Shown: one piece after another, positions 1 through 64,000 of the stretch
Layout: every line of letters begins with the position of its first letter
Position numbering within the stretch: position 1 is the stretch's first letter
IMG/VR virus record: IMGVR_UViG_3300025849_000016
Span: 1-64,000 of that record
Reading direction: 5' to 3' (one strand)
Length of the DNA: 64,000 nucleotides
From: a virus
Made by a program: the position numbers and the translations under genes
Notes under the pieces: model-generated
The model's input: the letters and a program-made list of their open reading frames with translations, nothing else
What the model was told of the DNA's origin: nothing
Database searches by the model: none

Positions 1-7
1 GTGTTCT

Positions 8-1102
8 TCATTCATTTGTGGTTGCTTCCTCAATTTGATCAATAGTTGCTTCTTCTTCGTCAACTTCGTCGGTATTTACCACAGGAGCAATTTTTTCTGC
101 GTATTCCGACATAATCAAATCAAGTTTGCCTTCTTGCATCCATGCTTTGCGATATTCAAGAATTTCCTCGCCTGCTAGATTAATATACTTGAGTCGATTG
201 CCTTGCTTTGTCAACAAGCCTTTCTTCTCAAACAATTCAACTAAACCACTGTACGGGTTCATGCCAGTCTCATAAGGAATCTTAACCTGCACACCTTCAA
301 ACGGTTTTGCATAGCGTGTCTTCATTACTTTACAACCAGCACGGATGCCCATAACTTCTGAAATCTTATTGCCGTCTTCGTCCTCTTTAAGTTTCAACTT
401 CTTCATTGCAACAACAATACTTGATGCATAGATAAAGCCTGAGCCACCACTAATCTTGTCATCTGGGTCAAACATATCTTGCGATGCATATGTGTGGTTA
501 GTACATACTAGTCCGACGTTCAATGAGCCGATCATGTTAACAGTATTACGGACTAATGAAGTTAGTGCTTTAGGCTTACGACCCATATCACCTTTCATAT
601 CACCCTTGTTAAACTGATCAACATCAGTAGGTGTTAGCAACATACCCAAACTGTCAATTACAAACAATACTTTAGGACGATCTTCTTCATCCATTGCTTT
701 AAAGTCTGTAATAAATGTTGAGATAGTTTTTGCTACATCATCAATCATTGACATGTTAAGTTTAAGAAGTTTTTCTTCACTTGTGTCAACGTCAAGAGCC
801 TGTAGCCAGCTCTCATCAAGTGCGTTCTCTGAGTCAATTAGTACTACAAAGATGCCTTGATCCTGTGCGTGTTTTACAATGTTACCTGAACAGAAATACG
901 ATTTGCCTGCTCCTGATTCACCTGCAAACACAGTAACCTTACCTAGCGGAACACCTTTGTGAAAGTCTCCTGAGATAAGATAGTTTAGTGCATATGATCC
1001 TGTTGAAATCCAATCAGTAGGATCGTTAAATCCAGCACTCATGCCTGAGATACTTTTAGTCAAGTCCTTGCGGAACTTGCTAACATCAAACGATTTAGCC
1101 AT
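8..1102 (-). CDS. uvsX: RecA-family recombinase (T4 UvsX-like)
   Basis: Walker A GESGAGKS, Walker B-like VLFVIDS, DSENALD, NHTY and ISGGSGFIYASS motifs; AGGAG RBS; adjacent to gp32. Confidence 0.95.
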   Translation of the reverse strand: MAKSFDVSKFRKDLTKSISGMSAGFNDPTDWISTGSYALNYLISGDFHKGVPLGKVTVFAGESGAGKSYFCSGNIVKHAQDQGIFVVLIDSENALDESWLQALDVDTSEEKLLKLNMSMIDDVAKTISTFITDFKAMDEEDRPKVLFVIDSLGMLLTPTDVDQFNKGDMKGDMGRKPKALTSLVRNTVNMIGSLNVGLVCTNHTYASQDMFDPDDKISGGSGFIYASSIVVAMKKLKLKEDEDGNKISEVMGIRAGCKVMKTRYAKPFEGVQVKIPYETGMNPYSGLVELFEKKGLLTKQGNRLKYINLAGEEILEYRKAWMQEGKLDLIMSEYAEKIAPVVNTDEVDEEEATIDQIEEATTNE

Positions 1103-1125
1103 TAAATTCTCCTAATAAATCTGTA

Positions 1126-1163
1126 AAGTAAAAAGGGTTGCTCTATTAAAAAGCAACCCTTTT
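1126..1163 (-). terminator. Intrinsic terminator downstream of the gp32 gene
   Basis: 12-bp inverted repeat aaaagggttgct (1131-1142) / agcaaccctttt (1152-1163), T-rich tail on the minus strand. Confidence 0.8.
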
Positions 1164-1172
1164 CAGTTGTTC

Positions 1173-2168
1173 TTACCCTTGACGTGCTCTAATCATTGCT
1201 AGAATGTCATTTGCATCACCACCAGTAGCTGCTGCTGCCGGCGCTGCTGCTGCTACTTCTTCATTTGATTTAAAAGGAACATCCTCTACTACTGGTGTTG
1301 CTTGAGTAGTAGGTGGAGCACTTTGACTTGTAGCAGTTGCATGTACACTTGGCTTTGTATTTGGATCGCCTGTACGTGCTGCCATTCCTGCTGGACGGAA
1401 GTATTGTCCCCAACGATCTGCATCATATGCTTCGCCGTCTACTGATGCTTCGAACATTTCTTGCATCACTTTAACTTCAATCTCACCTGGCTTCTTAGGT
1501 AAGAAATCGTTGAGATTAAACAGTCCATGTGTATTTACTGCTGCCATCTCTGCATCACCTAGCGGACGATCTCGACGTGCCCAGTTAGATGTTGAATAGT
1601 CTGCATAACCGCCTTTTGATGTTTTGTTAAGACGGAAGTCTACACCAGCAGTATAATCTGTTGGCAATTCTTCCATATCTGGATCCATAAGTGCTTGTTT
1701 AATGATCTGGAAGATTTGTGGACCAATAATAAAGCGTCGAATTGGATTCTCAGGTGCTTCGTCATCAGTAAGTGGATTGTCTGTTACAAATCCTTGGAAG
1801 ATATATGAACGCTTCTTCCAGTATTTACGACCCATATCTTCTAGTGAAGGGTCTTTAAACCAGCCACGTACTTCTTGTAGGATAGAACAGCTATCGCCAT
1901 ACATTTCCATGCAAGGTACTTGAACTTGAACAGGTTTACTACCTGTATCTCCTTTTACCCCTGCAAATGGTAATTTGATCATCAAACGTTCGACCCAGAA
2001 AAAAGTATTATCTGGGTTACCGTCTGGAAGGAAACGTAGTGTTGCACTGGTTCCTTCTTGCATATTCCAAAATGGGTAAATTGGGTTTGGACCTTGTGGT
2101 CCTCTGTTGCCGCTTGCGCCGGCTTCTTGTTCTTTGAGCTTTGCTCGGATTTCTGCTAATGATGCCAT
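1173..2168 (-). CDS. Single-stranded DNA-binding protein (T4 gp32-like)
   Basis: LRFLPD, PC..MYGDSC, YWKKRSY, GVDFRLNKT..GGYADYSTSNW motifs; Ala-rich linker and C-terminal tail; GGAGG RBS. Confidence 0.9.
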   Translation of the reverse strand: MASLAEIRAKLKEQEAGASGNRGPQGPNPIYPFWNMQEGTSATLRFLPDGNPDNTFFWVERLMIKLPFAGVKGDTGSKPVQVQVPCMEMYGDSCSILQEVRGWFKDPSLEDMGRKYWKKRSYIFQGFVTDNPLTDDEAPENPIRRFIIGPQIFQIIKQALMDPDMEELPTDYTAGVDFRLNKTSKGGYADYSTSNWARRDRPLGDAEMAAVNTHGLFNLNDFLPKKPGEIEVKVMQEMFEASVDGEAYDADRWGQYFRPAGMAARTGDPNTKPSVHATATSQSAPPTTQATPVVEDVPFKSNEEVAAAAPAAAATGGDANDILAMIRARQG

Positions 2169-2236
2169 AGTTAATGCCTCCTATAATGTTGCCTATGTCT
2201 TTGTTGTTGTGCCTTTTGTTTGCAGCACATATATAT

Positions 2237-2265
2237 ACTATACACGCTACAAACGGTTTTGTCAA
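2237..2265 (-). promoter_or_regulatory. Sigma70-type promoter for the gp32-uvsX genes
   Basis: Minus strand TTGACA-17 nt-TATAGT. Confidence 0.8.
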
Positions 2266-2277
2266 GTGATTTTTAAA

Positions 2278-3771
2278 TTAAATTCCAGATAATTTAAAAA
2301 TGTCACTTTGTTCGTTGTTCATACGTTCGTGTTGTACAAAAGTTTTATGTACTTGTTCAATAAACGAATGAGCAGGTCGAACATACTCGTCTCCATAGTC
2401 TTTTTCAACCATAGTTAGAATTGCTGTTTCCCCTTTTGGGAATGATCCTGTTTCTCTATCGTAATACGATAGAATAAATTCACCTAGTGGTGTTTTTGGC
2501 TTTTCAGTAGCCATCTGTTGTTGTGGTGCTGCATTTGTTTCTGGTGGACATTCGTCTACATCTGCATTACAGTTACAATGTTTACAGTCTGGTGGACAAT
2601 CGCAATCTTCTGCTTTAGTATCACTTCCGCAACACTTGTCAGAACAGTGTGTGTCTCTTTCTGCTTCGTTTGCTTCACTGAACTGACCCATAAGTCCTTC
2701 CATTGCATCTTCTAAATCTGCTTCTTCTTTGGGCTGTTCTGCCTTACTATGTTTCTTTGCGCTTGAGTCGGCTATAAGAGCTGATTCATCTACTAAGTCA
2801 TCTGGACCTAGTTCTGTTGCCTTTGTTGCTTCACTTACTAGTTTATAAATGTACGGAAATATATCTGACAGTTCTTCATTAAATAATTTAATAGTTAATT
2901 GATCAGTCCAGTTTTCTGCTACATCTACAGGTACTTCTTCCATTACAACTGTCTCAAAATTTGCAATTGCTTCTGCATAGTAATTTGGCTTTTGAAGTGA
3001 TTCAATTGTCTTTTTAACGGATTTCATACGTGTTGTTACTGCATCCATATAGCCTGAAAGTCCTTCTGCCATTACAGCAGAGCGGCCCATATATGTTTTA
3101 AATTTACGTAACTTTGCCATTTCTTCTGATAACCCAGTAATGTGTTTTCCAAAGTCATCATACGCATTACCGCCTTCAGCAACATGTCGAGCCATTGCTC
3201 TTGCTGCACTTAAATGCTTAAATGGATATAAGAAACGTTCGCCTTCTGGTGACTCTACATAAATCTTTCCAATGCTTCTATTACGCCCTGTAGGCGAAGT
3301 TTGATCAATGCTTTCATTGTGTTTAATAATTAGTCTGGCTTCTCCGACATCTTGATAACTTATCTTAGATGTGCCATATAATTTTGATTCTGTCATGTTA
3401 TCCTCTCCGGCATTTTTTGCTAGAAATCTATAGTCTCTTTTTTGTAGATTACTTTTTGTAATATCTCTTGTATCGAAATTTAATAAACGTTTTTTAGCAA
3501 ACTGTCTTAGTTCTCTTAAGAAACTATACCAATCATTTAATTCTTGGTCGTTTTCTCCAGCAAGTATATCAGCACCGTGCATTACTACTAGCCCGTCTTT
3601 CTCATCTAGACTTAGACTTACTTTACCCTTGCTTTTATAATCAAATTCAATAAAACGTGCTTCGCTAGGATTATTTGTAATCATACCTTCTTCAGTGCCA
3701 ATAGTTACACTTGGAAAGCGACCTCTAATCTTCGCAAATAGTTCTTCGCTTATTTTTTCTAAGTTTTGCAT
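2278..3771 (-). CDS. Hypothetical acidic phage protein (possible head/virion protein) with a short Cys-rich insert
   Basis: 497-aa ORF, late-promoter motif 4 nt before the ATG, directly downstream of the terminase; function not recognised. Confidence 0.6.
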   Translation of the reverse strand: MQNLEKISEELFAKIRGRFPSVTIGTEEGMITNNPSEARFIEFDYKSKGKVSLSLDEKDGLVVMHGADILAGENDQELNDWYSFLRELRQFAKKRLLNFDTRDITKSNLQKRDYRFLAKNAGEDNMTESKLYGTSKISYQDVGEARLIIKHNESIDQTSPTGRNRSIGKIYVESPEGERFLYPFKHLSAARAMARHVAEGGNAYDDFGKHITGLSEEMAKLRKFKTYMGRSAVMAEGLSGYMDAVTTRMKSVKKTIESLQKPNYYAEAIANFETVVMEEVPVDVAENWTDQLTIKLFNEELSDIFPYIYKLVSEATKATELGPDDLVDESALIADSSAKKHSKAEQPKEEADLEDAMEGLMGQFSEANEAERDTHCSDKCCGSDTKAEDCDCPPDCKHCNCNADVDECPPETNAAPQQQMATEKPKTPLGEFILSYYDRETGSFPKGETAILTMVEKDYGDEYVRPAHSFIEQVHKTFVQHERMNNEQSDIFKLSGI

Positions 3772-3775
3772 AATG

Positions 3776-3783
3776 TATTTATC
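3776..3783 (-). promoter_or_regulatory. T4-late-like promoter (GATAAATA), probably leaderless mRNA
   Basis: Minus strand GATAAATA-CATT-ATG, overlapping the terminase stop codon. Confidence 0.7.
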
Positions 3784-5362
3784 AATAGTTGGTACTTATA
3801 AAGATTGGCATTGGCGCTTCGTAATCTTCAATATCTTCAGCTTGTGTAAACGAATTATATATTCTTGGATCCCAGTCTTTAAGAACTGCCATCATTCTAA
3901 TACAAAGCAAAGTAGCACTAATAAGATCATCTGTTTGTCCTAGTTTTGCATTGTAACTTGATCCTGTTGCAACATAGTTTTTTAATTCAGATATAAATGG
4001 TTTACTATGTATAATCATTTTATCATTTTCTATCATTGTTTTTAATCTACTACATGCTGATATTTTTGTACCGTGTGTAGTATTAAAGCCTTTTCTAAAT
4101 TTACGCACATGGCCTTTACGTATTGGTTCGCTTACAAATAATCCAGGTATATTTTCTTCACCAAAATCGTTAATAACTATTAATGCAGCTTCACCTAGCC
4201 CATTATTTTCTACACTCCAATAGATTCCATTTTGATTATTAGTTTCTTGTACAAGGTAATTACATATATCTGCAAGAACTCTTATTTGTCCAGGTATAGC
4301 TGTAGTATTATGTTGCCATTCGGCTACCTGTTCATAGCTAGGCAATTCAAATACTTGTATAGCTGCATTATCACCTCCTGTTCCCATTGAAGGGTCTAAT
4401 GCTACAGCATATGTAAATTCACCTGATGGTTTTTTATACCAACGTGTTTGCCCCATATTTACAAGTGGCTTATTGCCTTCCATTACTGAAAGTTTTAAAC
4501 TATTAATTAATGTTTCATCGTATACTAAGAATTCACAACCGTATTCACGTCTAAATTTTTCTTCACCAATACGTCCAAGTTCTTCTTCTTTCCATTGTTC
4601 GTCTCTATCCGGATGTTCCCACCAATCCGATCTAAAACTATGAAATCCATTTCGACCAACTTCTTGTTCATTGCCATGTTCATCAAACTTATCTTCTGCT
4701 TGTTTCCATATAGTAGCAAATGTATCTTCGTCACTGTTTGGTGTGCTTGTAATAATAGCACGACCACCTGTTGCAAGTGTAGGTGATATCGAAGTCCAAA
4801 ACTCTTCCGCAATATTAGGTTGCACAAATGCAAACTCGTCACAGTATAATAGCGAGATACTCATACCACGTCCTGTGTTGCCTGTAGTTGTTTGACTTAC
4901 AATCCTACTACCATTTTCAAACTCTATGCTACCTTTGTTGTAACTTGTAACACCTGCTCGAATATGGTCTGGACAGCTTTCATATACAAATCTTATACGT
5001 GACATAATCTCTTGCGCACCTGTGTATTTGTGTGCAGCAATAAGCACTGTTTGATCAGGAACAAACATAGCATACCAAGCCAAGTAAATACTAGCACAAG
5101 TTGTCTTACCTGTTTGTCTAGGCATCATATTAATATTAAATCTGTAGCTATGATAACTGTTCATTAATCCTAATTGATATTCGTAAGGATCGTACAACAG
5201 CTTGCCTTGTACAGGATGCTGAATGTAAGCAAAGTTTTCAGCAAAATACAAGTACCCAGTATCTGGGTCCATGCATTTCATAAGCTCTTCTATTTGAACT
5301 TCAGTAAATGTTTCTTTTTTATTCGCCTTTTTAATTAAGACGCCATCTAAACTTGTCGACAT
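3782..5362 (-). CDS. Terminase large subunit (T4 gp17-like)
   Basis: Walker A MPRQTGKTT, Walker B LLYCDEFAF, coupling motif ITSTPN, nuclease motifs VALDPS..G.D, VENN, DDLI. Start moved to the ATG at 5362 (MSTSLDG), 4 nt after a late promoter. Confidence 0.97.
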   Translation of the reverse strand: MSTSLDGVLIKKANKKETFTEVQIEELMKCMDPDTGYLYFAENFAYIQHPVQGKLLYDPYEYQLGLMNSYHSYRFNINMMPRQTGKTTCASIYLAWYAMFVPDQTVLIAAHKYTGAQEIMSRIRFVYESCPDHIRAGVTSYNKGSIEFENGSRIVSQTTTGNTGRGMSISLLYCDEFAFVQPNIAEEFWTSISPTLATGGRAIITSTPNSDEDTFATIWKQAEDKFDEHGNEQEVGRNGFHSFRSDWWEHPDRDEQWKEEELGRIGEEKFRREYGCEFLVYDETLINSLKLSVMEGNKPLVNMGQTRWYKKPSGEFTYAVALDPSMGTGGDNAAIQVFELPSYEQVAEWQHNTTAIPGQIRVLADICNYLVQETNNQNGIYWSVENNGLGEAALIVINDFGEENIPGLFVSEPIRKGHVRKFRKGFNTTHGTKISACSRLKTMIENDKMIIHSKPFISELKNYVATGSSYNAKLGQTDDLISATLLCIRMMAVLKDWDPRIYNSFTQAEDIEDYEAPMPIFISTNY

Positions 5363-5366
5363 AATG

Positions 5367-5374
5367 TATTTACT
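5367..5374 (-). promoter_or_regulatory. T4-late-like promoter (AGTAAATA), probably leaderless terminase mRNA
   Basis: Minus strand AGTAAATA-CATT-ATG, same spacer as at 3776. Confidence 0.7.
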
Positions 5375-5375
5375 C

Positions 5376-5402
5376 AAAAGAATAGCGCCCGTAGGCGCTA
5401 TT
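5376..5402 (-). terminator. Intrinsic terminator with C(UACG)G tetraloop
   Basis: Minus strand AATAGCGCC-TACG-GGCGCTATT-CTTTT. Confidence 0.8.
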
Positions 5403-5418
5403 GAGTACTCTGGGGGGT

Positions 5419-6204
5419 TTAATCACACTTGCATGAACCTGGTTCACCACGCTTCTTACCAGCAACTTTTGTACAGCCTTTCCAGCACTTCTTGTAGATT
5501 TCGCTGTTGCCGTGACGCTTACCTTCTGGTAAGTTTGCTAATTCTTTTTTCTCGGAAGCAGTTAACATTGCATTACCGCACTCGTTACATGTTCCTTCTT
5601 TCATTTCATTTAAAGCATCCCATAATCTTGCTTTAATTGAATCTTCTAGTGCCATTGGATTGTCGCCATCGGCTGCTTTTTTGTATGCTTTCTTTTCGCG
5701 GTTTAATCCACCTGACAAATCTTTTGTCATTGTTTGTGTATCTGCATACTCTTCGTCTGGCTCGTTAGCATAATCGTCGTCTAATTTATGTGCTGTGTCT
5801 TTGTTCATTTTTACTGGGTGCATTTTTCCTGATCCTGGAGGAAATTCAAATTCACTTTTATGTGCTCTTGCTGCTGCCGCTGCTGCTTGATTGTATGCAT
5901 TTTCGTCTACTTCTTCTTCACCTACTTCTTCTTCAGCTCTGTTTACAATACTAGAAAAGTTTTCCATATCTGTACGCATATCATTTGCGCCTTTTAATGG
6001 CATTGGAGGCATCTCTGGCATGTCGTCTGGCCCTACTGTATGCGCATGATCTGCACCTGCTGCACCCTTGACAATATCTAATAGTCTTCCAACTTCATCT
6101 GCGCTATCTGCGTTCATTGAAATATTCATAGAAGCCATTTCTTTAAGTTCTTTTTTTTGTGAATCAATACTGTTCATTGATTCTATTATTTTTTTCATGT
6201 CCAT
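5419..6204 (-). CDS. Hypothetical acidic low-complexity protein (possible internal head protein) with Cys-rich C-terminus
   Basis: 261 aa, Glu/Asp/Met-rich, CNEC...CWKGC...CKC at the C-terminus; GGGGAG RBS. Confidence 0.55.
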   Translation of the reverse strand: MDMKKIIESMNSIDSQKKELKEMASMNISMNADSADEVGRLLDIVKGAAGADHAHTVGPDDMPEMPPMPLKGANDMRTDMENFSSIVNRAEEEVGEEEVDENAYNQAAAAAARAHKSEFEFPPGSGKMHPVKMNKDTAHKLDDDYANEPDEEYADTQTMTKDLSGGLNREKKAYKKAADGDNPMALEDSIKARLWDALNEMKEGTCNECGNAMLTASEKKELANLPEGKRHGNSEIYKKCWKGCTKVAGKKRGEPGSCKCD

Positions 6205-6206
6205 AA

Positions 6207-6764
6207 TTAACTCCCCATAACACTTTTAGTGTTTTCTGTTTCAGTGATGTCTGCTGACTCTCCTGCTGCTACGCCATCTATTGGACTATGATCGTTGTCT
6301 TTACGAGCAGTTTCTAATTCTTTTAACAAGTCCATTACACGATTGTCGCCAACTGATTCTTGAGCGCTTTCGCCGCCCATATCATCTTTGCCTAGAATTG
6401 CTTCATATGGCTCGTCTTTCTTTTCTGCTTGATACTCTTCGGCCATTTCATTAGGATTGCGCACTATTATATGTGTTTGTGGACAACTACAACACTTACT
6501 AATATATTCTTGCATTACTTGTGATGTTGTTGGATAGTTAACTTCTGCTTCAAAGTAAGTAACTTCCATATTTTCTAATTGTGGGAAATCTAATGGACGT
6601 TCTTGTATTGGTGTTTTTTTACCTGTAGACAAATTTGCTAAATTATATTTTTCTAAACAAGTTTCTAACATATCAACAAAGTCTTCAGGTAGTGGTCCTG
6701 CAACACCTATTTTAAAAGGATAACTTTTTTTTGATTCTGTTAAAAATTCTATAAACGATTTCAT
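6207..6764 (-). CDS. Hypothetical phage protein
   Basis: 185-aa ORF; N-terminal MKSFIEFLTES resembles head-targeted proteins of T4-like phages; late promoter at 6789-6796. Confidence 0.6.
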   Translation of the reverse strand: MKSFIEFLTESKKSYPFKIGVAGPLPEDFVDMLETCLEKYNLANLSTGKKTPIQERPLDFPQLENMEVTYFEAEVNYPTTSQVMQEYISKCCSCPQTHIIVRNPNEMAEEYQAEKKDEPYEAILGKDDMGGESAQESVGDNRVMDLLKELETARKDNDHSPIDGVAAGESADITETENTKSVMGS

Positions 6765-6787
6765 TGTCTGATTCCTAATGCTGTATG

Positions 6788-7285
6788 TTATTTATCATTA
6801 TTAATGCCTTTGATGCGTTCTAAGAGACTATTTCTATCAGTAACAACATACCCTTCACCATTAACTATGTCACCATCTCCTGGTGATATGTCTCTATCCA
6901 TTTTTTCTTTTTTAAGTTGCAATTCGATCATTTTTAATTTTTTATCCATCTTAGCAACTTTAGCATCTAATGATGTTTTTAGCATACCGCCAGCAACTTC
7001 AAATACTCTACCACTATAACGACTTTCAACATTCATACCTAAATCCATTAAGTCTTCATATGCACTCATTGCTTTATCAGCAACTTCGTTAAGCTCCTTG
7101 TCAGCCATTTCACCTAAGCCTTTAACAGCAGGTAATGCACTTGCTATTTTATCAAATTCAGCAATATCTCGTAATGTAGATTCTTGTTCTACTACTGCTT
7201 TAGATGATTTAGATTCTTGTTGTGACTCTTCTATTAATTCTTTCGAATCAGGTAAATTTAAAAGCTCTTCTAATTTTTTGGTCAT
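6788..7285 (-). CDS. Putative terminase small subunit (gp16-like)
   Basis: 165 aa, predicted helical, GRVFEVAGGML resembles the gp16 R-x-(F/Y)EV core; close to terL; late promoter at 7310-7317. Confidence 0.55.
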   Translation of the reverse strand: MTKKLEELLNLPDSKELIEESQQESKSSKAVVEQESTLRDIAEFDKIASALPAVKGLGEMADKELNEVADKAMSAYEDLMDLGMNVESRYSGRVFEVAGGMLKTSLDAKVAKMDKKLKMIELQLKKEKMDRDISPGDGDIVNGEGYVVTDRNSLLERIKGINNDK

Positions 7286-7312
7286 TTAACTTCCATTATA
7301 TGCTACTATTAT

Positions 7313-7747
7313 TTATCGTTTACCATTATGAAAAATATCATTTTCTGTAACTACTCTAAAGAATATACCTTTTTGTTTACAGTATACTCTTGCTGCTTCC
7401 CATTTAGCTTGATTAAGAATAAAACTTGCTTGGTTATGTTTACTACGACCAAGTTTTTCTTTAATTGCTTGGTTTGCAGGTTTAACTTCTATTAATTCAA
7501 CTTTTTGTTTTCCATTTTTGTCAGCATATACAATAAAAAAATCTGGGACATATATAGTCTGTTTACCGGTTAGTGGATTTCTATACGGAATTTTTATAGC
7601 TTCACTTGCCCATTGACTTACACTTGCATGTTCATCGCAAAATCTCATAAACGCAAATTCCCAACTGCTTCGATATGTTGGCGTTCTACCACCAACGTAT
7701 TTGGCAGGGTTTTTAAGATTAAATTTACCTTGAGCAAATCGTCCCAT
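7313..7747 (-). CDS. Head completion nuclease (T4 gp4-like, TnsA-N/PD-(D/E)xK fold)
   Basis: QGKF...NPAKY.G, YRSSWE, WASE..KIPY, YVPDF, IEVKP, NQAKWEAA motifs. Confidence 0.9.
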   Translation of the reverse strand: MGRFAQGKFNLKNPAKYVGGRTPTYRSSWEFAFMRFCDEHASVSQWASEAIKIPYRNPLTGKQTIYVPDFFIVYADKNGKQKVELIEVKPANQAIKEKLGRSKHNQASFILNQAKWEAARVYCKQKGIFFRVVTENDIFHNGKR

Positions 7748-8076
7748 TAAACTATTATGTTTCTAGACTCTGTAGTGTTTATTATAGTATCTGTTTTAAC
7801 ACCTAGCTCGCTAGTACGTTGTCCGTTAGCATTTATAACTTCTAAAACAACTTTACTTAATACTGGAGATTCAACTGAACCTAATGTATCTAGTAATTCG
7901 AATATTTTAATGTTATCTAGTTTAGCTTGTTTTAATAAAATTGCCGAAACACTTGCTGCTGACTGAGGTGAAAATCCTCTTTTTTCAAAAAACGCAATAG
8001 TAGCATCAACTTGATTACTTGGAAATGACAGTTGTTTTGTAAAATAATTATCAAAGTATTTTTTTTGATCTTCCAT
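7747..8076 (-). CDS. Hypothetical protein
   Basis: 109-aa ORF with AGGAG RBS, TAAATA at 8093-8098, translationally coupled to the gp4-like gene. Confidence 0.65.
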   Translation of the reverse strand: MEDQKKYFDNYFTKQLSFPSNQVDATIAFFEKRGFSPQSAASVSAILLKQAKLDNIKIFELLDTLGSVESPVLSKVVLEVINANGQRTSELGVKTDTIINTTESRNIIV

Positions 8077-8084
8077 AATTTCTC

Positions 8085-9323
8085 CTATACAGTATTTAAC
8101 GCTGTACTTGCTAATTTTAGAATTTTTGGATTATCAGCTCTTAACGCTGTGTACATTTCATTTAAATAATAATCTTTAGAAGTAGTAGTAAGAGATGCAT
8201 AATTAGTATTACTAGTTGTAAGATTATAATATTTTTCTACAGTATTATTTCTTAAGGTAACATTTTGATTTAATATGTTAATAATATGATTATTATCATA
8301 AGTTCTTAAATTTGTTTTATTTTGTACTGCTGCTGTTGTTTGTTTTGTATTTTTAGGACTTGAGAAAAATACACCATTGATACCAATATTATCTTTATTA
8401 TTTTGTTGATTAAATATTGTTTCTAATCCGTTAGGACGATGCCCTTCTAATGACAAGTCCCTAGTGTTAGTATATGCATCTAAAGTTTCGGTTAGTGTAT
8501 TACTATATGACGGATTGTGTTGTGTATACATTTTATCTTCAAATTTCTTAGATAAATTGTTAACCATAGATCCTGGACCTTCGTTAAGTGTATCACTATT
8601 ATTACCAATGAAACTTTTTTCTTGATCGTAATGTTCAGGTGTTGCAAATCCTTTAGGTGCACTACCTTCTACAATATCACCTGTTTCGTATTTTACAGCT
8701 TCATACTGTAATTGCATAGTACTTTCTAATACTTCACTTCCTGCACTTGCATCAACACTATCATGTTGCCAGCCTGTAATCTTTGGCATTATTAAATGTG
8801 CAGTGTGATGAGTGTGTCTACTTAATTCACTTATGCTTATACGTGTAAAAAAAGGTTCGTCACTGCCGTTATCTAATCCGTATTTTTTTGGTCCTAGTGG
8901 TTTATAAACATTATTGGTTGGATATAAACTTTGACTATCAGCAAAATAATAATCATAATATGCTTGCCACAATCTAGTAGTAACACCTTCATTGTCATCG
9001 TGGAATCTAATCACAACTGGTGAATAATCTAGTCTTGTATGCACAATTTTTTTTCTATTATATTGTTGTTTTGTTTCTGTTTCTATATCAAACTTAGGTA
9101 AGTCAGCATACTTAGCAAGTAAACTTATTTCATTGCCATGTTTTTCTACAAAGCCACCTGCTACTGAACTATTAATAGTAAAACTTACATGATATAAAAA
9201 TTTATGTTTAGGAGCAAGTCTATAAAAATTATCTACAAATGTGTGACTGCCGTGCCAATAGTCAGCAAATGTAACTTCGCTTTGATTATTAGTTGATCCG
9301 TATTTGGTTGTCTTGTTTGCCAT
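8085..9323 (-). CDS. Tail-tube-like baseplate/tube initiator protein (gp48/gp54-like)
   Basis: N-terminal half has the tube-fold pattern (LPKF..ET..QYNRK....T..Y.PV.I.FHDD; MQLQYE); directly downstream of the tube gene; GATAAATA 5 nt before the ATG (9329-9336). Confidence 0.6.
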   Translation of the reverse strand: MANKTTKYGSTNNQSEVTFADYWHGSHTFVDNFYRLAPKHKFLYHVSFTINSSVAGGFVEKHGNEISLLAKYADLPKFDIETETKQQYNRKKIVHTRLDYSPVVIRFHDDNEGVTTRLWQAYYDYYFADSQSLYPTNNVYKPLGPKKYGLDNGSDEPFFTRISISELSRHTHHTAHLIMPKITGWQHDSVDASAGSEVLESTMQLQYEAVKYETGDIVEGSAPKGFATPEHYDQEKSFIGNNSDTLNEGPGSMVNNLSKKFEDKMYTQHNPSYSNTLTETLDAYTNTRDLSLEGHRPNGLETIFNQQNNKDNIGINGVFFSSPKNTKQTTAAVQNKTNLRTYDNNHIINILNQNVTLRNNTVEKYYNLTTSNTNYASLTTTSKDYYLNEMYTALRADNPKILKLASTALNTV

Positions 9324-9360
9324 ACTAATATTTATCTTAATTATTAAGTGGGTATATAAT

Positions 9361-9386
9361 AAAAAAGGAGCCCTAAAGCTCCTTTT
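9361..9386 (-). terminator. Intrinsic terminator after the tail tube gene
   Basis: Minus strand AAAAGGAGC-TTTAGG-GCTCCTTTTTT. Confidence 0.85.
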
Positions 9387-9410
9387 AAATATTAATTGTA
9401 TCAGTTTTAG

Positions 9411-10040
9411 TTAAACTGTACCTGATCCTGTAGATAGCGATCCGCCGCCTGTTGGAATACTTTCAGCTGATATACCACCGCCTACTGTTTGTATTGCATT
9501 ATCATAACGTATTGCTAAAGTAATTTGTACTGGATCGTTTGTTGAATATGCTAATGTATTATAGTTAGCATTCTGTACAAAACAACCATATAGCTCAAAT
9601 GTGTCTAATACATTAACAGCAGTATTACCATTGCCGCCATCTAAAACTTCAATTTTTGTTGTAAATTTATAGTCAATGCCTGACGGTGCACTTGACTGTT
9701 CAAAGAAATCATATTGCTTTTGAATCTGTTCACCTACAAGTTTTTGAACGTTATTGTTTACGTCTTCACGTAAGTTAAGCGTAATTGCTTCCCAAGCAGG
9801 CTTACCTGCTAGGTATACACGTGAATTGTAAACTGGAAGTTCTATTTCTTCGAAATTTACTGTAGGACGAGTTACATCAATAACTTGTTTTGTTAACTCA
9901 GTTGTTGCTGATCCTAGTCCAAAGTTAGTAAGTGACACTCTAAAGCGGTACTGAAGTTTTGGCATCAACAAACCTTGTGTTTGATTGCCGGTTCCGCCGT
10001 CTAGTGGCACTGTAATTTTTGATAGTGTTGAAATTGCCAT
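9411..10040 (-). CDS. Tail tube protein (gp19-like)
   Basis: PKLQYRFRV, YNSRVYLAGKPAWEAIT, FELYGCF, TLAIRYD; directly downstream of the sheath; AGGAG RBS; GATAAATA at 10061-10068. Confidence 0.88.
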   Translation of the reverse strand: MAISTLSKITVPLDGGTGNQTQGLLMPKLQYRFRVSLTNFGLGSATTELTKQVIDVTRPTVNFEEIELPVYNSRVYLAGKPAWEAITLNLREDVNNNVQKLVGEQIQKQYDFFEQSSAPSGIDYKFTTKIEVLDGGNGNTAVNVLDTFELYGCFVQNANYNTLAYSTNDPVQITLAIRYDNAIQTVGGGISAESIPTGGGSLSTGSGTV

Positions 10041-10072
10041 ATTTTACTCCTGTACACAAGTATTTATCATTT

Positions 10073-10099
10073 GTAGGGGATTAAGAATTAACCCCCTAC
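10073..10099 (-). other. Intergenic stem-loop between the sheath and tube genes
   Basis: Minus strand GTAGGGGGTTAA-TTC-TTAATCCCCTAC (one G.U pair); no U-tract follows, so it may be a stability or processing hairpin. Confidence 0.55.
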
Positions 10100-10108
10100 T
10101 TAATGATT

Positions 10109-13100
10109 TTAAAGACCTGCGATCTCTCCTGTATTTTTCAAGCGTAGTGGAATATAGATAAATTCAACTGCCTTGATTGGTTCAATTGCAATGTCTAAGT
10201 ATAGCTCATTACGGTCAATTCTAGCTGGTGTGTTGTTTGTTTCATCACATACAACTAGATAATCGTTAAGTGCTCTTAAACCTGTAAGCTCTAACATTAA
10301 GCTCTCAGCTGCTTGTTTAATCTCATCACGTGTGATTTTATCATTTGGTTCAAAGATATAAGGTTTAGCTAATTTGTTAAGCTGACTTCTTAGATAAATT
10401 ACAAGTCTTGCAACGTTAATTCTATCCAATGCACTTGCATTTGCTGCACGAGTTTTTTGACCAAAGTTAACAAGTCCTGCACCTGTAATAAATGTAACTG
10501 GGTTAACTCTATTACTATACAATGTGTCTCTTTGACCTTCGTTTAGTGCTACTGCAACAAATTCACCTTCGCTACTAATGTAACCAGTTGATGTTGCGTT
10601 AGTAATGCCGCCACGTCTTGTACCTGCTGGTGCAAACCATGGATAAGCAACTTGATCACTTAGTGCAAATGTACGTAGCATCATGTGTGAAGCAGGAACA
10701 ACAACATTGTTACCAAAGTTATCACTGCTAAATCCGCTTGGATAGAACACAGCCATGTACTCATCACTGCTTACTAGTCCATCGTCATTATCTTCAACTG
10801 CTGCTGCAACGTTTGTTGCCCAGTTGTTTAATGATGTTGCATCTGGTGTTAAGCGCATTGGACTATCACCTAGTACAAATGCTGTTAAGCCTCTGTCAAA
10901 GTTTAAACTTACCATTTCACCGATTAGTTCTGGATATCCAGGTGTTGCCATTAAGTTAAACAGTCTTGATTCGTCATCTCTGATTTCATCGTTACTATTA
11001 ACCATTGCTTGTAATGCTTGTACAACAACTTTACGCTGTGCATGACGTCCAAAGCTACCTGAACCATCTGCTTGATTACCTGATTCTGTAACCCAGCGGT
11101 GCTCATAATAATTAGTCATTACTGCATCACTCATACGTGGATTTGTAGTAGTTGTATCAATTGCATTACGTACAAATTTCTTAACATTAAATCCACTTCT
11201 GCGTGTATTCCAAAGTACCATACCTTTTGGATAAAGTGCTGGATCTGGAGCATCTGGATCTAGATAGTCACTAGTTAACATTGCATCCATTGCACCTGCT
11301 ACACTATTTGCACCTGCTGTTGACCAGCGAGCGTCTGCAAATAATACACCATTTTCAGTTGTTTGGTCTGCACTGTCTAATGCTACCCATTTATCTGTTA
11401 CCCATCTGTAAACTTTTGGATAATTTTCTAAATCAGCTGTGCTAATCCAAATGTCATTATCAACTAATGCACTCTTACTAGTATCATTTTGTGTTAATGG
11501 CTCACTAGCTGCAACAATTGGTCCTGTTGCATTAGTGCTTGAATACACGTTATGATAACCTCTCCATGTAGTACCGTCATGTACCATCATGTCTACTTCA
11601 TCAACAATCGAGTTGTACCATAATGTACCGTCTGCTGTAAGTGCCTTTGGCGCTGTTGCAGAAGCAGTGTATGTTAGTACTTTCCAATTTGAAGCAATAA
11701 AGTATACAGTTGAATCTTCAGCTGTATTATCATAAAGATTAGATGTTGTTCCTGGAACAAAACCAGCTGCTGACAAAGCACCGTCGTGGTCAACAAAACG
11801 AATTTCGCCACCTAATGCATGTGTAACAACAACTCTATTTTGTGAGTCAACACTTGCTGTAACATTTGTAAGTCCTGCAGAGTTAATAGCAGCTGCCATT
11901 GTTTCAGCATCTGTTGCATCATTTAAATATGTTGCTGATACTTCAACTGCTGCACTTAATGCCGCCTGGCCTTTTACACTTTCCATAATGTCAAAGCGAT
12001 GAGTTGCTGCTGGAATACTTGCTGCAATAATACTACTAGTTATTGTTGTAGCACCACTTACAGTTCTAGCCATAATTTTAAAGTTCGCTTCAGTTTGTGT
12101 AACTTCGCCAACGTTGTACTGTACATATGTTGTGCCAGCTGCTAAGTTTGCACCGCCGCCTGCTTTATCCATATTAAACAATGCTGTGTGGTTATCTGCA
12201 TATAATGGAGCAGTTGCATCTGACCATAATTGAGTTGTTGCATTATATTTTTTAACTGACCATTTTGCACCACTATTAGGTTCTGTAGTTTTAACCCAAA
12301 TTGAACCTGTTGGACGTGGTGTTGTATCGGTACTTTTCCATTCAGGAACACTTGTATGTGCTGATACACTTACTGCTGGTGCAGCATGTGTGCCTACTAA
12401 TCCTAGTGTTGCGCCTGATGTACCTGTTGTATCTGAAATTACAACATTTACTCCTGTAGAATAAATTTCTAACACACCATTAACGGCTGCTGCACTAATT
12501 CCAGCAATAGAAAGACCATTAATATCACCTGCTAAACTTGAAGGAGTTGTGCCTGTTGTTGTTACAGGTACAGTATTAATAGTAATTGTATCGCCTGCTG
12601 AATGAGCCGATGCTGTTGCAGTTACAGCAGCATGGCTATTTTGCCAATCGTCTGTACCTACTTCAACCCATGTGCCGCCTGCATTTTTGTACCATAATTT
12701 ATTAAGTGTACTAACTGCTACAATAGCATAGTCACCTACGCCGCCTACTGAGCCTTTTGGTGCTCCGGGTGAACTAGCTGAACCAGTAACTTTTGAAACT
12801 TCAGTAATAACAATCGGGGTTGTTACACTAAATGATTGTCCGCCTGCTGTTGTTTTAGCTGCTCCGTTCCATGTAAAAATACCAAACTTAGTATTTGTCG
12901 TGTCAAACCACCATGTTCCGTCTGCTGGATTAGAACCTGGTGCTGTTGCACTTCCTTCTAGTTCGCCTAAATCTAAATCTGCACGGACTACCCATGCTCG
13001 GTTTGCAACACCTAAAAATGAGTATGCTGCCTGTAATCCGTATTCGTTTAATTCACTACCGTGAATTGGATTATTATTTGTATCTGTATAAAATAGTGGA

Positions 13101-13315
13101 TCTCCAAAGGTATCTGCAAGATCTCGTTGACTTGTAATTAAATAAGCCTTTCCCGAATTTGCTTTTTGAGTACCTTGCGCAACACCAGTGCCACCTGCAT
13201 TGGTTTTATTTTGCTTTGATGCCACAAATATCATTGGTACGGTGCCTGGTTCAGATGGGGTATAGAACGACTCGTCTATTACCTTAACTTCTACACCGGG
13301 TGATGTTAATGCCAT
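10109..13315 (-). CDS. Contractile tail sheath protein (gp18-like), 1068 aa with a large central insertion
   Basis: N-terminal LTSPGVEVKVIDES; C-terminal PWFAPAGTRRG, RDTLYSNRVNP, ALDRINVARL, FEPND, VVCDETNNT, AVEFIYI. Start at 13315 (AGGAG RBS); TAAATA at 13350-13355. Confidence 0.97.
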   Translation of the reverse strand: MALTSPGVEVKVIDESFYTPSEPGTVPMIFVASKQNKTNAGGTGVAQGTQKANSGKAYLITSQRDLADTFGDPLFYTDTNNNPIHGSELNEYGLQAAYSFLGVANRAWVVRADLDLGELEGSATAPGSNPADGTWWFDTTNTKFGIFTWNGAAKTTAGGQSFSVTTPIVITEVSKVTGSASSPGAPKGSVGGVGDYAIVAVSTLNKLWYKNAGGTWVEVGTDDWQNSHAAVTATASAHSAGDTITINTVPVTTTGTTPSSLAGDINGLSIAGISAAAVNGVLEIYSTGVNVVISDTTGTSGATLGLVGTHAAPAVSVSAHTSVPEWKSTDTTPRPTGSIWVKTTEPNSGAKWSVKKYNATTQLWSDATAPLYADNHTALFNMDKAGGGANLAAGTTYVQYNVGEVTQTEANFKIMARTVSGATTITSSIIAASIPAATHRFDIMESVKGQAALSAAVEVSATYLNDATDAETMAAAINSAGLTNVTASVDSQNRVVVTHALGGEIRFVDHDGALSAAGFVPGTTSNLYDNTAEDSTVYFIASNWKVLTYTASATAPKALTADGTLWYNSIVDEVDMMVHDGTTWRGYHNVYSSTNATGPIVAASEPLTQNDTSKSALVDNDIWISTADLENYPKVYRWVTDKWVALDSADQTTENGVLFADARWSTAGANSVAGAMDAMLTSDYLDPDAPDPALYPKGMVLWNTRRSGFNVKKFVRNAIDTTTTNPRMSDAVMTNYYEHRWVTESGNQADGSGSFGRHAQRKVVVQALQAMVNSNDEIRDDESRLFNLMATPGYPELIGEMVSLNFDRGLTAFVLGDSPMRLTPDATSLNNWATNVAAAVEDNDDGLVSSDEYMAVFYPSGFSSDNFGNNVVVPASHMMLRTFALSDQVAYPWFAPAGTRRGGITNATSTGYISSEGEFVAVALNEGQRDTLYSNRVNPVTFITGAGLVNFGQKTRAANASALDRINVARLVIYLRSQLNKLAKPYIFEPNDKITRDEIKQAAESLMLELTGLRALNDYLVVCDETNNTPARIDRNELYLDIAIEPIKAVEFIYIPLRLKNTGEIAGL

Positions 13316-13421
13316 TGCGTTATCTCCTTGAAAGTAAACTTTACAAATGTATTTAGTCAAGTCGAGGTAAAATATACCTATTATACGCTATAAAAAGGGG
13401 AGCAAAAGGTGTAAATATAGT

Positions 13422-13760
13422 ATGAGACCATTATGTATATGCGGAATGCGGCCTGCTGCTGTAAATTATAAAAAAGATAACAAAACATACTATCGAAAGA
13501 AATGTGAAATATGCAATAAACATGGCGGAATTGGGCATGGTATTCCTAAATGGAAATTGCGTGGATATACAAAAAAAGATACATGTGAAAAATGCGGCTT
13601 TGCTAGTAAAAACAAAGAGCAATTTAATGTATACCATATTGATGGCAACTTAGATAATTGCAAGTATAATAACTTAAAAACTATTTGTGCTAATTGTCAG
13701 CGTGTTTTACAAAAAGAAGGAATTAAGTGGAAACAAGGTGACTTAATAGCAGATTTTTAG
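13422..13760 (+). CDS. Zn-binding HNH-endonuclease-like protein
   Basis: CxC, CEIC, CEKC...VYHIDGNLDN...NLKTICANC; TAAATA 4 nt before the ATG. Confidence 0.75.
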   Translation: MRPLCICGMRPAAVNYKKDNKTYYRKKCEICNKHGGIGHGIPKWKLRGYTKKDTCEKCGFASKNKEQFNVYHIDGNLDNCKYNNLKTICANCQRVLQKEGIKWKQGDLIADF

Positions 13761-13761
13761 G

Positions 13762-13789
13762 TTGACTTTTTTTGTAGTTTTGTTATAAT
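13762..13789 (+). promoter_or_regulatory. Sigma70-type promoter with extended -10
   Basis: TTGACT-16 nt-TATAAT with TGn before the -10. Confidence 0.75.
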
Positions 13790-13811
13790 ATAATAAATTA
13801 AAGGAGCACTT

Positions 13812-14084
13812 ATGATAGACTACAAATTTAATGAAAAAAATTATATAGACGAATTCCAAGCATATATTGATAAGACATATGATGGACATTATTCTACAAA
13901 TAAATTTCAATCCACTGAAGTTATTATTGATAGAGGAAATGGTACTGGATTCTGTATGGGGAATGTAGATAAGTATTCAAATCGATATGGTAAAAAAGGT
14001 GAACGTGATGATCATCGTAAAGATCTAATGAAGATTTTACATTATGCACTTATACAATTGTATGTGCATGACAATGATCTTTAA
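13812..14084 (+). CDS. DUF3310-like protein (family related to T7 gp1.7 nucleotide kinase)
   Basis: HY...FQSTEVI...GFCMGNVDKY..RYGKKG...DLMKILHY; AAGGAG RBS. Confidence 0.75.
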   Translation: MIDYKFNEKNYIDEFQAYIDKTYDGHYSTNKFQSTEVIIDRGNGTGFCMGNVDKYSNRYGKKGERDDHRKDLMKILHYALIQLYVHDNDL

Positions 14085-14839
14085 CCAATTGTAAAAGAAT
14101 ACCCAGTGCCGCCTGCAACTGCCATAGATATTTCTTGCTCTAGTTTATCCAGTTCGCCTTGTGCTTCTGCTTTTAATGCATCACCGTTAAGAGTGCTTCC
14201 GCCTTGGGGTCCTGCAATAGTAGCAAACTTTGAACGTGCTTCGCCTAGCATGTATTTGCATGTAGCAAGGGTATAACTTTTAATCCATTGTATTGCCATA
14301 TAGTCGTCGATAAGTTGCTCATCACCGCGATAGTTATAAACATATAACATTAGACTTTCTTCTGCTCTTGGGCGCTGTAATATTGTAAGTTTCTTAGCTT
14401 GCGAATTCCATTTAAATTCAATAAATGATCCAAACATACGTCCTACTAATTCTTGATATTGACTGAACATATCATACGTTGCTAAACCGCCCATGTTAGA
14501 ACTTGCTAATAGGTATGTATTTGTATATGCCATATTAAATGGTTCAAATAATGTGCCGCCGTCACCGCCTCCTGTACGTGAACCAATTGAACGTCTAAAG
14601 ATTTGACGAACTTCTACTACTTCTCGTGGTAATATGTATTCGTTTTGATCTACAACTGTAGGTAAAAACATATATGACTCTTCAACAGAATGATCGCTGC
14701 GTTGTCTATAACGTGTTAACGCAGTTTTAAGTGCAGTGTCGTAATGAACAGGATCGAGTTCCACATCAACCATACCGCCGCCTAACATAGCGTATACATA
14801 ATCATATATTTCTTTTTTCTTAGTAGTTAAATCAGCCAT
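14081..14839 (-). CDS. Neck protein (T4 gp13-like)
   Basis: LGGGMVDVEL, WIKSYTLA..K..LGEARSKF...GPQGG.TLNGDALK.EA, C-terminal FTIG. Start at 14839 (GGAG RBS). Confidence 0.88.
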   Translation of the reverse strand: MADLTTKKKEIYDYVYAMLGGGMVDVELDPVHYDTALKTALTRYRQRSDHSVEESYMFLPTVVDQNEYILPREVVEVRQIFRRSIGSRTGGGDGGTLFEPFNMAYTNTYLLASSNMGGLATYDMFSQYQELVGRMFGSFIEFKWNSQAKKLTILQRPRAEESLMLYVYNYRGDEQLIDDYMAIQWIKSYTLATCKYMLGEARSKFATIAGPQGGSTLNGDALKAEAQGELDKLEQEISMAVAGGTGYSFTIG

Positions 14840-14856
14840 AAATATTCTCCACATAG

Positions 14857-14888
14857 TATTTATCGTATATAACACATATCGATAAATA
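14857..14888. promoter_or_regulatory. Back-to-back late promoters (GATAAATA on each strand)
   Basis: tatttatc 14857-14864 (drives gp13) and gataaata 14881-14888 (drives gp14, ATG 5 nt later). Confidence 0.75.
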
Positions 14889-14893
14889 TGTAT

Positions 14894-16039
14894 ATGCCAA
14901 GATTAAGTTTATACAAACCAGAAAAAGGCAAGGACTTTTATTTCCTTGATCATACCATCGGAGAGATGTTTACCGTCGGCGGTACTGATGTTCACATACA
15001 TAAGTATATAGGACCAGAAAACACATCCGAGGATGCAAGTACAGCTGATCGACCTCAATACGATGTTGTAAAAGAAACTAATATACAAGACCTATTATTT
15101 CTAGAAAATAGAGATAGAAAGTATGATCCTGATGTTTATCAAATACGAGGAATTTACAATGTACAAGACATTGACTTTGACCTAAGTCAGTTCGGACTAT
15201 TTTTACAAAATGATACATTGTTTATGACAGTGCATATAACTAGCAGTGTTAAATCTATTGGTCGGAAACTTATGTCAGGTGATGTTATTGAATTACCTCA
15301 CTTAAAAGACGAATATGCACTTAACGATTTTGATGTTGCATTAAAAAGATTTTATGTTATTGATGAAGTTAGTAGATCAGCAGAAGGATTTTCACAAACT
15401 TGGTATCCACATCTATATAGGTTAAAACTAAAACAGATATACGACGGTCAAGAATTTAAAGAGATATTAGATTTACCTGCAAGTGAGGATAGCGACAACA
15501 CATTACGTGATGTTTTAAGTACGTTTGAACGTGAAATGCAAATTAACGAAGCAATAGTACAGCAAGCAGAAGCAGATTCACCGTTGAGTGGATATGAGAC
15601 AAGTCATTTGTATACTAAAAAAGTAGCAGAAGACGGAACAAATATCATTGAGCAAAGTTTTCCATCTGATGTACCTGAAGTAGTGTCTGAGCGTATTACA
15701 GAAGAAGGTGTTAAAGACGACTATGACGGATACCTTATAGGTGATGGTCTAGCACCTGATGGAGAAACGTTTGGGTTTGGTATTAATTTTCCATTAAATG
15801 CTGCTACCGGAGATTATTTTTTGCGCAATGACTTTTTACCAAATAAACTGTTTAGATATAATGGATCTAAATGGGTTAGACAAGAAGATAGTGTACGAAT
15901 GACATTATCAAACACTAATTTGCGTCAAACACAAAAAACATCATTTATTAACAACACAAATACAAGTACAATAGGTGGCGATGTTATAGAAGAAAGACAA
16001 TCGTTAAGTAAAGCACTTAGGCCTAAGGCGGACAATTAA
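14894..16039 (+). CDS. Neck protein (T4 gp14-like)
   Basis: DLLFLENRDRKY, DLSQFGLFL, GDVIELPHL, FYVIDEV, YRLKLK motifs; lies between gp13-like and gp15-like genes. Start taken at MPRLSLY. Confidence 0.75.
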   Translation: MPRLSLYKPEKGKDFYFLDHTIGEMFTVGGTDVHIHKYIGPENTSEDASTADRPQYDVVKETNIQDLLFLENRDRKYDPDVYQIRGIYNVQDIDFDLSQFGLFLQNDTLFMTVHITSSVKSIGRKLMSGDVIELPHLKDEYALNDFDVALKRFYVIDEVSRSAEGFSQTWYPHLYRLKLKQIYDGQEFKEILDLPASEDSDNTLRDVLSTFEREMQINEAIVQQAEADSPLSGYETSHLYTKKVAEDGTNIIEQSFPSDVPEVVSERITEEGVKDDYDGYLIGDGLAPDGETFGFGINFPLNAATGDYFLRNDFLPNKLFRYNGSKWVRQEDSVRMTLSNTNLRQTQKTSFINNTNTSTIGGDVIEERQSLSKALRPKADN

Positions 16040-17463
16040 TGCAGCATTTTTATGATGGACAAATAAGACGTTATCTTACGCAAATTATTCGATTAATGAG
16101 TAATTTTCAATATCAAGACAACAAAGGACAGTTTACTAATATTCCAGTAATGTATGGTGATATGACTAGACAAGTATCTAGTATTATCAGAGATAACTCA
16201 GAGAATAAAATACCAAGTGCGCCGCGTATGTCTGTGTATGTTACAGGTTTAGAAATGGACCGATCACGTACTAGCGATCAAAGCTATGTAAGCAAAGTAA
16301 ATGTACGTGAAAGAGAATATGATCCAGCTACAAATACCTATGGTGAAGAACAAGGTAATGCATATACTGTAGAACGTATTATGCCTGTACCATATATACT
16401 AAGTGTTAACGTAGATGTATGGAGTACTAACACTGATCAAAAACTTCAGATTTTAGAACAACTTTTATGCTTATTCAATCCTAGTTTAGAAATACAAACT
16501 ACTGATAACTATGTCGATTGGACAAGTTTAAGTGTTGTACACTTAGAAAACATAAATTGGAGTAATAGAAGCATTCCAGTAGGTGTTGATAGTGAAATAG
16601 ATGTTGGGTCGATTAGTTTTACAACACCTATTTTTATTAGTCCACCTGCAAAAGTTAAAAGATTAGGCGTTATTACAAATATTATTACAAGCATCTTTAA
16701 TGAAGAAGCAGGTGTAATCGACTTTGGTGAAGCAAGGCCTACACTCGATGCATACCAAAACAACCCGTTAGGGTCTACAAGTGAAAATAGAGACGGCGAT
16801 TCACGTAAGGCTATTAGAGGCGATACAGATGCATTAGCTAATGTTAACTATAATAATTATAATATTGTAATTCTTAATAATACTGCATTAATTGTTGAAG
16901 GTGCTACTGTTGGTGAAATTGACTGGCAACCAATGTTTGAACAATTTTCTGGTCCTTATAGATCTGGTATAAGTAAGTTATTCTTAAAAAGATCTGATAT
17001 TAATGGTGATGTTGTTGCTACATTTACATTAGATCAAACAAATACAAAACGTTTAATTTTAGATTTTGACGAAGATACATTACCTACGGATACTATCATT
17101 ACTAGTACATTACAAAATAAATCAAAAATTGATTATATTATTGATCCAACAAATTATGACCCATCATCTATAAAATCTAGTGGAGTTAGACTATTATTAC
17201 TATCAGCAATTGGACCACATACTGGCGGACAAGGCCCAGTAGCTTGGCAAAATACAGACACAACGTATCTTACAGCTGGTGCAAATGATATAGTAGAATG
17301 GGATGGCTCAAATTGGACAGTAGTATTTGATGCTTCTGCAACATCTGATATTACATATACATCAAATTTAAATACCGGAGTTCAATATAAATTTAACGGT
17401 GTAGAATGGGTCAAAGCATACGAGGGTGAATACCAGGTTGGCACCTGGAGAATTGTACTTTAA
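16039..17463 (+). CDS. Tail sheath stabiliser / terminator (T4 gp15-like) with C-terminal extension
   Basis: HFYDGQIRRY, IPVMYG, PRMS, MPVPY, QILEQLLCLFNPS motifs. Confidence 0.85.
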   Translation: MQHFYDGQIRRYLTQIIRLMSNFQYQDNKGQFTNIPVMYGDMTRQVSSIIRDNSENKIPSAPRMSVYVTGLEMDRSRTSDQSYVSKVNVREREYDPATNTYGEEQGNAYTVERIMPVPYILSVNVDVWSTNTDQKLQILEQLLCLFNPSLEIQTTDNYVDWTSLSVVHLENINWSNRSIPVGVDSEIDVGSISFTTPIFISPPAKVKRLGVITNIITSIFNEEAGVIDFGEARPTLDAYQNNPLGSTSENRDGDSRKAIRGDTDALANVNYNNYNIVILNNTALIVEGATVGEIDWQPMFEQFSGPYRSGISKLFLKRSDINGDVVATFTLDQTNTKRLILDFDEDTLPTDTIITSTLQNKSKIDYIIDPTNYDPSSIKSSGVRLLLLSAIGPHTGGQGPVAWQNTDTTYLTAGANDIVEWDGSNWTVVFDASATSDITYTSNLNTGVQYKFNGVEWVKAYEGEYQVGTWRIVL

Positions 17464-17475
17464 AATATATACTGT

Positions 17476-17919
17476 ATGAAAACAAATATAGTATGTAGTG
17501 GAGCACTTTTCTTTTCTAAAGAAACTGAACGATTTTTACTGTTGCATAGAGCAAATGGTAAAAAAAATAACCTTTGGGGATTAGTCGGCGGCGGCAATGA
17601 AGAAGGCGAAACTCCGTTTGAAGGTTTAAAACGAGAAATTATTGAAGAAATAGGAAGTATGCCGCCTATTAAAAAAACTATTCCTCTTGAAAGTTTTGTA
17701 AGCAATGATGAAAAATTTCATTTTCACACATATTTGTGCTTAGTAGAGCAAGAATTTATACCTATTTTAAATAATGAACATAACGGTTATGCATGGGTTT
17801 CTTTCGGTATGTGGCCAAAACCTCTCCATCATGGACTTAAAAATACCCTTCAAAGTAAAGTAAATCAGACAAAATTGCGCACAGTTTTTCAAGTAATATC
17901 TTTACTTGACGAAATTTAA
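17476..17919 (+). CDS. NUDIX hydrolase
   Basis: Nudix box GGGNEEGETPFEGLKREIIEEIG; LNNEH..YAW. Confidence 0.9.
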   Translation: MKTNIVCSGALFFSKETERFLLLHRANGKKNNLWGLVGGGNEEGETPFEGLKREIIEEIGSMPPIKKTIPLESFVSNDEKFHFHTYLCLVEQEFIPILNNEHNGYAWVSFGMWPKPLHHGLKNTLQSKVNQTKLRTVFQVISLLDEI

Positions 17920-17934
17920 AAAGAATGTTATAAT
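17906..17934 (+). promoter_or_regulatory. Sigma70-type promoter, probably leaderless hldE mRNA
   Basis: TTGACG-17 nt-TATAAT with extended -10 TGn; ATG starts 6 nt after the -10; no RBS. Confidence 0.75.
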
Positions 17935-17939
17935 AAGTT

Positions 17940-19097
17940 ATGAAAGTTCTAGTTATAGGCGATATTATAATTGACAAATACATCTATGGATCAAGCCATC
18001 GCTTGAGTCCGGAAGCACCTGTGCCTGTAGTTGCACAAGATCGTATAGAAGAATCTATTGGTGGTGCAGGACTTGTTTATAAAAATTTAAAAAGTCTAGG
18101 CGTAGATGTTGATCTAGTTGATATTTTTGACAAAGTTAGCGTAAAAACTAGAGTAATTTGTGACGGTCATTATGTCACACGCATAGATGACGATTATTAT
18201 GCAGACGGAGAACAGTTTCTTCAGTATATTTTAACACAAGATTTTAGTGATTACGACTATGTAATATTAAGTGATTACAACAAAGGCGTGTTAACCAAAT
18301 CTTTAAAAATCATCGAACATATTAACCAGTTTAATTGTCGTGTGATTGTAGATCCTAAAGATCATGCAACACATTATGAAGGTGCTTGGTTAGTAAAACC
18401 TAACGAAAAAGAATTTCAAGAATACTTCCTTAACTGGCAGGGTAATATTATTACTACTCGAGCAGGTAAAAGTGTTATTGCTAAAATAGATAATGAAGTT
18501 TATGAAGTAGCTGTAGACAATGTCGAAGTTAGTGATGTAACCGGCGCCGGCGACTGTTTCTTGGCTGCATTTGTTTATGCCCTTACAAAAGATTACAATT
18601 ATAAAAAAGCAATCGAACTTGCTGTACAAGGATCAACAGAAAGCGTTAAGCATGTTGGTACATACATTCTTACAGAAAAAGATCTAAAGAAAAAAGTAGT
18701 GTTTACCAATGGGTGTTTTGATGTACTACATAAAGGACACCTTACACTGCTTAAACAAGCCCGTAGCTTAGGTGATAAACTTGTAGTAGGACTAAACAGC
18801 GATACTAGTGTAGCACGACTTAAAGGTGCTAATAGACCATTTAATGATGTTAATACACGTAAAGAACAACTAGAACTTATTCCATATGTAGACCAAGTAG
18901 TAGTATTTGAAGAAGATACTCCTTACAATCTAATTAAGGAATTACAGCCAGATTTAATTGTCAAAGGCGGAGATTATACTGTAGAAGAAATAGTAGGACA
19001 CGATCTAGCACCAGTACATATTGTTCCTACTGTACAGGGTCATAGTACCACAAGAATTTTAGGAGATTTAGATGAAAATATTAATCACGGGGTATAA
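17940..19097 (+). CDS. hldE: Bifunctional heptose 7-phosphate kinase / heptose 1-phosphate adenylyltransferase
   Basis: VIGD..IDKYIYG...RLSPEAPVPV, LSDYNKG, VDPK, KPNEKE, DVTGAGD (PfkB); FTNGCFDVLHKGH, GLNSD.SV.RLKG..RP, LIVKGGDY, STT (nucleotidyltransferase). Confidence 0.93.
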   Translation: MKVLVIGDIIIDKYIYGSSHRLSPEAPVPVVAQDRIEESIGGAGLVYKNLKSLGVDVDLVDIFDKVSVKTRVICDGHYVTRIDDDYYADGEQFLQYILTQDFSDYDYVILSDYNKGVLTKSLKIIEHINQFNCRVIVDPKDHATHYEGAWLVKPNEKEFQEYFLNWQGNIITTRAGKSVIAKIDNEVYEVAVDNVEVSDVTGAGDCFLAAFVYALTKDYNYKKAIELAVQGSTESVKHVGTYILTEKDLKKKVVFTNGCFDVLHKGHLTLLKQARSLGDKLVVGLNSDTSVARLKGANRPFNDVNTRKEQLELIPYVDQVVVFEEDTPYNLIKELQPDLIVKGGDYTVEEIVGHDLAPVHIVPTVQGHSTTRILGDLDENINHGV

Positions 19098-19902
19098 AGG
19101 TTTTATAGCCCAAAATTTAGGTAGATATTTACACAGCAAAGGTCACGAAGTAGAAGGATTTGACTGGATACCAAATACTCTTCCTGCTGTTGATTTTTAT
19201 GATCAAATTATTCATCTTGGTGCTATTAGTGAAACAACATGTACTGATGTTGAAGCAGTAATGGATCAAAATTTAGACTTTTCAACAAGATTGTTAGGAT
19301 TATGCGAAGCGCATGGAACTAATTTAATGTATGCATCTAGTGCTAGTGTATATGGTCCTTTAAAAAATTGTAAAGAAACTGCACCGTGTTTACCTAAATC
19401 ACCGTATGCCTGGTCAAAATATCTTTTTGATCGTGTTGTAACTTCAGCTGATATTAGTAGTTTTGGATGTAGAGTGCAAGGATTTAGATATTTTAACGTA
19501 TTCGGCGAATACGAAGACCACAAAGGACCTCAGGCTAGTATTTTTCATCAATTTCGTAAACAAGCATTAGGTGGGTGCATTAAACCTTTTGTAAATTCTG
19601 ATAATTACTACCGAGATTTTATATATGTTGGCGATATTTGCAAAATTACCGAAAAATTCTTAGATATTGACGAGAGTGGTGTATGGAATGTAGGTAGCGG
19701 TCATGCAGAAAGTATTGGCGCGGTGGCAAAATTCATGGCCGAACGCATGAATGTACCTATAGAAGAGGTAGAAATGCCAACATCACTACTTGGTCAGTAT
19801 CAAGAATACACATGTAGTGATAATACTAAACTTTTAAACACAATTGGGGACTTTAAGTTCACTACACCTTATGAATGGATGGAAAATGGCAACAAGACTT
19901 GA
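19072..19902 (+). CDS. hldD: ADP-L-glycero-D-manno-heptose 6-epimerase (SDR family)
   Basis: ITGYKGFIA, HLGAIS.T, YASSASVYG, YAWSK, GFRYFNVFG..EDHKG..AS, RDFIYV; overlaps hldE. Confidence 0.88.
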   Translation: MKILITGYKGFIAQNLGRYLHSKGHEVEGFDWIPNTLPAVDFYDQIIHLGAISETTCTDVEAVMDQNLDFSTRLLGLCEAHGTNLMYASSASVYGPLKNCKETAPCLPKSPYAWSKYLFDRVVTSADISSFGCRVQGFRYFNVFGEYEDHKGPQASIFHQFRKQALGGCIKPFVNSDNYYRDFIYVGDICKITEKFLDIDESGVWNVGSGHAESIGAVAKFMAERMNVPIEEVEMPTSLLGQYQEYTCSDNTKLLNTIGDFKFTTPYEWMENGNKT

Positions 19903-20284
19903 AGGAAAAATAGATAAAGGTTGGGGATTTGAAATAATCTGGGCAACAAATGACAAATATTGCGGTAAAATTATGGTTTTTGAGAAAGTTGGTGCAAAGT
20001 TCTCTATGCACTTTCATCGAGAAAAGGACGAAACATGGTTTGTTAATAATGGCCGCTTTATTGTTCGCTGGATTGACACAAAAACTGCAAAAATGAATAT
20101 GCAAGAGTTAAAAGAAGGCGATACTTGGCATAATCCACCGTTGCAGCCACATCAATTAGAATGTATTCAAGCAGGAAGCTCGATTACCGAAGTTTCTACA
20201 GCCGATTCAGTTGAAGATAATTATAGAGTTTTTCCAGGAGATAGCCAAACAACTATGCCTGAGCCTCTCCCCACTTTAGAATAA
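19886..20284 (+). CDS. Cupin, sugar(-phosphate) isomerase-like
   Basis: KGWGFE, YCGK, SMHFH..KDETW, PHQL, EVST..S.EDNYRV.PGDSQ metal-cupin motifs; start at MATRLEG overlapping hldD. Confidence 0.8.
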   Translation: MATRLEGKIDKGWGFEIIWATNDKYCGKIMVFEKVGAKFSMHFHREKDETWFVNNGRFIVRWIDTKTAKMNMQELKEGDTWHNPPLQPHQLECIQAGSSITEVSTADSVEDNYRVFPGDSQTTMPEPLPTLE

Positions 20285-23200
20285 CATTTCCTAAAATAGG
20301 CACACCGCTAGTCTTACGTATATTAATAGCAAGTACATCAGGACCATTTGGAAATGCACCTCTACCGCCTAAACTTGTATTTGTAAGCTCTTTAATTGGT
20401 GATAGATCTAATTCTGAACGTTCTCCAGGCACAGCAATAAACTTAAAGATAGTTTCACCAGGTTTTGCATAAGCTGCTTCAGTAAGATTAAATGTAACAG
20501 TGTCGCCAGCAGTAAACGTACTTAACGCCGCTTGGTTTAATTCAACCACTGAATATGCTGTACCGTCAAGTGTTACTGCCTCTACCGAAGATATGATTGT
20601 ACCAGCAGAGAAGTTTGTATCAGATACATCAATAGGAGTACCTGTTGTCGCACCTGTTGCTGTAAATGTAAGTGATGGAAATAGTAATTTTGTAGTTACT
20701 CCGGTTGGTGCACTATAAGTAAAGTTTGTTGTGAAGTTGTAAGAGCTACGACTGGTACCTCTGCTTATATTAATACGATCAGCCAGGTGATATCGTTCGC
20801 TATTGCCAAAGTAAGCAGTGCCAATGTTGCGTTGAATAGTTGTTACAACTGTATTGTCTCGATATATGTCACGGCCTTGGCCATCTGTGCCTGTTACTGT
20901 CATGCCTGGTTCAATAGCTAGATTATCAGCACTCTTAACATAGATATATGTGATATTTCTATTATAAACAGATGAGGTGCCTTGAATTGTTACATCTGCT
21001 GCAACAGTTGCAACATCTTCTGTTACAGTAGCTCCAACTCCCCAGTCAATCCCAGCACCAGAAACAACTTGTGCAAAACTAGGCTGTCCACCTTCAGCTT
21101 GTGTATTTAGTGATACCCAATTAACGCTGCTCGGACTAGTAGGATAGTTTTGAGGATTTAAAACGCCTTCAACAATAACACCACCTGTATCAGTAGCTCC
21201 TAACGGATCACTAGTAACCTCAATACCGTTCAGTAGCAACTGTGCTCTATTTAGTAGCTCTCTATCTCCAAGGTCGCCTGTAATAGCATTTGATACACTT
21301 GGTGCTAGTCTAATTAAAAATGCTGTTTGTCTTGTTGTTGATAGTTCAACACCAGTTGCAGCATAACTAAAAATATAACCTCGATCTTCATCAAATCCGC
21401 CATCAGTAATAAATGCAGATCCCCAATGACTAATAATTGGAGTTATTGTACTACTTAAAATTATAACTCCTGTTCGTCTACCATGTGAAGCAGCTGGACC
21501 TCCTGTGTATGTACGCTGTGCGCCAGCTTGAAAATTAATCAAACTAGTTCCTCTTGTGCATCCAGTTAAAACATTGCCATTTTTTCCTGTATACGTAATA
21601 ATTTCATTATCTATATATAATGTAGCACCTAAAGCTGGAAAATAAGATGCGTCTTCTAACGTAATAGATGTTTGTGTATTATCTATTGTGTCGGCTAATT
21701 TTCCGTTAGGGCCTTCGTTTGTAACTTCGTAACGCACGGGTAAGTTACCTGAACGCATAAACGCTTCTGTGTTTACGTTTGAGTTACGCATTCTGTGACA
21801 GAATACAAAGTTACCATTAGAGCCACGCATCATAAAGTCAATAAATCCAGCACCATACCAACTATATTGAATTCCAATCATTTGCATTTTCGATATATCA
21901 ACATCATATGCACTTTGACCAGTTCCGTCCATTTTATCTAGATTAAAATTTTCTTGTCTAACTTTTTTATCTTTTACTAAACACATTTTAGCATTAATTG
22001 CTGGTCTTACACCTCTGTAATCAGGAGTTAGAGACATTTGTGTTTGACTGTCGATATGAGATATGACATGAGTCATGCCTTTTAACACAACTCTGTCGCC
22101 TGTTTTTAATTGATCTTTAAATCTAGTACCTACACCTGTTACTAGATTATCTTCTGGGTCAACATTTACAAGACCTGCAACTTGAAACGTGCTACTTCTT
22201 TGAACAACATTTAAACTATCACCGTCATATTCCCAAAAAATACCGTTTTGGTCATCAAATGCACCTGCCCTCACAGTAGACCCGTGCCAGCTTTTAACTG
22301 ATATTTGACAACTATCCGATAATACAGGAAGTCTAGAACCTAATTGTGTAGTAGCAGTAACTTTTAATACTCTTTCATTTACTACATCTGTTACAGTATA
22401 AATTCCGTCATAACCGGCAGTTTCGACTCCAAGTAGTTCAATAACTCCTCCAACTTGTAATCCATGGTCAGCATCATCAATTTCGATAGTAATTAATGAT
22501 CCAATTGTTGCTCCTGCTGCTGAAATACTAAGAATATCGTAACTTGGAGCAAATAAAGCACCAGTTGTATACATAATACCTTTACCTGATTGATAACGAA
22601 TATAGTTTTTACTCTGACGTATAGCTTGCGCACCGTGTTGTGGGCCGCCTGTACCTAATTGTACACCGCCGTCATAAGGTCTGTGTACAAAGAAACTATC
22701 TGGGCGCAAATATACACTTCCTGAAATAGCATCAGCATTATCAATACCGGTGTCAATAGTACCAGCTGTTCTTGCTTGGTATGTTATTCTTGAAGTAGTA
22801 GGAACAGTTGTTGCAATAAAAGACCCAGCAGCTAAATTATGATTATTTGCACCTCCGTCGTCACTTGCAACAGATACAATAAGTGTTGCGCCAGGTACAA
22901 TACCGTGTGGATTTGTAAAATCAATTTCGATTGTTGCTAATTGTTCAAATGCTATCGAAACTCCTGCTGCTAACGGTGCTGTTAATACTTCTGTCATAGT
23001 AACTGTGCTATAAAATTCAAGAGCAGCTGATGATGTAACTGTACCGCTTATAGATGTATTAGTAATAGCGCCGGTGGCATCAATTCCTTCAACTACAATC
23101 AATACATCATTAACACCGCCAGTACCTCCAACATCACCGCCTGGTACAAGTAGTGTATTACCTATCTGATAACCAGTACCTCCCTGTTGAACATTAGAAA

Positions 23201-26200
23201 GAACATAGTTACTAACAGTTCGTTGTATACTAAATTGTGCTCCGTTACCAACAAGTTGAGCATAAAGTCCGATTAGTGCAGTATACGTTCCGCTTCCGTT
23301 TCCTCCTGTACCGCTTACAGTAGTTCCTGTTATGCCGCCGACGCCGTTAACTGTTGATACTGTAATAGTAAAATCATTTGCAGGAGAATCTCCGCCTAAT
23401 TCACTACCTGATATTATTATTACATCTCCTATTTTATAATTTTCACCAGGACTTGATATTAAATCTAATGAATATACAGTTGCAGTATTTGTAATATTAA
23501 ATGAAGCACCAGTTCCGGCATCATTTACTCCTGTTACCGCTGGTAGTAATTCAGTATTTAAAGCTACTCCTGAAATGTTTTTATCTGTAATGCCACCATT
23601 GCCATCAACTTGTGAAACAGTTATAACTAAATCATTTGTAGGAGTTGCGCCGCCCAATGCAGTACCTAATATGTTTAATGTATCACCTACTACAAATCCT
23701 GATCCTCCACCAGTTATATTAGCACTATATGTTGTTCCTACTCTTGATACTTGGAAAAATGCGTTTATACCATTTCCAGCAGTTGTATATGGAGCATTAT
23801 CGTAGCTTGCAAAGCCGTCAGTAGCTGTACCAGTTTCAGATACTGTTAAAATTTCACCATTTAACCCTACAGAATTTACTGTTATTGTTACATCATTGAC
23901 AGCATCGCTACCACCTAATATATCACCTGTTATAATTATAGTGTCACCATTACTATATCCAGAACCTCTAAGATCTGACGGAGTACCTGTAATATTTGCA
24001 CTTGTAATAGCACCACTTGCATCAACACCTGTAACAGATATAGTAGCATCGTTGACTAAAGTTGTACCTCGCAATGAAATACCTGGAATAGTAATTACAC
24101 TACTAGTTGTAAAATATTCGCCTCCGTTAATAATTGATATTGAATAAGATCCTGCACTTTCTGTAATAGTTGCTTGTGCATTTTGACCGTATACTGATAT
24201 TCCTGTTTGGCTGCTAAATGAATAAGAATCAAGTCCAGTTCCTGTAATTGATGCAGTTGTAATATCACCACTTCCGCCAATTCCTGTAATTGTTATTGTA
24301 GCATCATTTGCAGGAGAACTGCCGCCTAACTCAGTACCACTAATTACAAATGTTTCGTTAGTAACATAATTTTGTCCAGGATTTGATATTTGAACACTGT
24401 AAGCAGTGCCTGCTTGGAAAATTACAAATTGAGCATCAGTACCAGTAGCACCAGCATATGTTGCAATAAACGAAGAATATGTAGCATCTTTAGCTGCTGC
24501 TGTTCCGCTAGAAGAAACATTAGTAATTGCTCCGGAAACACCATCTACACCTGTTACCGTTAGTAAGCAATCATTTGTTGATGAAATACCTGTTAAGGAC
24601 GATCCATCTATAATCAGCTGATCACCGATCTCATAATCTGTACCACCGAATTCAATTATAATACTATACGTTCCTGAAACTGCATCTACTGTAAATAATG
24701 CACCTGTTCCTAAAGGTGGCGGCACTGCTACATTTACAGTTTCGTTTAATGAAGATGTTGCTACACTATATGTATTATTAGTTTTCGTAACATCAAAAAA
24801 TGCTCCTGTTCCTACTCCTGATTGCAATTGGCCAAATACGTTTGTAAAAGAACCATCTGCAGGAGCTGCTGTGCCAGTTTCAGTAAATGTTAGAATTTCT
24901 CCACTGGCGCCGACTGTAGAAACACGTATGTAAATATTATTAGCAGGATTTGCACCGCCTAATAGACTACCAGATAATTCTAAAACATCGTTAACTACAT
25001 AGTCAGCTCCGCCATTGTTAACACTAGTAGTGTACGATCCTGCAGATCTAGAAACATCAAATGTAGCGCCAGAACCAAGAGTTGCCGACAATAGATTTGC
25101 AGAAAGATCTACATATGTAACATCAGACCCAGCTCTATTAGCAGTTAATGGTCTATCTAAAAATACTTCTTGTCCGGAAATATTAGTTACAATACCTGCG
25201 CTACCATCGCCAAGATCAATTGCCATGCCGACAACAATACCGGATGTATCAATTACATCGAAGCTATTTTGACCTTCTGGAACATCTTCTGCAACTCCAG
25301 CTGTAACTTGTACACCGGTTCCGTTACCAATAGAACCTGTTACTTGTGATCCAATAGGTACACTATATGGTAGAGCGCCCTGTTGTACAAGCGGAGCACC
25401 TAGTTCCGGTATAGTGCCGTTGACTGTTATAGTGTCAGAACCGGTAGGATGTGACAATGATGTTACAAAAGTACCAGCACTACCTTGACTTGATATTTTA
25501 AAAGTAGGAGAGCCAACTGCTGCACCGGTATAAAATCCAGCTTTTCTTAATTGCGTATAATATGTTGATAGTACTTGACCATTACTAGTCCCAACTTTTG
25601 ATTTTGCATAATATGTAAAACTAGTAGAAGTTGGAATAGTAGTTACAACAAACGAACCTTCAGCTCGTCCAATTCCTAGTGCAGTTCCGCCTAACCCTTT
25701 AATTGTAAAAGGGTCACCTGGATTTAAAGAATGAGGTGAAGTTGTTGTTACTGTAATTAAACTTGCGCCAATTCCCGATGTTGCGATTGAAGCATCAGTT
25801 ACAACGTCTATAACATTTAATTCTGTTCCAGGAACTTCGTATATACTAGGATACCCTCTCTGCATACCAATTGCCTGCCATTTAGTAGGCTGTAATCCGT
25901 ACTCAAAGTCAGCATCAAGCATCGACTGTGCATTTGCAACTCTTTGTCTTTCAATAGCATCAGTACCAAAATCAAACGGGCGTGTTATAATTTCTGGTGT
26001 CTCTATAAAAATTTGTAATCTATCAGTAGAAGAATGAGTTGCTGTACTAAAGTAAAGTTTAATACTTGTAATTGTATCAGCTGTTTGACTAAAGCTGCTA
26101 AATTCCGCTTCAATCGCCGCATCAACATCAGAATCTTTAAGGAATTCAACATCAGCAATTTTGCCAGGGTCGTTAAAGGTGTATATTATTTCACCTTTAG

Positions 26201-27623
26201 TAACATTTGTTATTAAAAGAATGTCTTCTTCTCTATATCTACCTTGGACACGTATTGTACCTAATCCGTTTACTTTTTCTGGTAATGCACTAGTTCCGTT
26301 TTGTATTACATTAGTGAGTAAAGTTCTTAATGTAGTAACTGAACTAATTACTCCAACTTCAGCAGTCTTTGAAAGATCAATTACTTGTGATGTTCTTACA
26401 GGATCCTGTCGTGTAGTAAATTCTGTGTTTTGTAATATATAATCATTTATTAAAGTTTCAATAAATTCGTGTGTTTCAACTTCTGGTAATCTACTACCAT
26501 CTACTTGAGGAACACCTTTTTTCCAATAAAATGATGATACTTCGTATGTTGACTTATTTCCAGTGTATCTTATGTCGTGCAAATATGCATCTATCACATA
26601 GCCTATATCTCGTTCGCATTTATATTCATTATATGTATATTCAGCAAACGCATACCCATATGTATCTACAGGAATACTATCTAAACCATTAACAACTGTT
26701 TGTTTAGCAACAGTTATAAAATTTGTTATTTTTGATGTAACACCTGTTTCAGCAGCTGATCCCGCCTGTGCTTGTATTATTTCTGTTTGCAATACTGGAG
26801 TTTTTAATATGTTTTGTAATACATAATTATTTACCATAGCTTGTAATTCATCAAATATTAATTGCACAGCTGCTCTATTACCAGGAATTACCGAAGTTTC
26901 ATCATCCCATAATAGTCGTATTGCACTATTAGTATTAAATGTACCACCGTATTTAACATCGTATGCCAGGCCATTAACTAAATCAGTTAAAATAGTATTC
27001 CAAAGCGTTTCATCGTATGTAAATCCGTAGAATGGAGTAGATACTGCATTAACTAATGCAGAGGCAAATGTGTGTGTACTAGTATCAGATGATATACCAA
27101 CATTTATAGTAATTGATGTTGCATCAACTGATGAAATTTCTATAATATTATGTGCATAAGGATCATTACCGGTAATATTAGAAACACCTGATTCTCTTGG
27201 ATACGGATGAAGAGTTGAATTATTGTCTTTTGCACAAGTAAATGTAATACCACCGATTGCAATCTTAATATAATCACCTGGTGAATAAGAGTGTGCGCCA
27301 ATTGTTATATTTAATACTCCAGTTGTAGGAGTATATGTAGCATCTGAAGGAGTATATGAAGTTTGCGGCGCTGCTATTTCAGTTTGAATCCACTCCTTTA
27401 ACTCTCTTTTAATAAAAGATTTATTGGCTGCAAGTTGTCCAGAGGCATTAGGATTTAAATCCTGGGCAGTGTCTAATGCAATTCTATAATTTATATATTC
27501 TACCGCTTCGTCTTTTATATATTCTTTGTTCGAGGAGATCATTGAATATGCTTCTGGTACTACATTTTCTAAAACCCCTCTTCCTGGGTTAAAAATATAC
27601 GTTGAAATCTTCTTTTTTGCCAT
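20253..27623 (-). CDS. Very large virion structural protein (2456 aa) with helical KCxRD..GN segments and eight ~80-aa Gly/Thr-rich beta repeats
   Basis: YKCERDIGYVIDAYLHDIRYTGN, DADFEYGLQPTKW, YIRYQSGKG, IQYSWYGAG motifs typical of large proteins of aquatic T4-like phages; AGGA RBS. Confidence 0.7.
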   Translation of the reverse strand: MAKKKISTYIFNPGRGVLENVVPEAYSMISSNKEYIKDEAVEYINYRIALDTAQDLNPNASGQLAANKSFIKRELKEWIQTEIAAPQTSYTPSDATYTPTTGVLNITIGAHSYSPGDYIKIAIGGITFTCAKDNNSTLHPYPRESGVSNITGNDPYAHNIIEISSVDATSITINVGISSDTSTHTFASALVNAVSTPFYGFTYDETLWNTILTDLVNGLAYDVKYGGTFNTNSAIRLLWDDETSVIPGNRAAVQLIFDELQAMVNNYVLQNILKTPVLQTEIIQAQAGSAAETGVTSKITNFITVAKQTVVNGLDSIPVDTYGYAFAEYTYNEYKCERDIGYVIDAYLHDIRYTGNKSTYEVSSFYWKKGVPQVDGSRLPEVETHEFIETLINDYILQNTEFTTRQDPVRTSQVIDLSKTAEVGVISSVTTLRTLLTNVIQNGTSALPEKVNGLGTIRVQGRYREEDILLITNVTKGEIIYTFNDPGKIADVEFLKDSDVDAAIEAEFSSFSQTADTITSIKLYFSTATHSSTDRLQIFIETPEIITRPFDFGTDAIERQRVANAQSMLDADFEYGLQPTKWQAIGMQRGYPSIYEVPGTELNVIDVVTDASIATSGIGASLITVTTTSPHSLNPGDPFTIKGLGGTALGIGRAEGSFVVTTIPTSTSFTYYAKSKVGTSNGQVLSTYYTQLRKAGFYTGAAVGSPTFKISSQGSAGTFVTSLSHPTGSDTITVNGTIPELGAPLVQQGALPYSVPIGSQVTGSIGNGTGVQVTAGVAEDVPEGQNSFDVIDTSGIVVGMAIDLGDGSAGIVTNISGQEVFLDRPLTANRAGSDVTYVDLSANLLSATLGSGATFDVSRSAGSYTTSVNNGGADYVVNDVLELSGSLLGGANPANNIYIRVSTVGASGEILTFTETGTAAPADGSFTNVFGQLQSGVGTGAFFDVTKTNNTYSVATSSLNETVNVAVPPPLGTGALFTVDAVSGTYSIIIEFGGTDYEIGDQLIIDGSSLTGISSTNDCLLTVTGVDGVSGAITNVSSSGTAAAKDATYSSFIATYAGATGTDAQFVIFQAGTAYSVQISNPGQNYVTNETFVISGTELGGSSPANDATITITGIGGSGDITTASITGTGLDSYSFSSQTGISVYGQNAQATITESAGSYSISIINGGEYFTTSSVITIPGISLRGTTLVNDATISVTGVDASGAITSANITGTPSDLRGSGYSNGDTIIITGDILGGSDAVNDVTITVNSVGLNGEILTVSETGTATDGFASYDNAPYTTAGNGINAFFQVSRVGTTYSANITGGGSGFVVGDTLNILGTALGGATPTNDLVITVSQVDGNGGITDKNISGVALNTELLPAVTGVNDAGTGASFNITNTATVYSLDLISSPGENYKIGDVIIISGSELGGDSPANDFTITVSTVNGVGGITGTTVSGTGGNGSGTYTALIGLYAQLVGNGAQFSIQRTVSNYVLSNVQQGGTGYQIGNTLLVPGGDVGGTGGVNDVLIVVEGIDATGAITNTSISGTVTSSAALEFYSTVTMTEVLTAPLAAGVSIAFEQLATIEIDFTNPHGIVPGATLIVSVASDDGGANNHNLAAGSFIATTVPTTSRITYQARTAGTIDTGIDNADAISGSVYLRPDSFFVHRPYDGGVQLGTGGPQHGAQAIRQSKNYIRYQSGKGIMYTTGALFAPSYDILSISAAGATIGSLITIEIDDADHGLQVGGVIELLGVETAGYDGIYTVTDVVNERVLKVTATTQLGSRLPVLSDSCQISVKSWHGSTVRAGAFDDQNGIFWEYDGDSLNVVQRSSTFQVAGLVNVDPEDNLVTGVGTRFKDQLKTGDRVVLKGMTHVISHIDSQTQMSLTPDYRGVRPAINAKMCLVKDKKVRQENFNLDKMDGTGQSAYDVDISKMQMIGIQYSWYGAGFIDFMMRGSNGNFVFCHRMRNSNVNTEAFMRSGNLPVRYEVTNEGPNGKLADTIDNTQTSITLEDASYFPALGATLYIDNEIITYTGKNGNVLTGCTRGTSLINFQAGAQRTYTGGPAASHGRRTGVIILSSTITPIISHWGSAFITDGGFDEDRGYIFSYAATGVELSTTRQTAFLIRLAPSVSNAITGDLGDRELLNRAQLLLNGIEVTSDPLGATDTGGVIVEGVLNPQNYPTSPSSVNWVSLNTQAEGGQPSFAQVVSGAGIDWGVGATVTEDVATVAADVTIQGTSSVYNRNITYIYVKSADNLAIEPGMTVTGTDGQGRDIYRDNTVVTTIQRNIGTAYFGNSERYHLADRINISRGTSRSSYNFTTNFTYSAPTGVTTKLLFPSLTFTATGATTGTPIDVSDTNFSAGTIISSVEAVTLDGTAYSVVELNQAALSTFTAGDTVTFNLTEAAYAKPGETIFKFIAVPGERSELDLSPIKELTNTSLGGRGAFPNGPDVLAINIRKTSGVPILGNVILKWGEAQA
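23035..25085 (-). repeat. Eight ~80-aa domain repeats (GxGAxFx...GGxxYxxGDxxxIxGxxLGGxxPxNDxxITV)
   Basis: Visible in the translation; boundaries approximate. Confidence 0.85.
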
Positions 27624-27626
27624 GTT

Positions 27627-28589
27627 TTATGTTCCTAAAGCAATTGCTAATGCAGTAACGTTTTCGTCTACATACCGTTTGTTTGCTATACCGGTAGTTG
27701 TTGTTGGAGCTTGTGTAACAGATGCAGTTGTAAATACAGCAGATCCAGGAGTAGTTGCACCAATATTTATGCTATCTAATGTACCCGAGGTAGCACTTAA
27801 GGACGTAAAAGCTCCGGCTGCTGGTATATTATTTCCTATCGATATATTGTTTAATGACCCGGTTGTACCGCTATCTATCGTTGTTATTCCTGATCCTCTA
27901 GCAATTAAATTTATATTATTGTTTTGCGGTCTTAAATCAATTAATCCGGCTGTTGAAGTAATTGCTGGTGCTGTGATCGATAACCCTGTTATGCTTCCTG
28001 AATTAGCAGAAATAATTACTGATCCTAAATCACTTGGCTGCAATCTAATATTAGCATTTGATCCTAATGCATTTATATTTCCTGCTACTGTTAGTGTATT
28101 AAATGATCCGTTACCTGTTATAACTGGATCCGAAATAGAAATCATACCGTATGGAGCGCCAGACGAATTTGTGTATCTTAGTTCTGAAGGAGCATCAATC
28201 GGAACATCAAATGTAACAATACCAGTATTTTTTCCTTGAGCTGAACTACCTGTAACTGTTACATTTTCTGTGCTTGTATGACTTAACCCTGTACTATAAA
28301 ATGACGAGCCGTCGCCGTTAGCTACATTAAAAGTTAAAGCCGATAATGATAAATTTATAGTATATCGTGTGCCTCTTAATAATGCAATCTGAGGATTATC
28401 AGGATCATTTGATGTTTCTCTAAACTGACCTGCACCTGATTCCGAAAATGAAAAATCCGTTTCAGTTTGGTCTTCAGCTGCGATAGTAAAAGAAAGAGAC
28501 CGAGCAGTAATGTTACCCTGGTCGTCTACAATAAATCCTGTACTTTTAAAACCATATTCTGATTCAAACGGGTTATAAGTTATTGGCAT
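27627..28589 (-). CDS. Virion/fibre-associated protein with ligand-less cupredoxin-like domain
   Basis: NPQIALLRGTRYTI...FDVPIDAPSELRY; G.INN..IG...P.AG.FT.L fibre repeats; ANKRYVD; C-terminal ALAIALG; GATAAATA at 28606-28613. Confidence 0.6.
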   Translation of the reverse strand: MPITYNPFESEYGFKSTGFIVDDQGNITARSLSFTIAAEDQTETDFSFSESGAGQFRETSNDPDNPQIALLRGTRYTINLSLSALTFNVANGDGSSFYSTGLSHTSTENVTVTGSSAQGKNTGIVTFDVPIDAPSELRYTNSSGAPYGMISISDPVITGNGSFNTLTVAGNINALGSNANIRLQPSDLGSVIISANSGSITGLSITAPAITSTAGLIDLRPQNNNINLIARGSGITTIDSGTTGSLNNISIGNNIPAAGAFTSLSATSGTLDSINIGATTPGSAVFTTASVTQAPTTTTGIANKRYVDENVTALAIALGT

Positions 28590-28615
28590 TCAATACTCCT
28601 TACAGTATTTATCTT

Positions 28616-29026
28616 TTAGTAAGGAACCAATAAATTTTGATTTTGAAAATAAAATGCATTATATACTAATTTGCTATTTTTATTATCGTCTGATGTAGGT
28701 GATGCTTTTAAACTGACATATGAATCATTTACAGTAGCACTTAGATTTACAATATCGTTTCCTAAATTAGAACGTCCAAAAACTGATAGTGTTGCTTTGT
28801 CTAATGATGCTACTACTAAAACTTTAATTATTTCTTTTTGAGTAGTATTTAAATCTATAAAAATTGTATATTCGGCGGCTGTAAAATCACCTAGATAAAA
28901 TCTATCAAATTCAGTTTCTTGCGGAATTGATACCCAAGGACCAGTTCGACTTAATTGTGTATCGTTTTTTAGACTTATAGTATTTTTTCTACCAACCTGT
29001 AAATACTTGTCAATAAATATTGCCAT
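28616..29026 (-). CDS. Small beta-rich virion structural protein
   Basis: 136 aa, D.F....F.AAEY.I...KEI..VLVVA...FG pattern; AAGGAG RBS; AATAAATA at 29049-29056. Confidence 0.5.
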   Translation of the reverse strand: MAIFIDKYLQVGRKNTISLKNDTQLSRTGPWVSIPQETEFDRFYLGDFTAAEYTIFIDLNTTQKEIIKVLVVASLDKATLSVFGRSNLGNDIVNLSATVNDSYVSLKASPTSDDNKNSKLVYNAFYFQNQNLLVPY

Positions 29027-29051
29027 TTACAATTCTCCTTGTATACTATAT

Positions 29052-30836
29052 TTATTCACTAGTACAAGTAATCAATGTTTTATATTCTGGTAGATAAAGA
29101 TAGTTAATTTTACTTTTACTTAATGTCCATAATGCATCTTCGAGTGTTTCAACTAGTGGCTCGCCACCTAAATTAAAACTAGTATTAAAGATAATTGGAC
29201 ACCCTGTAGCGTCTTTAAATGCTTTTATAAGGTTGTAATAATTTTCATTTTGCTCTCTGTTTACAGTTTGTATACGACAAGTGCCATCTACATGAATGAT
29301 AGCAGGAATCTTTTCTTCGACGCCTGGCTGACAGTTTACCGCATACATCATTGTAGGCGAACTTTCCATGCCACGTAAGTCAAACCATTCGTGTACATCT
29401 TCTTCTAGTATACTACCTGCAAATGGACGGAAGTATTCCCTATGCTTTACACTATTAACAAAGTCTTTACCATTAGGGTCAGTTGGATCGTATAAAATAC
29501 TTCTATTACCCAATGCACGTGGACCATTTTCACTTTTACCTTGAAATATGCTTACAATATTTTTATCTGTAATTAACTTTATAACATCTTCGTTAGTTGC
29601 TGATTGTACTGTAGCATTATATTTAGATGCTATTTTATTAATATCATCAGATGAATATTGATAAGAGAATCCTTCATAAAGTGTTTCTTTTCTTTCACGC
29701 ACATTAGTATCTCTACTAATGTTATACCATTGTAATAGTGCAGCACCCATTGCTGTACCGCTATCATTAGATACAGGCTCTACATATATTTCTATATCTT
29801 TATCTAAATTATCTAAGTAATAATAATTTGCAACACAATTTAGTCCGTAGCCTCCACTAATAACAACTTTATTTTGTCCAGTCATTTCTACTGCTTTGTG
29901 AATTAATTTTAAAACTTGTTCTTGTGTTTGTGTTTGCACTGCATATGCAAGATCTCTTCTATTTTGCAATAATGTTAAATCTTGACCTTCTTCGCCGCTA
30001 TCAGATAATTCTAGATAAACATCTTTATTTATATATGCACCATTTGGATAAGTAGGAATAATTAAATTTCTATTGCTCACATCACCGTAGGCAGTTTCAT
30101 GAAATAATGATGGAATGTTATTGTTAGGTTTACCATAAGGAAATAATCCCATAGTTTTACCTGCTTCGATAAAATTCCAACCACAGTATTCTGTTACTGC
30201 TTCGTATGTTTTTGTAATTCCGGCTTTTTCAAATACATAGGCTTCGTGAGATTCGTTGTCATTAAATATTCCGCCATCAATATTAGTTGCAAATTTTTCA
30301 ACAGTCGGGCCTGTAGTTCCTATGTTTTTTCTAATTGTTTGTATATTGTTAGGATACGAACAATTAAAAATTGTTTCAACTTCCCAAACTACATTATCTC
30401 CCATATTAATAAATGTACCTGCACCGTCGACTACTACGCCTGCTGCTGTATCAAATCCGCTACGATAAAATGCACACGCAGCATGTAATTTATGATGATA
30501 AGAACTCATATCTATTACTTGAGGATGGTCAAACGGATTTTCTTTCCTACTAATTAACCCTAGTTTTCTAGCAAGCCCAGTGTATACATCATCACCACTA
30601 AAATCTATTCTTGATGCTTCTGCTAATGGTTGGGTATGTGCAATAACTAGATAGTCTATTTTATCTGTATATTCTAATATTTTATACATTCCTGCAAAAG
30701 GGCCGCCGTCATATTTTTGACGGCTTAGTCTTTCTTCTTCTATATTAAATATCACTTCGCCGTCTTTTAAAAGACATACACTACTATTATGTCCTCTAGC
30801 AATAGCTGCAATCCAAATAGAATCTGTTTTAATCAT
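29052..30836 (-). CDS. O-carbamoyltransferase, NodU/CmcH/TobZ family
   Basis: HNSS, EEERLSRQKYD, HHKLHAA, VVDGAG, GKTMGL.PYG, GGYGLNCVAN, NDSG, ENGPRALGNRSI, VKHREYFRPFA, HVDGTCRIQTV, NTSFN..GEP. Confidence 0.95.
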   Translation of the reverse strand: MIKTDSIWIAAIARGHNSSVCLLKDGEVIFNIEEERLSRQKYDGGPFAGMYKILEYTDKIDYLVIAHTQPLAEASRIDFSGDDVYTGLARKLGLISRKENPFDHPQVIDMSSYHHKLHAACAFYRSGFDTAAGVVVDGAGTFINMGDNVVWEVETIFNCSYPNNIQTIRKNIGTTGPTVEKFATNIDGGIFNDNESHEAYVFEKAGITKTYEAVTEYCGWNFIEAGKTMGLFPYGKPNNNIPSLFHETAYGDVSNRNLIIPTYPNGAYINKDVYLELSDSGEEGQDLTLLQNRRDLAYAVQTQTQEQVLKLIHKAVEMTGQNKVVISGGYGLNCVANYYYLDNLDKDIEIYVEPVSNDSGTAMGAALLQWYNISRDTNVRERKETLYEGFSYQYSSDDINKIASKYNATVQSATNEDVIKLITDKNIVSIFQGKSENGPRALGNRSILYDPTDPNGKDFVNSVKHREYFRPFAGSILEEDVHEWFDLRGMESSPTMMYAVNCQPGVEEKIPAIIHVDGTCRIQTVNREQNENYYNLIKAFKDATGCPIIFNTSFNLGGEPLVETLEDALWTLSKSKINYLYLPEYKTLITCTSE

Positions 30837-31807
30837 TATGCTGCATCCTTAACAACCGGTTTACCGTTCCATTTTTTTTGATTTTTAATACACGATTCAA
30901 CAATAACATTTTCTATTTTCTCATTCATACGCATAATACCTTCATTCATTCTATCTGTATATTCATCTACAGTTATACGAATTGGACTGTAAATTTTAAC
31001 ATCATCGCCCATATCTAATATATCAAAATATTTACAATTAGGGTAACTAACATTAATGTCAAATGTACTTCCTAATACTATTGTTGTCGGAACATTAAGT
31101 GCGTATGATAAATGCTGACCGACACTATCGCACCCTAAAAAATAATCAGATTGGTTAATTATAGCAGCCCATTCTCTTAAAGATGCACCTTGAGGGATTG
31201 CAATAGGTTCCTTAATATCATATTCGTCAAACTGTATACCTATTTCAGACATAAACACTACAGCGAATTTTTTTGAAAGTTGTTTAACAATGCTTATAAC
31301 AGACTCAGGTTCAAAGCTTCGTCCAGTAGGATCTATAATCATACCTTCTTCATTATGAATTCCTCTGCCAAATGGTTGGAATACTATTATCTTATCTTTT
31401 TTTGTTTTTTCTTTTATTTCTTTTATAAGTTTTTGAGCAAATACAGTTTCTTGTTTTCCCAAATATATTTTAGGTTGAGGCAAGTCTCTTAAACCTTTTT
31501 TATTAATTTCTATATCATATGCTTGGCCAATGCTACATTTTTGATTATAGTATTCCCATACTCTGTACGGTTCAGGACTTAATAAATTCATATCTTTTAA
31601 TTTATCTTCAAATAAATTTTTATGCCATGTATCGTATGCACGTTTATGTAGTGAAGGATGCCCTTTGTAAAAATCAGTGCCTCCTTCACATACTATGATA
31701 AAATCATCATTTGGATTTTCTTTTTCAAATAATTCTAATGCAGGTATACTAGTAATTACTCTACCAGCGCCACCGTTTATAAAAATTGCTGTATTTCTGT
31801 TGGACAT
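30836..31807 (-). CDS. GT-B glycosyltransferase, GT9 (heptosyltransferase)-like
   Basis: C-terminal LREWAAII..SDYFLGCDSVGQHLSYALNVPTTIVLGST matches the GT9 signature; P.IYL and IVFQPFG; N-terminal GGAGRVITSIPAL; TAATG-coupled to the carbamoyltransferase. Confidence 0.75.
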   Translation of the reverse strand: MSNRNTAIFINGGAGRVITSIPALELFEKENPNDDFIIVCEGGTDFYKGHPSLHKRAYDTWHKNLFEDKLKDMNLLSPEPYRVWEYYNQKCSIGQAYDIEINKKGLRDLPQPKIYLGKQETVFAQKLIKEIKEKTKKDKIIVFQPFGRGIHNEEGMIIDPTGRSFEPESVISIVKQLSKKFAVVFMSEIGIQFDEYDIKEPIAIPQGASLREWAAIINQSDYFLGCDSVGQHLSYALNVPTTIVLGSTFDINVSYPNCKYFDILDMGDDVKIYSPIRITVDEYTDRMNEGIMRMNEKIENVIVESCIKNQKKWNGKPVVKDAA

Positions 31808-31846
31808 AAAAATACCTCCCTATGAATTATTTATAGAGAGGTATTT
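31808..31846 (-). promoter_or_regulatory. Hairpin enclosing a perfect T4 late promoter TATAAATA and pairing the RBS of the GT9 gene
   Basis: Minus strand AAATACCTC-TCTATAAATAATTCATAGG-GAGGTATTT-TT-ATG; promoter at 31828-31835. Confidence 0.7.
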
Positions 31847-31865
31847 AAGATTAGTTTAAAAGTGG

Positions 31866-32525
31866 TTACTCTGGGTCCGGAAGTTCATTTCCTGGAGTAA
31901 TTTCATCATTAGGATTTTCAGGAACTGTAGGAAATCTAACCTCCCAAGGTTCATAATCTGCCCAAGTTGTAGTAAGATTTCTTAATGCTGTTCTATATTC
32001 TTCCCATGGACTTTTAATTGCATCCGGAATATCTTCTCTAACTCTTGCATCAGACCATACTAATAATCCATCTCTCGATGCTCTAATATCATCCCATGTT
32101 TTTAAATCACGTTCCCAAACATAAGACCAAGTTTTAGTAGCAGCATCATACGATACCCCTTCATTACGATACACTTCATGTGGCGGTAATGGATCGTAAT
32201 CTCTAAGAGAAGTACCATCTGGTAATTCCCAAGATCTCGTCGGTGCGTTGCCGTCAAAGTCTGTAGCTATTAATGTTGCTACTAAAGGATCAACAGTTGG
32301 GTCAACTTCTACTTTTATTTCAGTAGGTACAGGATTAAATGTTTCACCATCTGTTTCTACTGTTAAATAATTTCTTGGTTCTAAAGTACCGTCTAGACTA
32401 TCAACAAATACCCATAATCTATCTGGACCTGTATAAGTCCACGATGCATTAGTATAATTTTCTAAATTAGGCTCACCGCGTTTGTTAGGTGTTTTATAGC
32501 TAAAATTTACACTTATTGTTGTCAT
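31866..32525 (-). CDS. Tail fibre assembly chaperone-like protein (paralogue 1)
   Basis: C-terminal WDDIRASRDGLL.WSD....D.P.....WEEYRTALRNL...FP..P (phage tail assembly chaperone motif); YTGPDRLWVFVD shared with 34054-34704. Confidence 0.8.
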   Translation of the reverse strand: MTTISVNFSYKTPNKRGEPNLENYTNASWTYTGPDRLWVFVDSLDGTLEPRNYLTVETDGETFNPVPTEIKVEVDPTVDPLVATLIATDFDGNAPTRSWELPDGTSLRDYDPLPPHEVYRNEGVSYDAATKTWSYVWERDLKTWDDIRASRDGLLVWSDARVREDIPDAIKSPWEEYRTALRNLTTTWADYEPWEVRFPTVPENPNDEITPGNELPDPE

Positions 32526-32533
32526 TACTAATC

Positions 32534-33277
32534 CTATCTAAATATTAAATATACTTGGCCGCCGGCGCCCGGTGTTCCACATTGGCTAGTACAACCGCCT
32601 TGTGTATGCGATGTCATACCACCTCCGCCTGGAAATGTTCCGAAGTAACATCCTGCGCCATATCTATTCATACAGCAACCATTTTCAAACATACGTGTAT
32701 GTCCTGTCATTGCAGGTCCTGGATTAACTTCATATGTGTGCTGATAACACCAATTGTTACCGAACACATATGATAAATTTCTTGGATGTATGGTACTAGT
32801 TACTCCGGTACCGGCAACATTGCCGCCTGTTTCTTGACAAACACGCTGACATGTGTAGCAATTGAACCCATTACATTGCCAGTAGCCATGACATCCGCCA
32901 CATGCTATAACACACCATGCACCAGGTTTACAAACATATGAGTTGTTGCCATTTTCGCAACTACTGTAGCTTCTACAACATGTTGAACCAGCTGCGCATA
33001 TAGTAACACTATCACCAGCTGAAACCGGTGCATGAAATTCTACATAACCACCTGGACTGCCACCGCAACCATATGTACAACAATAGCCACCTGCGCCAGC
33101 GCCGCCGCCTGCCCAAACTTCTCCACTTACGCCTTTAACACCAGTCGGAACTGTAAAAAGACAGCAAAAGCCGCCATTATTACCTGTATCAATGTTAGTG
33201 TTAAACACTGTTATTTCTGTAGGAGTCTGTGCGCCACCTGCATCGTATCCGTATAAATATTCTCTTAAATTAGCCAT
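32534..33277 (-). CDS. Cys-rich (23 Cys) glycine-rich-domain fibre/adhesin-like protein A
   Basis: NNGGFCCLFTVP.GV...EVWAGGGAG ... GTPGAGGQVYLIF; AAGGA RBS. Confidence 0.65.
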   Translation of the reverse strand: MANLREYLYGYDAGGAQTPTEITVFNTNIDTGNNGGFCCLFTVPTGVKGVSGEVWAGGGAGAGGYCCTYGCGGSPGGYVEFHAPVSAGDSVTICAAGSTCCRSYSSCENGNNSYVCKPGAWCVIACGGCHGYWQCNGFNCYTCQRVCQETGGNVAGTGVTSTIHPRNLSYVFGNNWCYQHTYEVNPGPAMTGHTRMFENGCCMNRYGAGCYFGTFPGGGGMTSHTQGGCTSQCGTPGAGGQVYLIFR

Positions 33278-33286
33278 TTTACATCC

Positions 33287-34036
33287 TTACTCTGAAGCAA
33301 CATACAATAATTGTACCATACCTGAACCGCCGGGAGCACCACAGTATGTACCGCTTGAACTATTACCACTCATGCCACCATGTCCTGGATAAGGTACACA
33401 GTTCCCCATAAATGCTAACCCGTGACAGTTTGCACAACCAGTCGTACTCCATATTCCTGTTGTGTGTGCATACGGTGCTCCAGGAGCAAACTGTTTAAAG
33501 TTACACTTACCGCCATATGTCCATTTTCCGTGTCCTTGTACAGGACGTATACATAATGTTGCACCAAGTATACAACCTGTTTGGCAGTTATTTAATGAAT
33601 TGCCGCATTGACAGTTGCCGTAACTGAGTGTACAACCTCCACTGCCGCCGCTTACACACAGACAGCAAGTGCTTGCTTTACACATATAAGATCCAAATCC
33701 GGTACACCCACAACATGAACTTAGACAACATGTAGTACCGCCTGCACATATAGTCCAATTGTCACCTGGAGTTACATCAAATATTTTTCTTCCGTATGCA
33801 CCTGGTCCACCGCTTCTGCCTGCGTGACAATTAGGTGCTCCAGCGCCAGAGCCGCCGCCGCCCCAGGCTTCAACACCTATCCATGTAACGTTGTCAGGCA
33901 CTGTCCATAAACAACATCTGCCGCCGTTATTTACTGCTGATGGACTACTTGCAAGTATTCGTGTAACAGTCATAGTTCCGTTAGTAGGTACATCCCCGCC
34001 GCTGCCAAATTCTAGTAATGTTCTTAAACCTGCCAT
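33287..34036 (-). CDS. Cys-rich (24 Cys) glycine-rich-domain fibre/adhesin-like protein B
   Basis: NNGGRCCLWTVP.NV...EAWGGGGSG ... GAPGGSGMVQLLY; AAGGA RBS. Confidence 0.65.
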   Translation of the reverse strand: MAGLRTLLEFGSGGDVPTNGTMTVTRILASSPSAVNNGGRCCLWTVPDNVTWIGVEAWGGGGSGAGAPNCHAGRSGGPGAYGRKIFDVTPGDNWTICAGGTTCCLSSCCGCTGFGSYMCKASTCCLCVSGGSGGCTLSYGNCQCGNSLNNCQTGCILGATLCIRPVQGHGKWTYGGKCNFKQFAPGAPYAHTTGIWSTTGCANCHGLAFMGNCVPYPGHGGMSGNSSSGTYCGAPGGSGMVQLLYVASE

Positions 34037-34053
34037 TTTAAATCCTTAAATAA

Positions 34054-34704
34054 TTATGCTGAGTTTTCTGGTGATTCAGGAAATACTACTTTATGCGGAT
34101 CAACTCCTGCCCACTGTGTTGGTAATGCTCTTAGTGCTGTTCTATAAGCTACCCACGTTGCTTTTAAAGCAGATGGCATATCTTCAGCCATCATATTATC
34201 TGATCCTTCTAAAGCAGAATTTCTTGCTGCACGTAACAGATCCCAAGTAAATTCTGATTCTTTAAAACTATACGTCCACGCTCCGTCTGCATAACGCACT
34301 GTTTCAGGATCAATTATTTCTTCTGGATTTTGAGGCCAGTCGTAGCTATATGTTGCTGTAGTGTCATCGGCTAATGTAATTGTTTCAGATACTGTTTCTC
34401 TTGCAGTTTGTTGTGTATATCCGCTAATATCTAATAAAGATGCTATTACTGGATCGTCATTAGAGTTTACAATTACCTTTACAGCACCACCTGGTGTGCC
34501 TATATCTGCTCCGTCGTTTTCGTCTGTTAATGTCGGCCACATGCCTTGTGATAGTATTCCTGTTGTTTCGTCTACAAATACATACCATTTATCTGGTCCT
34601 GTATAAGTTGCATTAACTGTTACATTGTTGCTAGTAGATGTGCTATATTGCTCATCTGGAGCAGTAAATGTAAATGCTTTAGTTATGATATTATTGTTTG
34701 GCAT
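34054..34704 (-). CDS. Tail fibre assembly chaperone-like protein (paralogue 2)
   Basis: WDLLRAARNSALEGSD...EDMP.....WVAYRTALRALP...FPESP. Confidence 0.8.
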   Translation of the reverse strand: MPNNNIITKAFTFTAPDEQYSTSTSNNVTVNATYTGPDKWYVFVDETTGILSQGMWPTLTDENDGADIGTPGGAVKVIVNSNDDPVIASLLDISGYTQQTARETVSETITLADDTTATYSYDWPQNPEEIIDPETVRYADGAWTYSFKESEFTWDLLRAARNSALEGSDNMMAEDMPSALKATWVAYRTALRALPTQWAGVDPHKVVFPESPENSA

Positions 34705-34715
34705 TTTTTCTTTCC

Positions 34716-35447
34716 TTATGCAAATGACACTCTAATTACTCCGCCCATTCCTGGAGTACCACAACGGCAAACTCCTGAACATGTTATAGCGTTTGATCCA
34801 GGACCTGCTGGAAAGTGTCCGTATCCAAAGCAGCAAGCATTACAATATGTTGTATTCAGGCAAGTTGATCTTGTAGCATTAAAAGTACCTAATTGATAAG
34901 CACCTCCCATGATCCATTTTTGTGTGTTCATACAACTTCCTTCTGAATGAGTTGTGCCTCTGATTCCCGGCATACACCAGTCACCAGCTGTCTGTTTACA
35001 CACAACACATCCAGAACAGCAAGTAGGTACAGCTAATGTAAAACACGATGTTCTACCTGGTTCACCAGATGGTGCGCATGTTGTTGCTATTCCTGATCCT
35101 GATACAAATGTAGTTTGTCCAGCTGAGCCGCCGCAGCTACTTTGACAACACCCGCTACCTGCTGCACAAAGCGTATATGTACAGCCTGCTTGTGTTGTTA
35201 CAGTACGCATTGCATACATACCGCCTGATCCTGTATATACCGGAGCTTGACAACATCTTGCTGCTGGGCCATCAGCTCCTGATCCCCATAATTCAAATGT
35301 TACTTGTGTTACTCCGTCTGGCACAGTCCATAAGCAACACCGACCACCATTGGTAACGCCCCTAGTGTCGTTTGATATTACTATACTATTGACCCCGGGG
35401 TTAGTTTGTGGAGCTAGATCTGATTTTAAACTGCTTAAACTTGCCAT
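34716..35447 (-). CDS. Cys-rich (24 Cys) glycine-rich-domain fibre/adhesin-like protein C
   Basis: TNGGRCCLWTVPDGV...ELWGSG ... GTPGMGGVIRVSF; AGGA RBS. Confidence 0.65.
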   Translation of the reverse strand: MASLSSLKSDLAPQTNPGVNSIVISNDTRGVTNGGRCCLWTVPDGVTQVTFELWGSGADGPAARCCQAPVYTGSGGMYAMRTVTTQAGCTYTLCAAGSGCCQSSCGGSAGQTTFVSGSGIATTCAPSGEPGRTSCFTLAVPTCCSGCVVCKQTAGDWCMPGIRGTTHSEGSCMNTQKWIMGGAYQLGTFNATRSTCLNTTYCNACCFGYGHFPAGPGSNAITCSGVCRCGTPGMGGVIRVSFA

Positions 35448-35462
35448 TGTATTTTCCTAAAA

Positions 35463-35795
35463 TTACGATCCTGCTAAGACCCATCCATATGTTGCGCCAC
35501 TATATACTAATGTAGCTGAACTATTTCCGATATCTAATGCTAAATCTTCAGCTAACCCGTGTATGTTATGCCCGTTTCTTGCTAATGTACAATTGTTAGT
35601 ACCAAAGTTTCCAGCAACATCAATAAATTGAATAGTATCATTTATTAGTGTTGTTGCTGTACTCGGTAGTGTAACTGTAACTGCTACTGACGAAGTGTCA
35701 ATAAGTAGACGTTCATTTGCTACTGCGGTTGTGTTTCCGGATATTGCACGTACTGTAGTGCTTGCCGAACCTGTTGTTGTAATGTATCTTGCCAT
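35463..35795 (-). CDS. Single-domain fibre connector protein (T4 gp34/gp9-like repeat domain)
   Basis: IDTSS..VTVTLP...DTIQFIDVAGNFGTNNCTLARNG.NI.G..EDL.LD...LVY...YGW; GATAAATA at 35815-35822. Confidence 0.65.
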   Translation of the reverse strand: MARYITTTGSASTTVRAISGNTTAVANERLLIDTSSVAVTVTLPSTATTLINDTIQFIDVAGNFGTNNCTLARNGHNIHGLAEDLALDIGNSSATLVYSGATYGWVLAGS

Positions 35796-35820
35796 TTCTA
35801 TTCCTTACTACATGTATTTA

Positions 35821-36147
35821 TCAAGATGAAGGTAATGGTGTTTCAACACCAAATCCCACTGCACTTACGTTAGCTGAGTTTGCACGTACAACTAACTTTT
35901 GGGCAGCACCCAATGCAATGCCCGTTCTCTCCAAAACTCCTTTTGGAGGTATTTCTGTTTCATACTCTATATACTCGCTTGCTGTAGGCACGTCTGCGTC
36001 TGAAACAGATAATCTAATTGTTATAGTTTGGTTTCCTCTGTTACAAAACGATACACTAGCAATAGTAAATGTCTGTGCTGGCACAGTATATAGTGTTGTG
36101 TCTGTTGAAGCGCTTAAATCGTTTGCGCCTAATCTTCCCGATGCCAT
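35821..36147 (-). CDS. Small beta-sandwich virion protein (similar to 59077-59406)
   Basis: 108 aa, TLYTVP...CNR...IPPKGVLERTGI; AAGGA RBS. Confidence 0.6.
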   Translation of the reverse strand: MASGRLGANDLSASTDTTLYTVPAQTFTIASVSFCNRGNQTITIRLSVSDADVPTASEYIEYETEIPPKGVLERTGIALGAAQKLVVRANSANVSAVGFGVETPLPSS

Positions 36148-36162
36148 ATTTCTTTCCTTTAT

Positions 36163-39100
36163 CTATGCGTTTAAAAAGTACTGTAACGCTAATGGTGTTC
36201 CAGATACCCCTTGGGCGAAGTTTGTTGTTGCTCCTACAATAATTGTAGAATTATCAGTTGTGGAAATAGTATTTCCTGTAATTTGTATATTACCTGCAAT
36301 TAAAGTATTAACATTTAGAGTAGCACCACCGCCACCAATTTGTGCATTAATATACGTTCTAATAGCTCGTTGTGTTGGAACAATATTATCACTATCAGCT
36401 GCAAAAGTACCGTCGGTACTAAATTCTCTAATTGTAGCACTTGTTCCGCCTAAGCTAACACTACCAAGTTGTAGTTCTTGTAGTCCGCTAACACTAAAGT
36501 TATCAGCATCTAGTGTAGCAGTACCTGTTGCTTGTTCAACTGTAAATAAGTCACCAACTCTAAAGTTACCATCTTGGTCAGTTGATGTATAGAACACTCG
36601 ACCTCCGCCATTTTCTTTAATTTCGTTTTGTGAGTTAGGACTATTGCTCGGTATTCCTGGATAATTAGTTTCTGTAAAATTTCCTGTACCAATATCTAGG
36701 AAGTCATGACCTGTTAATCGCACCTGTGAGTAGCGTATTCTTAATGTTACTTGCGCAGCGTGTGCTGGTTCTAAATCTACTTCAATATCTGGACTTACTT
36801 GTAATCTAGCAGCATACGGCCCAGATCCTGTAAGTTCAAAAACTTCGACAAGTTTATAAATTGTTGGATCGCCTGCAATTTGTACATTTGATCCTGGAAG
36901 AGGTTCTTCTATTGATCCTTCTACATATAGATACTTACCACTTTGTTTAACATCAGCATAACCGTCGCCGTCGATTGATGTACTACAAGATTCATAACCT
37001 GTTCCTCGATTACTAAATGTCGGAGCAGTCAAAACACCGTCGCCTATTCTAACTTCAAGTGGAGCATCTACAGTATTAATTGGATCAGTAATTGTTACTG
37101 TTGGTGGATTAATTGGATCGTATCCTGATCCAGTTTCAAATAAAGATATTTGAAATATTTTTCCGCTTGCAACTTTTACTCTACCTCTTGCAGTTGTTCC
37201 AGATACTGGATCACCAATAACTATCCTAGGTTCGACTTTGTATTGAGATGTTTGGTCTAATGTAGTTTCGATTGCTGTTCCGGGCACAAGATGATCCCAT
37301 CCGCTTGAATCGTCACTCATTTTCTTAATTGTTGCAAGTTTTGTACCAGCATTGTACGTATCAATATATCCATATTGTCCTACGCCTAAACCGTCTTCTA
37401 TATATACTGCCATGCCAATATAATCTGAACTATTAGCTGTATCTGTTGCTGATAAATTTATTGTAGTACTTGTACCTGCTTGAGCATTATTAATTGATGT
37501 TTGATAATCTTCGCCCCCATATTGTCCAGCAGTGTTTAATAATCTAATTTCAAAAATGCCGCCATCATTTACATTTACAGTACCTACCGCAGCATCAATG
37601 CCCTCACCAATAAATGTATAAGTTGCAGTTGTATATGATACACCAGCATTTGCATATTCTAATGCTAATACTCGATCACCATCTGTGATTGTATTTGCTA
37701 TAATTGCTTCAGCATAATAGTTATTAACTGTACTTGTATTTGGAGTTTCTGTTGAATCAATACCTTCAGCAACTGATCCAAAGTCTCCGTAAGAGTTGTT
37801 ACCATTTGTAGCACGAATCTTACCACCGTCTTCTGCTAGGTAACCAATATGGTTATAGTATGTAAACACACTAACAAGTTCTGATCTACCTAAGTTTGTA
37901 ACCCAGTAACCGATACCGTCACTTAAAATTTGTGTAAAGTCGTTAGCAACAATACTGTCGTTTCCGCCGTCATGTAATGCACCGTCAACTTTTAATCCAA
38001 TGCACCCGTTGCCAAATGTTGATACATTTTGAATATATGGTGATTTACTATGTATCCATGCTAACCTATCTGTTGAGTCTTCGCCTGGGTCTAATGATAC
38101 ATACGCACCAGCAGTCGGACGACTAGTTCCATATGAATTTGCTCCAGTTAGTGTACCATTTAGTCCAGAAAGAGAAACATTTCTTATACCACAGCCGTTA
38201 CGTACATAAAACATGTTTGATGTTTCAAAACCTGTGTCTGGTTTAATTCTAACTGAACGTAGTTCGTCACCTACAAGTGCAGTATGTGCAGGTATTGATA
38301 TAGGTAATGTTTCTAAATATTCACCTGTTTTAATAAACACTGTTGTATTTACAACTTGTTCTGCAGGTAAACTATTTAAATTACCAGCAGTAATTGAAGC
38401 TGTAATAAGTCCTACTAACGTATCATAAGTTGCTTCTGCATCTGCTTCTTCTGTTTTAGTGCCATCAATTGTTTGTGTGACAGGTGTTACAACACTGTTT
38501 TCAGTTTGATAGTTTGTAGCCGGAGCAACATTACTTAACACTGCATCAACAACTTCTAAACTATAATTTATAGATGCTACTGTTTCAGTTTCTTGTCCGG
38601 TGATATAACTTGCACCTGCTTCGGTAAAATATGATTGTGCTGTTTTTCTTGTTTCAACATTTCCGCCATGTGATATATCATATCCTACTGCTTTTACAAT
38701 CTTTTTCATATCACGTAAGCACAGAGCTTTATCATATGTAAATCCGCCTGTAAATGGTGCAATAGCATTTGCAATTTGATAATCAGTCCATTCAACAACT
38801 TCTGCAGCAATAAAATCTATGTTTGCATCTAATAATGCCTTTGCATTATGACGCTGTGTTGACTGTAAAATATAGTCCATGCAATATTTTACAGTTAAAA
38901 ACGGTCTATCTAAAGTAGTTCCGTAACCAGATGCATTAACTCCGCTTGGTGAAACATAAAATACATTATTTACAAAACCAAAGTCAATCCATTCCGGTGC
39001 AGTAGCAGAAGAGTTAACAGCTAAAACTTGCCCTGGAGATCCGATAGGTAATCTAGCTGGACCAGATCCTGCAAAATAAAGTATGTCGCCGTCAGTAGTT

Positions 39101-40425
39101 AATGAATTTTCTTCAGCAGTTGCACTTACAATATTCCAATATGTACCTAATGTGTCTAAATCTGGTCTGTTTGAAGCATCATCTGCTGTATGTGCTAACA
39201 TGCATATATATGCATTGTTACTATAACTAACAACATCACCTAAAGCATAAGTTGATGCATCTGTCCAAGTAGCTTGCCAAGAAAATCCTTCATTAAGTTT
39301 ATCCCAATAACTTACGTTAGGCGGAGTATTTGCTGTGTTATCTGCATTACATACATATGTATATCCGTTTAATCTTACTACATCTCCAACTTTATATGCT
39401 GTAACATTAGACCAATCACCTTGTAAATTAAAACCAGTTATAAAAAGATCCCAGTCAGTAGGGGAAGTTGAAGGAACAGAATTACTATGATCTGTTTTAG
39501 AAATATATGTATAACCACCATATGTTACAATATCACCTGGTTGATAAGTTGTACTGTTACTCCAAGTGTCTTCAAATTCTAAACCAGGTAAATAAACATT
39601 CCAATTAGAAGTATCTGAAGCAAAAGTTGATGTTGAAGTATGTTCGGCAATTGAAATATATAAGCTCGGACCGTTTTTAACGATGTCGTTAACTGTGTAT
39701 CTTGTAGATGGTGCCCAATTTGCCCTATAGTTAGTGCCATCATATAATAGATTCCAATTTAATATGTCTGTTTCTAATCCGTCTGCATCTGTAGCTGTCG
39801 AAGTGTGACCAGTTGCACAAAAATAGATTCTTCCAAAATAGTTTACAATATCATAATTTTTATATCTAGTACTTGTTGACCAATTGCCTTTCCAAGATAG
39901 CCCTTCAGAAAATAGATTCCATGATACTTGATCTAATTCTAATCCATCAACAACAGTTGCCGCACTAGTATGTGCTGTTTGACATATGTAAGTAGCTGTT
40001 CCATATTTTACAATATCATTAACTTTATATTTGGTATTTGTGCTCCAAGCACCTGCATAGTTTAGTCCTTCAGCAAACAAATCCCAATTTGCAATATTAC
40101 CTTCAAGACCCACTAACGCATCGGCATTAGATGTATGTCCTGTGTTACATATATACAAGAAGCCGCCGTTTTTAACAATGTCATTTACTTTATAATATGT
40201 TGCAACAGCCCAAGCGCCGCGCCAAGCTAATCCGTCACCAAATTGTTCCCATTTAGGTTGTACATCATTAAGATCTGTTTCTAAATCAGCTTGTGAAGTA
40301 TGTGCAAGAATTGCAATAAATGTTTTACCGCCGTAAGACACAATGTCGTCGCGGACATATTGAGTACCTGTGGTCCAAGTACCTTTCCAGATAAATCTGA
40401 TTCTACCAAGTTTAAATTCGGCCAT
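36163..40425 (-). CDS. Large tail spike/fibre-like protein: 8 Trp-rich CBM5/12-like repeats, beta-helix-like core, conserved C-terminal domain
   Basis: WxGxW...Y..xDIV..GG..Y.C...HTS x8; YVSPSG..PFLTVK, VGDELR, SPYIQN, ANDFTQI; LTGHDFLDIG, TSTDQDGNFRVG; GATAAATA at 40461-40468. Confidence 0.75.
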   Translation of the reverse strand: MAEFKLGRIRFIWKGTWTTGTQYVRDDIVSYGGKTFIAILAHTSQADLETDLNDVQPKWEQFGDGLAWRGAWAVATYYKVNDIVKNGGFLYICNTGHTSNADALVGLEGNIANWDLFAEGLNYAGAWSTNTKYKVNDIVKYGTATYICQTAHTSAATVVDGLELDQVSWNLFSEGLSWKGNWSTSTRYKNYDIVNYFGRIYFCATGHTSTATDADGLETDILNWNLLYDGTNYRANWAPSTRYTVNDIVKNGPSLYISIAEHTSTSTFASDTSNWNVYLPGLEFEDTWSNSTTYQPGDIVTYGGYTYISKTDHSNSVPSTSPTDWDLFITGFNLQGDWSNVTAYKVGDVVRLNGYTYVCNADNTANTPPNVSYWDKLNEGFSWQATWTDASTYALGDVVSYSNNAYICMLAHTADDASNRPDLDTLGTYWNIVSATAEENSLTTDGDILYFAGSGPARLPIGSPGQVLAVNSSATAPEWIDFGFVNNVFYVSPSGVNASGYGTTLDRPFLTVKYCMDYILQSTQRHNAKALLDANIDFIAAEVVEWTDYQIANAIAPFTGGFTYDKALCLRDMKKIVKAVGYDISHGGNVETRKTAQSYFTEAGASYITGQETETVASINYSLEVVDAVLSNVAPATNYQTENSVVTPVTQTIDGTKTEEADAEATYDTLVGLITASITAGNLNSLPAEQVVNTTVFIKTGEYLETLPISIPAHTALVGDELRSVRIKPDTGFETSNMFYVRNGCGIRNVSLSGLNGTLTGANSYGTSRPTAGAYVSLDPGEDSTDRLAWIHSKSPYIQNVSTFGNGCIGLKVDGALHDGGNDSIVANDFTQILSDGIGYWVTNLGRSELVSVFTYYNHIGYLAEDGGKIRATNGNNSYGDFGSVAEGIDSTETPNTSTVNNYYAEAIIANTITDGDRVLALEYANAGVSYTTATYTFIGEGIDAAVGTVNVNDGGIFEIRLLNTAGQYGGEDYQTSINNAQAGTSTTINLSATDTANSSDYIGMAVYIEDGLGVGQYGYIDTYNAGTKLATIKKMSDDSSGWDHLVPGTAIETTLDQTSQYKVEPRIVIGDPVSGTTARGRVKVASGKIFQISLFETGSGYDPINPPTVTITDPINTVDAPLEVRIGDGVLTAPTFSNRGTGYESCSTSIDGDGYADVKQSGKYLYVEGSIEEPLPGSNVQIAGDPTIYKLVEVFELTGSGPYAARLQVSPDIEVDLEPAHAAQVTLRIRYSQVRLTGHDFLDIGTGNFTETNYPGIPSNSPNSQNEIKENGGGRVFYTSTDQDGNFRVGDLFTVEQATGTATLDADNFSVSGLQELQLGSVSLGGTSATIREFSTDGTFAADSDNIVPTQRAIRTYINAQIGGGGATLNVNTLIAGNIQITGNTISTTDNSTIIVGATTNFAQGVSGTPLALQYFLNA

Positions 40426-40479
40426 TTCGGTTCACTCTCCCCTTTAGGCGTTGCTAATATTATTTATCCATATAAAACA

Positions 40480-43400
40480 TTATGGAGCTGTAAAAAGTTG
40501 ACTCATGATGTAAAGTCCTGAATAACTTTGAAGATTAACCGAAGCATCAAAATTTATATTTGTTGCTGTGGCGTTATTATTTAAATTAATTCCAGTAATA
40601 TCAAATTGTAATTGACTCGTAAGTAATGCGTTTGCATTAACTACTGAACCACCGCTTGAAATACGACTTGTAATATATGCACCAATTGCTTTCTGTGTAG
40701 GCACAACATTATCGCTGTTATCACTAAATGTAGGATCTGTACTAAATTCTCTTACTACAGCATTTGTACCGCCTAACACAATACCGCCAATTCTTAATTC
40801 ATCTAAACCTGATAAATCAAATTGCGATGCACTTATTGTAACTGTACCGGTAGCTTGATCAACCTTAAATAACTCACCAACTCTAAAGTTACCATCTTGG
40901 TCAGTACTTGTATAAAATACTCGGCCGCCGCCAGAACCAGCTGTTTCTTGGTTTTGTTTTGGATCATTTTCTGATGTGTATCCTTCAGTATACCTAGATG
41001 GATATGCAGTTTCTATAAAATTACCCGAACCAATGTCGAGAAAATCATGTCCTGTCAATCGTATTTGACTAAAGTTTTGACGTATATTAATAAATGTATC
41101 ATGTATTGGTGCTTCATTGATATCCAATGGCGGAGTAATTTGCAATTGTGCTGAAAGAGAAGGTTCAGTACCTTGTAAATTTTCAATTTTTTGTACATAA
41201 AATTGTTTATTAAGACCTGTAAATGTTATAGAGTCACCTGGTCCAGGGCTTCTTAATAAATTACTAACTTGAATAATTCCGCCTACTGGATATATATCAG
41301 CATACCCGTCACCGTTGATTTCTATAATTGTTTTAAAATATAAGGAACCTGGATCTAATATACTCGGTTGTCCTAAGACACCTGACTGTATTCTAATATC
41401 AAACTGGGCATCAGTTGCAGCTAGGCTATCAATTAACTGTCCTACAGGAGAATTAGTATATCCGCTACCTGGATCGACTATAATAAAAGAGTCAACTCTA
41501 CCAGATATAATGTCAGGTCTTGCAACAGCCCTAGCACCGTATTCTAAAAATTGTACGTTAGACGAACTTGTACTATTAATTAATATCCAAGAACTATATG
41601 AAATGTCATCACTTGTATATTCAATATATTTTAATTTTGACCAAGTTTGTCCGCCAATTGGAGTAATTGCTCTCCAGTTAATGGCATCTTGACTAACGTT
41701 TAAAACACCATTATTAGCTACTGCTAGAAACAATCCATTATTAATATCTATTTTCCAAGAACCAACACTAATAGCATTTGGATCAGCTTGGGCTCCTTTA
41801 AAATGATTACCGATTGTAAATTGTATAGATTCATTATACACATTACGAGCATACAGAGGTAAACTTGCAAGAGTGCCGCCTATATCTCTTGCACATGCAA
41901 CAAATGCTCCTTCGCCGCCAGCAAAATCTGTAATTTCATATCCTGATAAAGTTGATAAAATGCTTCCTCCTGCAATAGGAGTAAATGATGTTCCGTTGTC
42001 GATAGATTCGTAAGCAATCCCAGTAGTATCTATAGCAATCCATCTATTACTATCATAACCGATAAAACTAAATCCTCCTGCTTTACCAGTATTACTTTGA
42101 GTCCAAGATACACCGCTGTCAGTTGATACTGCTATATTTTGTGTTCCTGTAGCTACTGCTATTACAGTAGCTCCATATACTTCTACATCTTGATAATTTA
42201 ATGCTGGAACTTCTGTTGATGATGCCCAATTTATTCCGTCGGATGATTCTGCTACACTGCCTGAGGTTGCAAATGCTATAAATTTAATTCCTGTCCAAAC
42301 TAATGATTGCCAATCTGCACTAGATGGCAATGTTGTATTAACCCATGTTGTTCCATTATTAGAATATGCAACAACATTTGATCCTATAGTAGTAATAACA
42401 TTTATCGAACCATTTGATGCTGCACTACCTAATTCTTTAAAACTTCCTGAAGCTTGAGCAAATGAATTGTAAGCTGGATCATCGATGTTAAATGAAGGTT
42501 CAATTACATATCTAGATGTACCATCTAATGTTGTTGCAAGTGCATTACCGGAAACTAATGTATTCCATCCTGTCTGTCCCCACATATTTTCTATAGTTGC
42601 TATTTTTGTACTAGGGTCATATGCACTTATTTTCCCCCATTGACCTACGCCAAGTCCGGCTTTAATAAAAAGATTCATTCCAACATAACTATTATCTTCT
42701 GCTAAATCAGATGCGGACAATGTTATACTTGTTAAGCTGCCAAACTGTGCATTGTTTTCAATTTTTCTAAAATCTGCGCCGCCTATGTTACTTGAATCGT
42801 CGCTTTCTTTGATTCGTATTTCTGCTATACTTTTATATCTTGTTTTTTGATTTTGTAAAGATCCTGCAATTCCTGATCCTGTAATAGTATAAAGTGCTTC
42901 TGTATATTCTTGTCCTGCATGAGAAAATCCTACACCAACAATTTTTCCATCTGCATCTGTATATGTTTCTTTAACTACTGCTTCACTAGATCTGTTATTT
43001 AAAGTAGCAGTAATAGGCAGTTCTTCTGGATTTACTCCTTCAGCAACTGATCCAAAGTCTCCGTAAGAGTTGTTTCCGTTAGTTGCTCTAAGTTTGCCAC
43101 CATCAGTAGCAAGATATCCTATATGACAATAATATGTAAACACAGACACAAGTTCTGATCTACCTTGTCCATCTGCCCAATACCCAATGCCGTCACTTAA
43201 AATCTGTGTAAAGTCGTTAGCTACCATTGATCGATATCCACCGTTATGTAAATTTCCATCAATTTTCATTCCAACACATCCTGTGCCAAAAGAACTACAA
43301 TTTTGTACATATGGTGATTTATTTTCAATCCAAACTGATGTATCATCTGGTCCTTCACCAGGATCGAGTGATACATATGAACCAGCACTTGGGCGTCTTG

Positions 43401-45603
43401 TTAAATAATCGTTTAAATCACCAAGTGTTCCATTTAGACCTGAAAATGTCATATTACGCATTCCACTTCCGTTATTCATATAAAACATGTTTGCTGTTTC
43501 ATAACTTGCGGCTGGTTTAACATTAACACTTCTTAATTCGTCGCCTATAATTGCAACTTCTCTTGGAACTATAATAGGTAATTCTTCTTCATATGTTCCA
43601 GTTTTAACAAAAATAGTAGCAGGTGCTCGTCCTGGAAGATCAGCTGCAATGTACTCACATGCATACTTGATAGTTCTAAAAGGTGCACCTTCACTACCAT
43701 TTTGTGTTGTATTGTTTCCTAATAAGCTAACATAGTACACTTTTGGCACATTTTGAAATTGTGCCCATTCAATCGGCGATGCTGCTCCAACTTTTAAAGT
43801 ATTACCTGCTGTGCCTATTGCAAAATTACTATCACTGGATAAATTTCTATATTTTAAATCACCGACATTAACTAGTACGTTTGTAGCACTACCTTGAATT
43901 AATATATTCCAATAGCTATTATCAGCATCTAAATCAGGTCTAACTAATGTACTATCGTCGCTTTGATGGCCTTGAATACAGACGTATGCTGTACCTGCAT
44001 ATGTTGCAACATCACCTAATGCATATCTTGTTGCTAAATTCCATGGTCCTTTCCATGCAACACCTGTAATAATTTTATCCCAACTAGCACTATCATTTGT
44101 TACTATTGCTTTACTAAAGTTATACATTCCACTATGATTTGCACAGACAGGATACAGTGTATTCCAGTTAGATTGAGGTTGAAGTTCAATTGTTCTTACA
44201 TTAGCGGAACTAAAACCAGATATATATAATTCTGGAGTTACTTCTATATTATCTAATTTATACACTGGCCCTACTACATAATTATAATTTCCTTCAACAT
44301 GATGTCCATTCTCTTTTGTACTAAAATACATAGGATGTGTATTATTAGTACTGTCTGATTGGTTAATTATATATGTATTTCCGATTACTAAAAATAGATT
44401 AGGTGCTAACACACCATTTAGAAAATATTTATTAGAACCTGAAGATTCTGCTACAGTAACTTCATAAGTTGTTGTTGACGGCTCTTCAATTGGGTACGAA
44501 GAAGTATCTTGGGTTGCAACATATATGTCTCCCCCGTCTCTAACTACATCACCTGTAGCGTATCTTGTATCTTCAGTCCATTGACCTCTAAAATTATAAC
44601 TTGTCGATATTACATCCCAAAATGCACTATCAACTGCTGGGAAATTTCCTATGTTTAAATTAGTAATACTACTATAAGTGTATCCGCCATATAGTACCAT
44701 ATCGCCTATTTGATAAGATGTTGTTTCATTATATAGTGCTTCATAACCTGTGCCTGGTATGTATAATGTCCAGTTTCCAGGAGTAAATGCTACGGTTTGT
44801 TGAACTATAGATGTAATATATAAACTATTGTTCCATTTTACAATATCGTTTGGCAAATACAAAGTACTATTCGACCAAACGCCTGCATAACGTGTACTAT
44901 CTATAACTAATTCCCAATTCGAAGAATCAATAGGTAGACCGAGTAACTCGTTTGCCGTTGATGTATGCCCTGTTATACAACGATATATTCTACCGCCGTA
45001 TGTAACTACATCTCCTTTTGTAAATCTGTTACTTATTCCCCAAGAGGTTCTAAAATTATCTGAAGGATTTATTAGCTCCCATTTTTCTTGATCTGCTTCA
45101 AGACCGTCTGAGGTTGACCTCGACGTGTGTTCTGTTATACAATTATATGTATAACCATTATATGTAACTACATCTCCTACAAAATAACTACGTGTTACAG
45201 CCCAGCTATTACGCCATTGCGATGTTTTTGCAAGAAACTCCCATTTTTCTATATCTGCTGCAACTCCGGATGTACTTAGTGCTGCACTTGTATGACCTGT
45301 TATACACTTATATATAGTAGCTCCGTATTTAATAACTTCACTAGTTTCGTACTTTGTATTTGCTGCCCATGTACCTCTAAATCTTTGGCCTTCTGCCATT
45401 AGTACCCATCTAGGTTCGGGATTGCTGTACAGATCAACTGCATTTAAATCGTCGTCAAAAGAAGATAACGATGAAATATGTCCAATTAAACAAACATAAA
45501 TTTTACCGCCTACAACTGCAATATCGTCTTGACTAAATGACGTTCCGTTGGCCCAGGGACCTTTCCAAATGTATTTAAATCGTGATATATTAAATTCTGC
45601 CAT
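40480..45603 (-). CDS. Paralogous large tail spike/fibre-like protein with inserted cupredoxin-like domain and Asp-box (BNR) propeller
   Basis: Same architecture as 36163-40425 plus HPMYFS...VCANHSGM and SxDxGxxW-like repeats (SNNGTTW, SSDGINW, STDSGVSW, SIDNGTSF, SQDAINW). Confidence 0.75.
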   Translation of the reverse strand: MAEFNISRFKYIWKGPWANGTSFSQDDIAVVGGKIYVCLIGHISSLSSFDDDLNAVDLYSNPEPRWVLMAEGQRFRGTWAANTKYETSEVIKYGATIYKCITGHTSAALSTSGVAADIEKWEFLAKTSQWRNSWAVTRSYFVGDVVTYNGYTYNCITEHTSRSTSDGLEADQEKWELINPSDNFRTSWGISNRFTKGDVVTYGGRIYRCITGHTSTANELLGLPIDSSNWELVIDSTRYAGVWSNSTLYLPNDIVKWNNSLYITSIVQQTVAFTPGNWTLYIPGTGYEALYNETTSYQIGDMVLYGGYTYSSITNLNIGNFPAVDSAFWDVISTSYNFRGQWTEDTRYATGDVVRDGGDIYVATQDTSSYPIEEPSTTTYEVTVAESSGSNKYFLNGVLAPNLFLVIGNTYIINQSDSTNNTHPMYFSTKENGHHVEGNYNYVVGPVYKLDNIEVTPELYISGFSSANVRTIELQPQSNWNTLYPVCANHSGMYNFSKAIVTNDSASWDKIITGVAWKGPWNLATRYALGDVATYAGTAYVCIQGHQSDDSTLVRPDLDADNSYWNILIQGSATNVLVNVGDLKYRNLSSDSNFAIGTAGNTLKVGAASPIEWAQFQNVPKVYYVSLLGNNTTQNGSEGAPFRTIKYACEYIAADLPGRAPATIFVKTGTYEEELPIIVPREVAIIGDELRSVNVKPAASYETANMFYMNNGSGMRNMTFSGLNGTLGDLNDYLTRRPSAGSYVSLDPGEGPDDTSVWIENKSPYVQNCSSFGTGCVGMKIDGNLHNGGYRSMVANDFTQILSDGIGYWADGQGRSELVSVFTYYCHIGYLATDGGKLRATNGNNSYGDFGSVAEGVNPEELPITATLNNRSSEAVVKETYTDADGKIVGVGFSHAGQEYTEALYTITGSGIAGSLQNQKTRYKSIAEIRIKESDDSSNIGGADFRKIENNAQFGSLTSITLSASDLAEDNSYVGMNLFIKAGLGVGQWGKISAYDPSTKIATIENMWGQTGWNTLVSGNALATTLDGTSRYVIEPSFNIDDPAYNSFAQASGSFKELGSAASNGSINVITTIGSNVVAYSNNGTTWVNTTLPSSADWQSLVWTGIKFIAFATSGSVAESSDGINWASSTEVPALNYQDVEVYGATVIAVATGTQNIAVSTDSGVSWTQSNTGKAGGFSFIGYDSNRWIAIDTTGIAYESIDNGTSFTPIAGGSILSTLSGYEITDFAGGEGAFVACARDIGGTLASLPLYARNVYNESIQFTIGNHFKGAQADPNAISVGSWKIDINNGLFLAVANNGVLNVSQDAINWRAITPIGGQTWSKLKYIEYTSDDISYSSWILINSTSSSNVQFLEYGARAVARPDIISGRVDSFIIVDPGSGYTNSPVGQLIDSLAATDAQFDIRIQSGVLGQPSILDPGSLYFKTIIEINGDGYADIYPVGGIIQVSNLLRSPGPGDSITFTGLNKQFYVQKIENLQGTEPSLSAQLQITPPLDINEAPIHDTFINIRQNFSQIRLTGHDFLDIGSGNFIETAYPSRYTEGYTSENDPKQNQETAGSGGGRVFYTSTDQDGNFRVGELFKVDQATGTVTISASQFDLSGLDELRIGGIVLGGTNAVVREFSTDPTFSDNSDNVVPTQKAIGAYITSRISSGGSVVNANALLTSQLQFDITGINLNNNATATNINFDASVNLQSYSGLYIMSQLFTAP

Positions 45604-45615
45604 TTTTTTTCCTAA

Positions 45616-45981
45616 TTATACATCGTCTGAGTAAGTATACCCTTGGTTAATTCTAACAACAAATTCACCATCATCATTTATATAATAGTAAACATTCCTA
45701 TCATCCCAACGGAATTGCTCGTAGTTTAAATTTCTATATACAAGATTATGATAGGTATCTCTACCTTCAAAAAAATCTTGCCCAGGCGTAAATCCTGGAT
45801 AATCCTGACTCGGGTCATCGCCTACGTTGTTTATTTGAATGCCGTCAGTAACATTTAACTGATCAACTTTTGCAAAGTGCAGATACCCGTCCGGATCTCG
45901 ACGAAGTCCATAAAAATATCTAGCGCCGCCTAGTGAATCTGCAAGCATTCCGGTATCATTACCTACATAAAAATCAGCCAT
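45616..45981 (-). CDS. Hypothetical aromatic/acidic virion-associated protein (paralogue of 58568-59077)
   Basis: RYFYGLR, G.DFFEG.D, Y.Q.RWDD...YY..D.GE...R.NQG; AGGAG RBS; GATAAATA at 45999-46006. Confidence 0.65.
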   Translation of the reverse strand: MADFYVGNDTGMLADSLGGARYFYGLRRDPDGYLHFAKVDQLNVTDGIQINNVGDDPSQDYPGFTPGQDFFEGRDTYHNLVYRNLNYEQFRWDDRNVYYYINDDGEFVVRINQGYTYSDDV

Positions 45982-46004
45982 GTTAATCTCCTATATTGTA
46001 TTTA

Positions 46005-49000
46005 TCAGATAGCATTGTTTGGATAAGAATATCCTGCTCCCCAAATTATTCTTATAACTCCTCTTGAACCAGAAGCTCCGAAATCGTCTGGTATACCATT
46101 ACTGTTTCCTCCTGATGAGCCGCCGCCACCGCCTCCAAATTCTCCACCTGTAGCGCCACCGTTAGCGCCGCCAGATCCACCTGTACCGTTTTTGTCTGAC
46201 GTGTAAGAACCCGAAGCACCTTGTGTACCTGCGTTACCGCTAGTACCGACACCATTTACTCCAACACCACCGCCGCCACCGCCGGTAGTTGGATCATAAT
46301 AACCCTGGCCGTATGAAGTATAATAAAAGTTTGTAGACTCGTGGGCGCCACCGCCTCCGCCACCTGACCCATTGCCTGGATTAGACGATACTTTGCCTGC
46401 GCCGGCGCCGCCGTTTCCTTGATAGCCTCCAGCGCCGCCACCTCCGCCACCACGTTGTCCGTCTGTGTCGCCTCCGTTGCCGCCAAAACCTCCGCCATAA
46501 TTATTAGTTTGTGCATCAGATGAGTAAACAAGAGTAGTGCCTCCAAGGCCGCCATTACTACTATTACCACCAGTACTTGTAGTTGGTGGAGTAAAAGTGT
46601 CCCATGTCTGTCTACCACCACCGCCGCCTTCGGCTCCTAGTAAAATAGTACTTCCTCTTTTAATTGAACTATCGCCGCCGTCACCGGCTGCAGGTAAAGA
46701 AGCAGCTCCAGCACTACCTCCTGCACCAACAGTAAGTGATAATGTTTCACCTGGAGTAACTGAAATTGATTCTGCCCAAGCTAGGGCGCCGCCACCTCCT
46801 CCTCCGCCTGAACCTGTGTTATTAATACCGTTTGTGCCTGCTGTAGCATGGCCTGCACCTCCGCCTCCGCCGGCAATGACTACTGCACTAATACTAGTTA
46901 CGCCTCCAGGAACAACCCATTCTTGAGAAGTAGTAAATGTTTGTGTTCCTGTAGACGGAGTTTCACTTGTATCATTTATTGTTATATTAGATGAATTAAA
47001 AACATTACTATCAGGATCTGTTACTGTTATTTTAAAATTTTCAACTCCTTCAGAAACAGCATCATTTGATATCGGAAGCTGAATAGTTGATGTGTATCCG
47101 TATTGACTTGTATTTACTTCTGGTGCAAATATCCCTGACAATGCAACTATAAAATCAGAATTATCTATTCCCGTTCCGGATACAGCCCATGAATGTGTTC
47201 CGTTTGTTGCACAGTCAATATTAGCAAATACAATCGATCCTTCGTCATATACTAACGGAGAAATTCTAAATTCAACTGTTGGTTTTATAGTAAGTTCGTC
47301 AGAAGTAAATACAGTATTTCCTAAATTATTGACTATACTTACTGTAAATGTATCTTCAGAAATTTCTGCATCTGCTACTGTTTCTAATGTAAATGATCCG
47401 CTATTGCCTTGAAGATAAAACGGTTCACTTTGTAAAGATTCTGAAACAATATCTATTTGCCCGGACATACTAGAATGTGTGCCGCATTGATAAAATAATC
47501 TAGAAGGTGCAGTATTAGGTACTGTAAATTCTAATACACCTGATGTTACACCTTGTCCTGTTATACCTGAGGAATACAAATTTCCATTTCCGGTTACCTG
47601 ATCTGTTTTAATATAAAATGGATGTGTAGGAGTATTTACTGAAAATCTATAAGTTCTTCCTCTAATAAGTGTTAAAACTGGATTGTTAAAATTAAGTAAT
47701 CCGTTTCCAGTAAAAGTATAATAATCACTTAATGTATTAACTATGTTAAACGTAATAGGTAAAGTTGTGTCTCTATAAAAATCAAAATTAGAAGTTGAAA
47801 TATGATTAATTAAATAAAAGTATGTACTACCAGATATAACGCTTTCGGTTGTAACTGTTGCAGATATTGACTGGCCTGCTCTAAATATAGTATCTGAAAA
47901 ATTAACACTAATTGTAGGTTCTTCATTGTCTTCAATTAATGTTAAATCAATACTAGTAACGTCATTGAGCTCGTATAATAAGCTGGGATTATAAATTGTA
48001 AATGTTGCTACAGCATTACCAATATATACATCTGTTTGCTCTGTTTCTATAGTAATTACTAATTGATTTTCTCCTGTAACAAATCTAGATATACCGCTTG
48101 TGCCTATAAATCTATTGTCAGTATTAGTTAATGACCAAGCAATTGTCGGAGTATCTGTTAGAGAACTTATACCATCTACAAGATGTTCTCGTTCTAATGT
48201 AATAGTAAATGTTGATCCTTCATTAACAGAAATATTAGGAGTTACAATAGTCATAGTTTTAATTTCAGATATTGTATCATTTATTCTTACATTACAAACA
48301 TTATTATTAATATCAATTATATAATTATTTGTTGCACTTAATATTCTAATAGTATTAAAAGTCGATGTTTGTAAACCTGGTTCTGAACTAATCGGAATAC
48401 TAATTGAATTAGTTAATGACGTTCCTAAAATAGTCACAATTCCACTAGTAACAGAAACTCGATCATCGTTAAGAGCTGTACCGAAGCTCCAAGATATATC
48501 TGTAGAATCAGATGGTGTTGTGTCTAATCCGTTTCTTTTAAATATTCTAGTAAGATCAATATTACCTGTAGTGCCTTCTGTTAAAATTACAGAACTTTCA
48601 ACTCTAATTAATTTATATAAATTATTTATTGTGATAATACTATCTCCTAAAACAGTATATCTTGAATCGTTAATCGATGTAATTTCTATAATATTTGTTA
48701 TACTAGCAGCATCTGTATTTTGTGGATTAACTGAAACTATAAAAGAAGCTTCTGATTGACCTGCTGGAATAACTGTTGAACCAGTAGTACTAGACCACCG
48801 ACTATCAGCTACATCCCCTACATTTTCTCCTCTAATAGCCCAATACACTGTTACAGGTTTTGATAAATCTGTAGTACCGTTTCTAATAGATGTACGCAAT
48901 AAGGTAACAGTTAAACTATTACCTTCATCAACCGAATAGGTAGTAGACAGGAAACCTATTTCTCTTATTGGTTGATTAGGATTACTTTGAACACCTAAAC

Positions 49001-50666
49001 TTAGTTGAGATGTTTGTATTGTATATGAATCTGTTACTGCTGTTAAGTTAAATGCAAACGATCCTATATTTGATCCTGGAACATCAGATAATTCGTCGTC
49101 TAAAACAGGAATAGTAATTACCTGTGTTGAATTTCCAGCAACATACTGAACTTCTCTATCTACATTTTTTGCTGCACTATTTACAGTAGTTGGTATTATT
49201 CCAGTTAATCTATAAGAAATAATCGGAGTGTCTTCATCAAAACTCATAGTAGTATTATTATCAACTTCATACACATCATCATTGTGTGCTGCACGTTGTG
49301 CAGTTTGCCCTTCATAACCTCTGTTACCGCCCCATATAATTCTTACTGCACCGTTGCCACCGCTTGGTCCAGGAAAACATTGATCAGCATCAGTTCCTGG
49401 CCATTCATAACCTGATGCACCATGACCAAACCAACCTGTTGAGCTAGTAATATTTGAACCGTATTTTTGGTATACTAAAGATCCTGTAGATCCATTTGAA
49501 CCTTTAAATCCGTTAACATTGTTGCCGCCTATACTATTTTGACAAACTTGCCATAGTCCTGTGCCTCCGCCACATTGTCTATACCCTCCGGCACCTCCGC
49601 CACCAGATCCGTCAAGTCCGTATGGTTCTGTACCACTTCTTGGCCCGGCTGCACCTCCGGCTCCGTTATATCCTCCTGCGCCGCCTCCGCCGCCAGGTGA
49701 TCCTTGAGTAATAGTTCCGTCGAGTTGAGTTACTCTTTCTGTACCGCCGCCATTACCTCCAACTCCGCCGCCTTTAGGTGACAATGATGCATCAACAACA
49801 TATTGACCGCCGCTGGCTAATGAACTATAACTATTAAACGACGAAGTACCACCGCCGCTGCCGCCACATGCTGCCATAAATTGACAAGTGTTTCCTATAT
49901 GACATATACGTGTAGGTTCTCCATTAGATCCTACATTACCTACTTGTCCAGTTCCTCCTGCTCCAACTTCTATTTTAATTTGATCCCCCGGAGTAACTGA
50001 AGATGTACCCCAAGCAAGGCCGCCGCCTCCGCCACCTTTACCCCAAAATGTTTCAAGTTGCGTTCCGTATGCTCCGCCACCGGCTCCTCCGCCACCGATT
50101 GCTACCATACTTATTTCACACACTCCATTAGGAATTTCCCAATTATAAGTGCCTGGAGAAGTATAAGCAACTTGACCTTGCGGTTGTAATCCAGTAACTT
50201 CAAATGTTTTTAAAATAGGTATAACAAAAGACTGTTCTGCATTATCTAAAACGACAGATGTAGCATTTGCTGCATCTATAGTTACATTTTTGTTGTATGT
50301 AATTGCGCCATTAGGCGCTGATCTAATTTCAAATCTTCGACTATATGCATATACTTCGTTATTTACTGTTGCTTTTAATTTATAAAATTGATTTTGAAAG
50401 CTATCATCTGTTTCAATTGTTAATACAGTATAATTATTGTTTGAATCATTAGTACCGTAATTTTCAAAAGTAAATGCCGGAACATTTACAATAGTACTAG
50501 CAGTATCTTGCTCAATTGAATATGTAACTGATTTTCTATTTGATATAATTCCTACCTTAATTTGAGAGTTAATAGGTATTATTATTTCATTTAATTTTGT
50601 TTCAAATTCAATTGTTCCAGAAGTACCACTTGAAGAAACAATGCCAATTATACCAATATCAGACAT
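46005..50666 (-). CDS. Multidomain adhesin/fibre protein: two glycine-rich domains, Calx-beta/Ig-like repeats, cupredoxin-like domain
   Basis: W..P.GV..IS.V.I.GGG.G...G..RIIWG x2; SV.EG repeats; THPFYIK...FYQCGTHSSMSG. Confidence 0.7.
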   Translation of the reverse strand: MSDIGIIGIVSSSGTSGTIEFETKLNEIIIPINSQIKVGIISNRKSVTYSIEQDTASTIVNVPAFTFENYGTNDSNNNYTVLTIETDDSFQNQFYKLKATVNNEVYAYSRRFEIRSAPNGAITYNKNVTIDAANATSVVLDNAEQSFVIPILKTFEVTGLQPQGQVAYTSPGTYNWEIPNGVCEISMVAIGGGGAGGGAYGTQLETFWGKGGGGGGLAWGTSSVTPGDQIKIEVGAGGTGQVGNVGSNGEPTRICHIGNTCQFMAACGGSGGGTSSFNSYSSLASGGQYVVDASLSPKGGGVGGNGGGTERVTQLDGTITQGSPGGGGGAGGYNGAGGAAGPRSGTEPYGLDGSGGGGAGGYRQCGGGTGLWQVCQNSIGGNNVNGFKGSNGSTGSLVYQKYGSNITSSTGWFGHGASGYEWPGTDADQCFPGPSGGNGAVRIIWGGNRGYEGQTAQRAAHNDDVYEVDNNTTMSFDEDTPIISYRLTGIIPTTVNSAAKNVDREVQYVAGNSTQVITIPVLDDELSDVPGSNIGSFAFNLTAVTDSYTIQTSQLSLGVQSNPNQPIREIGFLSTTYSVDEGNSLTVTLLRTSIRNGTTDLSKPVTVYWAIRGENVGDVADSRWSSTTGSTVIPAGQSEASFIVSVNPQNTDAASITNIIEITSINDSRYTVLGDSIITINNLYKLIRVESSVILTEGTTGNIDLTRIFKRNGLDTTPSDSTDISWSFGTALNDDRVSVTSGIVTILGTSLTNSISIPISSEPGLQTSTFNTIRILSATNNYIIDINNNVCNVRINDTISEIKTMTIVTPNISVNEGSTFTITLEREHLVDGISSLTDTPTIAWSLTNTDNRFIGTSGISRFVTGENQLVITIETEQTDVYIGNAVATFTIYNPSLLYELNDVTSIDLTLIEDNEEPTISVNFSDTIFRAGQSISATVTTESVISGSTYFYLINHISTSNFDFYRDTTLPITFNIVNTLSDYYTFTGNGLLNFNNPVLTLIRGRTYRFSVNTPTHPFYIKTDQVTGNGNLYSSGITGQGVTSGVLEFTVPNTAPSRLFYQCGTHSSMSGQIDIVSESLQSEPFYLQGNSGSFTLETVADAEISEDTFTVSIVNNLGNTVFTSDELTIKPTVEFRISPLVYDEGSIVFANIDCATNGTHSWAVSGTGIDNSDFIVALSGIFAPEVNTSQYGYTSTIQLPISNDAVSEGVENFKITVTDPDSNVFNSSNITINDTSETPSTGTQTFTTSQEWVVPGGVTSISAVVIAGGGGGAGHATAGTNGINNTGSGGGGGGGALAWAESISVTPGETLSLTVGAGGSAGAASLPAAGDGGDSSIKRGSTILLGAEGGGGGRQTWDTFTPPTTSTGGNSSNGGLGGTTLVYSSDAQTNNYGGGFGGNGGDTDGQRGGGGGGAGGYQGNGGAGAGKVSSNPGNGSGGGGGGAHESTNFYYTSYGQGYYDPTTGGGGGGVGVNGVGTSGNAGTQGASGSYTSDKNGTGGSGGANGGATGGEFGGGGGGSSGGNSNGIPDDFGASGSRGVIRIIWGAGYSYPNNAI

Positions 50667-50674
50667 TAAAACTC

Positions 50675-51601
50675 CTAACTAAAATTCTGGCCAGCAACAA
50701 ACCCATAAAATCCGACGCCACTATCAACAGATAATAATGTAATAATATCTTTGCCGCTAGATGTTAAAGTAGGTGGCGATCCTTGTGACCAAATAATATT
50801 ATTAGGCCAAGTTATATCATGTGTTGCAGTATTTGTAATAATAAGTGTTATAGTTGATCCTGCGTTAGAAGCATTTAATAAACTAAGATTAGTAATATTA
50901 TTATTTAAATTAATTGCAAATACATTAGATGTTGCTAAATCTAAATCTAATGATCCAGTAGATGACTCTAGTGTAATAGCAGGTTCATTACCTGCACCTT
51001 TTACTTTTATGTATCCGTTCATATCAGATCTAACTTCACTTTGGTATACATATGTTCCAGCTGCATTTACTGGTATTTGCCAGTATAACGATCCAGAGTT
51101 CTTACCTTGAGCTGAAATTCCTTGTAATACAGTTCCGTTATCAGCAACATGATATAATCCATCATTAAAATCGCTACCGGTAATATCTTGTATTCTTACA
51201 GCATCACCTGCTGTATTAAGATCAAATCTTATAGTAGTTCCAGAAAATGCAGTTATATTAGGATTATTAGAATTTTCTGGATCTTCAGCTATTCTATAGT
51301 TTGTACTCGAAGTAGATAAAGTAAAAGCAGCAGCACACGGGAATGCAATTTGTCTATATTTTAGAGAAGTGTTTACAAAAAAAGTACCATTATAAAATAT
51401 CATATCTCCTGATTCAAGATCTGAAAATCCTACATCAGTTAAACTTACCATTGACGTAGAGCCACCGCCACCACCGCCAGTTGCGCCACCTAATGACGTT
51501 GCCTTCCATAAATTTTTAGCTAATACATATGTGTACAAAGTATTAGATGCTATAAATTCCTGTCCATCTGTTGGATTGCTTGGAAAGTTTATTTGAGCCA
51601 T
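50675..51601 (-). CDS. Fibre-associated protein with ligand-less cupredoxin-like domain
   Basis: INFPSNPTDGQ N-terminus; NP.IT...GTTIRFDL...YVYQSEVRSDMNG; C-terminal ITWP..I.W..G.PPTLT; two TAAATA motifs at 51620-51645. Confidence 0.6.
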   Translation of the reverse strand: MAQINFPSNPTDGQEFIASNTLYTYVLAKNLWKATSLGGATGGGGGGSTSMVSLTDVGFSDLESGDMIFYNGTFFVNTSLKYRQIAFPCAAAFTLSTSSTNYRIAEDPENSNNPNITAFSGTTIRFDLNTAGDAVRIQDITGSDFNDGLYHVADNGTVLQGISAQGKNSGSLYWQIPVNAAGTYVYQSEVRSDMNGYIKVKGAGNEPAITLESSTGSLDLDLATSNVFAINLNNNITNLSLLNASNAGSTITLIITNTATHDITWPNNIIWSQGSPPTLTSSGKDIITLLSVDSGVGFYGFVAGQNFS

Positions 51602-51643
51602 TTGTTGTTCTCCTAACTATATTTATTGAATTAGTTGTATTTA

Positions 51644-54583
51644 CTATGAAGCGTTGTCCGGGAAAGATCTTCCTGCGCCCCAGATAATTCTCACTGCTCC
51701 CGGTGCTCCGTTTTCGTGCCCGCCGCCTTTTCTAGCATAACCTCTGCCGCCTCCCCCATAGATATTTGTTCCGGCAGTAGAAGTTCTTGCTGAGCCGCTG
51801 CTTCCGCCTGTACCGTTAAGACTTAATTCAGTGCCTGCAACACCACTGTCTCCTTCTCCAAAAATGCCAACGCCGCCGCCGGCACCAGTTGTCGAGGCGG
51901 TAGCAAATCCGCCACCGCCTCCACCGCCTGCTCCGTTAGAGGGAGTGTTTGACCAGCGTTTTCCTCGGCCGCCATTGCCTGAATATCCGGCAGCTCCGCC
52001 ACCACCACCACCGTTTTGGGCATTAAAGGATCTATCACCAGATGCGCCGCCAATGCCGCCACCATCTCTTTCGGCACCAGAACTTGTTCCTCCTTGGCCA
52101 TTAGTTTGTGCATCTGACCAATAAGTAGTGCCGCCGGATCCCCCGCCGCCTTCTAATAAAGTTGTCAATCCTTGTATAATTGCACTATCTCCGCCAGATA
52201 CGCCAGGTCTGCCAACGCCGCCGCCTCCGCCTACCTGAATGTCTAAAGTTTCGCCAGGCGTTACTGCAAATGTACCATATGCAAGGCCTCCGCCTGCTCC
52301 GCCGCCACCGGCTTGGCCATATACATTAACTGTAGTGCCTTGACCACCGCCACCTCCGCCGCCGATGACTACTGCACTTACCGAAGTCACACCTAACGGA
52401 ACAGTCCAACTAGTAACTAAATTAGTTGTATCTGATGTAGTAGTAAATATTACCTCTCCTGGTGCTGGCATGGATTCTATTGTTCCACTCATACTGATAT
52501 GAATACCGCACTGATAGTAAAAGTTACCCGTATCTTGTATAACCCAATTAATTATTCCGTTAGCAGTTCCGTTACTTAAAATTCCAACTACTTGGTCATT
52601 TGTTCCTATAACTGGTGCCGTTTTTATATAAAACGGATGCCCGGGTGAATTTACAATAAATCTTACCGAATCACCGGATTGAAAGGTTAGGCTTGGATCA
52701 TTGCCACTTACTGCGCCGTTTCGATCAGTACCTGTAAGTATATAATGAGATGCGCCGCTATTTGTTACTGATATAGTAAAGTCGGGTGGCGGTTCATATG
52801 TAGTTTCAAACCCGTTTGAATCTGCTAATGCTACATTAGTTGAGGGGAATTGTCTATTTGACCCCCAAATAATTCTTACTGCACCGCCGCCACCAGATGT
52901 ATTTTCTAAACCAGGATATGAAGTTGTATAATCACTACTAGTACTAGCTCTTCTATATGTAACACCGCCGCCGCCGCCATATTCGCCCCCATTTGCTTGA
53001 GCGCCTGATGCGCCTACGGCGCCTAGATCACCACCAGAGCCGCCACCACCTGCTTCTATAGAAGTAGCCGAATTGGCAAGGCCACCTGCGCCATTTGCAC
53101 CTTGTCCATAAACTCCAACACCACCACCGCCGGCGCTCTGTGCGTCCCCAGTAAAATTAACATTACCTGAGCTATAATGGCCAGCACCACCACCACCACC
53201 GCCAGTGCCTGGTTCACCAGGATCTAAAACTATAGTGGTGGCAGGATTCTGTCCATGTTCGCCTGCATGGCCGCCATCGCCAGAATATCCGCCGGCGCCA
53301 CCACCTGATTTTGATGCCGTTACATATCCGCCGCCTTGACTGCCGTATCCGCCTCTGCCGCCGCCTGATCCAATCCATTCATTGCCAGCATACGTTCTAG
53401 CTTGGCCGGCAGATCTGCCGCCAGAAGCTTTTACTGTTGATGTACTTATAAAATAACTTTGTTCAGATTGCGTTTCAACAGTACCAGTTGAGGTATTTGT
53501 TCCGCCAGCACCTACTACAATATCATACTCTTGACCAGGTATAACAGGTATAGAATTTTTCCAAGCTAGAGAGCCACCCATACCGCCGTAAGTGTTATAA
53601 TCGCCAACACCGCCACCGCCGACAACAACAGTAGATACTAATGTTACATTGTCTGGCGCAGTCCATGTATACGTGCCAGGAGTATCATATAGTATACCTC
53701 CATAGACTGCTGTAGCATTAATTGTACCAGTCATTGATCCGTGGTATTGACAAATGTAATAGAAAGTAGATACTGTATGCACAGTCCATCGAATTGTACC
53801 GCTAGTTGTACCATTATTTGGTATTTCGCTTCCGTCAATAGTAATTGTATCTCCTACATCAGTATTTGCTACTGTTTTAAGAAAAAATGGATGACCTGAA
53901 GCATTAACTACAAAATCTACAACATCACCTAAATAAAATGTTAAGGTTGGATTAGATCCACTTACTGCGCCGTTTCGATCAGTACCAGACATTGTATAAG
54001 CTGAAGCACCAGAGTTAGTTACATTAATTGTATAATCAGCTAGGGAATCATCTACAGGTGTAGTACTAGTATCAGTAATAGTAAACACAGCCGAAGTAGC
54101 ATTAGTAGGGTTTCCTAACGAGTCAGTAGAATCTAAAGAAAGAGTTGCTGTTTCAATATCTTCAGTAGTTAAATCAGATTTTGCTATTAATGTTACAGTT
54201 GCAATACCGTTGTATATAATTGCAGTTCCTTGAAAAGATCCACCTGTAACATCAGAACTACTAATCCCTTCCCATAAATAACCAACTGATGTGCCATCTG
54301 TTACTCCAGTTGTAGATATAGTAACAGTCATAGTATCGCCTTCGTCTACAGCGCCGCCAATTGGATTTTTAATTAAAGTATAAGTAGGAGTGCCTGAATA
54401 ATAACTAGTTTCTGTTAGAGCTTTCCAATCTCCAGTATTTGTTTTTTTTATATAAAATAAATTTTCAGATGAAACATATATAATAGTACCGATATCTCTA
54501 TTGTTAGCAGATAAATCATTTAATGCAGTAATTGTTTCAACACCTTCTCTTGATAACGATTTTTTAGAAGAATACTTTGCCAT
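51644..54583 (-). CDS. Adhesin/fibre protein: Calx-beta-like domain plus two (cupredoxin-like + glycine-rich) units
   Basis: GHPFFLK...YYICQYHGSMTG and GHPFYIK...YYQCGIHISMSG, each followed by a Gly-rich domain ending GAVRIIWG. Confidence 0.7.
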   Translation of the reverse strand: MAKYSSKKSLSREGVETITALNDLSANNRDIGTIIYVSSENLFYIKKTNTGDWKALTETSYYSGTPTYTLIKNPIGGAVDEGDTMTVTISTTGVTDGTSVGYLWEGISSSDVTGGSFQGTAIIYNGIATVTLIAKSDLTTEDIETATLSLDSTDSLGNPTNATSAVFTITDTSTTPVDDSLADYTINVTNSGASAYTMSGTDRNGAVSGSNPTLTFYLGDVVDFVVNASGHPFFLKTVANTDVGDTITIDGSEIPNNGTTSGTIRWTVHTVSTFYYICQYHGSMTGTINATAVYGGILYDTPGTYTWTAPDNVTLVSTVVVGGGGVGDYNTYGGMGGSLAWKNSIPVIPGQEYDIVVGAGGTNTSTGTVETQSEQSYFISTSTVKASGGRSAGQARTYAGNEWIGSGGGRGGYGSQGGGYVTASKSGGGAGGYSGDGGHAGEHGQNPATTIVLDPGEPGTGGGGGGAGHYSSGNVNFTGDAQSAGGGGVGVYGQGANGAGGLANSATSIEAGGGGSGGDLGAVGASGAQANGGEYGGGGGVTYRRASTSSDYTTSYPGLENTSGGGGAVRIIWGSNRQFPSTNVALADSNGFETTYEPPPDFTISVTNSGASHYILTGTDRNGAVSGNDPSLTFQSGDSVRFIVNSPGHPFYIKTAPVIGTNDQVVGILSNGTANGIINWVIQDTGNFYYQCGIHISMSGTIESMPAPGEVIFTTTSDTTNLVTSWTVPLGVTSVSAVVIGGGGGGGQGTTVNVYGQAGGGGAGGGLAYGTFAVTPGETLDIQVGGGGGVGRPGVSGGDSAIIQGLTTLLEGGGGSGGTTYWSDAQTNGQGGTSSGAERDGGGIGGASGDRSFNAQNGGGGGGAAGYSGNGGRGKRWSNTPSNGAGGGGGGGFATASTTGAGGGVGIFGEGDSGVAGTELSLNGTGGSSGSARTSTAGTNIYGGGGRGYARKGGGHENGAPGAVRIIWGAGRSFPDNAS

Positions 54584-55932
54584 TATGAATAATCCTGTTC
54601 TTGCACAACACTATCTGTATTTGCTGCATTAGTTGCAGGGAAATTACGGGCAGCTCCCCATATTATTCTTACTGCGCCGCCTGCTCCGTTTTTTCCAAAA
54701 CCTGCTGCTGTGTTAGTAGTTACGGCTGTCCCACTACCGCCGCCACCTGGAAACCCACCTGCTCCTGTATCACCATTACCGCCACCAGATCCGCCGCCTC
54801 CACCGCTTCGGAGTACCGGAGTTCCGTCTAATCCAAGTCCGTTAAATCCTGTTCCACCGCCGCCAGACAACCCCGGGGATGAAATAGATTCACTACCACC
54901 TGCGCCACCGCCGCCTATACCTGCTGTTCCATTTTGTCCATTTACTGGAAGATTTTGAATAAATGACGAGCTTCCACCTGTGCCGCCAGCACCGCCATAT
55001 CCACCGGCCCCTCCGCCACCGCCACCTGTACTTCCAACACTTGTTGCTCCACTTCCGCCATCGCCTCCAGAATATGCTGAATTTAGTCCAGCAACACCGC
55101 CGCCTGCACCAGCAGTACCAAACGATCCGCCCTGACCACCTGATGCTTCTATCAGTACTTGTCCGTTTCCAGTTTTTGAAACTCTAGTGAATCCACCGTT
55201 AGAACCTGGAAAGTTTCTTACACCTCCGCTGCCTCCAGTACCAACTGTAATTGTTAGTGATGACCCGTCATTTTCAACATTATTAACATAAGATAGTGTA
55301 CCACCGCCTCCGCCTGCACCAGATGTATTAGTTGAAGATTGCATACCAGAACCGCCGCCACCTGCTCCTACACAAACAATATGTATTAATTCAGGAGTTC
55401 CTTGAGGAGGAACCCATGTATACACACCCGGCTTTGTCCAAATTGCTCCGCCATCTGCTGCTGTAGTAACTGTTTGAGAAAGTAATAACAATACATCTTT
55501 TGATACAGTATTAATCCCGTCAGTAACAGTTACTCTAATAAGTTTTTCACAAGTGTCTGTTGTTATAATAGGTGTAATAACTAATACACCTGTATCTATG
55601 TCAAATGTTAATGAATCAACCGGATCTGTACCTGTGTTATCGCTAGTAAATGTTGGATAAGATAATTCATAATTTAATAAGGCACCCTCAGGATCTGTTA
55701 CGCCAAAGTCTAAAGTTGTAGTAGCACCTGCTTGTTCTAAAAATACTGTTGCATCTATTCTATTATTCCATGTAGGAGCAATATTAGATGTTTCAACATA
55801 CCCCCACTCATCTCCGTCCCATAGAAATACTTCTCCGGATATAAAAGATTTACTACCGTCTGGTACTCCGATACTAGGCAAGCTGCCTATGTACTCTCGT
55901 TGATACTGTTTTCGATCGCTGTAGTTTGCCAT
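54583..55932 (-). CDS. Adhesin/fibre protein: cadherin/Ig-like domain plus glycine-rich domain
   Basis: NIAPTW...TDPEG...VTDGIN; PGVYTWVPP...VGAGGGG...GAVRIIWG. Confidence 0.7.
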   Translation of the reverse strand: MANYSDRKQYQREYIGSLPSIGVPDGSKSFISGEVFLWDGDEWGYVETSNIAPTWNNRIDATVFLEQAGATTTLDFGVTDPEGALLNYELSYPTFTSDNTGTDPVDSLTFDIDTGVLVITPIITTDTCEKLIRVTVTDGINTVSKDVLLLLSQTVTTAADGGAIWTKPGVYTWVPPQGTPELIHIVCVGAGGGGSGMQSSTNTSGAGGGGGTLSYVNNVENDGSSLTITVGTGGSGGVRNFPGSNGGFTRVSKTGNGQVLIEASGGQGGSFGTAGAGGGVAGLNSAYSGGDGGSGATSVGSTGGGGGGAGGYGGAGGTGGSSSFIQNLPVNGQNGTAGIGGGGAGGSESISSPGLSGGGGTGFNGLGLDGTPVLRSGGGGGSGGGNGDTGAGGFPGGGGSGTAVTTNTAAGFGKNGAGGAVRIIWGAARNFPATNAANTDSVVQEQDYS

Positions 55933-55941
55933 TATTACTCT

Positions 55942-57612
55942 CTATACTATATTATCTGGAAACGATTTATTAGCTCCCCAAACAATTCTAACTGCTCCAT
56001 TACTACCGCCTCCTGCAGATCTTGTACCGGCGGTATAATATGCATACATAGTTCCGCCCGATCCTCCACCTCCATATGTTGCAGATGTTTTTACCGATCC
56101 AGCGCCGCCGTTTTGTGGAGTTCCGTAGTTTAAATTGTAGTCATATACTCCTCGTGTACCACTTGTGCCTTCTCCAAGTGTTCCGGTACTTCCGCCATTG
56201 CCACCAGTTTGAGAAAAACCGCCAGCATACTGATAATCGTCTGAACAAGCACCTCCGCCGCCACCGCCACTTCCGTTACTGCCTTGGTTGGGTCCGCCGG
56301 AGCCACCATTGCCTGAATATCCGCCAGCTCCGCCACCGGCGCCGCCGTCCCAACCATTTGAAATTCCAAAGCCATTTCCGCCGTTGCCGCCGCCACCTGA
56401 CACTGTGCCACTTCCTCCTATATAAGTGCCGCCATTTACTGTTGACGAGTTACCGCCGTTGCCACCATTACCCTGAGCGTAAGTTACACTATTGTATCTA
56501 ATTAGACTATTGCTTCCATTTTGTCCATTTGTACGACCTGACCGTTGTGCATCTCTTGCACCTCCGCTGCCTCCGGCACCTACTACAATTTCGACTGTGT
56601 CTCCTGGAGTTACTGATAACGCATTAAAATAACCTAACCCACCACCTGCGCCGCCAGCCGCAGTTACTTGTGTTCCTGAACTTGTTCCTCTACTACACAT
56701 CCCACCGCCACCGCCACCGATAGCTACTCCGCATATAGATGTAACACCTTCTGGTACAGTCCAACTAAACGTACCGGGACTAGAAAAAGCAGCAGATCCG
56801 CTCGGTACTGTAGCACTACTGTCATTAATAGCAACTTCAGCAGTTGCTAAACCGTTATTTAAACTTATTGTAAATGTTTCATCACCTTCACCAATACTTG
56901 CATCTTCAACAATATTAAATTGTTTAGTGCTAGATCCGACTGCATCGATTGTAAAAGATCCAGTAAGAGATTCTTCTCCTGGTGCTTCTAAATCTTCTGA
57001 TTGTATGCCTGTAATTGTATACGGCAATACAGTTCCTTGAGAAACATTTTGAGTTGCTAGTTGTATTGTAAATGAATTACCTTCATTTACAGTAGTAACA
57101 CTTGGAGTTAATGTGTAAGTTGGAACAGGTGTTGTACTAGTATCTGCAATTGTTATTAAAATACTATCTTGGTCGTTATCTAAACTTAGTATTAATACTT
57201 TATCTCCGTCAGTACTAGAGTCTTCTGTAACATTAAATTGAACCTGTGCTGAATTATTAATTATAGTAAATATTCCAGTTAATGGCACATTTCCAATATC
57301 AGCCGAAGTAACTGAGCCTGTAATGCTCCAGCCAATTGTTGTATTACTTTCAATATTAGTTGTTTGTAAATTAATAACAATTGTATCGCCTTCATCTACT
57401 GTTTTATCATCTGCTGTCAAATTATATGTTTGCACTAATAAAGAATCAGGAGCATCTAATAAATTAGTTTCTACCCAAAAATTACCATTCCAAAGATATA
57501 TATCATCGTTAACAATGTATCGATCGCCGATTAAATTATTTGTTAATGGGAGATTTTCTCTAGATGTTAAAACTGGAAGTTCAAAATATTTTTCAGCACT
57601 ATAACGTGTCAT
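55942..57612 (-). CDS. Adhesin/fibre protein: two Calx-beta-like repeats plus glycine-rich domain
   Basis: TV(D/N)EG...L.T.N repeats; PGTFSWTVPEGVTSI..VAIGGGGGG...GAVRIVWG. Confidence 0.7.
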   Translation of the reverse strand: MTRYSAEKYFELPVLTSRENLPLTNNLIGDRYIVNDDIYLWNGNFWVETNLLDAPDSLLVQTYNLTADDKTVDEGDTIVINLQTTNIESNTTIGWSITGSVTSADIGNVPLTGIFTIINNSAQVQFNVTEDSSTDGDKVLILSLDNDQDSILITIADTSTTPVPTYTLTPSVTTVNEGNSFTIQLATQNVSQGTVLPYTITGIQSEDLEAPGEESLTGSFTIDAVGSSTKQFNIVEDASIGEGDETFTISLNNGLATAEVAINDSSATVPSGSAAFSSPGTFSWTVPEGVTSICGVAIGGGGGGMCSRGTSSGTQVTAAGGAGGGLGYFNALSVTPGDTVEIVVGAGGSGGARDAQRSGRTNGQNGSNSLIRYNSVTYAQGNGGNGGNSSTVNGGTYIGGSGTVSGGGGNGGNGFGISNGWDGGAGGGAGGYSGNGGSGGPNQGSNGSGGGGGGACSDDYQYAGGFSQTGGNGGSTGTLGEGTSGTRGVYDYNLNYGTPQNGGAGSVKTSATYGGGGSGGTMYAYYTAGTRSAGGGSNGAVRIVWGANKSFPDNIV

Positions 57613-58571
57613 TATCTATCTTTCAATACCCATCCGTTTAAAGAACTATGATAAAGTAACCCCAAACTAGCACGGGTAATATCAATAATTAAATTTTCAC
57701 TGTCGCCTTGAATAGGTGAAGACGACGATACAGTACATGGATTTGATGCAAAAGTTCCTTTGATATCAACTATTCTTACTTCGTCACCTTTAGACGGTCC
57801 AGAAGGTAGTGTAATAGTTATCGGACCATCTGTTGAATCTACAAATATTAAATCATAAGCTGATGCTGAATATGGTGATGTTGCCGAATCAACATCTACC
57901 GGGTTTAATGCATCAGCTGCCTGACTGCTTGCTGATATAAATTCTAATGCTGTCCCAGTTGAATTTACTCTTACTATATTATTTTCTTGACCAGTAAAGC
58001 TATTAGGAGTATCAGACATACCTAAAAACGTAGTAATACCTGCTTGGACATCGCCATTAAAGTTTTCAATTACGTTACCACCGTTAGATTGTACCCAAAC
58101 TGCTTCTTCAGAAAACCATACTGCTAGTATACCTAATTCACTATCGTACCATAAATCTCCTGCTGTAGGATTTGATGGAGCAGATGTACTAACTGTTACA
58201 CTAGCTCCGCCGCCACCTGCACCGCCACTACTAGAAATTGTAAGTATATTTCCTGTAATAGAAGTTGATACTCCGCCAGCGCCTTGAATACCTAATGTAG
58301 TATTGCCTGCTGAAGCTGTCCCCGTACCTGTATCAGCTTGTATTGCATTAAATGCAATTGTACTTGATGAACTTGGAACAAAATTTGCTCCGTTGTATGC
58401 TAAAATTTGTCCTGCTTGTGCGCCTGACAGATTAAGTTGTAGAGAATTTCCATTTCCTAATGCATTATACAGTTCTGTAAAATTATTATTTACTTTTCCG
58501 GCGCCGTCTCTTAAACTATCACCAGTACCGTCATTTGCGCCTGCACCTGTGTTAATTATTTGCTTTGTCAT
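57612..58571 (-). CDS. Baseplate wedge / fibre connector (T4 gp9/gp10-like N-terminus)
   Basis: KQIINTG..ANDGTGDSLRDGAGKVNNNFTELY; C-terminal FVDS..GPITITLP..PS.GD.V.IVD..GTF..NP domain. Confidence 0.8.
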   Translation of the reverse strand: MTKQIINTGAGANDGTGDSLRDGAGKVNNNFTELYNALGNGNSLQLNLSGAQAGQILAYNGANFVPSSSSTIAFNAIQADTGTGTASAGNTTLGIQGAGGVSTSITGNILTISSSGGAGGGGASVTVSTSAPSNPTAGDLWYDSELGILAVWFSEEAVWVQSNGGNVIENFNGDVQAGITTFLGMSDTPNSFTGQENNIVRVNSTGTALEFISASSQAADALNPVDVDSATSPYSASAYDLIFVDSTDGPITITLPSGPSKGDEVRIVDIKGTFASNPCTVSSSSPIQGDSENLIIDITRASLGLLYHSSLNGWVLKDR

Positions 58572-59077
58572 TCTGTCGGTTCCTTATTATCAAAATTGAT
58601 ATCATTATTGTCAAATGTTACTGTATTATTATCAAATGTTGGGAATACTCCAAAACGTCTATAATCTTTTTGTATTGGATTAATTGGCACATTTGGTACT
58701 AAGACATCACCTTCGTCAATTCCTTGATTGACTCTTAAAGTTAATTCTCCATTATCATCTACATAGTAAGAATAATTCCCATCATCCCATTTATACTGTT
58801 GATATATTAAACTAGGATATCTTTCAGCATGATTTTCGTCGTTACCTTCAAAAAAATCAATACCTGGTATAAAATAAGGAAAGTCATCTAAAGGATTATC
58901 TCCTATTTCATTAACTAAAACACCGTCATTGCTATCAAATGCATCTACCTTGCATAATACAAGCTCTTCGCCGTCTGATCTCATGCCGTAAAAAAATCTT
59001 TGGCTTCGTGTTTGCTTTGCTACCGTCCTAGGTGTATTGCCTATGTAATATACCGAGTCTAACTTTTTTACTGTCAT
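58568..59077 (-). CDS. Hypothetical virion-associated protein (paralogue of 45616-45981)
   Basis: RFFYGMR, GIDFFEGND, YQQYKWDD, GEL.LRVNQG; C-terminal TFDNNTVTFDNNDINFD. Confidence 0.65.
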   Translation of the reverse strand: MTVKKLDSVYYIGNTPRTVAKQTRSQRFFYGMRSDGEELVLCKVDAFDSNDGVLVNEIGDNPLDDFPYFIPGIDFFEGNDENHAERYPSLIYQQYKWDDGNYSYYVDDNGELTLRVNQGIDEGDVLVPNVPINPIQKDYRRFGVFPTFDNNTVTFDNNDINFDNKEPTE

Positions 59078-59406
59078 TAGAGGATTTCCACATAACTCAC
59101 TATTGCATCAACACTTGCTGCTAGATTACTTTTAATCTTTAACTGATTGTCGTTACCTAATATAAGTTTTTCACCACCTGCAATTAGTCTTAAACTACTA
59201 TTTGGTGGTAACATTACTTCTTTTACATAATAACCTTCGATATCTAGTTCATTAGTAACAGTAACATCAATAAACAAGTTGCTTTCTGACACATTTGCTA
59301 AACTGATACCTACAATTGTCATTTTACTATTATTTGTATTATCCACTAGTGTTACTGGTGTTGGACCAATATCTTTTGCTATACTATTTCTAAAATAATT
59401 TGCCAT
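59077..59406 (-). CDS. Small beta-sandwich virion protein
   Basis: MANYFRN, TIVGISLAN, LPPNSSLRLIAGGEKLIL, SVDAIVSYVEI; follows a fibre gene. Confidence 0.65.
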   Translation of the reverse strand: MANYFRNSIAKDIGPTPVTLVDNTNNSKMTIVGISLANVSESNLFIDVTVTNELDIEGYYVKEVMLPPNSSLRLIAGGEKLILGNDNQLKIKSNLAASVDAIVSYVEIL

Positions 59407-59410
59407 TTCT

Positions 59411-62400
59411 TTATCCCATTATAAGTGCTGCTGTAAAACTTAGATCTTCAGCTTCTGAAGTTGAAATACCAGAACTTTCTCCTGGTGATACTGGTAGCCA
59501 TTTTCCTTGAATTGAATCCCAACGCAGATAATCTCCATTTGATACTCCGGTAGTATCTATGTCTCCAATTTGATCTAATATAATATCAATACTAGCACCA
59601 TCAACTGTGCCAGGCTCCCAAGCAAGTGTAAAATTGTTCCAAACTAACGCTTGGCCGCTTGTTGCACCTGCTTGATCTAATTTTGATGTATTTAGAACAC
59701 TATTTACACCATCAACTAGTAATGTCGAGTCATCACCAAATATACTACCTGTAACATCACCGTCAAACCCGCCGCCAGTTGCACTAATATAACCTGCATC
59801 ATTTGTAAAATGACTTACATTTGTAGGAGCACCGTTTAGATCTGCATAGTTACCTGTTAACCCAACTTGTGCAATACTCGGAGTACCTGATATATTACTA
59901 TATGTTATTTGCTTAAATGTAACATCACCGCTACCATCAGTGCCTAAAAACTCTCCGTTATTACCGTCTGCTGTAGGCAATGTGTATGCATTATTAATAC
60001 GTATTGCCCCATTATTTCCTTGAATTTTAAAACGCTCTTGTAATATATTAGTTACATTGTTATTTGCTGACCCTTGTGATCCTGTTTTAAATACAATACT
60101 ACCAGATGCTGCTGTACCAGTTGAAGATCCAGCAACTATTTCTATAGTACTACCTGATATATTTGTTCCTACACCGTTAGATGATGCTATAGTTTTTGTA
60201 GATCCGCCTATACTATCTGTTGCGGCTCTACCAAGTGTAATATCACTTTCTACAAAGAAATCATTGTTGTTTTCTAATCTAAAAAAGTCTGACCCTATTT
60301 CTAATTGAGGAACGTTTGCACTATTACTATATTTTAAAGCAACGCCTTGAGTATAAATTTCATTTTGTACAGTTATACTATTATTAACAACTAATGCACT
60401 TGATGTAGTATTACCTCTACCAGTTACTGTTCCAAGAGTATCTGCTTCAGATGTAAGGTAATTACTAGTATTATTAAAACTAATAACTCCTGTACCTTGA
60501 TCAAAACTAATATCTCCAGTGCCACTAATATCAGTAAGTGCTAAAAATGATAAATCATTATTTAGATCACTTAGATTAACAGGGAAACTTGAATAAGTTG
60601 ATCCATCATTTGTGTACTGCCATCTATCTAAACTTTCATTCCAACGCAACGAAACAGTACTATTACTTCCTCTTAATACTTCGATACCTGCATTTTCTGT
60701 AGGTGTGCCTGAATTAAAATCACTATTTAGTGTTATAATGTTGTCAGCAAGATTGATTGTAGTACTATTAATAGTAGTTGTAGTTCCAGCAACGGTTAAA
60801 TTTCCGTTTACTTGCATATCGTTTACAGCAATACTATTAGTAGTAGTAGATCCTCTACTTGTTACACTTTGTAATGTATCTGTTTCTGTAATACTAGCAC
60901 TTGTAATATATCCGCTAGTATTATTAAAACTAAACTCGCCTGTAGTACTATTATAACTAATATCTCCAGTACCACTAACTAATCCACGTATAGTTGCATC
61001 AGTACGTTCAGTAAATGATATGGTACCTGTAGCAGCATCGTAACTTAAATCACCGCTTGCACTTAATAATCCACGTACTTGTGAGTCTGTTCTTTGAGTA
61101 AATGACATAATACCAGTAGCATTGTCATAACTTAGATCGCCACTTGCACTGATTAATCCACGTATAGTTGCATCAGTACGTTCAGTAAATGACATAATAC
61201 CAGTAGCATTGTCATAACTTAGATCGCCATCTGCACTAATACCTGTTCGTGTAATAAATCCGGCAGTGTTTGTTAAATCACCTGTATCAACAGCAATAAC
61301 TTGATAATTAGTACCATCGTTAGTAAATTCCCACTCGTCGTTAGTTTCATTCCAACGAATATCAACAGCTGATGACACTCCTCTGTTTATAGATATGCCT
61401 GCATTTTCTGTTGGAGTACCCGTTACGTCACTATTTAATGTTATAATGTTATCTGCAACATCAAGTGTAGCAGTATTAATAGTTGTTGTAGTTCCGCTTA
61501 CTGTTAAATCACCGCTAACTATTAATCCACCTACAGTAAGATTATTAGTTGTAGTTGCACCTCTATCTGTTACGCTATCAAGGGTGTCAGTTTCAGTATA
61601 AGTAGTTATAAATCCGCTATTATTACTAAAGCTAATAACACCTGTCGAATTATCATATCCAATATCACCAGTTCCACTGATTAATCCACGTATAGTTGCA
61701 TCAGTACGTTCAGTAAATGACATAATACCAGTAGCATTGTCATAACTTAGATCGCCACTTGCACTGATTAATCCACGTACTTCTGTATTTGTTCTTTGAG
61801 TAAATGATATAACACCAGTAGCACTGTTATAACTTAGATCACCACTAACACTTAGTGCATTTCTTGCACGACTAGCTAAAAAGTATTGATTACTTCCTGA
61901 CTCTGATATATCACCGGTACTTAAAACAACAGCACCAGTTTGTGTGTTTACACTAGTAACAGGTGCTGATGCTTGTGTAAAGCTAATAACACCTGTAGTA
62001 CTATTATAAGTGATATCGCCTGTTGCACTTATAAGCCCACGTATAGTTGCATCTGTTCTTTCTGTATAACTAAATACACCTGTTGAATTATCATAACTTA
62101 GACTTCCAGAAGCACTAAACAATGCTCTAATATCTGAGTCTGAACTCGACGCTGGAGTATCAGTTAGGTCATTATAACTTCCTGAAGTTGCTACTGTAGC
62201 TAAAGTCGGAGTTCCGGATATAGCTGAATATGCAATTTGTCCAAAAGAGGTACTGCCCGACCCGTCTGTAACAAGTGCTTGGCCAGTTGTACCGTCACTT
62301 GTTGGTAATGCATAAGCAGCGTTAATAGTAATTTTTCCATCAGCGCCGCTTATTTTTAACCTTTCGGATAATGCATTAGTAGCAGTTCCTGATACACCGG

Positions 62401-64000
62401 TACTACCTGTTTTAAAAATAACATTGCCGCCAGCGGCAGTACCTGTAGAACTACCTGCTTCAATATTTAAATTGTTACCTGCAATATTTGTACCTAATGC
62501 ATTTGCTGTTGCTATTTTTTTTGTATCACCGCCTGAAGTATTTTGCTGTGAATTTGCTAACCAAAGATCACCGTCTGAGTATAATTGGTTAATGTAATTT
62601 AATTGCACATATCCGTTAACCATTGATAGGTTAGTTTTGTTAGCACCTGATTCAGTTTGTAGCGCAATACCATTAGTAAATATTTCATTAGTAATTGTTA
62701 GCGCACCTGTCATTGCTACAGTATTGTTAAACGCAACATGGTTATCTGTACTATTACCTCTATCAGTTACTGTTTGTAAAGTGTCAGTTTCTGATGTAAG
62801 AAATCCTGTACCATTATTAAAAGAAATAACACCAGTACTACTATCATAATTAATATTACCGGTTGCACTTATTCCAGATCTAGAAATAAATTCCGAGTCG
62901 TTATTAAATATGCTTATGTTAGCACCTGATAACGCAACACTAGTTCCGCCTACTGTTAACCCACCAAATTCTGCACTATTTGAAGTAGACGAACCACGAC
63001 CAGTTACAGTGTCTAATGTATCAACTTCGGTATAACTAGTTAAATACCCGCTACTGTTATTGAAACTAATTACACCGGTACTATTATTATATGTAATGTC
63101 ACCGGTAGCACTAATGCCGGAGCGTGTAATAAACCCAGTGCCGCTGTTATCAATCGAAATTTCACCAGTACCGCTATTATACGAAATACCAGTACCACCA
63201 CTTAAAGAACTTAAAGATATATAATTTGCATCGTTATTAAGTTCTGACACAGAAGATGCTAATACTTGATAGGTGCTACCGTCATTTGTAAATTCCCATT
63301 TACTATTTGTTTCATTCCATCGTAGTACAACATTTGTTGATGTTCCTCTTTCAACTTCGATACCTGCATTTTCTGAAGGAGTGCCAGTTACGTCACTGTT
63401 AAGTGTCATAATATTATCAGCAATGTTAAGTGTAGCAGTATTAATAGTTGTTGTAGTTCCGCTTACTGTTAGATTACCGGTAACAGTCATATCGCCAACT
63501 TGAATATTATTTGAAGTTGTTGCTCCGCGGCTAGTTACAGTATCTAACGTATCAACTTCTGTGTATTCGGTTATGTAACCGCTTGTGTTACTAAAGCTAA
63601 TAACACCAGTAGTATTATTATATGTAATGTCGCCACTTGCACTAATTAATCCGCGTACTTCTGCATCTGTGCGCTCAGTAAATGATATAACACCAGTACT
63701 ATTATTATATGTTAAGTCACCACTTGCACTTATCAATCCACGCACTTCAGCATCAGTACGTTCAGTAAAACTAAATGCACCTGTTGCATTGTTGTAAGAT
63801 AAATCGCCGGTTGCACTTAAATCTGATAATATAATAAAATTAGTGTCATTAGTAAAATCACTTAAATTGCTAGGAGTCGTATAACTGATTACACCCGTTG
63901 CACTATTATAAGCAAGATCGCCTCCTACACTTATAGAGCCTCTTGCTCTTGCCTGTGTAAAATATTGGTTAGTAGATCCTTCAGATAAATCATCTGTATC
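59411..64000 (-). CDS. Long repetitive tail fibre protein (5' end lies beyond the window)
   Basis: Frame is open from 64000 (DTDDLSEGSTNQYFTQARAR...); repeats G.ISY...TGVISF, ETDTL..VT.RG.TT.N x6, GNLTV.GTTTTIN...DNII.LN...AGI...RG x3; C-terminal AALIMG. Confidence 0.85.
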   Translation of the reverse strand, partial: DTDDLSEGSTNQYFTQARARGSISVGGDLAYNSATGVISYTTPSNLSDFTNDTNFIILSDLSATGDLSYNNATGAFSFTERTDAEVRGLISASGDLTYNNSTGVISFTERTDAEVRGLISASGDITYNNTTGVISFSNTSGYITEYTEVDTLDTVTSRGATTSNNIQVGDMTVTGNLTVSGTTTTINTATLNIADNIMTLNSDVTGTPSENAGIEVERGTSTNVVLRWNETNSKWEFTNDGSTYQVLASSVSELNNDANYISLSSLSGGTGISYNSGTGEISIDNSGTGFITRSGISATGDITYNNSTGVISFNNSSGYLTSYTEVDTLDTVTGRGSSTSNSAEFGGLTVGGTSVALSGANISIFNNDSEFISRSGISATGNINYDSSTGVISFNNGTGFLTSETDTLQTVTDRGNSTDNHVAFNNTVAMTGALTITNEIFTNGIALQTESGANKTNLSMVNGYVQLNYINQLYSDGDLWLANSQQNTSGGDTKKIATANALGTNIAGNNLNIEAGSSTGTAAGGNVIFKTGSTGVSGTATNALSERLKISGADGKITINAAYALPTSDGTTGQALVTDGSGSTSFGQIAYSAISGTPTLATVATSGSYNDLTDTPASSSDSDIRALFSASGSLSYDNSTGVFSYTERTDATIRGLISATGDITYNSTTGVISFTQASAPVTSVNTQTGAVVLSTGDISESGSNQYFLASRARNALSVSGDLSYNSATGVISFTQRTNTEVRGLISASGDLSYDNATGIMSFTERTDATIRGLISGTGDIGYDNSTGVISFSNNSGFITTYTETDTLDSVTDRGATTTNNLTVGGLIVSGDLTVSGTTTTINTATLDVADNIITLNSDVTGTPTENAGISINRGVSSAVDIRWNETNDEWEFTNDGTNYQVIAVDTGDLTNTAGFITRTGISADGDLSYDNATGIMSFTERTDATIRGLISASGDLSYDNATGIMSFTQRTDSQVRGLLSASGDLSYDAATGTISFTERTDATIRGLVSGTGDISYNSTTGEFSFNNTSGYITSASITETDTLQSVTSRGSTTTNSIAVNDMQVNGNLTVAGTTTTINSTTINLADNIITLNSDFNSGTPTENAGIEVLRGSNSTVSLRWNESLDRWQYTNDGSTYSSFPVNLSDLNNDLSFLALTDISGTGDISFDQGTGVISFNNTSNYLTSEADTLGTVTGRGNTTSSALVVNNSITVQNEIYTQGVALKYSNSANVPQLEIGSDFFRLENNNDFFVESDITLGRAATDSIGGSTKTIASSNGVGTNISGSTIEIVAGSSTGTAASGSIVFKTGSQGSANNNVTNILQERFKIQGNNGAIRINNAYTLPTADGNNGEFLGTDGSGDVTFKQITYSNISGTPSIAQVGLTGNYADLNGAPTNVSHFTNDAGYISATGGGFDGDVTGSIFGDDSTLLVDGVNSVLNTSKLDQAGATSGQALVWNNFTLAWEPGTVDGASIDIILDQIGDIDTTGVSNGDYLRWDSIQGKWLPVSPGESSGISTSEAEDLSFTAALIMG
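60980..61830. repeat. 87-bp (29-aa) intragenic repeats including an exact 83-bp duplication
   Basis: 61147-61229 is identical to 61675-61757; adjacent units (from about 60980 and 61097) are near-identical. Confidence 0.9.

Follow-up and report, generated by a model that had tools for sequence, protein, structure and literature searches.

The window, that is, the whole stretch of 64,000 nucleotides analysed, comes from a marine T4-like cyanomyovirus and carries a co-oriented block of fibre genes on its minus strand (Table 1). The block is headed by the long tail-fibre gene, which has an ATAAATA late motif 42 nt upstream, and by a small gene whose product is 43-47% identical to the small proteins behind the fibre gene in S-CAM1 and P-SSM2. 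These are followed, in the order of transcription, by the connector, Cys-rich protein A, chaperone A, Cys-rich proteins B and C, chaperone B, a GT9-fold enzyme, and a carbamoyltransferase. HldE- and HldD-like genes lie about 10 kb from the enzyme pair on the opposite strand.

Table 1. Features of the fibre block, the enzyme pair and the heptose genes in the window.
Feature	Position	Strand	Evidence
Long tail-fibre protein, 1420 aa, heads the block	36163..40425	-	tblastn to annotated tail fibre proteins of S-SSM7, S-CAM1, P-SSM2, E to 7e-75
Small fibre-associated protein, 108 aa	35821..36147	-	PHROG tail fibre protein E 2e-11
T4-type late promoter motif GATAAATAC	35815..35821	-	26 nt before connector gene
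Fibre connector/adaptor domain protein, 110 aa	35463..35795	-	T4_gp9_10_N E 4e-5, 24.2 bits, just under cut-off 25
Cys-rich fibre-tip protein A, 243 aa, 24 Cys, 38 Gly	34716..35447	-	PHROG 4205 E 9e-29
Tail-fibre assembly chaperone A, 216 aa	34054..34704	-	Pfam Phage_tail_APC E 7e-12, 45.4 bits; PHROG tail fibre assembly
Cys-rich fibre-tip protein B, 249 aa, 24 Cys	33287..34036	-	Paralog of A by alignment; Pfam Gly_rich_2 E 0.0035, under cut-off
Cys-rich fibre-tip protein C, 247 aa, 23 Cys	32534..33277	-	Paralog of A; PHROG 4205 E 6.5e-11
Tail-fibre assembly chaperone B, 219 aa	31866..32525	-	Phage_tail_APC 22.1 bits, under cut-off; PHROG tail fibre assembly E 3e-8
Perfect T4 late promoter TATAAATA	31828..31835	-	27 nt before transferase ATG; then GGGAGG
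GT9-fold glycosyltransferase, 323 aa	30836..31807	-	Fold match; donor-site motif conserved; Arg16 at WaaC catalytic Asp13 position
O-carbamoyltransferase, NodU/TobZ/GdmN family, 594 aa	29052..30836	-	Pfam Carbam_trans_C E 2e-59, Carbam_trans_N E 2e-25
HldE-like heptose-7-phosphate kinase + heptose-1-phosphate adenylyltransferase, 385 aa	17940..19097	+	PfkB + CTP_transf_like; NCBIfam HldE E 8e-83, rfaE domains I and II
HldD-like ADP-heptose 6-epimerase, 276 aa	19072..19902	+	Pfam Epimerase E 3e-30; TIGR02197 heptose_epim E 2e-58, under cut-off
Cupin, 146 aa	19844..20284	+	Cupin_2 E 2e-6; PHROG 'cysteine dioxygenase' E 1e-33

The sequence-only reading had described a fibre-connector domain, three Cys-loaded paralogs of about 245 aa and two tail-assembly chaperones. 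The three paralogs are present with the Cys numbers given there, and both chaperones are of the Tfa type, the second being recognised by PHROG with a Pfam score under the cut-off. The connector showed many matches to PHROG tail and tail-spike families (E to 2e-17) and is homologous by tblastn to the last 90 residues of the long fibre of S-SSM7; its T4_gp9_10_N score falls just short of the threshold. The AF2 model of protein A (pLDDT 81.5) consists of an N-terminal helix, a β-sandwich and a glycine-rich domain, and its Foldseek matches were the Pam3 fibre (7ypx_A, E 1.3e-6, TM 0.56), the Bxb1 tail tip, and the glycine-rich domain of ALK/LTK. The Pam3 gp24 fibre and the S16 gp38 adhesin have the same size (about 250 aa) and the same arrangement of N-terminal helix, sandwich and glycine-rich lattice (PMC9942802; Foldseek). 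However, the proteins described here contain about 10% cysteine, compared with the one Cys per chain that forms the baseplate disulfide in Pam3, and they usually occur as three tandem paralogs with dedicated Tfa-type chaperones. Disulfide bonding offers an ordinary reason for the high Cys content; the best fold match, the Pam3 fibre, is joined to its baseplate by a disulfide (PMC9942802). The purposes proposed earlier for a decoration of these proteins, namely receptor mimicry and shielding, found no support.

The minus strand of the window contains 17 copies of ATAAATA, 12 of which precede a start codon on that strand by 11-42 nt, among them the starts at 40425, 35795, 31807, 29026 and 28589. 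Exact copies of the longer TATAAATA number only 3 in 64 kb (12.9 expected), and one of them precedes the transferase gene. Among relatives, [ACT]TAAATA was found no more than 80 nt upstream of the enzyme pair in 46 of 79 cases, against about 3% expected. These motifs agree with the proposed late expression of the enzymes and, together with the co-orientation, with a run of genes under late promoters. The enzyme pair does not continue the fibre operon by read-through, as had been thought, but forms a separate late transcription unit with its own perfect TATAAATA promoter, flanked by late fibre genes on both sides.

The best Foldseek matches of the AlphaFold2 model of the transferase (pLDDT 95.8) were all GT9 enzymes: 3tov (E 1e-12, TM 0.70), WaaC, TibC (E 3e-9) and WaaF. 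Against the Pfam GT9 model the protein scored 11.8 bits (E 0.15; cut-off 22), so that the earlier label 'GT9-like' holds at the level of the fold and fails at that of the Pfam model, although several family members do exceed the cut-off. The invariant D227-S-x-G-x-H232 aligns with the ADP-heptose-site motif of WaaC, and the donor-site residues Q144, D159, R163, D227, S228 and H232 are invariant in 61 diverse members. The fold and this motif are shared with WaaC and WaaF, whereas the position of the catalytic Asp13 of WaaC is occupied by Arg in 76 of 78 representatives and by Lys in the other two, and the N-domain on the acceptor side is acidic to neutral (median pI of the family 5.9) rather than basic (10.0 in WaaC and 9.7 in WaaF). 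The autotransporter heptosyltransferases TibC and AAH, which use ADP-heptose as the donor and a cytoplasmic adhesin protein as the acceptor (BAHT enzymes such as TibC heptosylate adhesins), also have the GT9-type fold. They show no match to our protein at the sequence level, and TibC, an iron-containing dodecamer according to its PDB title, keeps the catalytic Asp.

The stop codon of the transferase overlaps the ATG of the carbamoyltransferase, which verifies the translational coupling (TAATG) noticed earlier. In the second enzyme, of the NodU type, both Pfam domains were detected. It also matched PHROG Nol-like (E 9e-169), NCBIfam NodU (E 1.5e-41, which is below the equivalog cut-off), and the carbamoyltransferase 7xb6 (E 1.7e-50), GdmN and TobZ in the PDB. 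The combination of a heptosyltransferase and a carbamoyltransferase of the NodU type finds a chemical precedent in the Pseudomonas LPS core, where 7-O-carbamoyl-heptose is found. As for the donor, the expected co-occurrence with hldE and hldD was observed: genes of both types are present in the window, and heptose genes directly follow the carbamoyltransferase in P-SSM2, S-SSM7, S-CAM1 and about 20 IMG/VR loci. In relatives they are accompanied by the cupin gene, which stands beside gmhA in P-SSM2, S-SSM7 and S-CAM1. The HldE-like enzyme would supply the probable donor sugar. On the other hand, S-SM2 carries heptose genes (Sullivan 2010, PMC3037559) and gave no match for the transferase or the Cys-rich proteins; therefore phage ADP-heptose has at least one other use, which weakens the link to the fibre.

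We then compared the locus across phages. The module is orthologous to the 'LPS gene' cluster of P-SSM2, S-SSM7 and S-CAM1 (T4-GC 299-308; Sullivan 2005, 2010), where the order is likewise long fibre, two small proteins, Cys-rich proteins with chaperone, GT9-fold gene (46-54% identity), Nol-like carbamoyltransferase (50-62%) and heptose genes. In that cluster both the transferase and the Cys-rich proteins bear only the label hypothetical. The present phage differs in the distant, opposite-strand position of its heptose genes, in the fusion of kinase and adenylyltransferase, and in gmhA, which was not found in this phage. The enzymes and the NGGxCCLWTVP proteins proved to be associated in both search directions: Cys-rich fibre ORFs occurred in 34/34 related loci with at least 9 kb on each side of the transferase, and both enzymes in 21/21 loci found through the CCLWTVP motif with at least 6 kb downstream, counts that are not independent events because the cyanophage loci represent one viral lineage with conserved synteny. 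Among isolates, all three components were found in the same six phage species (S-CAM1, S-CAM3, S-SSM7/6a, Sf-FS3, P-SSM2 and P-SSM5), and the linkage is kept across three gene orders, one of them with an inverted fibre block.

The order Cys-rich fibre, transferase, carbamoyltransferase is also kept in freshwater and groundwater phage contigs whose transferases are 38-43% identical. In these divergent contigs a Cys/Gly-rich protein lies immediately upstream of the transferase (269 aa; 591 aa with 9% Cys; 1257 aa with 10% Cys), and GmhB-like HAD or HldD-like genes lie behind the carbamoyltransferase. The transferase family is almost confined to phage DNA: a motif scan of 185,579 species genomes gave 6 matches, all in MAG contigs, and the fibre module was present in 5/5 of those with DNA upstream of the transferase, the sixth contig beginning at that gene. 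In Aeromonas phage HJ05, a transferase homolog with 26% identity and the conserved Arg is preceded by the most Cys-rich annotated protein of the genome, in which a glycine-rich domain was read by eye only, the hhalign comparison being not significant. The transferase neighbour in Vibrio phage K479 is only mildly Cys-enriched (rank 5 of 37), which counts against a fibre target.

Based on gene order, timing and enzyme features, we tentatively favour, as the best reading, that the phage glycosylates its own fibre-tip proteins rather than the host surface. The block would then be the tip module of the long tail fibre together with a dedicated, late-expressed pair of glycan-modifying enzymes. The three Cys-rich proteins would be adhesins of the Pam3-gp24/S16-gp38 type, each combining an attachment helix at the N-terminus with a TNF-like sandwich and a glycine-rich domain, which may fold with the help of the two chaperones and dock through the connector. 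Late in infection, the HldE- and HldD-like enzymes would provide ADP-heptose, the GT9-fold enzyme would transfer heptose onto at least one fibre-tip protein in the cytoplasm, and the coupled TobZ/NodU-type enzyme would then O-carbamoylate the transferred sugar; relatives have additional modifying genes. Mycobacteriophage glycosyltransferases encoded beside structural genes reportedly glycosylate the phage's own capsid and tail proteins in the cytoplasm, in work by Freeman et al. (Cell Host Microbe, 2023) that PMC12801897 cites. That system is alike in gene position and in the targeting of own virion proteins; it differs in its sugars, its families of transferase and its targets, which are the capsid and the tail tube, and has neither a carbamoyltransferase nor a phage-made nucleotide-heptose.

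A serious rival, which we consider somewhat unlikely, is that the pair modifies a surface glycan of the host with carbamoyl-heptose late in infection. Such a change could mask the receptor of these adhesins and spare the loss of progeny on debris or infected cells, and co-inheritance of an adhesin and a receptor-masking enzyme would yield an identical gene-neighbourhood signal. Most GT9 enzymes whose acceptor is known act on the LPS core, where the Pseudomonas precedent also lies, and some homologs bear the JGI name ADP-heptose:LPS heptosyltransferase. One member of the family has a GT8 domain fused to it, and others adjoin extra transferases, as in glycan-building clusters. The literature likewise labels these genes as LPS biosynthesis or cell-surface modification (PMC3037559; PMC12801897). 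However, the LPS of marine Synechococcus WH8102 and CC9311, representing the host of this phage, contains neither heptose nor Kdo, the usual GT9 acceptors (PMC4515613). The control genome of Synechococcus elongatus does have a GT9 gene, and cyanobacteria are therefore not devoid of GT9 acceptors. The non-basic acceptor side and the substituted Asp also argue against an LPS enzyme, a late promoter within the fibre block leaves little time for building and exporting a surface glycan, and the distant homologs in the Vibrio and Aeromonas phages likewise lie within virion modules.

It is unlikely that the pair and the heptose genes are accessory cargo which settled in a hypervariable fibre region and is inherited with the fibre, acting on a small molecule, a storage or exopolysaccharide, or another virion part, for example the 2456-aa protein or the neighbouring proteins of 136 aa and 320 aa. 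The cyanomyovirus fibre region is a known hot spot for accessory genes and gathers 2OG-Fe(II) oxygenases, carbamoyltransferase paralogs and others. Such paralogs occur in many cyanophages without Cys-rich proteins, and the one in S-CAM8 adjoins, among 2OG-Fe(II) oxygenases, a fibre block with proteins that are not rich in Cys. In addition, the conserved p136 and p320 genes (136-aa and 320-aa proteins) follow the pair in most loci. Against cargo stand the exact co-occurrence of the three components among isolates and a Cys/Gly-rich adjacency that persists in the divergent contigs, through differing fibre architectures and the block inversion.

With Arg in place of the catalytic Asp, the transferase-like protein could be inactive or act in a different way, and its model also matched a GT9-like subunit of plant NDH-PSI complexes, a parallel case in the chloroplast. 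Nevertheless, a nucleotide-sugar-binding or purely structural assembly factor of the fibre tip appears improbable in view of the invariant donor site, the tight coupling to the carbamoyltransferase and the ADP-heptose genes, and the members above the Pfam cut-off. T4 GT-B enzymes glycosylate DNA, and no GT9 enzyme is known to do so. Heptosylation of a hydroxymethylated base, with or without carbamoylation, as a means to evade restriction is highly improbable despite the suggestion that cyanophage glycosyltransferases may serve DNA modification (PMC12801897), since the late promoter and the position among fibre genes are wrong for such an enzyme and, as a weak point, the 106-kb record, which is only 31% complete, yielded no thymidylate-synthase-like hydroxymethylase.

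Since 2005 the genes described here have figured as unexplained 'LPS genes', and the cluster was read as acting on host LPS or as 'stuffer DNA' of unknown function (PMC3037559). The linkage and the late promoters suggest, short of proof, that this phage decorates its own fibre tips, with ADP-heptose as the probable donor, fibre proteins as the acceptor, and a sugar that would subsequently be carbamoylated.

By its proteins, the phage is placed among the T4-like cyanomyoviruses, family Kyanoviridae; cyanomyoviruses are among the most abundant marine viruses. The source is a 106.7-kb IMG/VR virus record that is 31% complete, and a search of the phage collection with the window found no near-identical DNA among deposited phages. 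The block examined here runs from a long fibre protein through three Cys-rich proteins and two chaperones into a transferase and a carbamoyltransferase, together called the enzyme pair. A match between the 110-aa protein and the C-terminus of the S-SSM7 long fibre fits a connector role. The cysteine counts given as 23/24/24 by the sequence-only reading were confirmed as 24, 24 and 23, and the translational coupling that it proposed was seen as a TAATG in which the stop of the 323-aa gene overlaps the start of the carbamoyltransferase.

Features of the fibre and enzyme block, of the 17.9-20.3 kb region and of related loci (names are predicted functions)
Feature	Coordinates	Strand	Remarks
Long fibre protein, 1420 aa	36163..40425	-	First in order of transcription
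108-aa protein		-	2nd
Connector, 110 aa	35463..35795	-	3rd
Cys-rich protein A, 243 aa	34716..35447	-	4th; 24 Cys
Chaperone A	34054..34704	-	5th
Cys-rich protein B, 249 aa	33287..34036	-	6th; 24 Cys
Cys-rich protein C, 247 aa	32534..33277	-	7th; 23 Cys
Chaperone B	31866..32525	-	8th
Transferase, 323 aa	30836..31807	-	9th
Carbamoyltransferase, 594 aa	29052..30836	-	10th
136-aa and 320-aa fibre-like proteins	27627-29026	-	After carbamoyltransferase
2456-aa fibre-like protein		-	After carbamoyltransferase
Fused HldE-like kinase/adenylyltransferase	17940..19097	+	NCBIfam HldE E 8e-83; under equivalog cut-off
HldD-like epimerase	19072..19902	+	E 2e-58; under equivalog cut-off
Cupin	19844..20284	+	Pfam generic cupin; weak WbuC-family match
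Inserted ~300-aa genes, locus L013	10944-12745
Inserted ~300-aa genes, locus L026	11008-12831
Inserted ~300-aa genes, locus L009	10930-11778

The late promoters that had been proposed for this run were borne out by the motif distribution. On the minus strand of the window, a start codon follows 12 of the 17 ATAAATA copies at a distance of 11-42 nt, and the motif is an almost pure gene-start marker on that strand. A perfect TATAAATA was located 27 nt upstream of the transferase, while exact copies are strongly under-represented in the window (3 against 12.9 expected), and of 79 relatives, 46 have a related late motif ahead of the enzyme pair, compared with about 3% expected. Based on its own perfect late motif and the enrichment in relatives, we suggest that the enzyme pair is a late unit between late fibre genes. 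A scan for sigma-70 promoters and terminators gave counts equal to those of shuffles. Salt-marsh metatranscriptome contigs from three studies, 95-99% identical, span much of 31.8-40.5 kb and cover the transferase only sparsely; such contigs cannot rank genes, may include DNA carry-over, and their gaps prove nothing. Downstream of the enzyme pair, a separate late motif precedes each of the 136-aa and 320-aa genes, most relatives keep both genes in this place, and the 320-aa protein is 26% Ser+Thr.

In Foldseek, the best structural matches of the AlphaFold2 model of the transferase (pLDDT 95.8) were exclusively GT9 enzymes (3tov, E 1e-12, TM 0.70; WaaC; TibC; WaaF), and the predicted GT-B two-Rossmann fold is closest to solved GT9 enzymes. 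The earlier GT9-like assignment is therefore upheld for the modelled fold, but not by the Pfam GT9 profile (PF01075), which gave E 0.15 and 11.8 bits against a gathering threshold of 22. Relatives that pass this cut-off are P0267 (24.9 bits), P0231 (22.7 bits) and a second GT9 gene in the related locus L047 (25.2 bits). When a profile of 61 family members was compared with PDB sequences, WaaF and WaaC made up the four best matches, which were weak (E 0.05-0.14), and the alignment spanned only the D-S-x-G-x-H motif. Using hmmsearch and hhalign, the invariant D227 and H232 align with the nucleotide-heptose motif D-x-G-x-x-H of WaaC (D261/H266), and the C-terminal motif alone aligns in hhalign of the family with WaaC (Prob 38%). 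Because of the fold matches, this motif alignment and the relatives passing the Pfam threshold, the transferase is predicted to be a divergent GT9-fold enzyme whose donor site is intact. The metagenomic protein P0231 (558 aa) is a natural fusion of GT8 (E 3e-12) with an Arg-type GT9.

The acceptor side shows a different picture. The loop G-R-V-x4-P-A-L of the transferase has the same spacing as G-D13-V-x4-P-A-L of WaaC, and the position of the catalytic Asp13 is occupied by Arg in 76 of 78 representatives and by Lys in the other 2, the equivalence of Arg16 and Asp13 being taken from the spacing of the motifs and from a HMMER alignment that is weak, rather than from superposition. The catalytic Asp of the N-terminal G-D-[VM] loop was absent among all 78, and Arg is likewise present in remote members of the family, the distant Aeromonas homolog among them. 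For the acceptor-side N-domain, the median pI across the family is 5.9, compared with 10.0 for WaaC and 9.7 for WaaF. The family comprises 421 clusters at 50% identity, and a motif scan of 185,579 species genomes found it on 6 contigs, all from MAGs, 5 of which carry the phage fibre module while the sixth begins at the transferase. Thus, the transferase departs from LPS heptosyltransferases in three respects, namely Arg for Asp, a non-basic N-domain and a small phage-restricted family. Its likeness to the bacterial autotransporter heptosyltransferases TibC/AAH, a group marked by an adhesin acceptor and an iron-binding dodecamer, lies in the fold only (Foldseek TibC E 3e-9), and no sequence-level match to these enzymes was found. 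The fibre-plus-enzyme module appears on MAG contigs binned as Woesearchaeota (L208), Polynucleobacter (L210), Flavobacterium psychrophilum (L211) and Neomarinimicrobiota (L209/L212), and these contigs are probably mis-binned phage DNA.

The 594-aa protein contains Carbam_trans_N (90.3 bits) and Carbam_trans_C (200.2 bits) in that order, both over threshold, and its PDB relatives are 7xb6, GdmN, TobZ and NovN (E 1e-41 to 1e-50). Its score of 142.9 bits is under the NCBIfam NodU equivalog cut-off of 1000. The NodU/CmcH-type assignment of the sequence-only reading is supported by both Pfam domains, and the protein is a TobZ/GdmN/NodU-type O-carbamoyltransferase, a member of the family and not NodU itself.

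As for the sugar supply, the proposed co-occurrence of hldE and hldD is seen as HldE-like and HldD-like genes in the window, both scoring under their equivalog cut-offs. Not all four members of the ADP-heptose pathway (HldE, HldD, GmhA and GmhB) were found: no match to gmhA was obtained and no GmhB was seen in the 106-kb, 31% complete record. Some relatives have gmhA, and others have a HAD phosphatase. In the relatives P-SSM2, S-SSM7 and S-CAM1 the heptose genes, the cupin and gmhA directly follow the carbamoyltransferase, and the heptose genes are placed likewise in about 20 IMG/VR loci. Since the heptose genes stand beside the enzyme pair in relatives, a heptose-type nucleotide sugar, by gene context ADP-heptose, is the likely donor of the transferase. 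Replacement of GmhA by the cupin was considered and set aside, as the two genes lie side by side in relatives. The cupin adjoining gmhA in P-SSM2, S-SSM7, S-CAM1 and about 15 loci is labelled 'cysteine dioxygenase', a label that coincides with Cys-rich fibre proteins in the same phage.

The AF2 model of Cys-rich protein A (pLDDT 81.5) matched the Pam3 fibre (7ypx_A, E 1.3e-6, TM 0.56), the Bxb1 tail tip and the ALK/LTK glycine-rich domain in Foldseek. None of the three proteins passed the Pfam Gly_rich_2 threshold, and the only match was that of protein B (17.8 bits against 24.3). According to a published study (PMC9942802), the Pam3 fibre is similar to the S16 gp38 adhesin and is joined to its baseplate by a disulfide. 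Based on these fold matches, we suggest that the three Cys-rich proteins are fibre-tip adhesins of known fold, unusual for their approximately 10% cysteine. In the family alignment, six Cys columns and no more reach a conservation of 90% or higher. Exactly three Cys-rich genes are found in 60 of the 80 related IMG/VR loci, and this number raises the question whether the paralogs join in one heterotrimeric tip or work as adhesins each on its own. Of the two proposed tail-assembly chaperones, A matches Phage_tail_APC (PF16778; E 7e-12, 45.4 bits) over threshold; B, a paralog of A, stays under it (22.1 bits against 26.6), yet matches a PHROG of tail fibre assembly.

The association of the enzymes with the NGGxCCLWTVP Cys-rich proteins, which the sequence-only reading had proposed as a check, was found in both directions. 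In each of the 80 IMG/VR loci collected by way of the transferase, no more than 3 kb separates it from the carbamoyltransferase, and Cys-rich ORFs are present in all 34 loci with at least 9 kb on both sides; in the 12 loci without such ORFs, the contigs all end on the relevant side. The linkage is kept in three gene arrangements, including a convergent one with an inverted fibre block. In the opposite direction, 76 Cys-rich contexts were obtained by scanning for DNA that encodes CCLWTVP, and both enzymes were present in 21 of the 21 with at least 6 kb downstream. Six isolate species carry the Cys-rich proteins, and the transferase and orthologous carbamoyltransferase were found in exactly these six. 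In divergent contigs from groundwater, freshwater and a sulfidic cave (transferase 38-43% identical), a Cys/Gly-rich protein of 269, 591 or 1257 aa directly precedes the transferase and carbamoyltransferase, and GmhB-like or HldD-like genes adjoin this block. In Aeromonas phage HJ05 (L213/L214, OQ594355.1, 37770-40385), an Arg-type GT9 homolog, 26% identical and with no carbamoyltransferase, comes directly after a 559-aa protein. This neighbour has 23 Cys (4.1%), and no other annotated CDS of that genome is richer in Cys (median 0.8%). The ends of this protein resemble the glycine-rich fibre domain by eye, and its hhalign comparison with the Cys-rich family was not significant. In Vibrio phage K479 the neighbour of the homolog is a tail-tip protein with mild Cys enrichment only. 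Based on this gene-neighbourhood association, a functional tie of the enzymes to the fibre genes is likely.

In many relatives the transferase and the carbamoyltransferase are separated by one or two additional genes, paralogs of ~300 aa that the window lacks. This family had no Pfam, PHROG or PDB match and met only DUF6071-like viral clusters in the Atlas; compared by hhalign, it was unrelated to the transferase family. By eye, it shows the SGNH-like motifs FGCSYT, GxGN and DxxHPS, as might be expected of an esterase or transferase for sugar O-acyl groups. These genes, together with the second GT9 gene of L047 and a second carbamoyltransferase in L052, suggest a variable, multiply modified glycan in relatives; in view also of the P0231 fusion, this glycan is probably larger than one sugar. 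In S-CAM8 (L206, NC_021530.1, 23519-41090), a paralogous carbamoyltransferase, 40% identical, lies between a 2OG-Fe(II) oxygenase cluster and a fibre block in which one protein is 30% glycine with almost no Cys.

What, then, do the enzymes modify? The LPS of marine Synechococcus is without heptose and Kdo (PMC4515613). Against glycosylation of the fibre by the enzyme pair, it must be considered that the cyanophage loci are one lineage, that the fibre region gathers accessory genes, and that S-SM2 has heptose genes without a match to the transferase. We nevertheless favour fibre glycosylation, to which we give slightly less than an even chance, because of the late timing, the phage-restricted family, the acceptor domain unlike that of LPS enzymes, the host LPS composition, and the precedent of mycobacteriophage virion glycosylation for a phage that glycosylates its own virion. 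Modification of a host glycan is unlikely but deserves serious weight, since the same linkage picture would arise if an adhesin and an enzyme masking its receptor were inherited together. That the enzymes have no direct link to the fibre seems distinctly unlikely, and a non-catalytic role of the GT9-fold protein highly improbable. DNA modification is barely credible, and no thymidylate-synthase-like hydroxymethylase was found in the record, which is a fragment. Within fibre glycosylation, the Arg at the general base position across the family, and an enzyme that keeps company with Cys-rich fibre proteins even in deeply diverged phages, HJ05 included, allow a bolder proposal: Arg-variant GT9 proteins could be phage-specific protein heptosyltransferases placing S-linked heptose on adhesin cysteine thiols, with O-carbamoylation of that heptose to follow. 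For a widespread group of phages from marine and fresh waters, host recognition would then hinge on a fibre-tip glycan of a chemically new kind. We regard this as a long shot.

The P-SSM2-type heptose and carbamoyltransferase genes have been 'LPS genes' of unexplained use since 2005, possibly 'stuffer DNA' (PMC3037559), and they were still discussed as LPS genes in 2025 (PMC12801897). The P-SSM2 versions are in GenBank already, and in the literature we found no paper proposing fibre heptosylation. New here are the linkage with Cys-rich adhesins, documented both ways and over deep divergence, the model-based fold assignments of the transferase and its Cys-rich partner, and the Arg predicted at the base position throughout the family. 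P-SSM2, S-SSM7, S-CAM1 and Sf-FS3 are cultured isolates, and the proposal is therefore directly testable. If the host-glycan reading is right, the tight linkage would plainly show an adhesin passed on together with the enzyme that masks its receptor. If fibre glycosylation is true, it would be a variant of virion glycosylation not described before. Should the phages decorate their own receptor-binding tips, the enzymes would define a new GT9 branch whose active site is non-canonical and whose acceptor is a protein, some of what is counted as 'auxiliary metabolic gene' load would belong to virion morphogenesis, and host range could hinge on a post-translational glycan that is invisible to sequence-based host prediction.

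What the first reader, a model, noticed from the sequence alone, without database searches (positions are those of the whole stretch)
31740..31807. GT9-like enzyme has Arg where heptosyltransferases have the catalytic Asp: possible S-glycosyltransferase
Seen: the N-terminal loop reads FINGGAGRVITSIPAL. Known: WaaC/WaaF-type enzymes have G-D here (xGDxxxxxPxL), and the Asp is the general base for a hydroxyl acceptor. Inference, from by-eye alignment: Asp-to-Arg would not suit O-glycosylation but could stabilise a thiolate, which fits the three ~10%-Cys proteins next door. It could also suit a phosphate or carboxylate acceptor, or mark an inactive enzyme.
Basis: partly seen in the sequence, partly recalled or inferred. 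Interest (0 to 1): 0.8.

Follow-up and report, generated by a model that had tools for sequence, protein, structure and literature searches.

The report
Phage heptosyltransferase-like enzyme with Arg for Asp
A tail-fibre-module gene of a marine T4-like cyanophage encodes a heptosyltransferase-fold (GT9) enzyme in which the family's usual catalytic aspartate is replaced, across a large phage-only subfamily, by an arginine that changes together with one glutamate and a second arginine, so the residue swap is real but sugar attachment to cysteine is only one unproven possibility.

Summary
ORF 30836-31807 (-) begins with the stated loop, and R16 (AGA, 31760-31762) sits where WaaC and WaaF have the catalytic D13. 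Three results agree on this: profile-profile alignment (97.3%), structural alignment offsets, and its place in the first turn of helix 1.

The AlphaFold model (pLDDT 95.9) matches GT9 structures at Z 19-24.5; the next family scores about 13. The donor-side residues are kept (D227 matches WaaC D261, H232 matches H266, R163/S164 lie at K192), so this does not look like a dead enzyme.

The Arg is typical of the family: 73 R and 3 K among 78 sequences (77 representatives of 50%-identity clusters and other homologues, plus the query), and no D or E.

A new point is that the five sequences without R16 are exactly the five without R277. Four of them are the only ones without E79, the sole conserved acid in the acceptor domain. 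E79 is therefore a candidate alternative base.

The gene is translationally coupled to a carbamoyltransferase. It travels with ADP-heptose genes and three ~10%-Cys fibre proteins in cyanophages. N4-like Vibrio phages keep the same triad without such neighbours.

The most likely function is heptosylation of virion fibre proteins; the acceptor atom is unknown. S-glycosylation has a probability of about 0.1.

The parts
30836..31807 (-). GT9-fold (GT-B) glycosyltransferase-like gene, 323 aa; member of phrog_8954
   Evidence: ORF. phrog_8954 at E 2.4e-141. hhalign to E. coli GT9 enzymes 97.3%. AF2 pLDDT 95.9. Foldseek and VIA top hits are all GT9: 3tov, 1psw, 4rb4, 2h1h.
31760..31774 (-). G12-G13-A14-G15-R16 loop; R16 codon AGA at 31760-31762, at the position of the WaaC D13 catalytic base
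   Evidence: G12, G13 and G15 are in 77/78 sequences; R16 in 73/78 plus 3 K.
31565..31573 (-). E79-P80-Y81 motif directly after strand beta4. E79 is the only conserved acidic residue of the N-terminal domain and a candidate alternative general base or salt-bridge partner of R16.
   Evidence: E79 in 74/78; P80 and Y81 in 78/78. The four sequences lacking E79 all lack R16.
30977..30979 (-). R277 (Y-x-P-x-R loop of the C-terminal domain), which changes together with R16
   Evidence: The five sequences lacking R277 are exactly the five lacking R16. Parsimony gives 5 separate changes on the tree.
31112..31129 (-). Donor-site motif D227-S228-x-G-Q-H232, matching WaaC D261...H266
   Evidence: hhalign and HMMER alignments. 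D227 and H232 are each in 77/78.
31316..31321 (-). R163-S164, at or next to the position of WaaC K192 (donor phosphate contact), after a 17-residue family-specific insertion
   Evidence: hhalign puts S164 on K192, and R163 precedes it. R163 is in 77/78.
29052..30836 (-). NodU/CmcH-type O-carbamoyltransferase, translationally coupled to the GT gene (TAATG overlap at 30836)
   Evidence: Pfam Carbam_trans_N and Carbam_trans_C. Overlap read. Present in 77/80 and 53/53 related loci.
32534..33277 (-). Cys/Gly-rich fibre protein A (247 aa, 23 Cys)
   Evidence: (phrog_4205).
33287..34036 (-). Cys/Gly-rich fibre protein B (249 aa, 24 Cys)
   Evidence: (weak Gly_rich_2).
34716..35447 (-). Cys/Gly-rich fibre protein C (243 aa, 24 Cys). 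Its model resembles the cyanophage Pam3 fibre and the ALK/LTK glycine-rich domain.
   Evidence: AF2 pLDDT 78. Foldseek hits 7ypx at 1.9e-7, 9d93 and 7nx1.
31866..32525 (-). Tail-fibre assembly chaperone-like protein
   Evidence: Phage_tail_APC (weak) and phrog_4912.
34054..34704 (-). Tail-fibre assembly chaperone-like protein
   Evidence: Phage_tail_APC at E 7e-12.
17940..19902 (+). HldE-like sugar kinase/nucleotidyltransferase (17940-19097) and NAD-dependent epimerase (19072-19902): the likely supply of the NDP-heptose donor
   Evidence: Pfam PfkB + CTP_transf_like, and Epimerase. The same genes lie directly after the GT-carbamoyltransferase pair in P-SSM2 and S-CAM1 and in 37/53 loci.

Best explanation
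The gene encodes an active, divergent GT9-type (GT-B, ADP-heptose-type) glycosyltransferase. It belongs to a large subfamily found so far only in phages.

The C-terminal donor-binding half is canonical. The acceptor half is reduced to four strands and has a rebuilt active site. The G-D catalytic base of WaaC, WaaF and TibC is replaced by a G-G-x-G-R loop, and R16 works as part of a co-evolving set with E79 (after strand 4) and R277 (a loop of the C-terminal domain).

The most likely mechanism is as follows. The phage makes its own NDP-heptose with the HldE-like enzyme and the epimerase. Late in infection the transferase puts heptose on a virion tail-fibre protein; the adjacent Cys/Gly-rich fibre proteins are the prime candidates in cyanophages. 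The translationally coupled carbamoyltransferase then O-carbamoylates the sugar.

Within the active site, E79 is the best candidate for the general base if the acceptor is a hydroxyl. R16 and R277 would then position E79, clamp an anionic or polar feature of the acceptor, or stabilise the departing ADP phosphate.

Shown here: the fold, the residue equivalence, conservation, covariation and gene linkage. Inferred: enzyme activity, the donor, the acceptor protein, the acceptor atom and the role of each triad residue.
For: - **Fold and family.** VIA-align gives Z 24.5 (3tov), 22.2 (WaaF), 20.3 (TibC) and 19.6 (WaaC), against at most 13.3 for other GT-B families. Foldseek's best E-values (ranks 1-11) are all GT9. 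hhalign gives 97.3%.
- **Family members that reach Pfam GT9.** Some members do: P0231, a GT8 fusion, scores 22.7 bits against a cut-off of 22. P0273 and P0281 carry precomputed PF01075 hits.
- **Donor site kept.** D227, H232, R163 and D159 are each in 77/78 sequences.
- **R16 at the D13 position.**
- **Family-wide basic residue.** R or K occupies position 16 in 76/78 sequences. The Vibrio phage proteins and nine further relatives also have it.
- **Triad covariation.** Five separate lineages lost R16. All five lost R277, and four of the five changed E79. Every other conserved position changed in at most two of the five. P0254 differs from the consensus only at positions 16 and 277.
- **E79.** It is the only conserved acid in the N-terminal domain.
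- **Linkage to the carbamoyltransferase.** A TAATG overlap couples the two genes. The pair occurs in 77/80 and 53/53 related loci.
- **Linkage to heptose genes.** Heptose-pathway genes lie directly downstream in P-SSM2 and S-CAM1 and in 37/53 loci. In this window they lie at 17.9-19.9 kb.
- **Host LPS.** Cyanobacterial LPS is reported to lack heptose and Kdo (abstract of PMC4515613). The canonical GT9 acceptor is therefore absent from the host.
- **Tail-module position in two unrelated phage groups.** The gene sits among fibre genes in T4-like cyanophages and in N4-like Vibrio phages.
- **The Cys-rich neighbours are real fibre proteins.**
Against: - There is no biochemical evidence for activity, donor or acceptor.
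- The spatial closeness of R16, E79 and R277 is inferred from Rossmann-fold topology and covariation only. The tools do not expose model coordinates.
- The phylogenetically controlled sign test is underpowered. Only 2 pairs lie on well-supported branches (5 on the best tree), so it cannot reach p<0.05.
- Four of the five variant sequences are otherwise divergent, and P0254 comes from a single 1.1-kb contig. Some could be decaying genes or sequencing errors.
- Within cyanophages, linkage to the fibre genes could simply reflect inheritance of one block.
- The Vibrio phage homologues have no carbamoyltransferase or heptose genes nearby, so the donor there is assumed to come from the host.
Confidence: 0.5

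Rival explanations
1. This is the first reader's reading: the enzyme is an S-glycosyltransferase. R16 stabilises a cysteine thiolate of the neighbouring ~10%-Cys fibre proteins, and the thiolate attacks ADP-heptose without a general base.
For: The catalytic Asp is replaced by a conserved basic residue. Three proteins with 23-24 Cys sit within 4 kb. They co-occur with the gene in all 53 long cyanophage loci, even where the module is inverted. In cultured phages, tblastn finds Cys-rich homologues only in genomes that also carry the transferase. About half of the Cys columns are variable in position (15 columns at 30-80%), so not all Cys need be structural. From background knowledge, an Arg next to a thiol lowers its pKa in other enzyme classes.
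Against: The R16/E79/R277 set is equally conserved in N4-like Vibrio phage homologues, which have no 10%-Cys neighbour. R16 changes together with a conserved Glu that could be an ordinary base. The same fibre proteins offer 36-53 Ser/Thr. Twelve Cys columns are at least 80% conserved at 37% mean identity, which suggests disulfides or metal sites. From background knowledge, known S-glycosyltransferases use other folds or an ordinary His base and have no such Arg. No test available here can tell S from O.
Confidence: 0.1
2. The acceptor is not a fibre protein. It is an anionic, non-protein molecule, such as a phosphorylated or acidic sugar, a lipid-linked glycan or a host envelope component. R16 and R277 form a two-arginine clamp for a phosphate or carboxylate, which either lies next to the nucleophile or is the nucleophile itself.
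For: Two co-varying arginines from opposite domains replace the acid. The G-G-x-G-R loop at a helix N-terminus looks like an anion-binding loop (inference). There is precedent for an inverting GT-B enzyme with an anionic acceptor in a positively charged pocket and no carboxylate base: SenB with selenophosphate (PMC11237966). One family member is fused to a GT8 domain, which is typical of oligosaccharide-building enzymes. Cyanophage 'LPS gene' clusters have long been read as host-surface modifiers (background knowledge).
Against: The gene sits inside late tail-fibre operons in two unrelated phage groups. Cyanobacterial LPS is reported to lack the usual Kdo/heptose inner core. No membrane-association or lipid-binding feature was seen. 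A conserved Glu in the site argues for a hydroxyl nucleophile.
Confidence: 0.2
3. R16 acts on the donor side. It contacts the ADP ribose or phosphates when the two domains close and helps the leaving group depart. The enzyme then works without a protein base, with the phosphate or a water acting as base, on an ordinary hydroxyl acceptor.
For: In SenB the first N-domain helix contacts the donor: the Gly19 amide binds a phosphate and Arg22 binds the ribose (PMC11237966). In apo or binary HepI the D13 site is more than 8 A from the anomeric carbon and needs domain closure (PMC5713226). R277 from the donor domain co-varies with R16.
Against: In the five variants that lost R16 and R277, the other donor-binding residues stay conserved. 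That fits an acceptor-side role better than a donor-side one. E79 co-varies too and has no obvious donor role.
Confidence: 0.12
4. The protein is a catalytically dead GT9-fold scaffold or chaperone for fibre assembly, comparable to the GT9-like subunit of plant NDH-PSI complexes.
For: It lacks the canonical base. GT9-fold subunits of plant NDH-PSI supercomplexes are close structural matches at Z 18-19.6 (7wff, 9grx, 7f9o); that these subunits are non-enzymatic is background knowledge. The gene lies beside fibre chaperones.
Against: The donor-site residues D227, H232, R163 and D159 are about 99% conserved down to ~26% identity. The gene is tightly linked to NDP-heptose synthesis genes and a sugar carbamoyltransferase. 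The replacement residue is itself under strong constraint.
Confidence: 0.06

Closest known systems
LPS heptosyltransferases WaaC (HepI) and WaaF (HepII), CAZy GT9 (PDB 2H1H, 6DFE, 1PSW)
   Same: Both have the GT-B fold, with Z 19-22 over 254-274 residues. The beta1-loop-helix frame G-x-V-h-x-x-x-P-A-L is the same. The donor motif D-S/T-G-x-x-H and the G-P/S-T turn match. Likely NDP-heptose donor, by gene context.
   Different: The catalytic D13 is Arg. In HepI, D13A lowers activity 4688-fold, and D13 is present in all HepI-IV enzymes (PMC5713226). The N-terminal domain is about 50 residues shorter, with four strands. There is a 17-residue insertion before the K192-equivalent position. E79-P-Y and Y-x-P-x-R277 are new motifs. 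The query falls below the Pfam GT9 threshold. The Kdo/heptose LPS acceptor is reported absent from the host.
Autotransporter heptosyltransferases TibC/AAH (BAHT family; PDB 4RAP, 4RB4)
   Same: TibC has the GT9 fold (Z 20.3) and is the known example of a GT9 enzyme that heptosylates a repetitive, beta-rich surface protein. That makes it the best functional analogue for fibre decoration.
   Different: TibC keeps the Asp base (D110; PMC4358343). TibC also has an N-terminal extension of about 90 residues and forms an iron-containing dodecamer; the model aligns only to TibC residues 91-398, so the phage protein lacks that extension. TibC modifies Ser.
GT9 protein from Veillonella parvula (PDB 3TOV, function not established)
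   Same: It is the best structural match: Z 24.5, rmsd 3.3 over 282 residues.
   Different: Identity is only 13%.
SenB selenosugar synthase (GT-B, inverting, anionic acceptor)
   Same: It shows how a GT-B enzyme can work without a carboxylate base: an anionic nucleophile sits in a basic pocket, and the first N-domain helix contributes Gly amides and an Arg (PMC11237966).
   Different: SenB belongs to a different GT family, uses a UDP-sugar donor and has no detectable sequence relationship. This is an analogy only.

Membership tests
CAZy GT9 / Pfam PF01075 (heptosyltransferases) | GT-B two-domain fold closest to solved GT9 structures | tested here: met
   Z is 24.5 to 18.4 for 3tov, 1psw, 4rb4, 2h1h and the plant GT9-like subunits. 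The next family (GT1) scores at most 13.3. Foldseek's best E-values (ranks 1-11) are all GT9.
CAZy GT9 / Pfam PF01075 (heptosyltransferases) | Sequence-profile membership (Pfam gathering score) | tested here: not met
   The query has no Pfam hit at E<=0.1. NCBIfam heptosyltransferase models score 12-21 bits against cut-offs of 170-467. Homology is nevertheless supported by hhalign at 97.3%, E 2.5e-11. A few family members reach PF01075.
CAZy GT9 / Pfam PF01075 (heptosyltransferases) | Donor-site residues equivalent to WaaC K192, D261 and H266 | tested here: met
   D227 matches D261 and H232 matches H266. K192 aligns to S164 with the invariant R163 next to it, so this one is approximate because of a 17-residue insertion. 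All are at least 95% conserved.
CAZy GT9 / Pfam PF01075 (heptosyltransferases) | Catalytic Asp in the N-terminal G-D motif (WaaC D13, TibC D110) | tested here: not met
   R16 occupies the position. Across the family it is R in 73, K in 3, C in 1 and S in 1, with no D or E.
CAZy GT9 / Pfam PF01075 (heptosyltransferases) | Transfer of heptose from ADP-heptose with inversion | not testable with these tools
   Only context is available: HldE-like and epimerase genes in the window and directly adjacent in P-SSM2, S-CAM1 and 37/53 loci.
BAHT (TibC/AAH protein O-heptosyltransferases) | N-terminal extension of about 90 residues (iron binding and dodecamer formation are from the TibC paper) | tested here: not met
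   The model aligns to TibC residues 91-398 only. The phage protein starts at strand beta1.
BAHT (TibC/AAH protein O-heptosyltransferases) | Protein (Ser) acceptor on a repetitive surface protein | not testable with these tools
   Position in the fibre module is the only hint.
Known peptide S-glycosyltransferases (SunS/ThuS/GccA type, GT2) | GT-A fold with a metal-binding DxD motif (background knowledge) | tested here: not met
   The model has a GT-B fold. If the protein is an S-glycosyltransferase, it would be of a new kind rather than a member of this group.

The most novel reading that the evidence does not exclude
The GGxGR/E79/R277 site marks a new chemistry in the GT9 fold: heptosylation, followed by carbamoylation, of cysteine thiolates on the Cys-loaded polyglycine fibre proteins. 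That would be the first S-linked heptose, the first GT-B protein S-glycosyltransferase and the first chemically defined tail-fibre glycan in a marine phage.
Probability: 0.1. Interest if true: 0.85.

Novelty: new variant of a known kind. Interest (0 to 1): 0.55.

Why it matters
GT9 enzymes are textbook inverting transferases with an Asp base. This is a large subfamily, with over 3,500 proteins at 90% clustering and 421 clusters at 50%, seen so far only in phages. It has swapped that base for a co-evolving Arg-Glu-Arg set while keeping the donor site.

Such a swap points to a different acceptor or mechanism that could be tested directly. Three cultured phages already carry the module: S-CAM1, P-SSM2 and S-SSM7.

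If the product is a carbamoyl-heptose on tail fibres, abundant ocean cyanophages would be shown to chemically decorate their receptor-binding proteins, using a sugar that the host's LPS is reported to lack. That would bear on host range, on adsorption and on why cyanophages carry so-called LPS genes.

Tried and rejected
The gene contexts of the distant and variant family members could not be read.
- **Single-protein scans** for P0254, P0208, P0186 and P0179 found no loci in viral contigs. P0254 also found none in metagenome contigs.
- **The genome-contig scan** with the GT8 fusion P0231 matched only its GT8 half, in one Bacteroidetes MAG. Whether cellular genomes hold this family was therefore not settled; the Atlas lists its clusters as 100% viral.
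- **A SIS-type GmhA (PF13580)** was not found in the 106-kb record, which is about 31% complete.
- **Complex prediction** of the transferase with Cys-rich protein C gave no verdict (score 0.00). It counts neither for nor against binding.
- **The extra ~298-aa ORFs** between the transferase and the carbamoyltransferase in related loci are not paralogues of the transferase.
- **D/N11 as a shifted base** was considered and rejected. The position varies (D 39, N 28, T, S, E, Q) and is Asn in the query.
- **The independent-pairs sign test** for covariation is underpowered. The covariation is therefore reported as suggestive, not proven.
- **Direct measurement** of R16-E79-R277 distances was not possible, because model coordinates are not exposed.
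Full report
**Setting.** The window is part of a 106.7-kb IMG/VR record of a T4-like cyanomyovirus. Its closest cultured relatives are S-CAM1, S-CAM3, S-SSM7, S-SSM6a, Sf-FS3, P-SSM2 and P-SSM5, with 46-54% identity for this protein.

The finding lies at the 5' end of ORF 30836-31807 (-), which is 323 aa long. The ORF sits in a co-oriented run of tail-fibre genes. The run contains:
- a fibre-connector domain (35463-35795, T4 gp9/10-like);
- three Cys/Gly-rich proteins (34716-35447, 33287-34036, 32534-33277);
- two tail-fibre assembly chaperone-like proteins (34054-34704, 31866-32525);
- this gene;
- a NodU/CmcH-type carbamoyltransferase (29052-30836);
- further fibre proteins.

**The observation.** The protein begins MSNRNTAIFINGGAGRVITSIPAL, and R16 is AGA at 31760-31762. 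The motif itself occupies 31736-31783, so the stated range clips its end slightly.

'GT9-like' is not obvious from standard searches:
- There is no Pfam hit at E<=0.1.
- There is no PDB sequence hit for the single sequence.
- phrog_8954 has no known function.
- NCBIfam gives only weak hits, 12-21 bits, to heptosyltransferase I/III/RfaQ over residues 204-268.

I collected homologues to build a profile. There were 3,528 hits in the 90%-clustered database, some named ADP-heptose:LPS heptosyltransferase by JGI. There were 421 clusters at 50% identity. From these I built a 78-sequence alignment, A1.

hhalign of A1 against E. coli WaaC, WaaF, WaaQ and WaaU (alignment A2) gives probability 97.3% and E 2.5e-11 over residues 7-264. 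It aligns GGAGRVITSIPAL with SSMGDVLHTLPAL, so R16 pairs with D13. HMMER's local alignment to WaaC chains gives the same register.

The AlphaFold2 model has pLDDT 95.9 and pTM 0.93. Foldseek's best E-values (ranks 1-11) are all GT9 structures. VIA-align gives these scores:

| Structure | Z |
|---|---|
| 3TOV (Veillonella GT9) | 24.5 |
| WaaF | 22.2 |
| TibC | 20.3 |
| WaaC | 19.0-19.6 |
| Best other GT-B family | at most 13.3 |

Model residue 4 aligns to residue 1 of WaaC and WaaF, the same offset of 3. R16 lies in the first turn of helix 14-30, after strand 6-10, as D13 does in WaaC. The residue equivalence therefore rests on three concordant lines of evidence.

The literature confirms what this position means. 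D13 is the proposed base in all HepI-IV enzymes, D13A lowers activity 4688-fold, and K192 and D261 are also required (PMC5713226). TibC uses the equivalent D110 (PMC4358343).

**Not a dead enzyme and not a one-off.** Position 16 is R in 73, K in 3, C in 1 and S in 1 of the 78 sequences, never an acid. G12, G13 and G15 are each present in 77/78.

The donor half is intact. D227 and H232 match WaaC D261 and H266. R163/S164 fall at K192, after a 17-residue insertion. D159, Q144-P145-x-G147 and G246-x-T248 are nearly invariant.

Two N4-like Vibrio phage homologues at 24% identity keep all of these residues, as do nine further relatives.

**A coupled triad.** Conserved positions were tabulated for the sequences that depart from the consensus. 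The five sequences without R16 are P0186 (C), P0208 (S), and P0246, P0248 and P0254 (all K). They are exactly the five without R277 (T, D, G, P, Q). Four of them are the only four without E79 (N, K, D, D).

These five sit at five separate places in the tree, each next to sequences with the normal set. Parsimony counts 5, 5 and 4 changes at positions 16, 277 and 79.

Every other conserved position changes in at most two of the five. P0254 differs from the consensus only at positions 16 and 277.

Some caution is needed. The phylogenetically controlled sign test has too few pairs to reach significance. Several of the variants are long-branched singletons.

E79, in the invariant E-P-Y motif, is the only conserved acidic residue of the N-terminal domain. 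It lies directly after strand 74-76. In a Rossmann-type sheet that strand neighbours strand 1, so E79 should lie beside the R16 loop. This is an inference, because coordinates are not exposed.

E79 is therefore a credible alternative base or salt-bridge partner.

**Context.** The stop codon of the gene overlaps the carbamoyltransferase start codon (TAATG).

Two sets of related viral loci were examined:
- Among 80 loci with 62-86% identity, the carbamoyltransferase is present in 77 and the Cys-rich proteins in 62-63. Many of the remaining loci are cut short on the side where these genes would lie. The linkage survives an inversion of the fibre block.
- In a second set with 50-71% identity, all 53 loci of at least 15 kb hold Cys-rich ORFs and the carbamoyltransferase. 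Of these, 37 also hold the HldE-like, epimerase and cupin genes within 9 kb.

In P-SSM2 and S-CAM1 the order of genes is transferase, carbamoyltransferase, nucleotidyltransferase/kinase, phosphoheptose isomerase, epimerase. In this window the HldE-like and epimerase genes lie at 17.9-19.9 kb.

Cyanobacterial LPS is reported to lack heptose and Kdo (PMC4515613 abstract). This explains why the phage carries the pathway itself, and it means the classical GT9 acceptor is missing from the host.

Carbamoyltransferase homologues are more widespread, in 136 phage records. The full-length ones with at least 47% identity occur only in phages that also have this transferase.

In N4-like Vibrio phages the homologue sits between the tail-fibre gene and a large tail protein. 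There are no sugar-pathway genes or carbamoyltransferase nearby, and no 10%-Cys protein. The adjacent tail protein has 2.4-4.4% Cys.

**The Cys-rich proteins.** They carry 23, 24 and 24 Cys (9.3-9.9%), 16-21% Gly, and 36-53 Ser+Thr.

A model of protein C (pLDDT 78) resembles the cyanophage Pam3 fibre (7YPX, E 1.9e-7), Bxb1 tail-tip proteins and the ALK/LTK glycine-rich domain. They are genuine fibre or receptor-binding modules.

Across 142 distinct paralogues with 37% mean identity, 12 Cys columns are at least 80% conserved and 15 are variable. This fits a mostly structural role for the Cys residues, with room for others.

**Interpretation.** The data support an active, phage-specific offshoot of GT9 with a rebuilt acceptor site. 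It most likely uses phage-made NDP-heptose late in infection to decorate a fibre protein, and the sugar is then carbamoylated.

The data do not identify the acceptor atom:
- The thiolate idea is chemically possible but has no specific support. It is weakened by the Vibrio phage homologues and by E79.
- An anionic acceptor is equally open, with SenB as a precedent for a GT-B enzyme with an anionic nucleophile (PMC11237966).
- A donor-side role for R16 is also equally open.

Literature searches found no paper on this family or on cyanophage fibre glycosylation.

**Verdict.** This is a new variant of a known kind, of moderate interest, with clear experiments to settle it.

Noticed in passing
L013:8935-10724 and L044:9008-10831 (related cyanophage loci): Many relatives carry one or two extra ~298-aa ORFs between the GT9-like gene and the carbamoyltransferase. 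These have no Pfam hit and no similarity to the transferase. This window lacks them. They may be further steps of the same modification pathway.
   Followed up: partly
L013:7141-7974: A carbon-nitrogen hydrolase (nitrilase-like) gene lies directly upstream of the transferase in some relatives.
   Followed up: no
L003:6311-6970 and L003:10507-13651 (S-SSM7): S-SSM7 has a 2OG-Fe(II) oxygenase-like gene immediately before the transferase. Downstream it has a second Nol-type carbamoyltransferase and a tryptophan halogenase, which suggests a larger tailoring cluster.
   Followed up: no
window 19844-20284 and 17476-17919: A cupin and a NUDIX gene flank the HldE-like/epimerase pair. No SIS-type GmhA was found in the 106-kb record, whereas P-SSM2 and S-CAM1 do annotate a phosphoheptose isomerase. 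The cupin travels with HldE and the epimerase in 37/53 related loci.
   Followed up: partly
L006:8742-11519 and L005:8747-13678 (Vibrio N4-like phages): The tail protein directly downstream of the Vibrio phage homologue has 39-41 Cys (2.4-4.4%), clustered in two regions. It has no detectable similarity to the cyanophage Cys-rich proteins.
   Followed up: partly
P0231 (metagenomic protein, 558 aa): This is a natural fusion of a GT8 domain with a member of this GT9-like family. The GT9 half reaches the Pfam PF01075 threshold.
   Followed up: partly
window 20253-27623: A 2,456-aa structural protein downstream carries about a dozen repeats of a ~70-aa Gly/Asp-rich module. It is another possible glycosylation target in the same block.
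   Followed up: no
PDB 7wff_a, 9grx_1, 7f9o_6: Subunits of plant NDH-PSI supercomplexes are close GT9-fold matches to the model (Z 18-19.6). This shows that the fold can also occur as a subunit of a large complex.
   Followed up: no

What the first reader, a model, noticed from the sequence alone, without database searches (positions are those of the whole stretch)
44120..54035. Four virion-protein domains with an intact amicyanin-type blue-copper ligand set
Seen: a ~100-aa domain with an upstream HP(F/M) His and a C-terminal C-x2-H-x2-M loop occurs four times: ~44120-44475 (CANHSGM), ~47446-47750 (CGTHSSM), ~52473-52782 (CGIHISM) and ~53715-54035 (CQYHGSM). Known: His + Cys-x2-His-x2-Met is the type-1 Cu site spacing of amicyanin (CTPHPFM). 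Inference: the fibres display cupredoxin domains, giving a copper-binding or redox-active virion. Possible roles are docking on metal-uptake or electron-transfer surface proteins, or oxidising the Cys-rich tip proteins.
Basis: partly seen in the sequence, partly recalled or inferred. Interest (0 to 1): 0.8.

Follow-up and report, generated by a model that had tools for sequence, protein, structure and literature searches.

The report
Blue-copper-type domains on phage tail fibres
Three giant tail-fibre proteins of an uncultured jumbo phage carry four copies (plus one decayed copy) of a small domain with the fold and all four metal-binding residues of blue copper proteins such as amicyanin and plastocyanin, so the virus particle probably displays bound copper, which nobody has measured.

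Summary
C-x2-H-x2-M occurs exactly four times in all long frames of the window (0.11 expected). Each sits at the end of a ~105-aa homologous domain, with an upstream H-P-(F/M), in three adjacent minus-strand fibre genes.

- **Fifth copy.** I found a ligand-less copy in the next gene (51002-51316).
- **Fold.** AlphaFold gives a confident model of one copy (pLDDT 96). Every top structural match among 48,161 PDB representatives is a cupredoxin (Z 11.4, rmsd 1.9 Å over 92 residues).
- **Ligands.** Profile alignments put the four residues on plastocyanin's four copper ligands.
- **Distribution.** The module is widespread: 5,238 clusters, in cyanophage fibre and baseplate proteins and in marine Flavobacteriaceae surface proteins.
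- **Selection.** Ligands are kept all-or-none: 219 copies intact, 3 lost one, 24 lost two or more.
- **Link to a curated family.** A 45%-identical bacterial copy passes Pfam PF00127. The window's own copies match no curated model.

Copper binding itself, and any redox or receptor role, remain untested. Oxidising the Cys-rich proteins is unlikely. I read these as metal-stapled accessory or adhesion modules. No paper describing them was found in the literature library. This scan has already reported the same module in at least 66 other genomes. New here are the PA5oct-like jumbo-phage setting and the decayed paralogue.

The parts
40480..45603 (-). P0001, 1707-aa fibre/spike protein. It has N-terminal CBM5/12-like repeats, a cupredoxin module, a beta-helix core, a propeller-like region and a conserved C-terminal domain.
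   Evidence: PHROG tail fibre phrog_9851 at E 1.6e-176; PF02839 in 6 stretches. One search compares it with its paralogue.
44104..44475 (-). Copy D1 (P0001 aa 377-500). This is the most divergent cupredoxin module. It has a ~20-aa insertion, with ligands H423, C487, H490 and M493.
   Evidence: Independent profile E 5e-6. The AF2 model is weak (pLDDT 60, insertion below 50). It still matches rusticyanin at Z 9.3 and auracyanin at Z 8.7.
46005..50666 (-). P0002, 1553-aa fibre protein. It has a Gly-rich domain, Calx-beta-like repeats, a cupredoxin module and a second Gly-rich domain.
47439..47765 (-). Copy D2 (P0002 aa 968-1076), with ligands H1015, C1061, H1064 and M1067.
   Evidence: Independent profile E 3e-37. 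PF25489 scores 25.9 bits, just under its cut-off of 27.
50675..51601 (-). P0004, 308-aa small fibre protein that holds the degenerate fifth copy.
   Evidence: phrog_677 baseplate wedge tail fiber connector, and tail-fibre C-terminal families.
51002..51316 (-). Degenerate fifth copy (P0004 aa 96-200). It belongs to the same domain family, but the ligand columns read Asp, Ser, Arg, Met.
   Evidence: E 3.5e-14 with the non-window profile.
51644..54583 (-). P0003, 979-aa fibre protein built as [cupredoxin + Gly-rich domain] twice. Its only two cysteines are the two ligand cysteines.
52469..52792 (-). Copy D3 (P0003 aa 598-705), with ligands H649, C692, H695 and M698. This is the copy that was modelled.
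   Evidence: AF2 pLDDT 96.1, pTM 0.88. VIA-align Z 11.4, rmsd 1.9 Å over 92 aa to the N-terminal cupredoxin domain of Hyphomicrobium nitrite reductase; rusticyanin Z 11.3. It is 45% identical to a Bacteroidetes domain that passes PF00127.
53708..54037 (-). Copy D4 (P0003 aa 183-292), with ligands H231, C278, H281 and M284.
   Evidence: Independent profile E 8e-32. 88% identical to a copy in metagenomic protein P0019.

Best explanation
The four stretches are autonomous ~105-residue cupredoxin modules. They belong to a large, unnamed subfamily of the blue-copper (plastocyanin/amicyanin/rusticyanin) superfamily and are inserted as accessory domains into three tail-fibre proteins of a PA5oct-like jumbo myophage.

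Each keeps a complete type-1 site. His sits in the G-H-P-F turn after strand 4. Cys ends strand 7. His and Met lie in a short amicyanin-length loop before strand 8.

Shown: the fold, the homology, the ligand positions in the alignment and the selection on the ligand set.

Inferred, step 1: each module binds one metal ion, most probably copper. Fibres fold in the cytoplasm, whereas the cellular relatives are exported. The preformed site is therefore probably filled by Cu(II) scavenged from oxic water after lysis, or by Cu(I) or Zn before it.

Inferred, step 2: the role is most likely that of a metal-stapled beta-sandwich. It would act as a rigid, protease- and unfolding-resistant knob on the fibre shaft that serves as a spacer or weak adhesion module, like Ig-like decoration domains. 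Electron transfer is less likely.
For: Fold:
- D3 model has pLDDT 96.1.
- All Foldseek hits at E<=1e-3 that were listed are cupredoxins.
- VIA-align gives Z 11.4, rmsd 1.9 Å over 92 aa.
- All top 50 of 48,161 PDB representatives are cupredoxin-fold proteins.
- The weak D1 model also matches rusticyanin and auracyanin.

Homology:
- Family profiles hit only cupredoxins in the PDB. The four residues align to plastocyanin's ligands.
- 7 of 26 relatives hit PF00127.
- A Bacteroidetes surface-protein domain 45% identical to D3 without gaps passes the PF00127 cut-off, 28.6 against 21.2 bits.
- JGI names some relatives 'plastocyanin'.

Selection on the site:
- Among 246 gap-free copies, 219 keep H-C-H-M, 3 lost one ligand and 24 lost two or more.
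- Cys and the second His are kept together in 222 copies and lost together in 21, with 3 and 0 discordant.
- C-x2-H-x2-M spacing holds in 248 of 259 copies.
- P0003's only two Cys are the ligand Cys.

Structural or adhesin role:
- Copies occur as beads on a string (49 tandem junctions), at C-termini (63 of 245) and internally, with no fixed neighbour.
- Cellular relatives combine the module with LRR, InlB B-repeat, DUF285, He_PIG and TSP3 adhesin modules, and carry signal or lipoprotein leaders.
- In P0001 the module lies in the variable block that its paralogue lacks.

Virion context: PHROG tail-fibre and baseplate families and a T4 gp9/10-like neighbour. BFVD matches to cyanophage fibre proteins reach TM 0.91-0.97.
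Against: - Convergence of the four side chains was therefore not checked directly.
- The window's copies match no curated copper-protein model.
- PDB sequence E-values are only 0.02-0.06.
- The residue after the first His is Pro. Plastocyanin has Asn at that position in the alignment, so the second sphere is atypical.
- Fibres assemble in the cytoplasm, where cupredoxins are not normally metallated.
- No copper-handling gene was found in the available third of the genome.
- Ligand-less copies such as P0004's persist, so the fold does not strictly need the metal. This weakens a purely stabilising role.
- The all-or-none statistic is not corrected for relatedness. It also comes from the 150 best hits of a profile built from intact copies.
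Confidence: 0.6

Rival explanations
1. The copper centre acts directly in infection. One version is a redox-active site that exchanges electrons with a host surface component. The other is a metal-loaded decoy that docks on an outer-membrane copper or metal-uptake receptor, a copper analogue of the 'Ferrojan Horse' idea for iron in phage tails.
For: - The full type-1 set with axial Met is retained in about 85-90% of copies, even though ligand-less copies still fold and persist. This suggests the metal does more than stabilise.
- Metal-bearing fibres used for receptor access have been proposed for iron (abstracts of bioRxiv 10.1101/674382 and PMC11705849).
- Cupredoxin folds also serve in metal trafficking: EfeO, FtrB and CupA are among the structural matches.
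Against: - No partner is known.
- Ligand-loop residues next to the exposed His are small, polar and variable (S/G/A/N), not a conserved docking patch.
- Copies at fibre tips are no more often intact than internal ones (57/61 against 158/180, p 0.34).
- Tandem arrays and adhesin-type partners look structural.
Confidence: 0.15
2. The site is not copper-loaded in real virions. In this reading the module is used only as an Ig-like beta-sandwich spacer. The His/Cys/His/Met set is either empty or filled with zinc picked up in the cytoplasm, and is kept because it packs the C-terminal loop.
For: - Fibres fold in the cytoplasm, where free copper is negligible (established knowledge).
- No copper chaperone was found in the record.
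- The degenerate copy in P0004 and 27 other copies that lack one or more ligands show the fold survives without the site.
- Curated copper-protein models do not recognise the window's copies.
Against: - Four chemically specific residues, which are four of only seven invariant columns in 26 diverse sequences, are kept across thousands of clusters at 25-50% identity.
- They are lost together rather than one by one. That is the signature of a working metal site, not of packing.
- Type-1 sites bind copper very tightly and apo-cupredoxins take it up spontaneously (established knowledge).
Confidence: 0.2
3. The cupredoxin modules oxidise the neighbouring Cys-rich Gly-domain proteins (32.5-35.4 kb) to form their disulfides.
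Against: - A type-1 centre carries one electron and cannot turn over with O2 without a trinuclear cluster (established knowledge).
- About 24 Cys per protein would need many turnovers.
- No multicopper oxidase was found. The Erv-type oxidase search found nothing either, but its controls also failed to ring, so it is uninformative.
- The module is common in phages and bacteria with no such Cys-rich partners evident.
Confidence: 0.03

Closest known systems
Amicyanin (type-1 blue copper protein; NCBIfam TIGR02657)
   Same: - Cupredoxin fold.
- His ... Cys-x2-His-x2-Met, the shortest natural ligand-loop length.
- Amicyanin-loop chimeras (2ux6, 5u7n) and a nitrite reductase chain carrying CTPHPFM (2vmj) align to the loop without gaps.
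   Different: - No score for the window's copies against TIGR02657. Relatives reach 21-23 bits against a cut-off of 110.
- Not a free periplasmic carrier but a module inside 1,000-1,700-aa fibre proteins.
- Loop residues are small and polar rather than Pro/Phe.
- No methylamine dehydrogenase context.
Plastocyanin (Pfam PF00127; TIGR02656)
   Same: - Best sequence-profile matches in the PDB, with all four ligands aligned.
- Similar Y-x-C...H...M-x-G-x-I C-terminal signature.
- A 45%-identical relative passes PF00127.
   Different: - The ligand loop is two residues shorter.
- Pro instead of Asn after the first His.
- The window's copies fall below every curated threshold.
- Not part of photosynthetic electron transport, and distinct from the free plastocyanin (petE) that cyanophage genome papers list as an auxiliary metabolic gene (papers retrieved).
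Rusticyanin and the N-terminal cupredoxin domain of Hyphomicrobium denitrificans nitrite reductase (PDB 2cal/1rcy; 6tfo/2dv6)
   Same: Closest solved structures: Z 11.3-11.4, rmsd 1.9-2.4 Å over 92-95 of 108 residues.
   Different: - 17-20% identity.
- Those are respiratory electron carriers or domains with known partners.
- Rusticyanin has a long N-terminal extension.
The same unnamed module in cyanophage tail proteins (for example P-SSM2 Q58M57 'putative T4-like proximal tail fiber', S-H34 'baseplate wedge tail fiber connector', ACG-2014e 'Peptidase S8/S53 domain-containing protein'; PHROGs 677, 4474, 9158)
   Same: - 35-46% identity and TM 0.91-0.97.
- The same ligand set.
- Also located in fibre or baseplate proteins.
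   Different: - Those phages are T4-like cyanomyoviruses or T7-like podoviruses.
- This window is a jumbo phage whose terminase and sheath are closest to Pseudomonas phage PA5oct and Agrobacterium phage Atu_ph07.
- None of the records annotates copper.
Metal sites in phage fibres and spikes (T4 gp37 His-x-His iron sites; the 'Ferrojan Horse' hypothesis)
   Same: Virion tail proteins that carry bound transition metal (abstracts; T4 gp37 from established knowledge).
   Different: - Those ions sit on the trimer axis, bound by residues from three chains.
- Here each monomeric module has its own complete site of a kind otherwise used for electron transfer.
Ig-like decoration domains of phage virions (Hoc, BIG2, FN3-type)
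   Same: Optional beta-sandwich modules inserted in structural proteins, in tandem or terminal positions, and shared with bacterial surface adhesins.
   Different: Ig-like modules carry no conserved metal site.

Membership tests
Cupredoxin fold superfamily | Greek-key beta-sandwich of about 8 strands and about 100 residues | tested here: met
   D3 model pLDDT 96.1, with nine DSSP strand segments in cupredoxin order. All top matches are cupredoxins in Foldseek, VIA-align and the unbiased 48,161-chain search: Z 11.4, rmsd 1.9 Å over 92 aa. D1 meets it more weakly: pLDDT 60, Z 9.3.
Type-1 (blue) copper site | His after strand 4, Cys at the end of strand 7, and His and Met in the loop before strand 8 | tested here: met
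   In the model, H52 lies between E42-48 and E54-57, C95 ends E89-95, and H98 and M101 precede E102-107. HMM alignments place all four on plastocyanin's ligand positions. The set is intact in all four copies.
Type-1 (blue) copper site | The four side chains converge on one point in three dimensions | not testable with these tools
   Model coordinates are not returned. Convergence is inferred only from 1.9-2.4 Å superposition on copper-bearing domains.
Type-1 (blue) copper site | Binds Cu, with a ~600 nm charge-transfer band and small parallel hyperfine splitting in EPR | not testable with these tools
   Needs protein chemistry.
Pfam PF00127 Copper-bind (plastocyanin/azurin family) | Score at or above the gathering cut-off (21.2 bits) | tested here: not met
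   No hit for the window's copies. 7 of 26 relatives hit at E<=0.01. A 45%-identical Bacteroidetes copy passes at 28.6 bits. The window's copies therefore belong to the superfamily but are not recognised members of the Pfam family.
Amicyanin (TIGR02657 equivalog) | C-x2-H-x2-M ligand loop | tested here: met
   248 of 259 family copies have the 2+2 spacing.
Amicyanin (TIGR02657 equivalog) | Score at or above the curated cut-off (110 bits), as a free periplasmic carrier working with methylamine dehydrogenase | tested here: not met
   No hit for the window's copies. Relatives reach 21-23 bits. The domain is embedded in fibre proteins.
Plastocyanin (TIGR02656 equivalog) | Score at or above the cut-off (87.85 bits) and C-x2-H-x4-M spacing | tested here: not met
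   No hit for the window. A relative scores 25.4 bits. The alignment needs a two-residue gap in the loop.
Phage tail-fibre / baseplate proteins | Similarity to known fibre or baseplate families, and a location in the tail module | tested here: met
   phrog_9851, 17885, 13163, 677, 863 and 15006. A neighbour with T4_gp9_10_N. Sheath, tube and terminase lie in the same window. Virion presence was not confirmed by proteomics.

The most novel reading that the evidence does not exclude
Marine virions, and the surface adhesins of marine Flavobacteriaceae, carry working type-1 copper centres that take part in host recognition or surface redox chemistry. An example would be docking on copper-uptake receptors, a copper counterpart of the Ferrojan Horse. 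Summed over thousands of phage lineages, they would form an unrecognised pool of strongly complexed copper in seawater.
Probability: 0.13. Interest if true: 0.85.

Novelty: new variant of a known kind. Interest (0 to 1): 0.62.

Why it matters
Type-1 copper sites are known almost only as electron carriers inside cells, periplasms and thylakoids. Finding them intact, under selection and in thousands of lineages on the outside of virus particles and bacterial adhesins would give the site a new setting.

It would also add copper to the short list of metals built into phage tails. And it would bear on what binds the strongly complexed copper in seawater.

The claim is cheap to test. One ~12 kDa domain either turns blue with Cu(II) or it does not, and cultured cyanophages carrying the same module are available for ICP-MS. 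This window extends the module from cyanophages to a PA5oct-like jumbo phage. It also supplies an internal control, a ligand-less paralogue next door.

Tried and rejected
**Direct family scans of the window's copies**
- Pfam gave only sub-threshold hits: PF25489 at 25.9 bits and PF02298 at E 0.13.
- PF00127 searched over the whole record found nothing, even at E<=1.
- NCBIfam gave nothing.

**Searches that failed or were unavailable**
- Megablast of P0003 against cultured phages found no match.
A narrower alignment worked.

**Ideas rejected**
- Cupredoxin plus Gly-rich domain as an obligatory cassette. This was suggested by phrog_4474 and by P0003. Only 5 of 150 related proteins have a Gly-rich domain, and only 2 of 245 copies are followed by one.
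- Tip copies keeping the site more often than internal copies. There is no difference (p 0.34).

**Genes looked for in the 106.7-kb record and not found**
- Copper chaperone (HMA).
- Multicopper oxidase.
- Erv-type sulfhydryl oxidase. This search is uninformative, because its controls did not ring.
- psbA.
- The record is only about 31% of the genome, so none of these absences is strong.

**Literature**
Seven searches found no paper on cupredoxin or blue-copper domains in phage tail proteins or in marine Flavobacteriaceae surface proteins.

**Not attempted**
Complex prediction was not used. No binding claim is made, and copper is not among its ligands.
Full report
**1. What is there**

The window is the first 64 kb of a 106.7-kb IMG/VR virus record that CheckV rates 31% complete. 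That implies a genome of roughly 340 kb.

It carries a T4-type late module:
- UvsX-like recombinase, gp32-like single-strand DNA-binding protein, large terminase, tail tube and tail sheath.
- A T4 gp9/10-like baseplate protein.
- A run of giant minus-strand genes that match PHROG tail-fibre and baseplate families.

The terminase is 54% identical, and the sheath 46-50% identical, to Pseudomonas phage PA5oct and Agrobacterium phage Atu_ph07. No psbA is present in the available record. So this is a jumbo myophage, not a cyanomyovirus.

**2.

The three proteins are P0001 (40480-45603), P0002 (46005-50666) and P0003 (51644-54583). They contain CANHSGM, CGTHSSM, and CQYHGSM plus CGIHISM, each 43-64 residues downstream of an H-P-(F/M).

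C..H..M occurs nowhere else in any frame of 100 aa or more in the window: 4 observed against 0.11 expected.

The four surrounding stretches align as one domain, 26-52% identical. The four putative ligands are among 14 invariant columns. P0003 has only two cysteines in 979 residues, and both are the motif cysteines.

A profile search of the whole record found a fifth copy at 51002-51316, in the 308-aa protein P0004. Its ligand columns read Asp, Ser, Arg, Met.

A profile built solely from non-window relatives recovers all five. With Z set to 1e6, the E-values are 3e-37 (D2), 8e-32 (D4), 6e-30 (D3), 3.5e-14 (P0004) and 5e-6 (D1).

**3. Fold**

With a 26-sequence alignment, AlphaFold2 gives D3 a pLDDT of 96.1 and a pTM of 0.88. 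The model is all-beta.

- Foldseek against the PDB returns 55 hits at E<=1e-3. All those listed are cupredoxins, led by rusticyanin at 9e-6.
- VIA-align gives Z 11.4, rmsd 1.9 Å over 92 residues, to the N-terminal cupredoxin domain of Hyphomicrobium nitrite reductase. Rusticyanin scores Z 11.3.
- A search that does not depend on Foldseek, over 48,161 representative chains, lists only cupredoxin-fold proteins in its top 50.

In the model, H52 lies in the turn after strand 42-48. C95 ends strand 89-95. H98 and M101 lie in the loop before strand 102-107. This is the canonical type-1 topology.

D1 has a ~20-residue insertion and models poorly (pLDDT 60). Even so, it matches rusticyanin (Z 9.3) and auracyanin (Z 8.7).

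Coordinates are not returned, so I could not measure ligand convergence directly.

**4. Homology to copper proteins**

Profiles of the domain hit only cupredoxins in the PDB: plastocyanins, pseudoazurin, nitrite reductase, auracyanin, amicyanin and rusticyanin. E-values are marginal (0.02-0.06). In the alignments, His/Cys/His/Met fall on plastocyanin's ligands, and plastocyanin needs two extra loop residues.

The link is firmer through intermediates:
- 7 of 26 relatives hit PF00127.
- The C-terminal domain of an 821-aa InlB-repeat/LRR protein of marine Bacteroidetes SCGC AAA795-G10 passes the PF00127 cut-off, 28.6 against 21.2 bits.
- That domain is 45% identical to D3 over 101 residues without a gap.

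The window's own copies match no curated Pfam or NCBIfam model. Relatives score far below the equivalog cut-offs for plastocyanin, amicyanin, rusticyanin, halocyanin and pseudoazurin. The module is therefore a distinct, unnamed cupredoxin subfamily.

**5. Distribution and selection**

An exhaustive profile search of 1.84 billion representatives finds 5,238 clusters at E<=1e-3 and 2,360 at E<=1e-10.

In cultured phages it occurs in 68 records. These are almost all Synechococcus or Prochlorococcus myoviruses, plus a T7-like podovirus (P-SCSP2) and one actinobacterial phage. The annotations read hypothetical, baseplate wedge tail fiber connector, tail spike or proximal tail fibre.

In cellular genomes, one sub-branch sits on chromosomal contigs of marine Flavobacteriaceae and other Bacteroidota. 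It lies at the extreme C-terminus of LRR, DUF285 or InlB-repeat surface proteins. Other relatives have signal or lipoprotein leaders.

Across 259 copies in the 154 proteins analysed (the 150 best search hits plus the window's own four):
- The 2+2 loop spacing holds in 248.
- Among 246 gap-free copies, 219 keep all four ligands, 3 lack one and 24 lack two or more.
- Cys and the second His are present together in 222 and absent together in 21, with 3 and 0 discordant.

This all-or-none pattern is what a cooperative metal site predicts. It is not corrected for shared ancestry. It also comes from hits to a profile built from intact copies.

**6. How it probably works**

The module has no fixed neighbour. 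It occurs in tandem (49 junctions), at C-termini (63 of 245 copies) or internally. Only 5 of 150 related proteins share the Gly-rich domain that follows it in P0002 and P0003.

In P0001 it lies in the variable block between segments shared with the paralogue at 36163-40425, which lacks it. This is the behaviour of an optional beta-sandwich decoration or adhesion module.

The conserved site implies a bound metal. The residues are those of type-1 copper.

Virion proteins fold in the cytoplasm, whereas the cellular relatives are exported. I therefore infer that the preformed site is filled after lysis from oxic water, or holds Cu(I) or Zn earlier. I further infer that the metal chiefly locks the strand 7-8 loop and hardens the knob.

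The persistence of ligand-less copies, including P0004's, shows that the fold can do without the metal. That keeps a direct role open, whether receptor docking or redox. Against a direct role:
- The residues flanking the exposed His are small and variable.
- Tip copies are not better conserved than internal ones.
- No partner is known.

Oxidation of the Cys-rich neighbours is chemically implausible for a one-electron centre without an O2-reducing cluster. No multicopper oxidase was found. The Erv-type oxidase search also found nothing, but its controls failed to ring, so it is uninformative.

**7. Novelty**

Seven full-text searches found no paper describing cupredoxin or blue-copper domains in phage tail proteins or in marine flavobacterial surface proteins. 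Public records do not annotate copper, apart from some automatic JGI 'plastocyanin' labels.

Within this scan the same module has already been reported and confirmed in at least 66 other genomes. My results agree with those reports.

What this window adds:
- A non-cyanophage, PA5oct-like jumbo phage as carrier.
- Five copies in four adjacent genes, including a natural ligand-less control.
- The all-or-none ligand statistic.
- A chain of homology through a flavobacterial surface protein that passes PF00127.

**8. Verdict**

The fold and the ligand set are well supported. Copper binding is likely but untested, and its function is open.

Noticed in passing
51002-51316 (-), in the 308-aa protein at 50675-51601: A fifth copy of the cupredoxin module has lost its ligands (Asp/Ser/Arg/Met in the four columns). 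It lies between the two ligand-bearing fibre genes and is a natural negative control for copper-binding experiments.
   Followed up: yes
L042:838-3303 and L011:1636-3303 (marine Bacteroidetes / Flavobacteriaceae chromosomal contigs): The same module forms the extreme C-terminus of LRR / InlB-repeat / DUF285 surface proteins in 50-odd marine Bacteroidota genomes. In L011 the gene lies beside a T9SS PorP/SprF gene and a CHU_C-tailed protein. The module showed no match to known T9SS C-terminal domains in NCBIfam. Whether it hints at the phage's host or only at module exchange is open.
   Followed up: partly
window 3782-5377 and 10109-13360: The large terminase (54% identity) and tail sheath (46-50%) are closest to the jumbo phages PA5oct (Pseudomonas) and Atu_ph07 (Agrobacterium). 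CheckV's 31% completeness for 106.7 kb implies about 340 kb. The fibre modules, in contrast, resemble those of marine cyanophages.
   Followed up: partly
36163-40425 versus 40480-45603: These tandem paralogous 1420- and 1707-aa fibre/spike proteins share three blocks at 40-54% identity: the N-terminal CBM5/12-like repeats, the beta-helix core and the C-terminal domain. They differ in the accessory blocks between. The cupredoxin module lies in one of those variable blocks.
   Followed up: partly
47439-47765 (D2) and 6 of 26 relatives: Near-threshold matches to Pfam PF25489 'At5g54830-like domain' (25.9 bits against a cut-off of 27). By its name, that family is modelled on the plant protein At5g54830. 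It may be a related cupredoxin-like module. I did not examine it.
   Followed up: no
59411-63745 (-): This 1444-aa fibre-like protein has a strong composite hit to DUF903 (PF06004, E 5e-18, with no single stretch passing) and to phrog_9729 tail fibre.
   Followed up: no
46005-57612 (-): Six PF21722-type glycine-rich domains lie in four adjacent genes, ending in a V-R-I-I-W-G-like motif. Two of them directly follow cupredoxin modules in P0003. That pairing is not general in the wider family.
   Followed up: partly
BFVD matches to the D3 model: Giant-virus proteins have the same fold at lower similarity (TM 0.58-0.73). They are labelled 'Beta-sandwich protein' (Marseillevirus and Pithovirus metagenomic lineages) and 'Blue type 1 copper protein' (Fadolivirus).
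   Followed up: no
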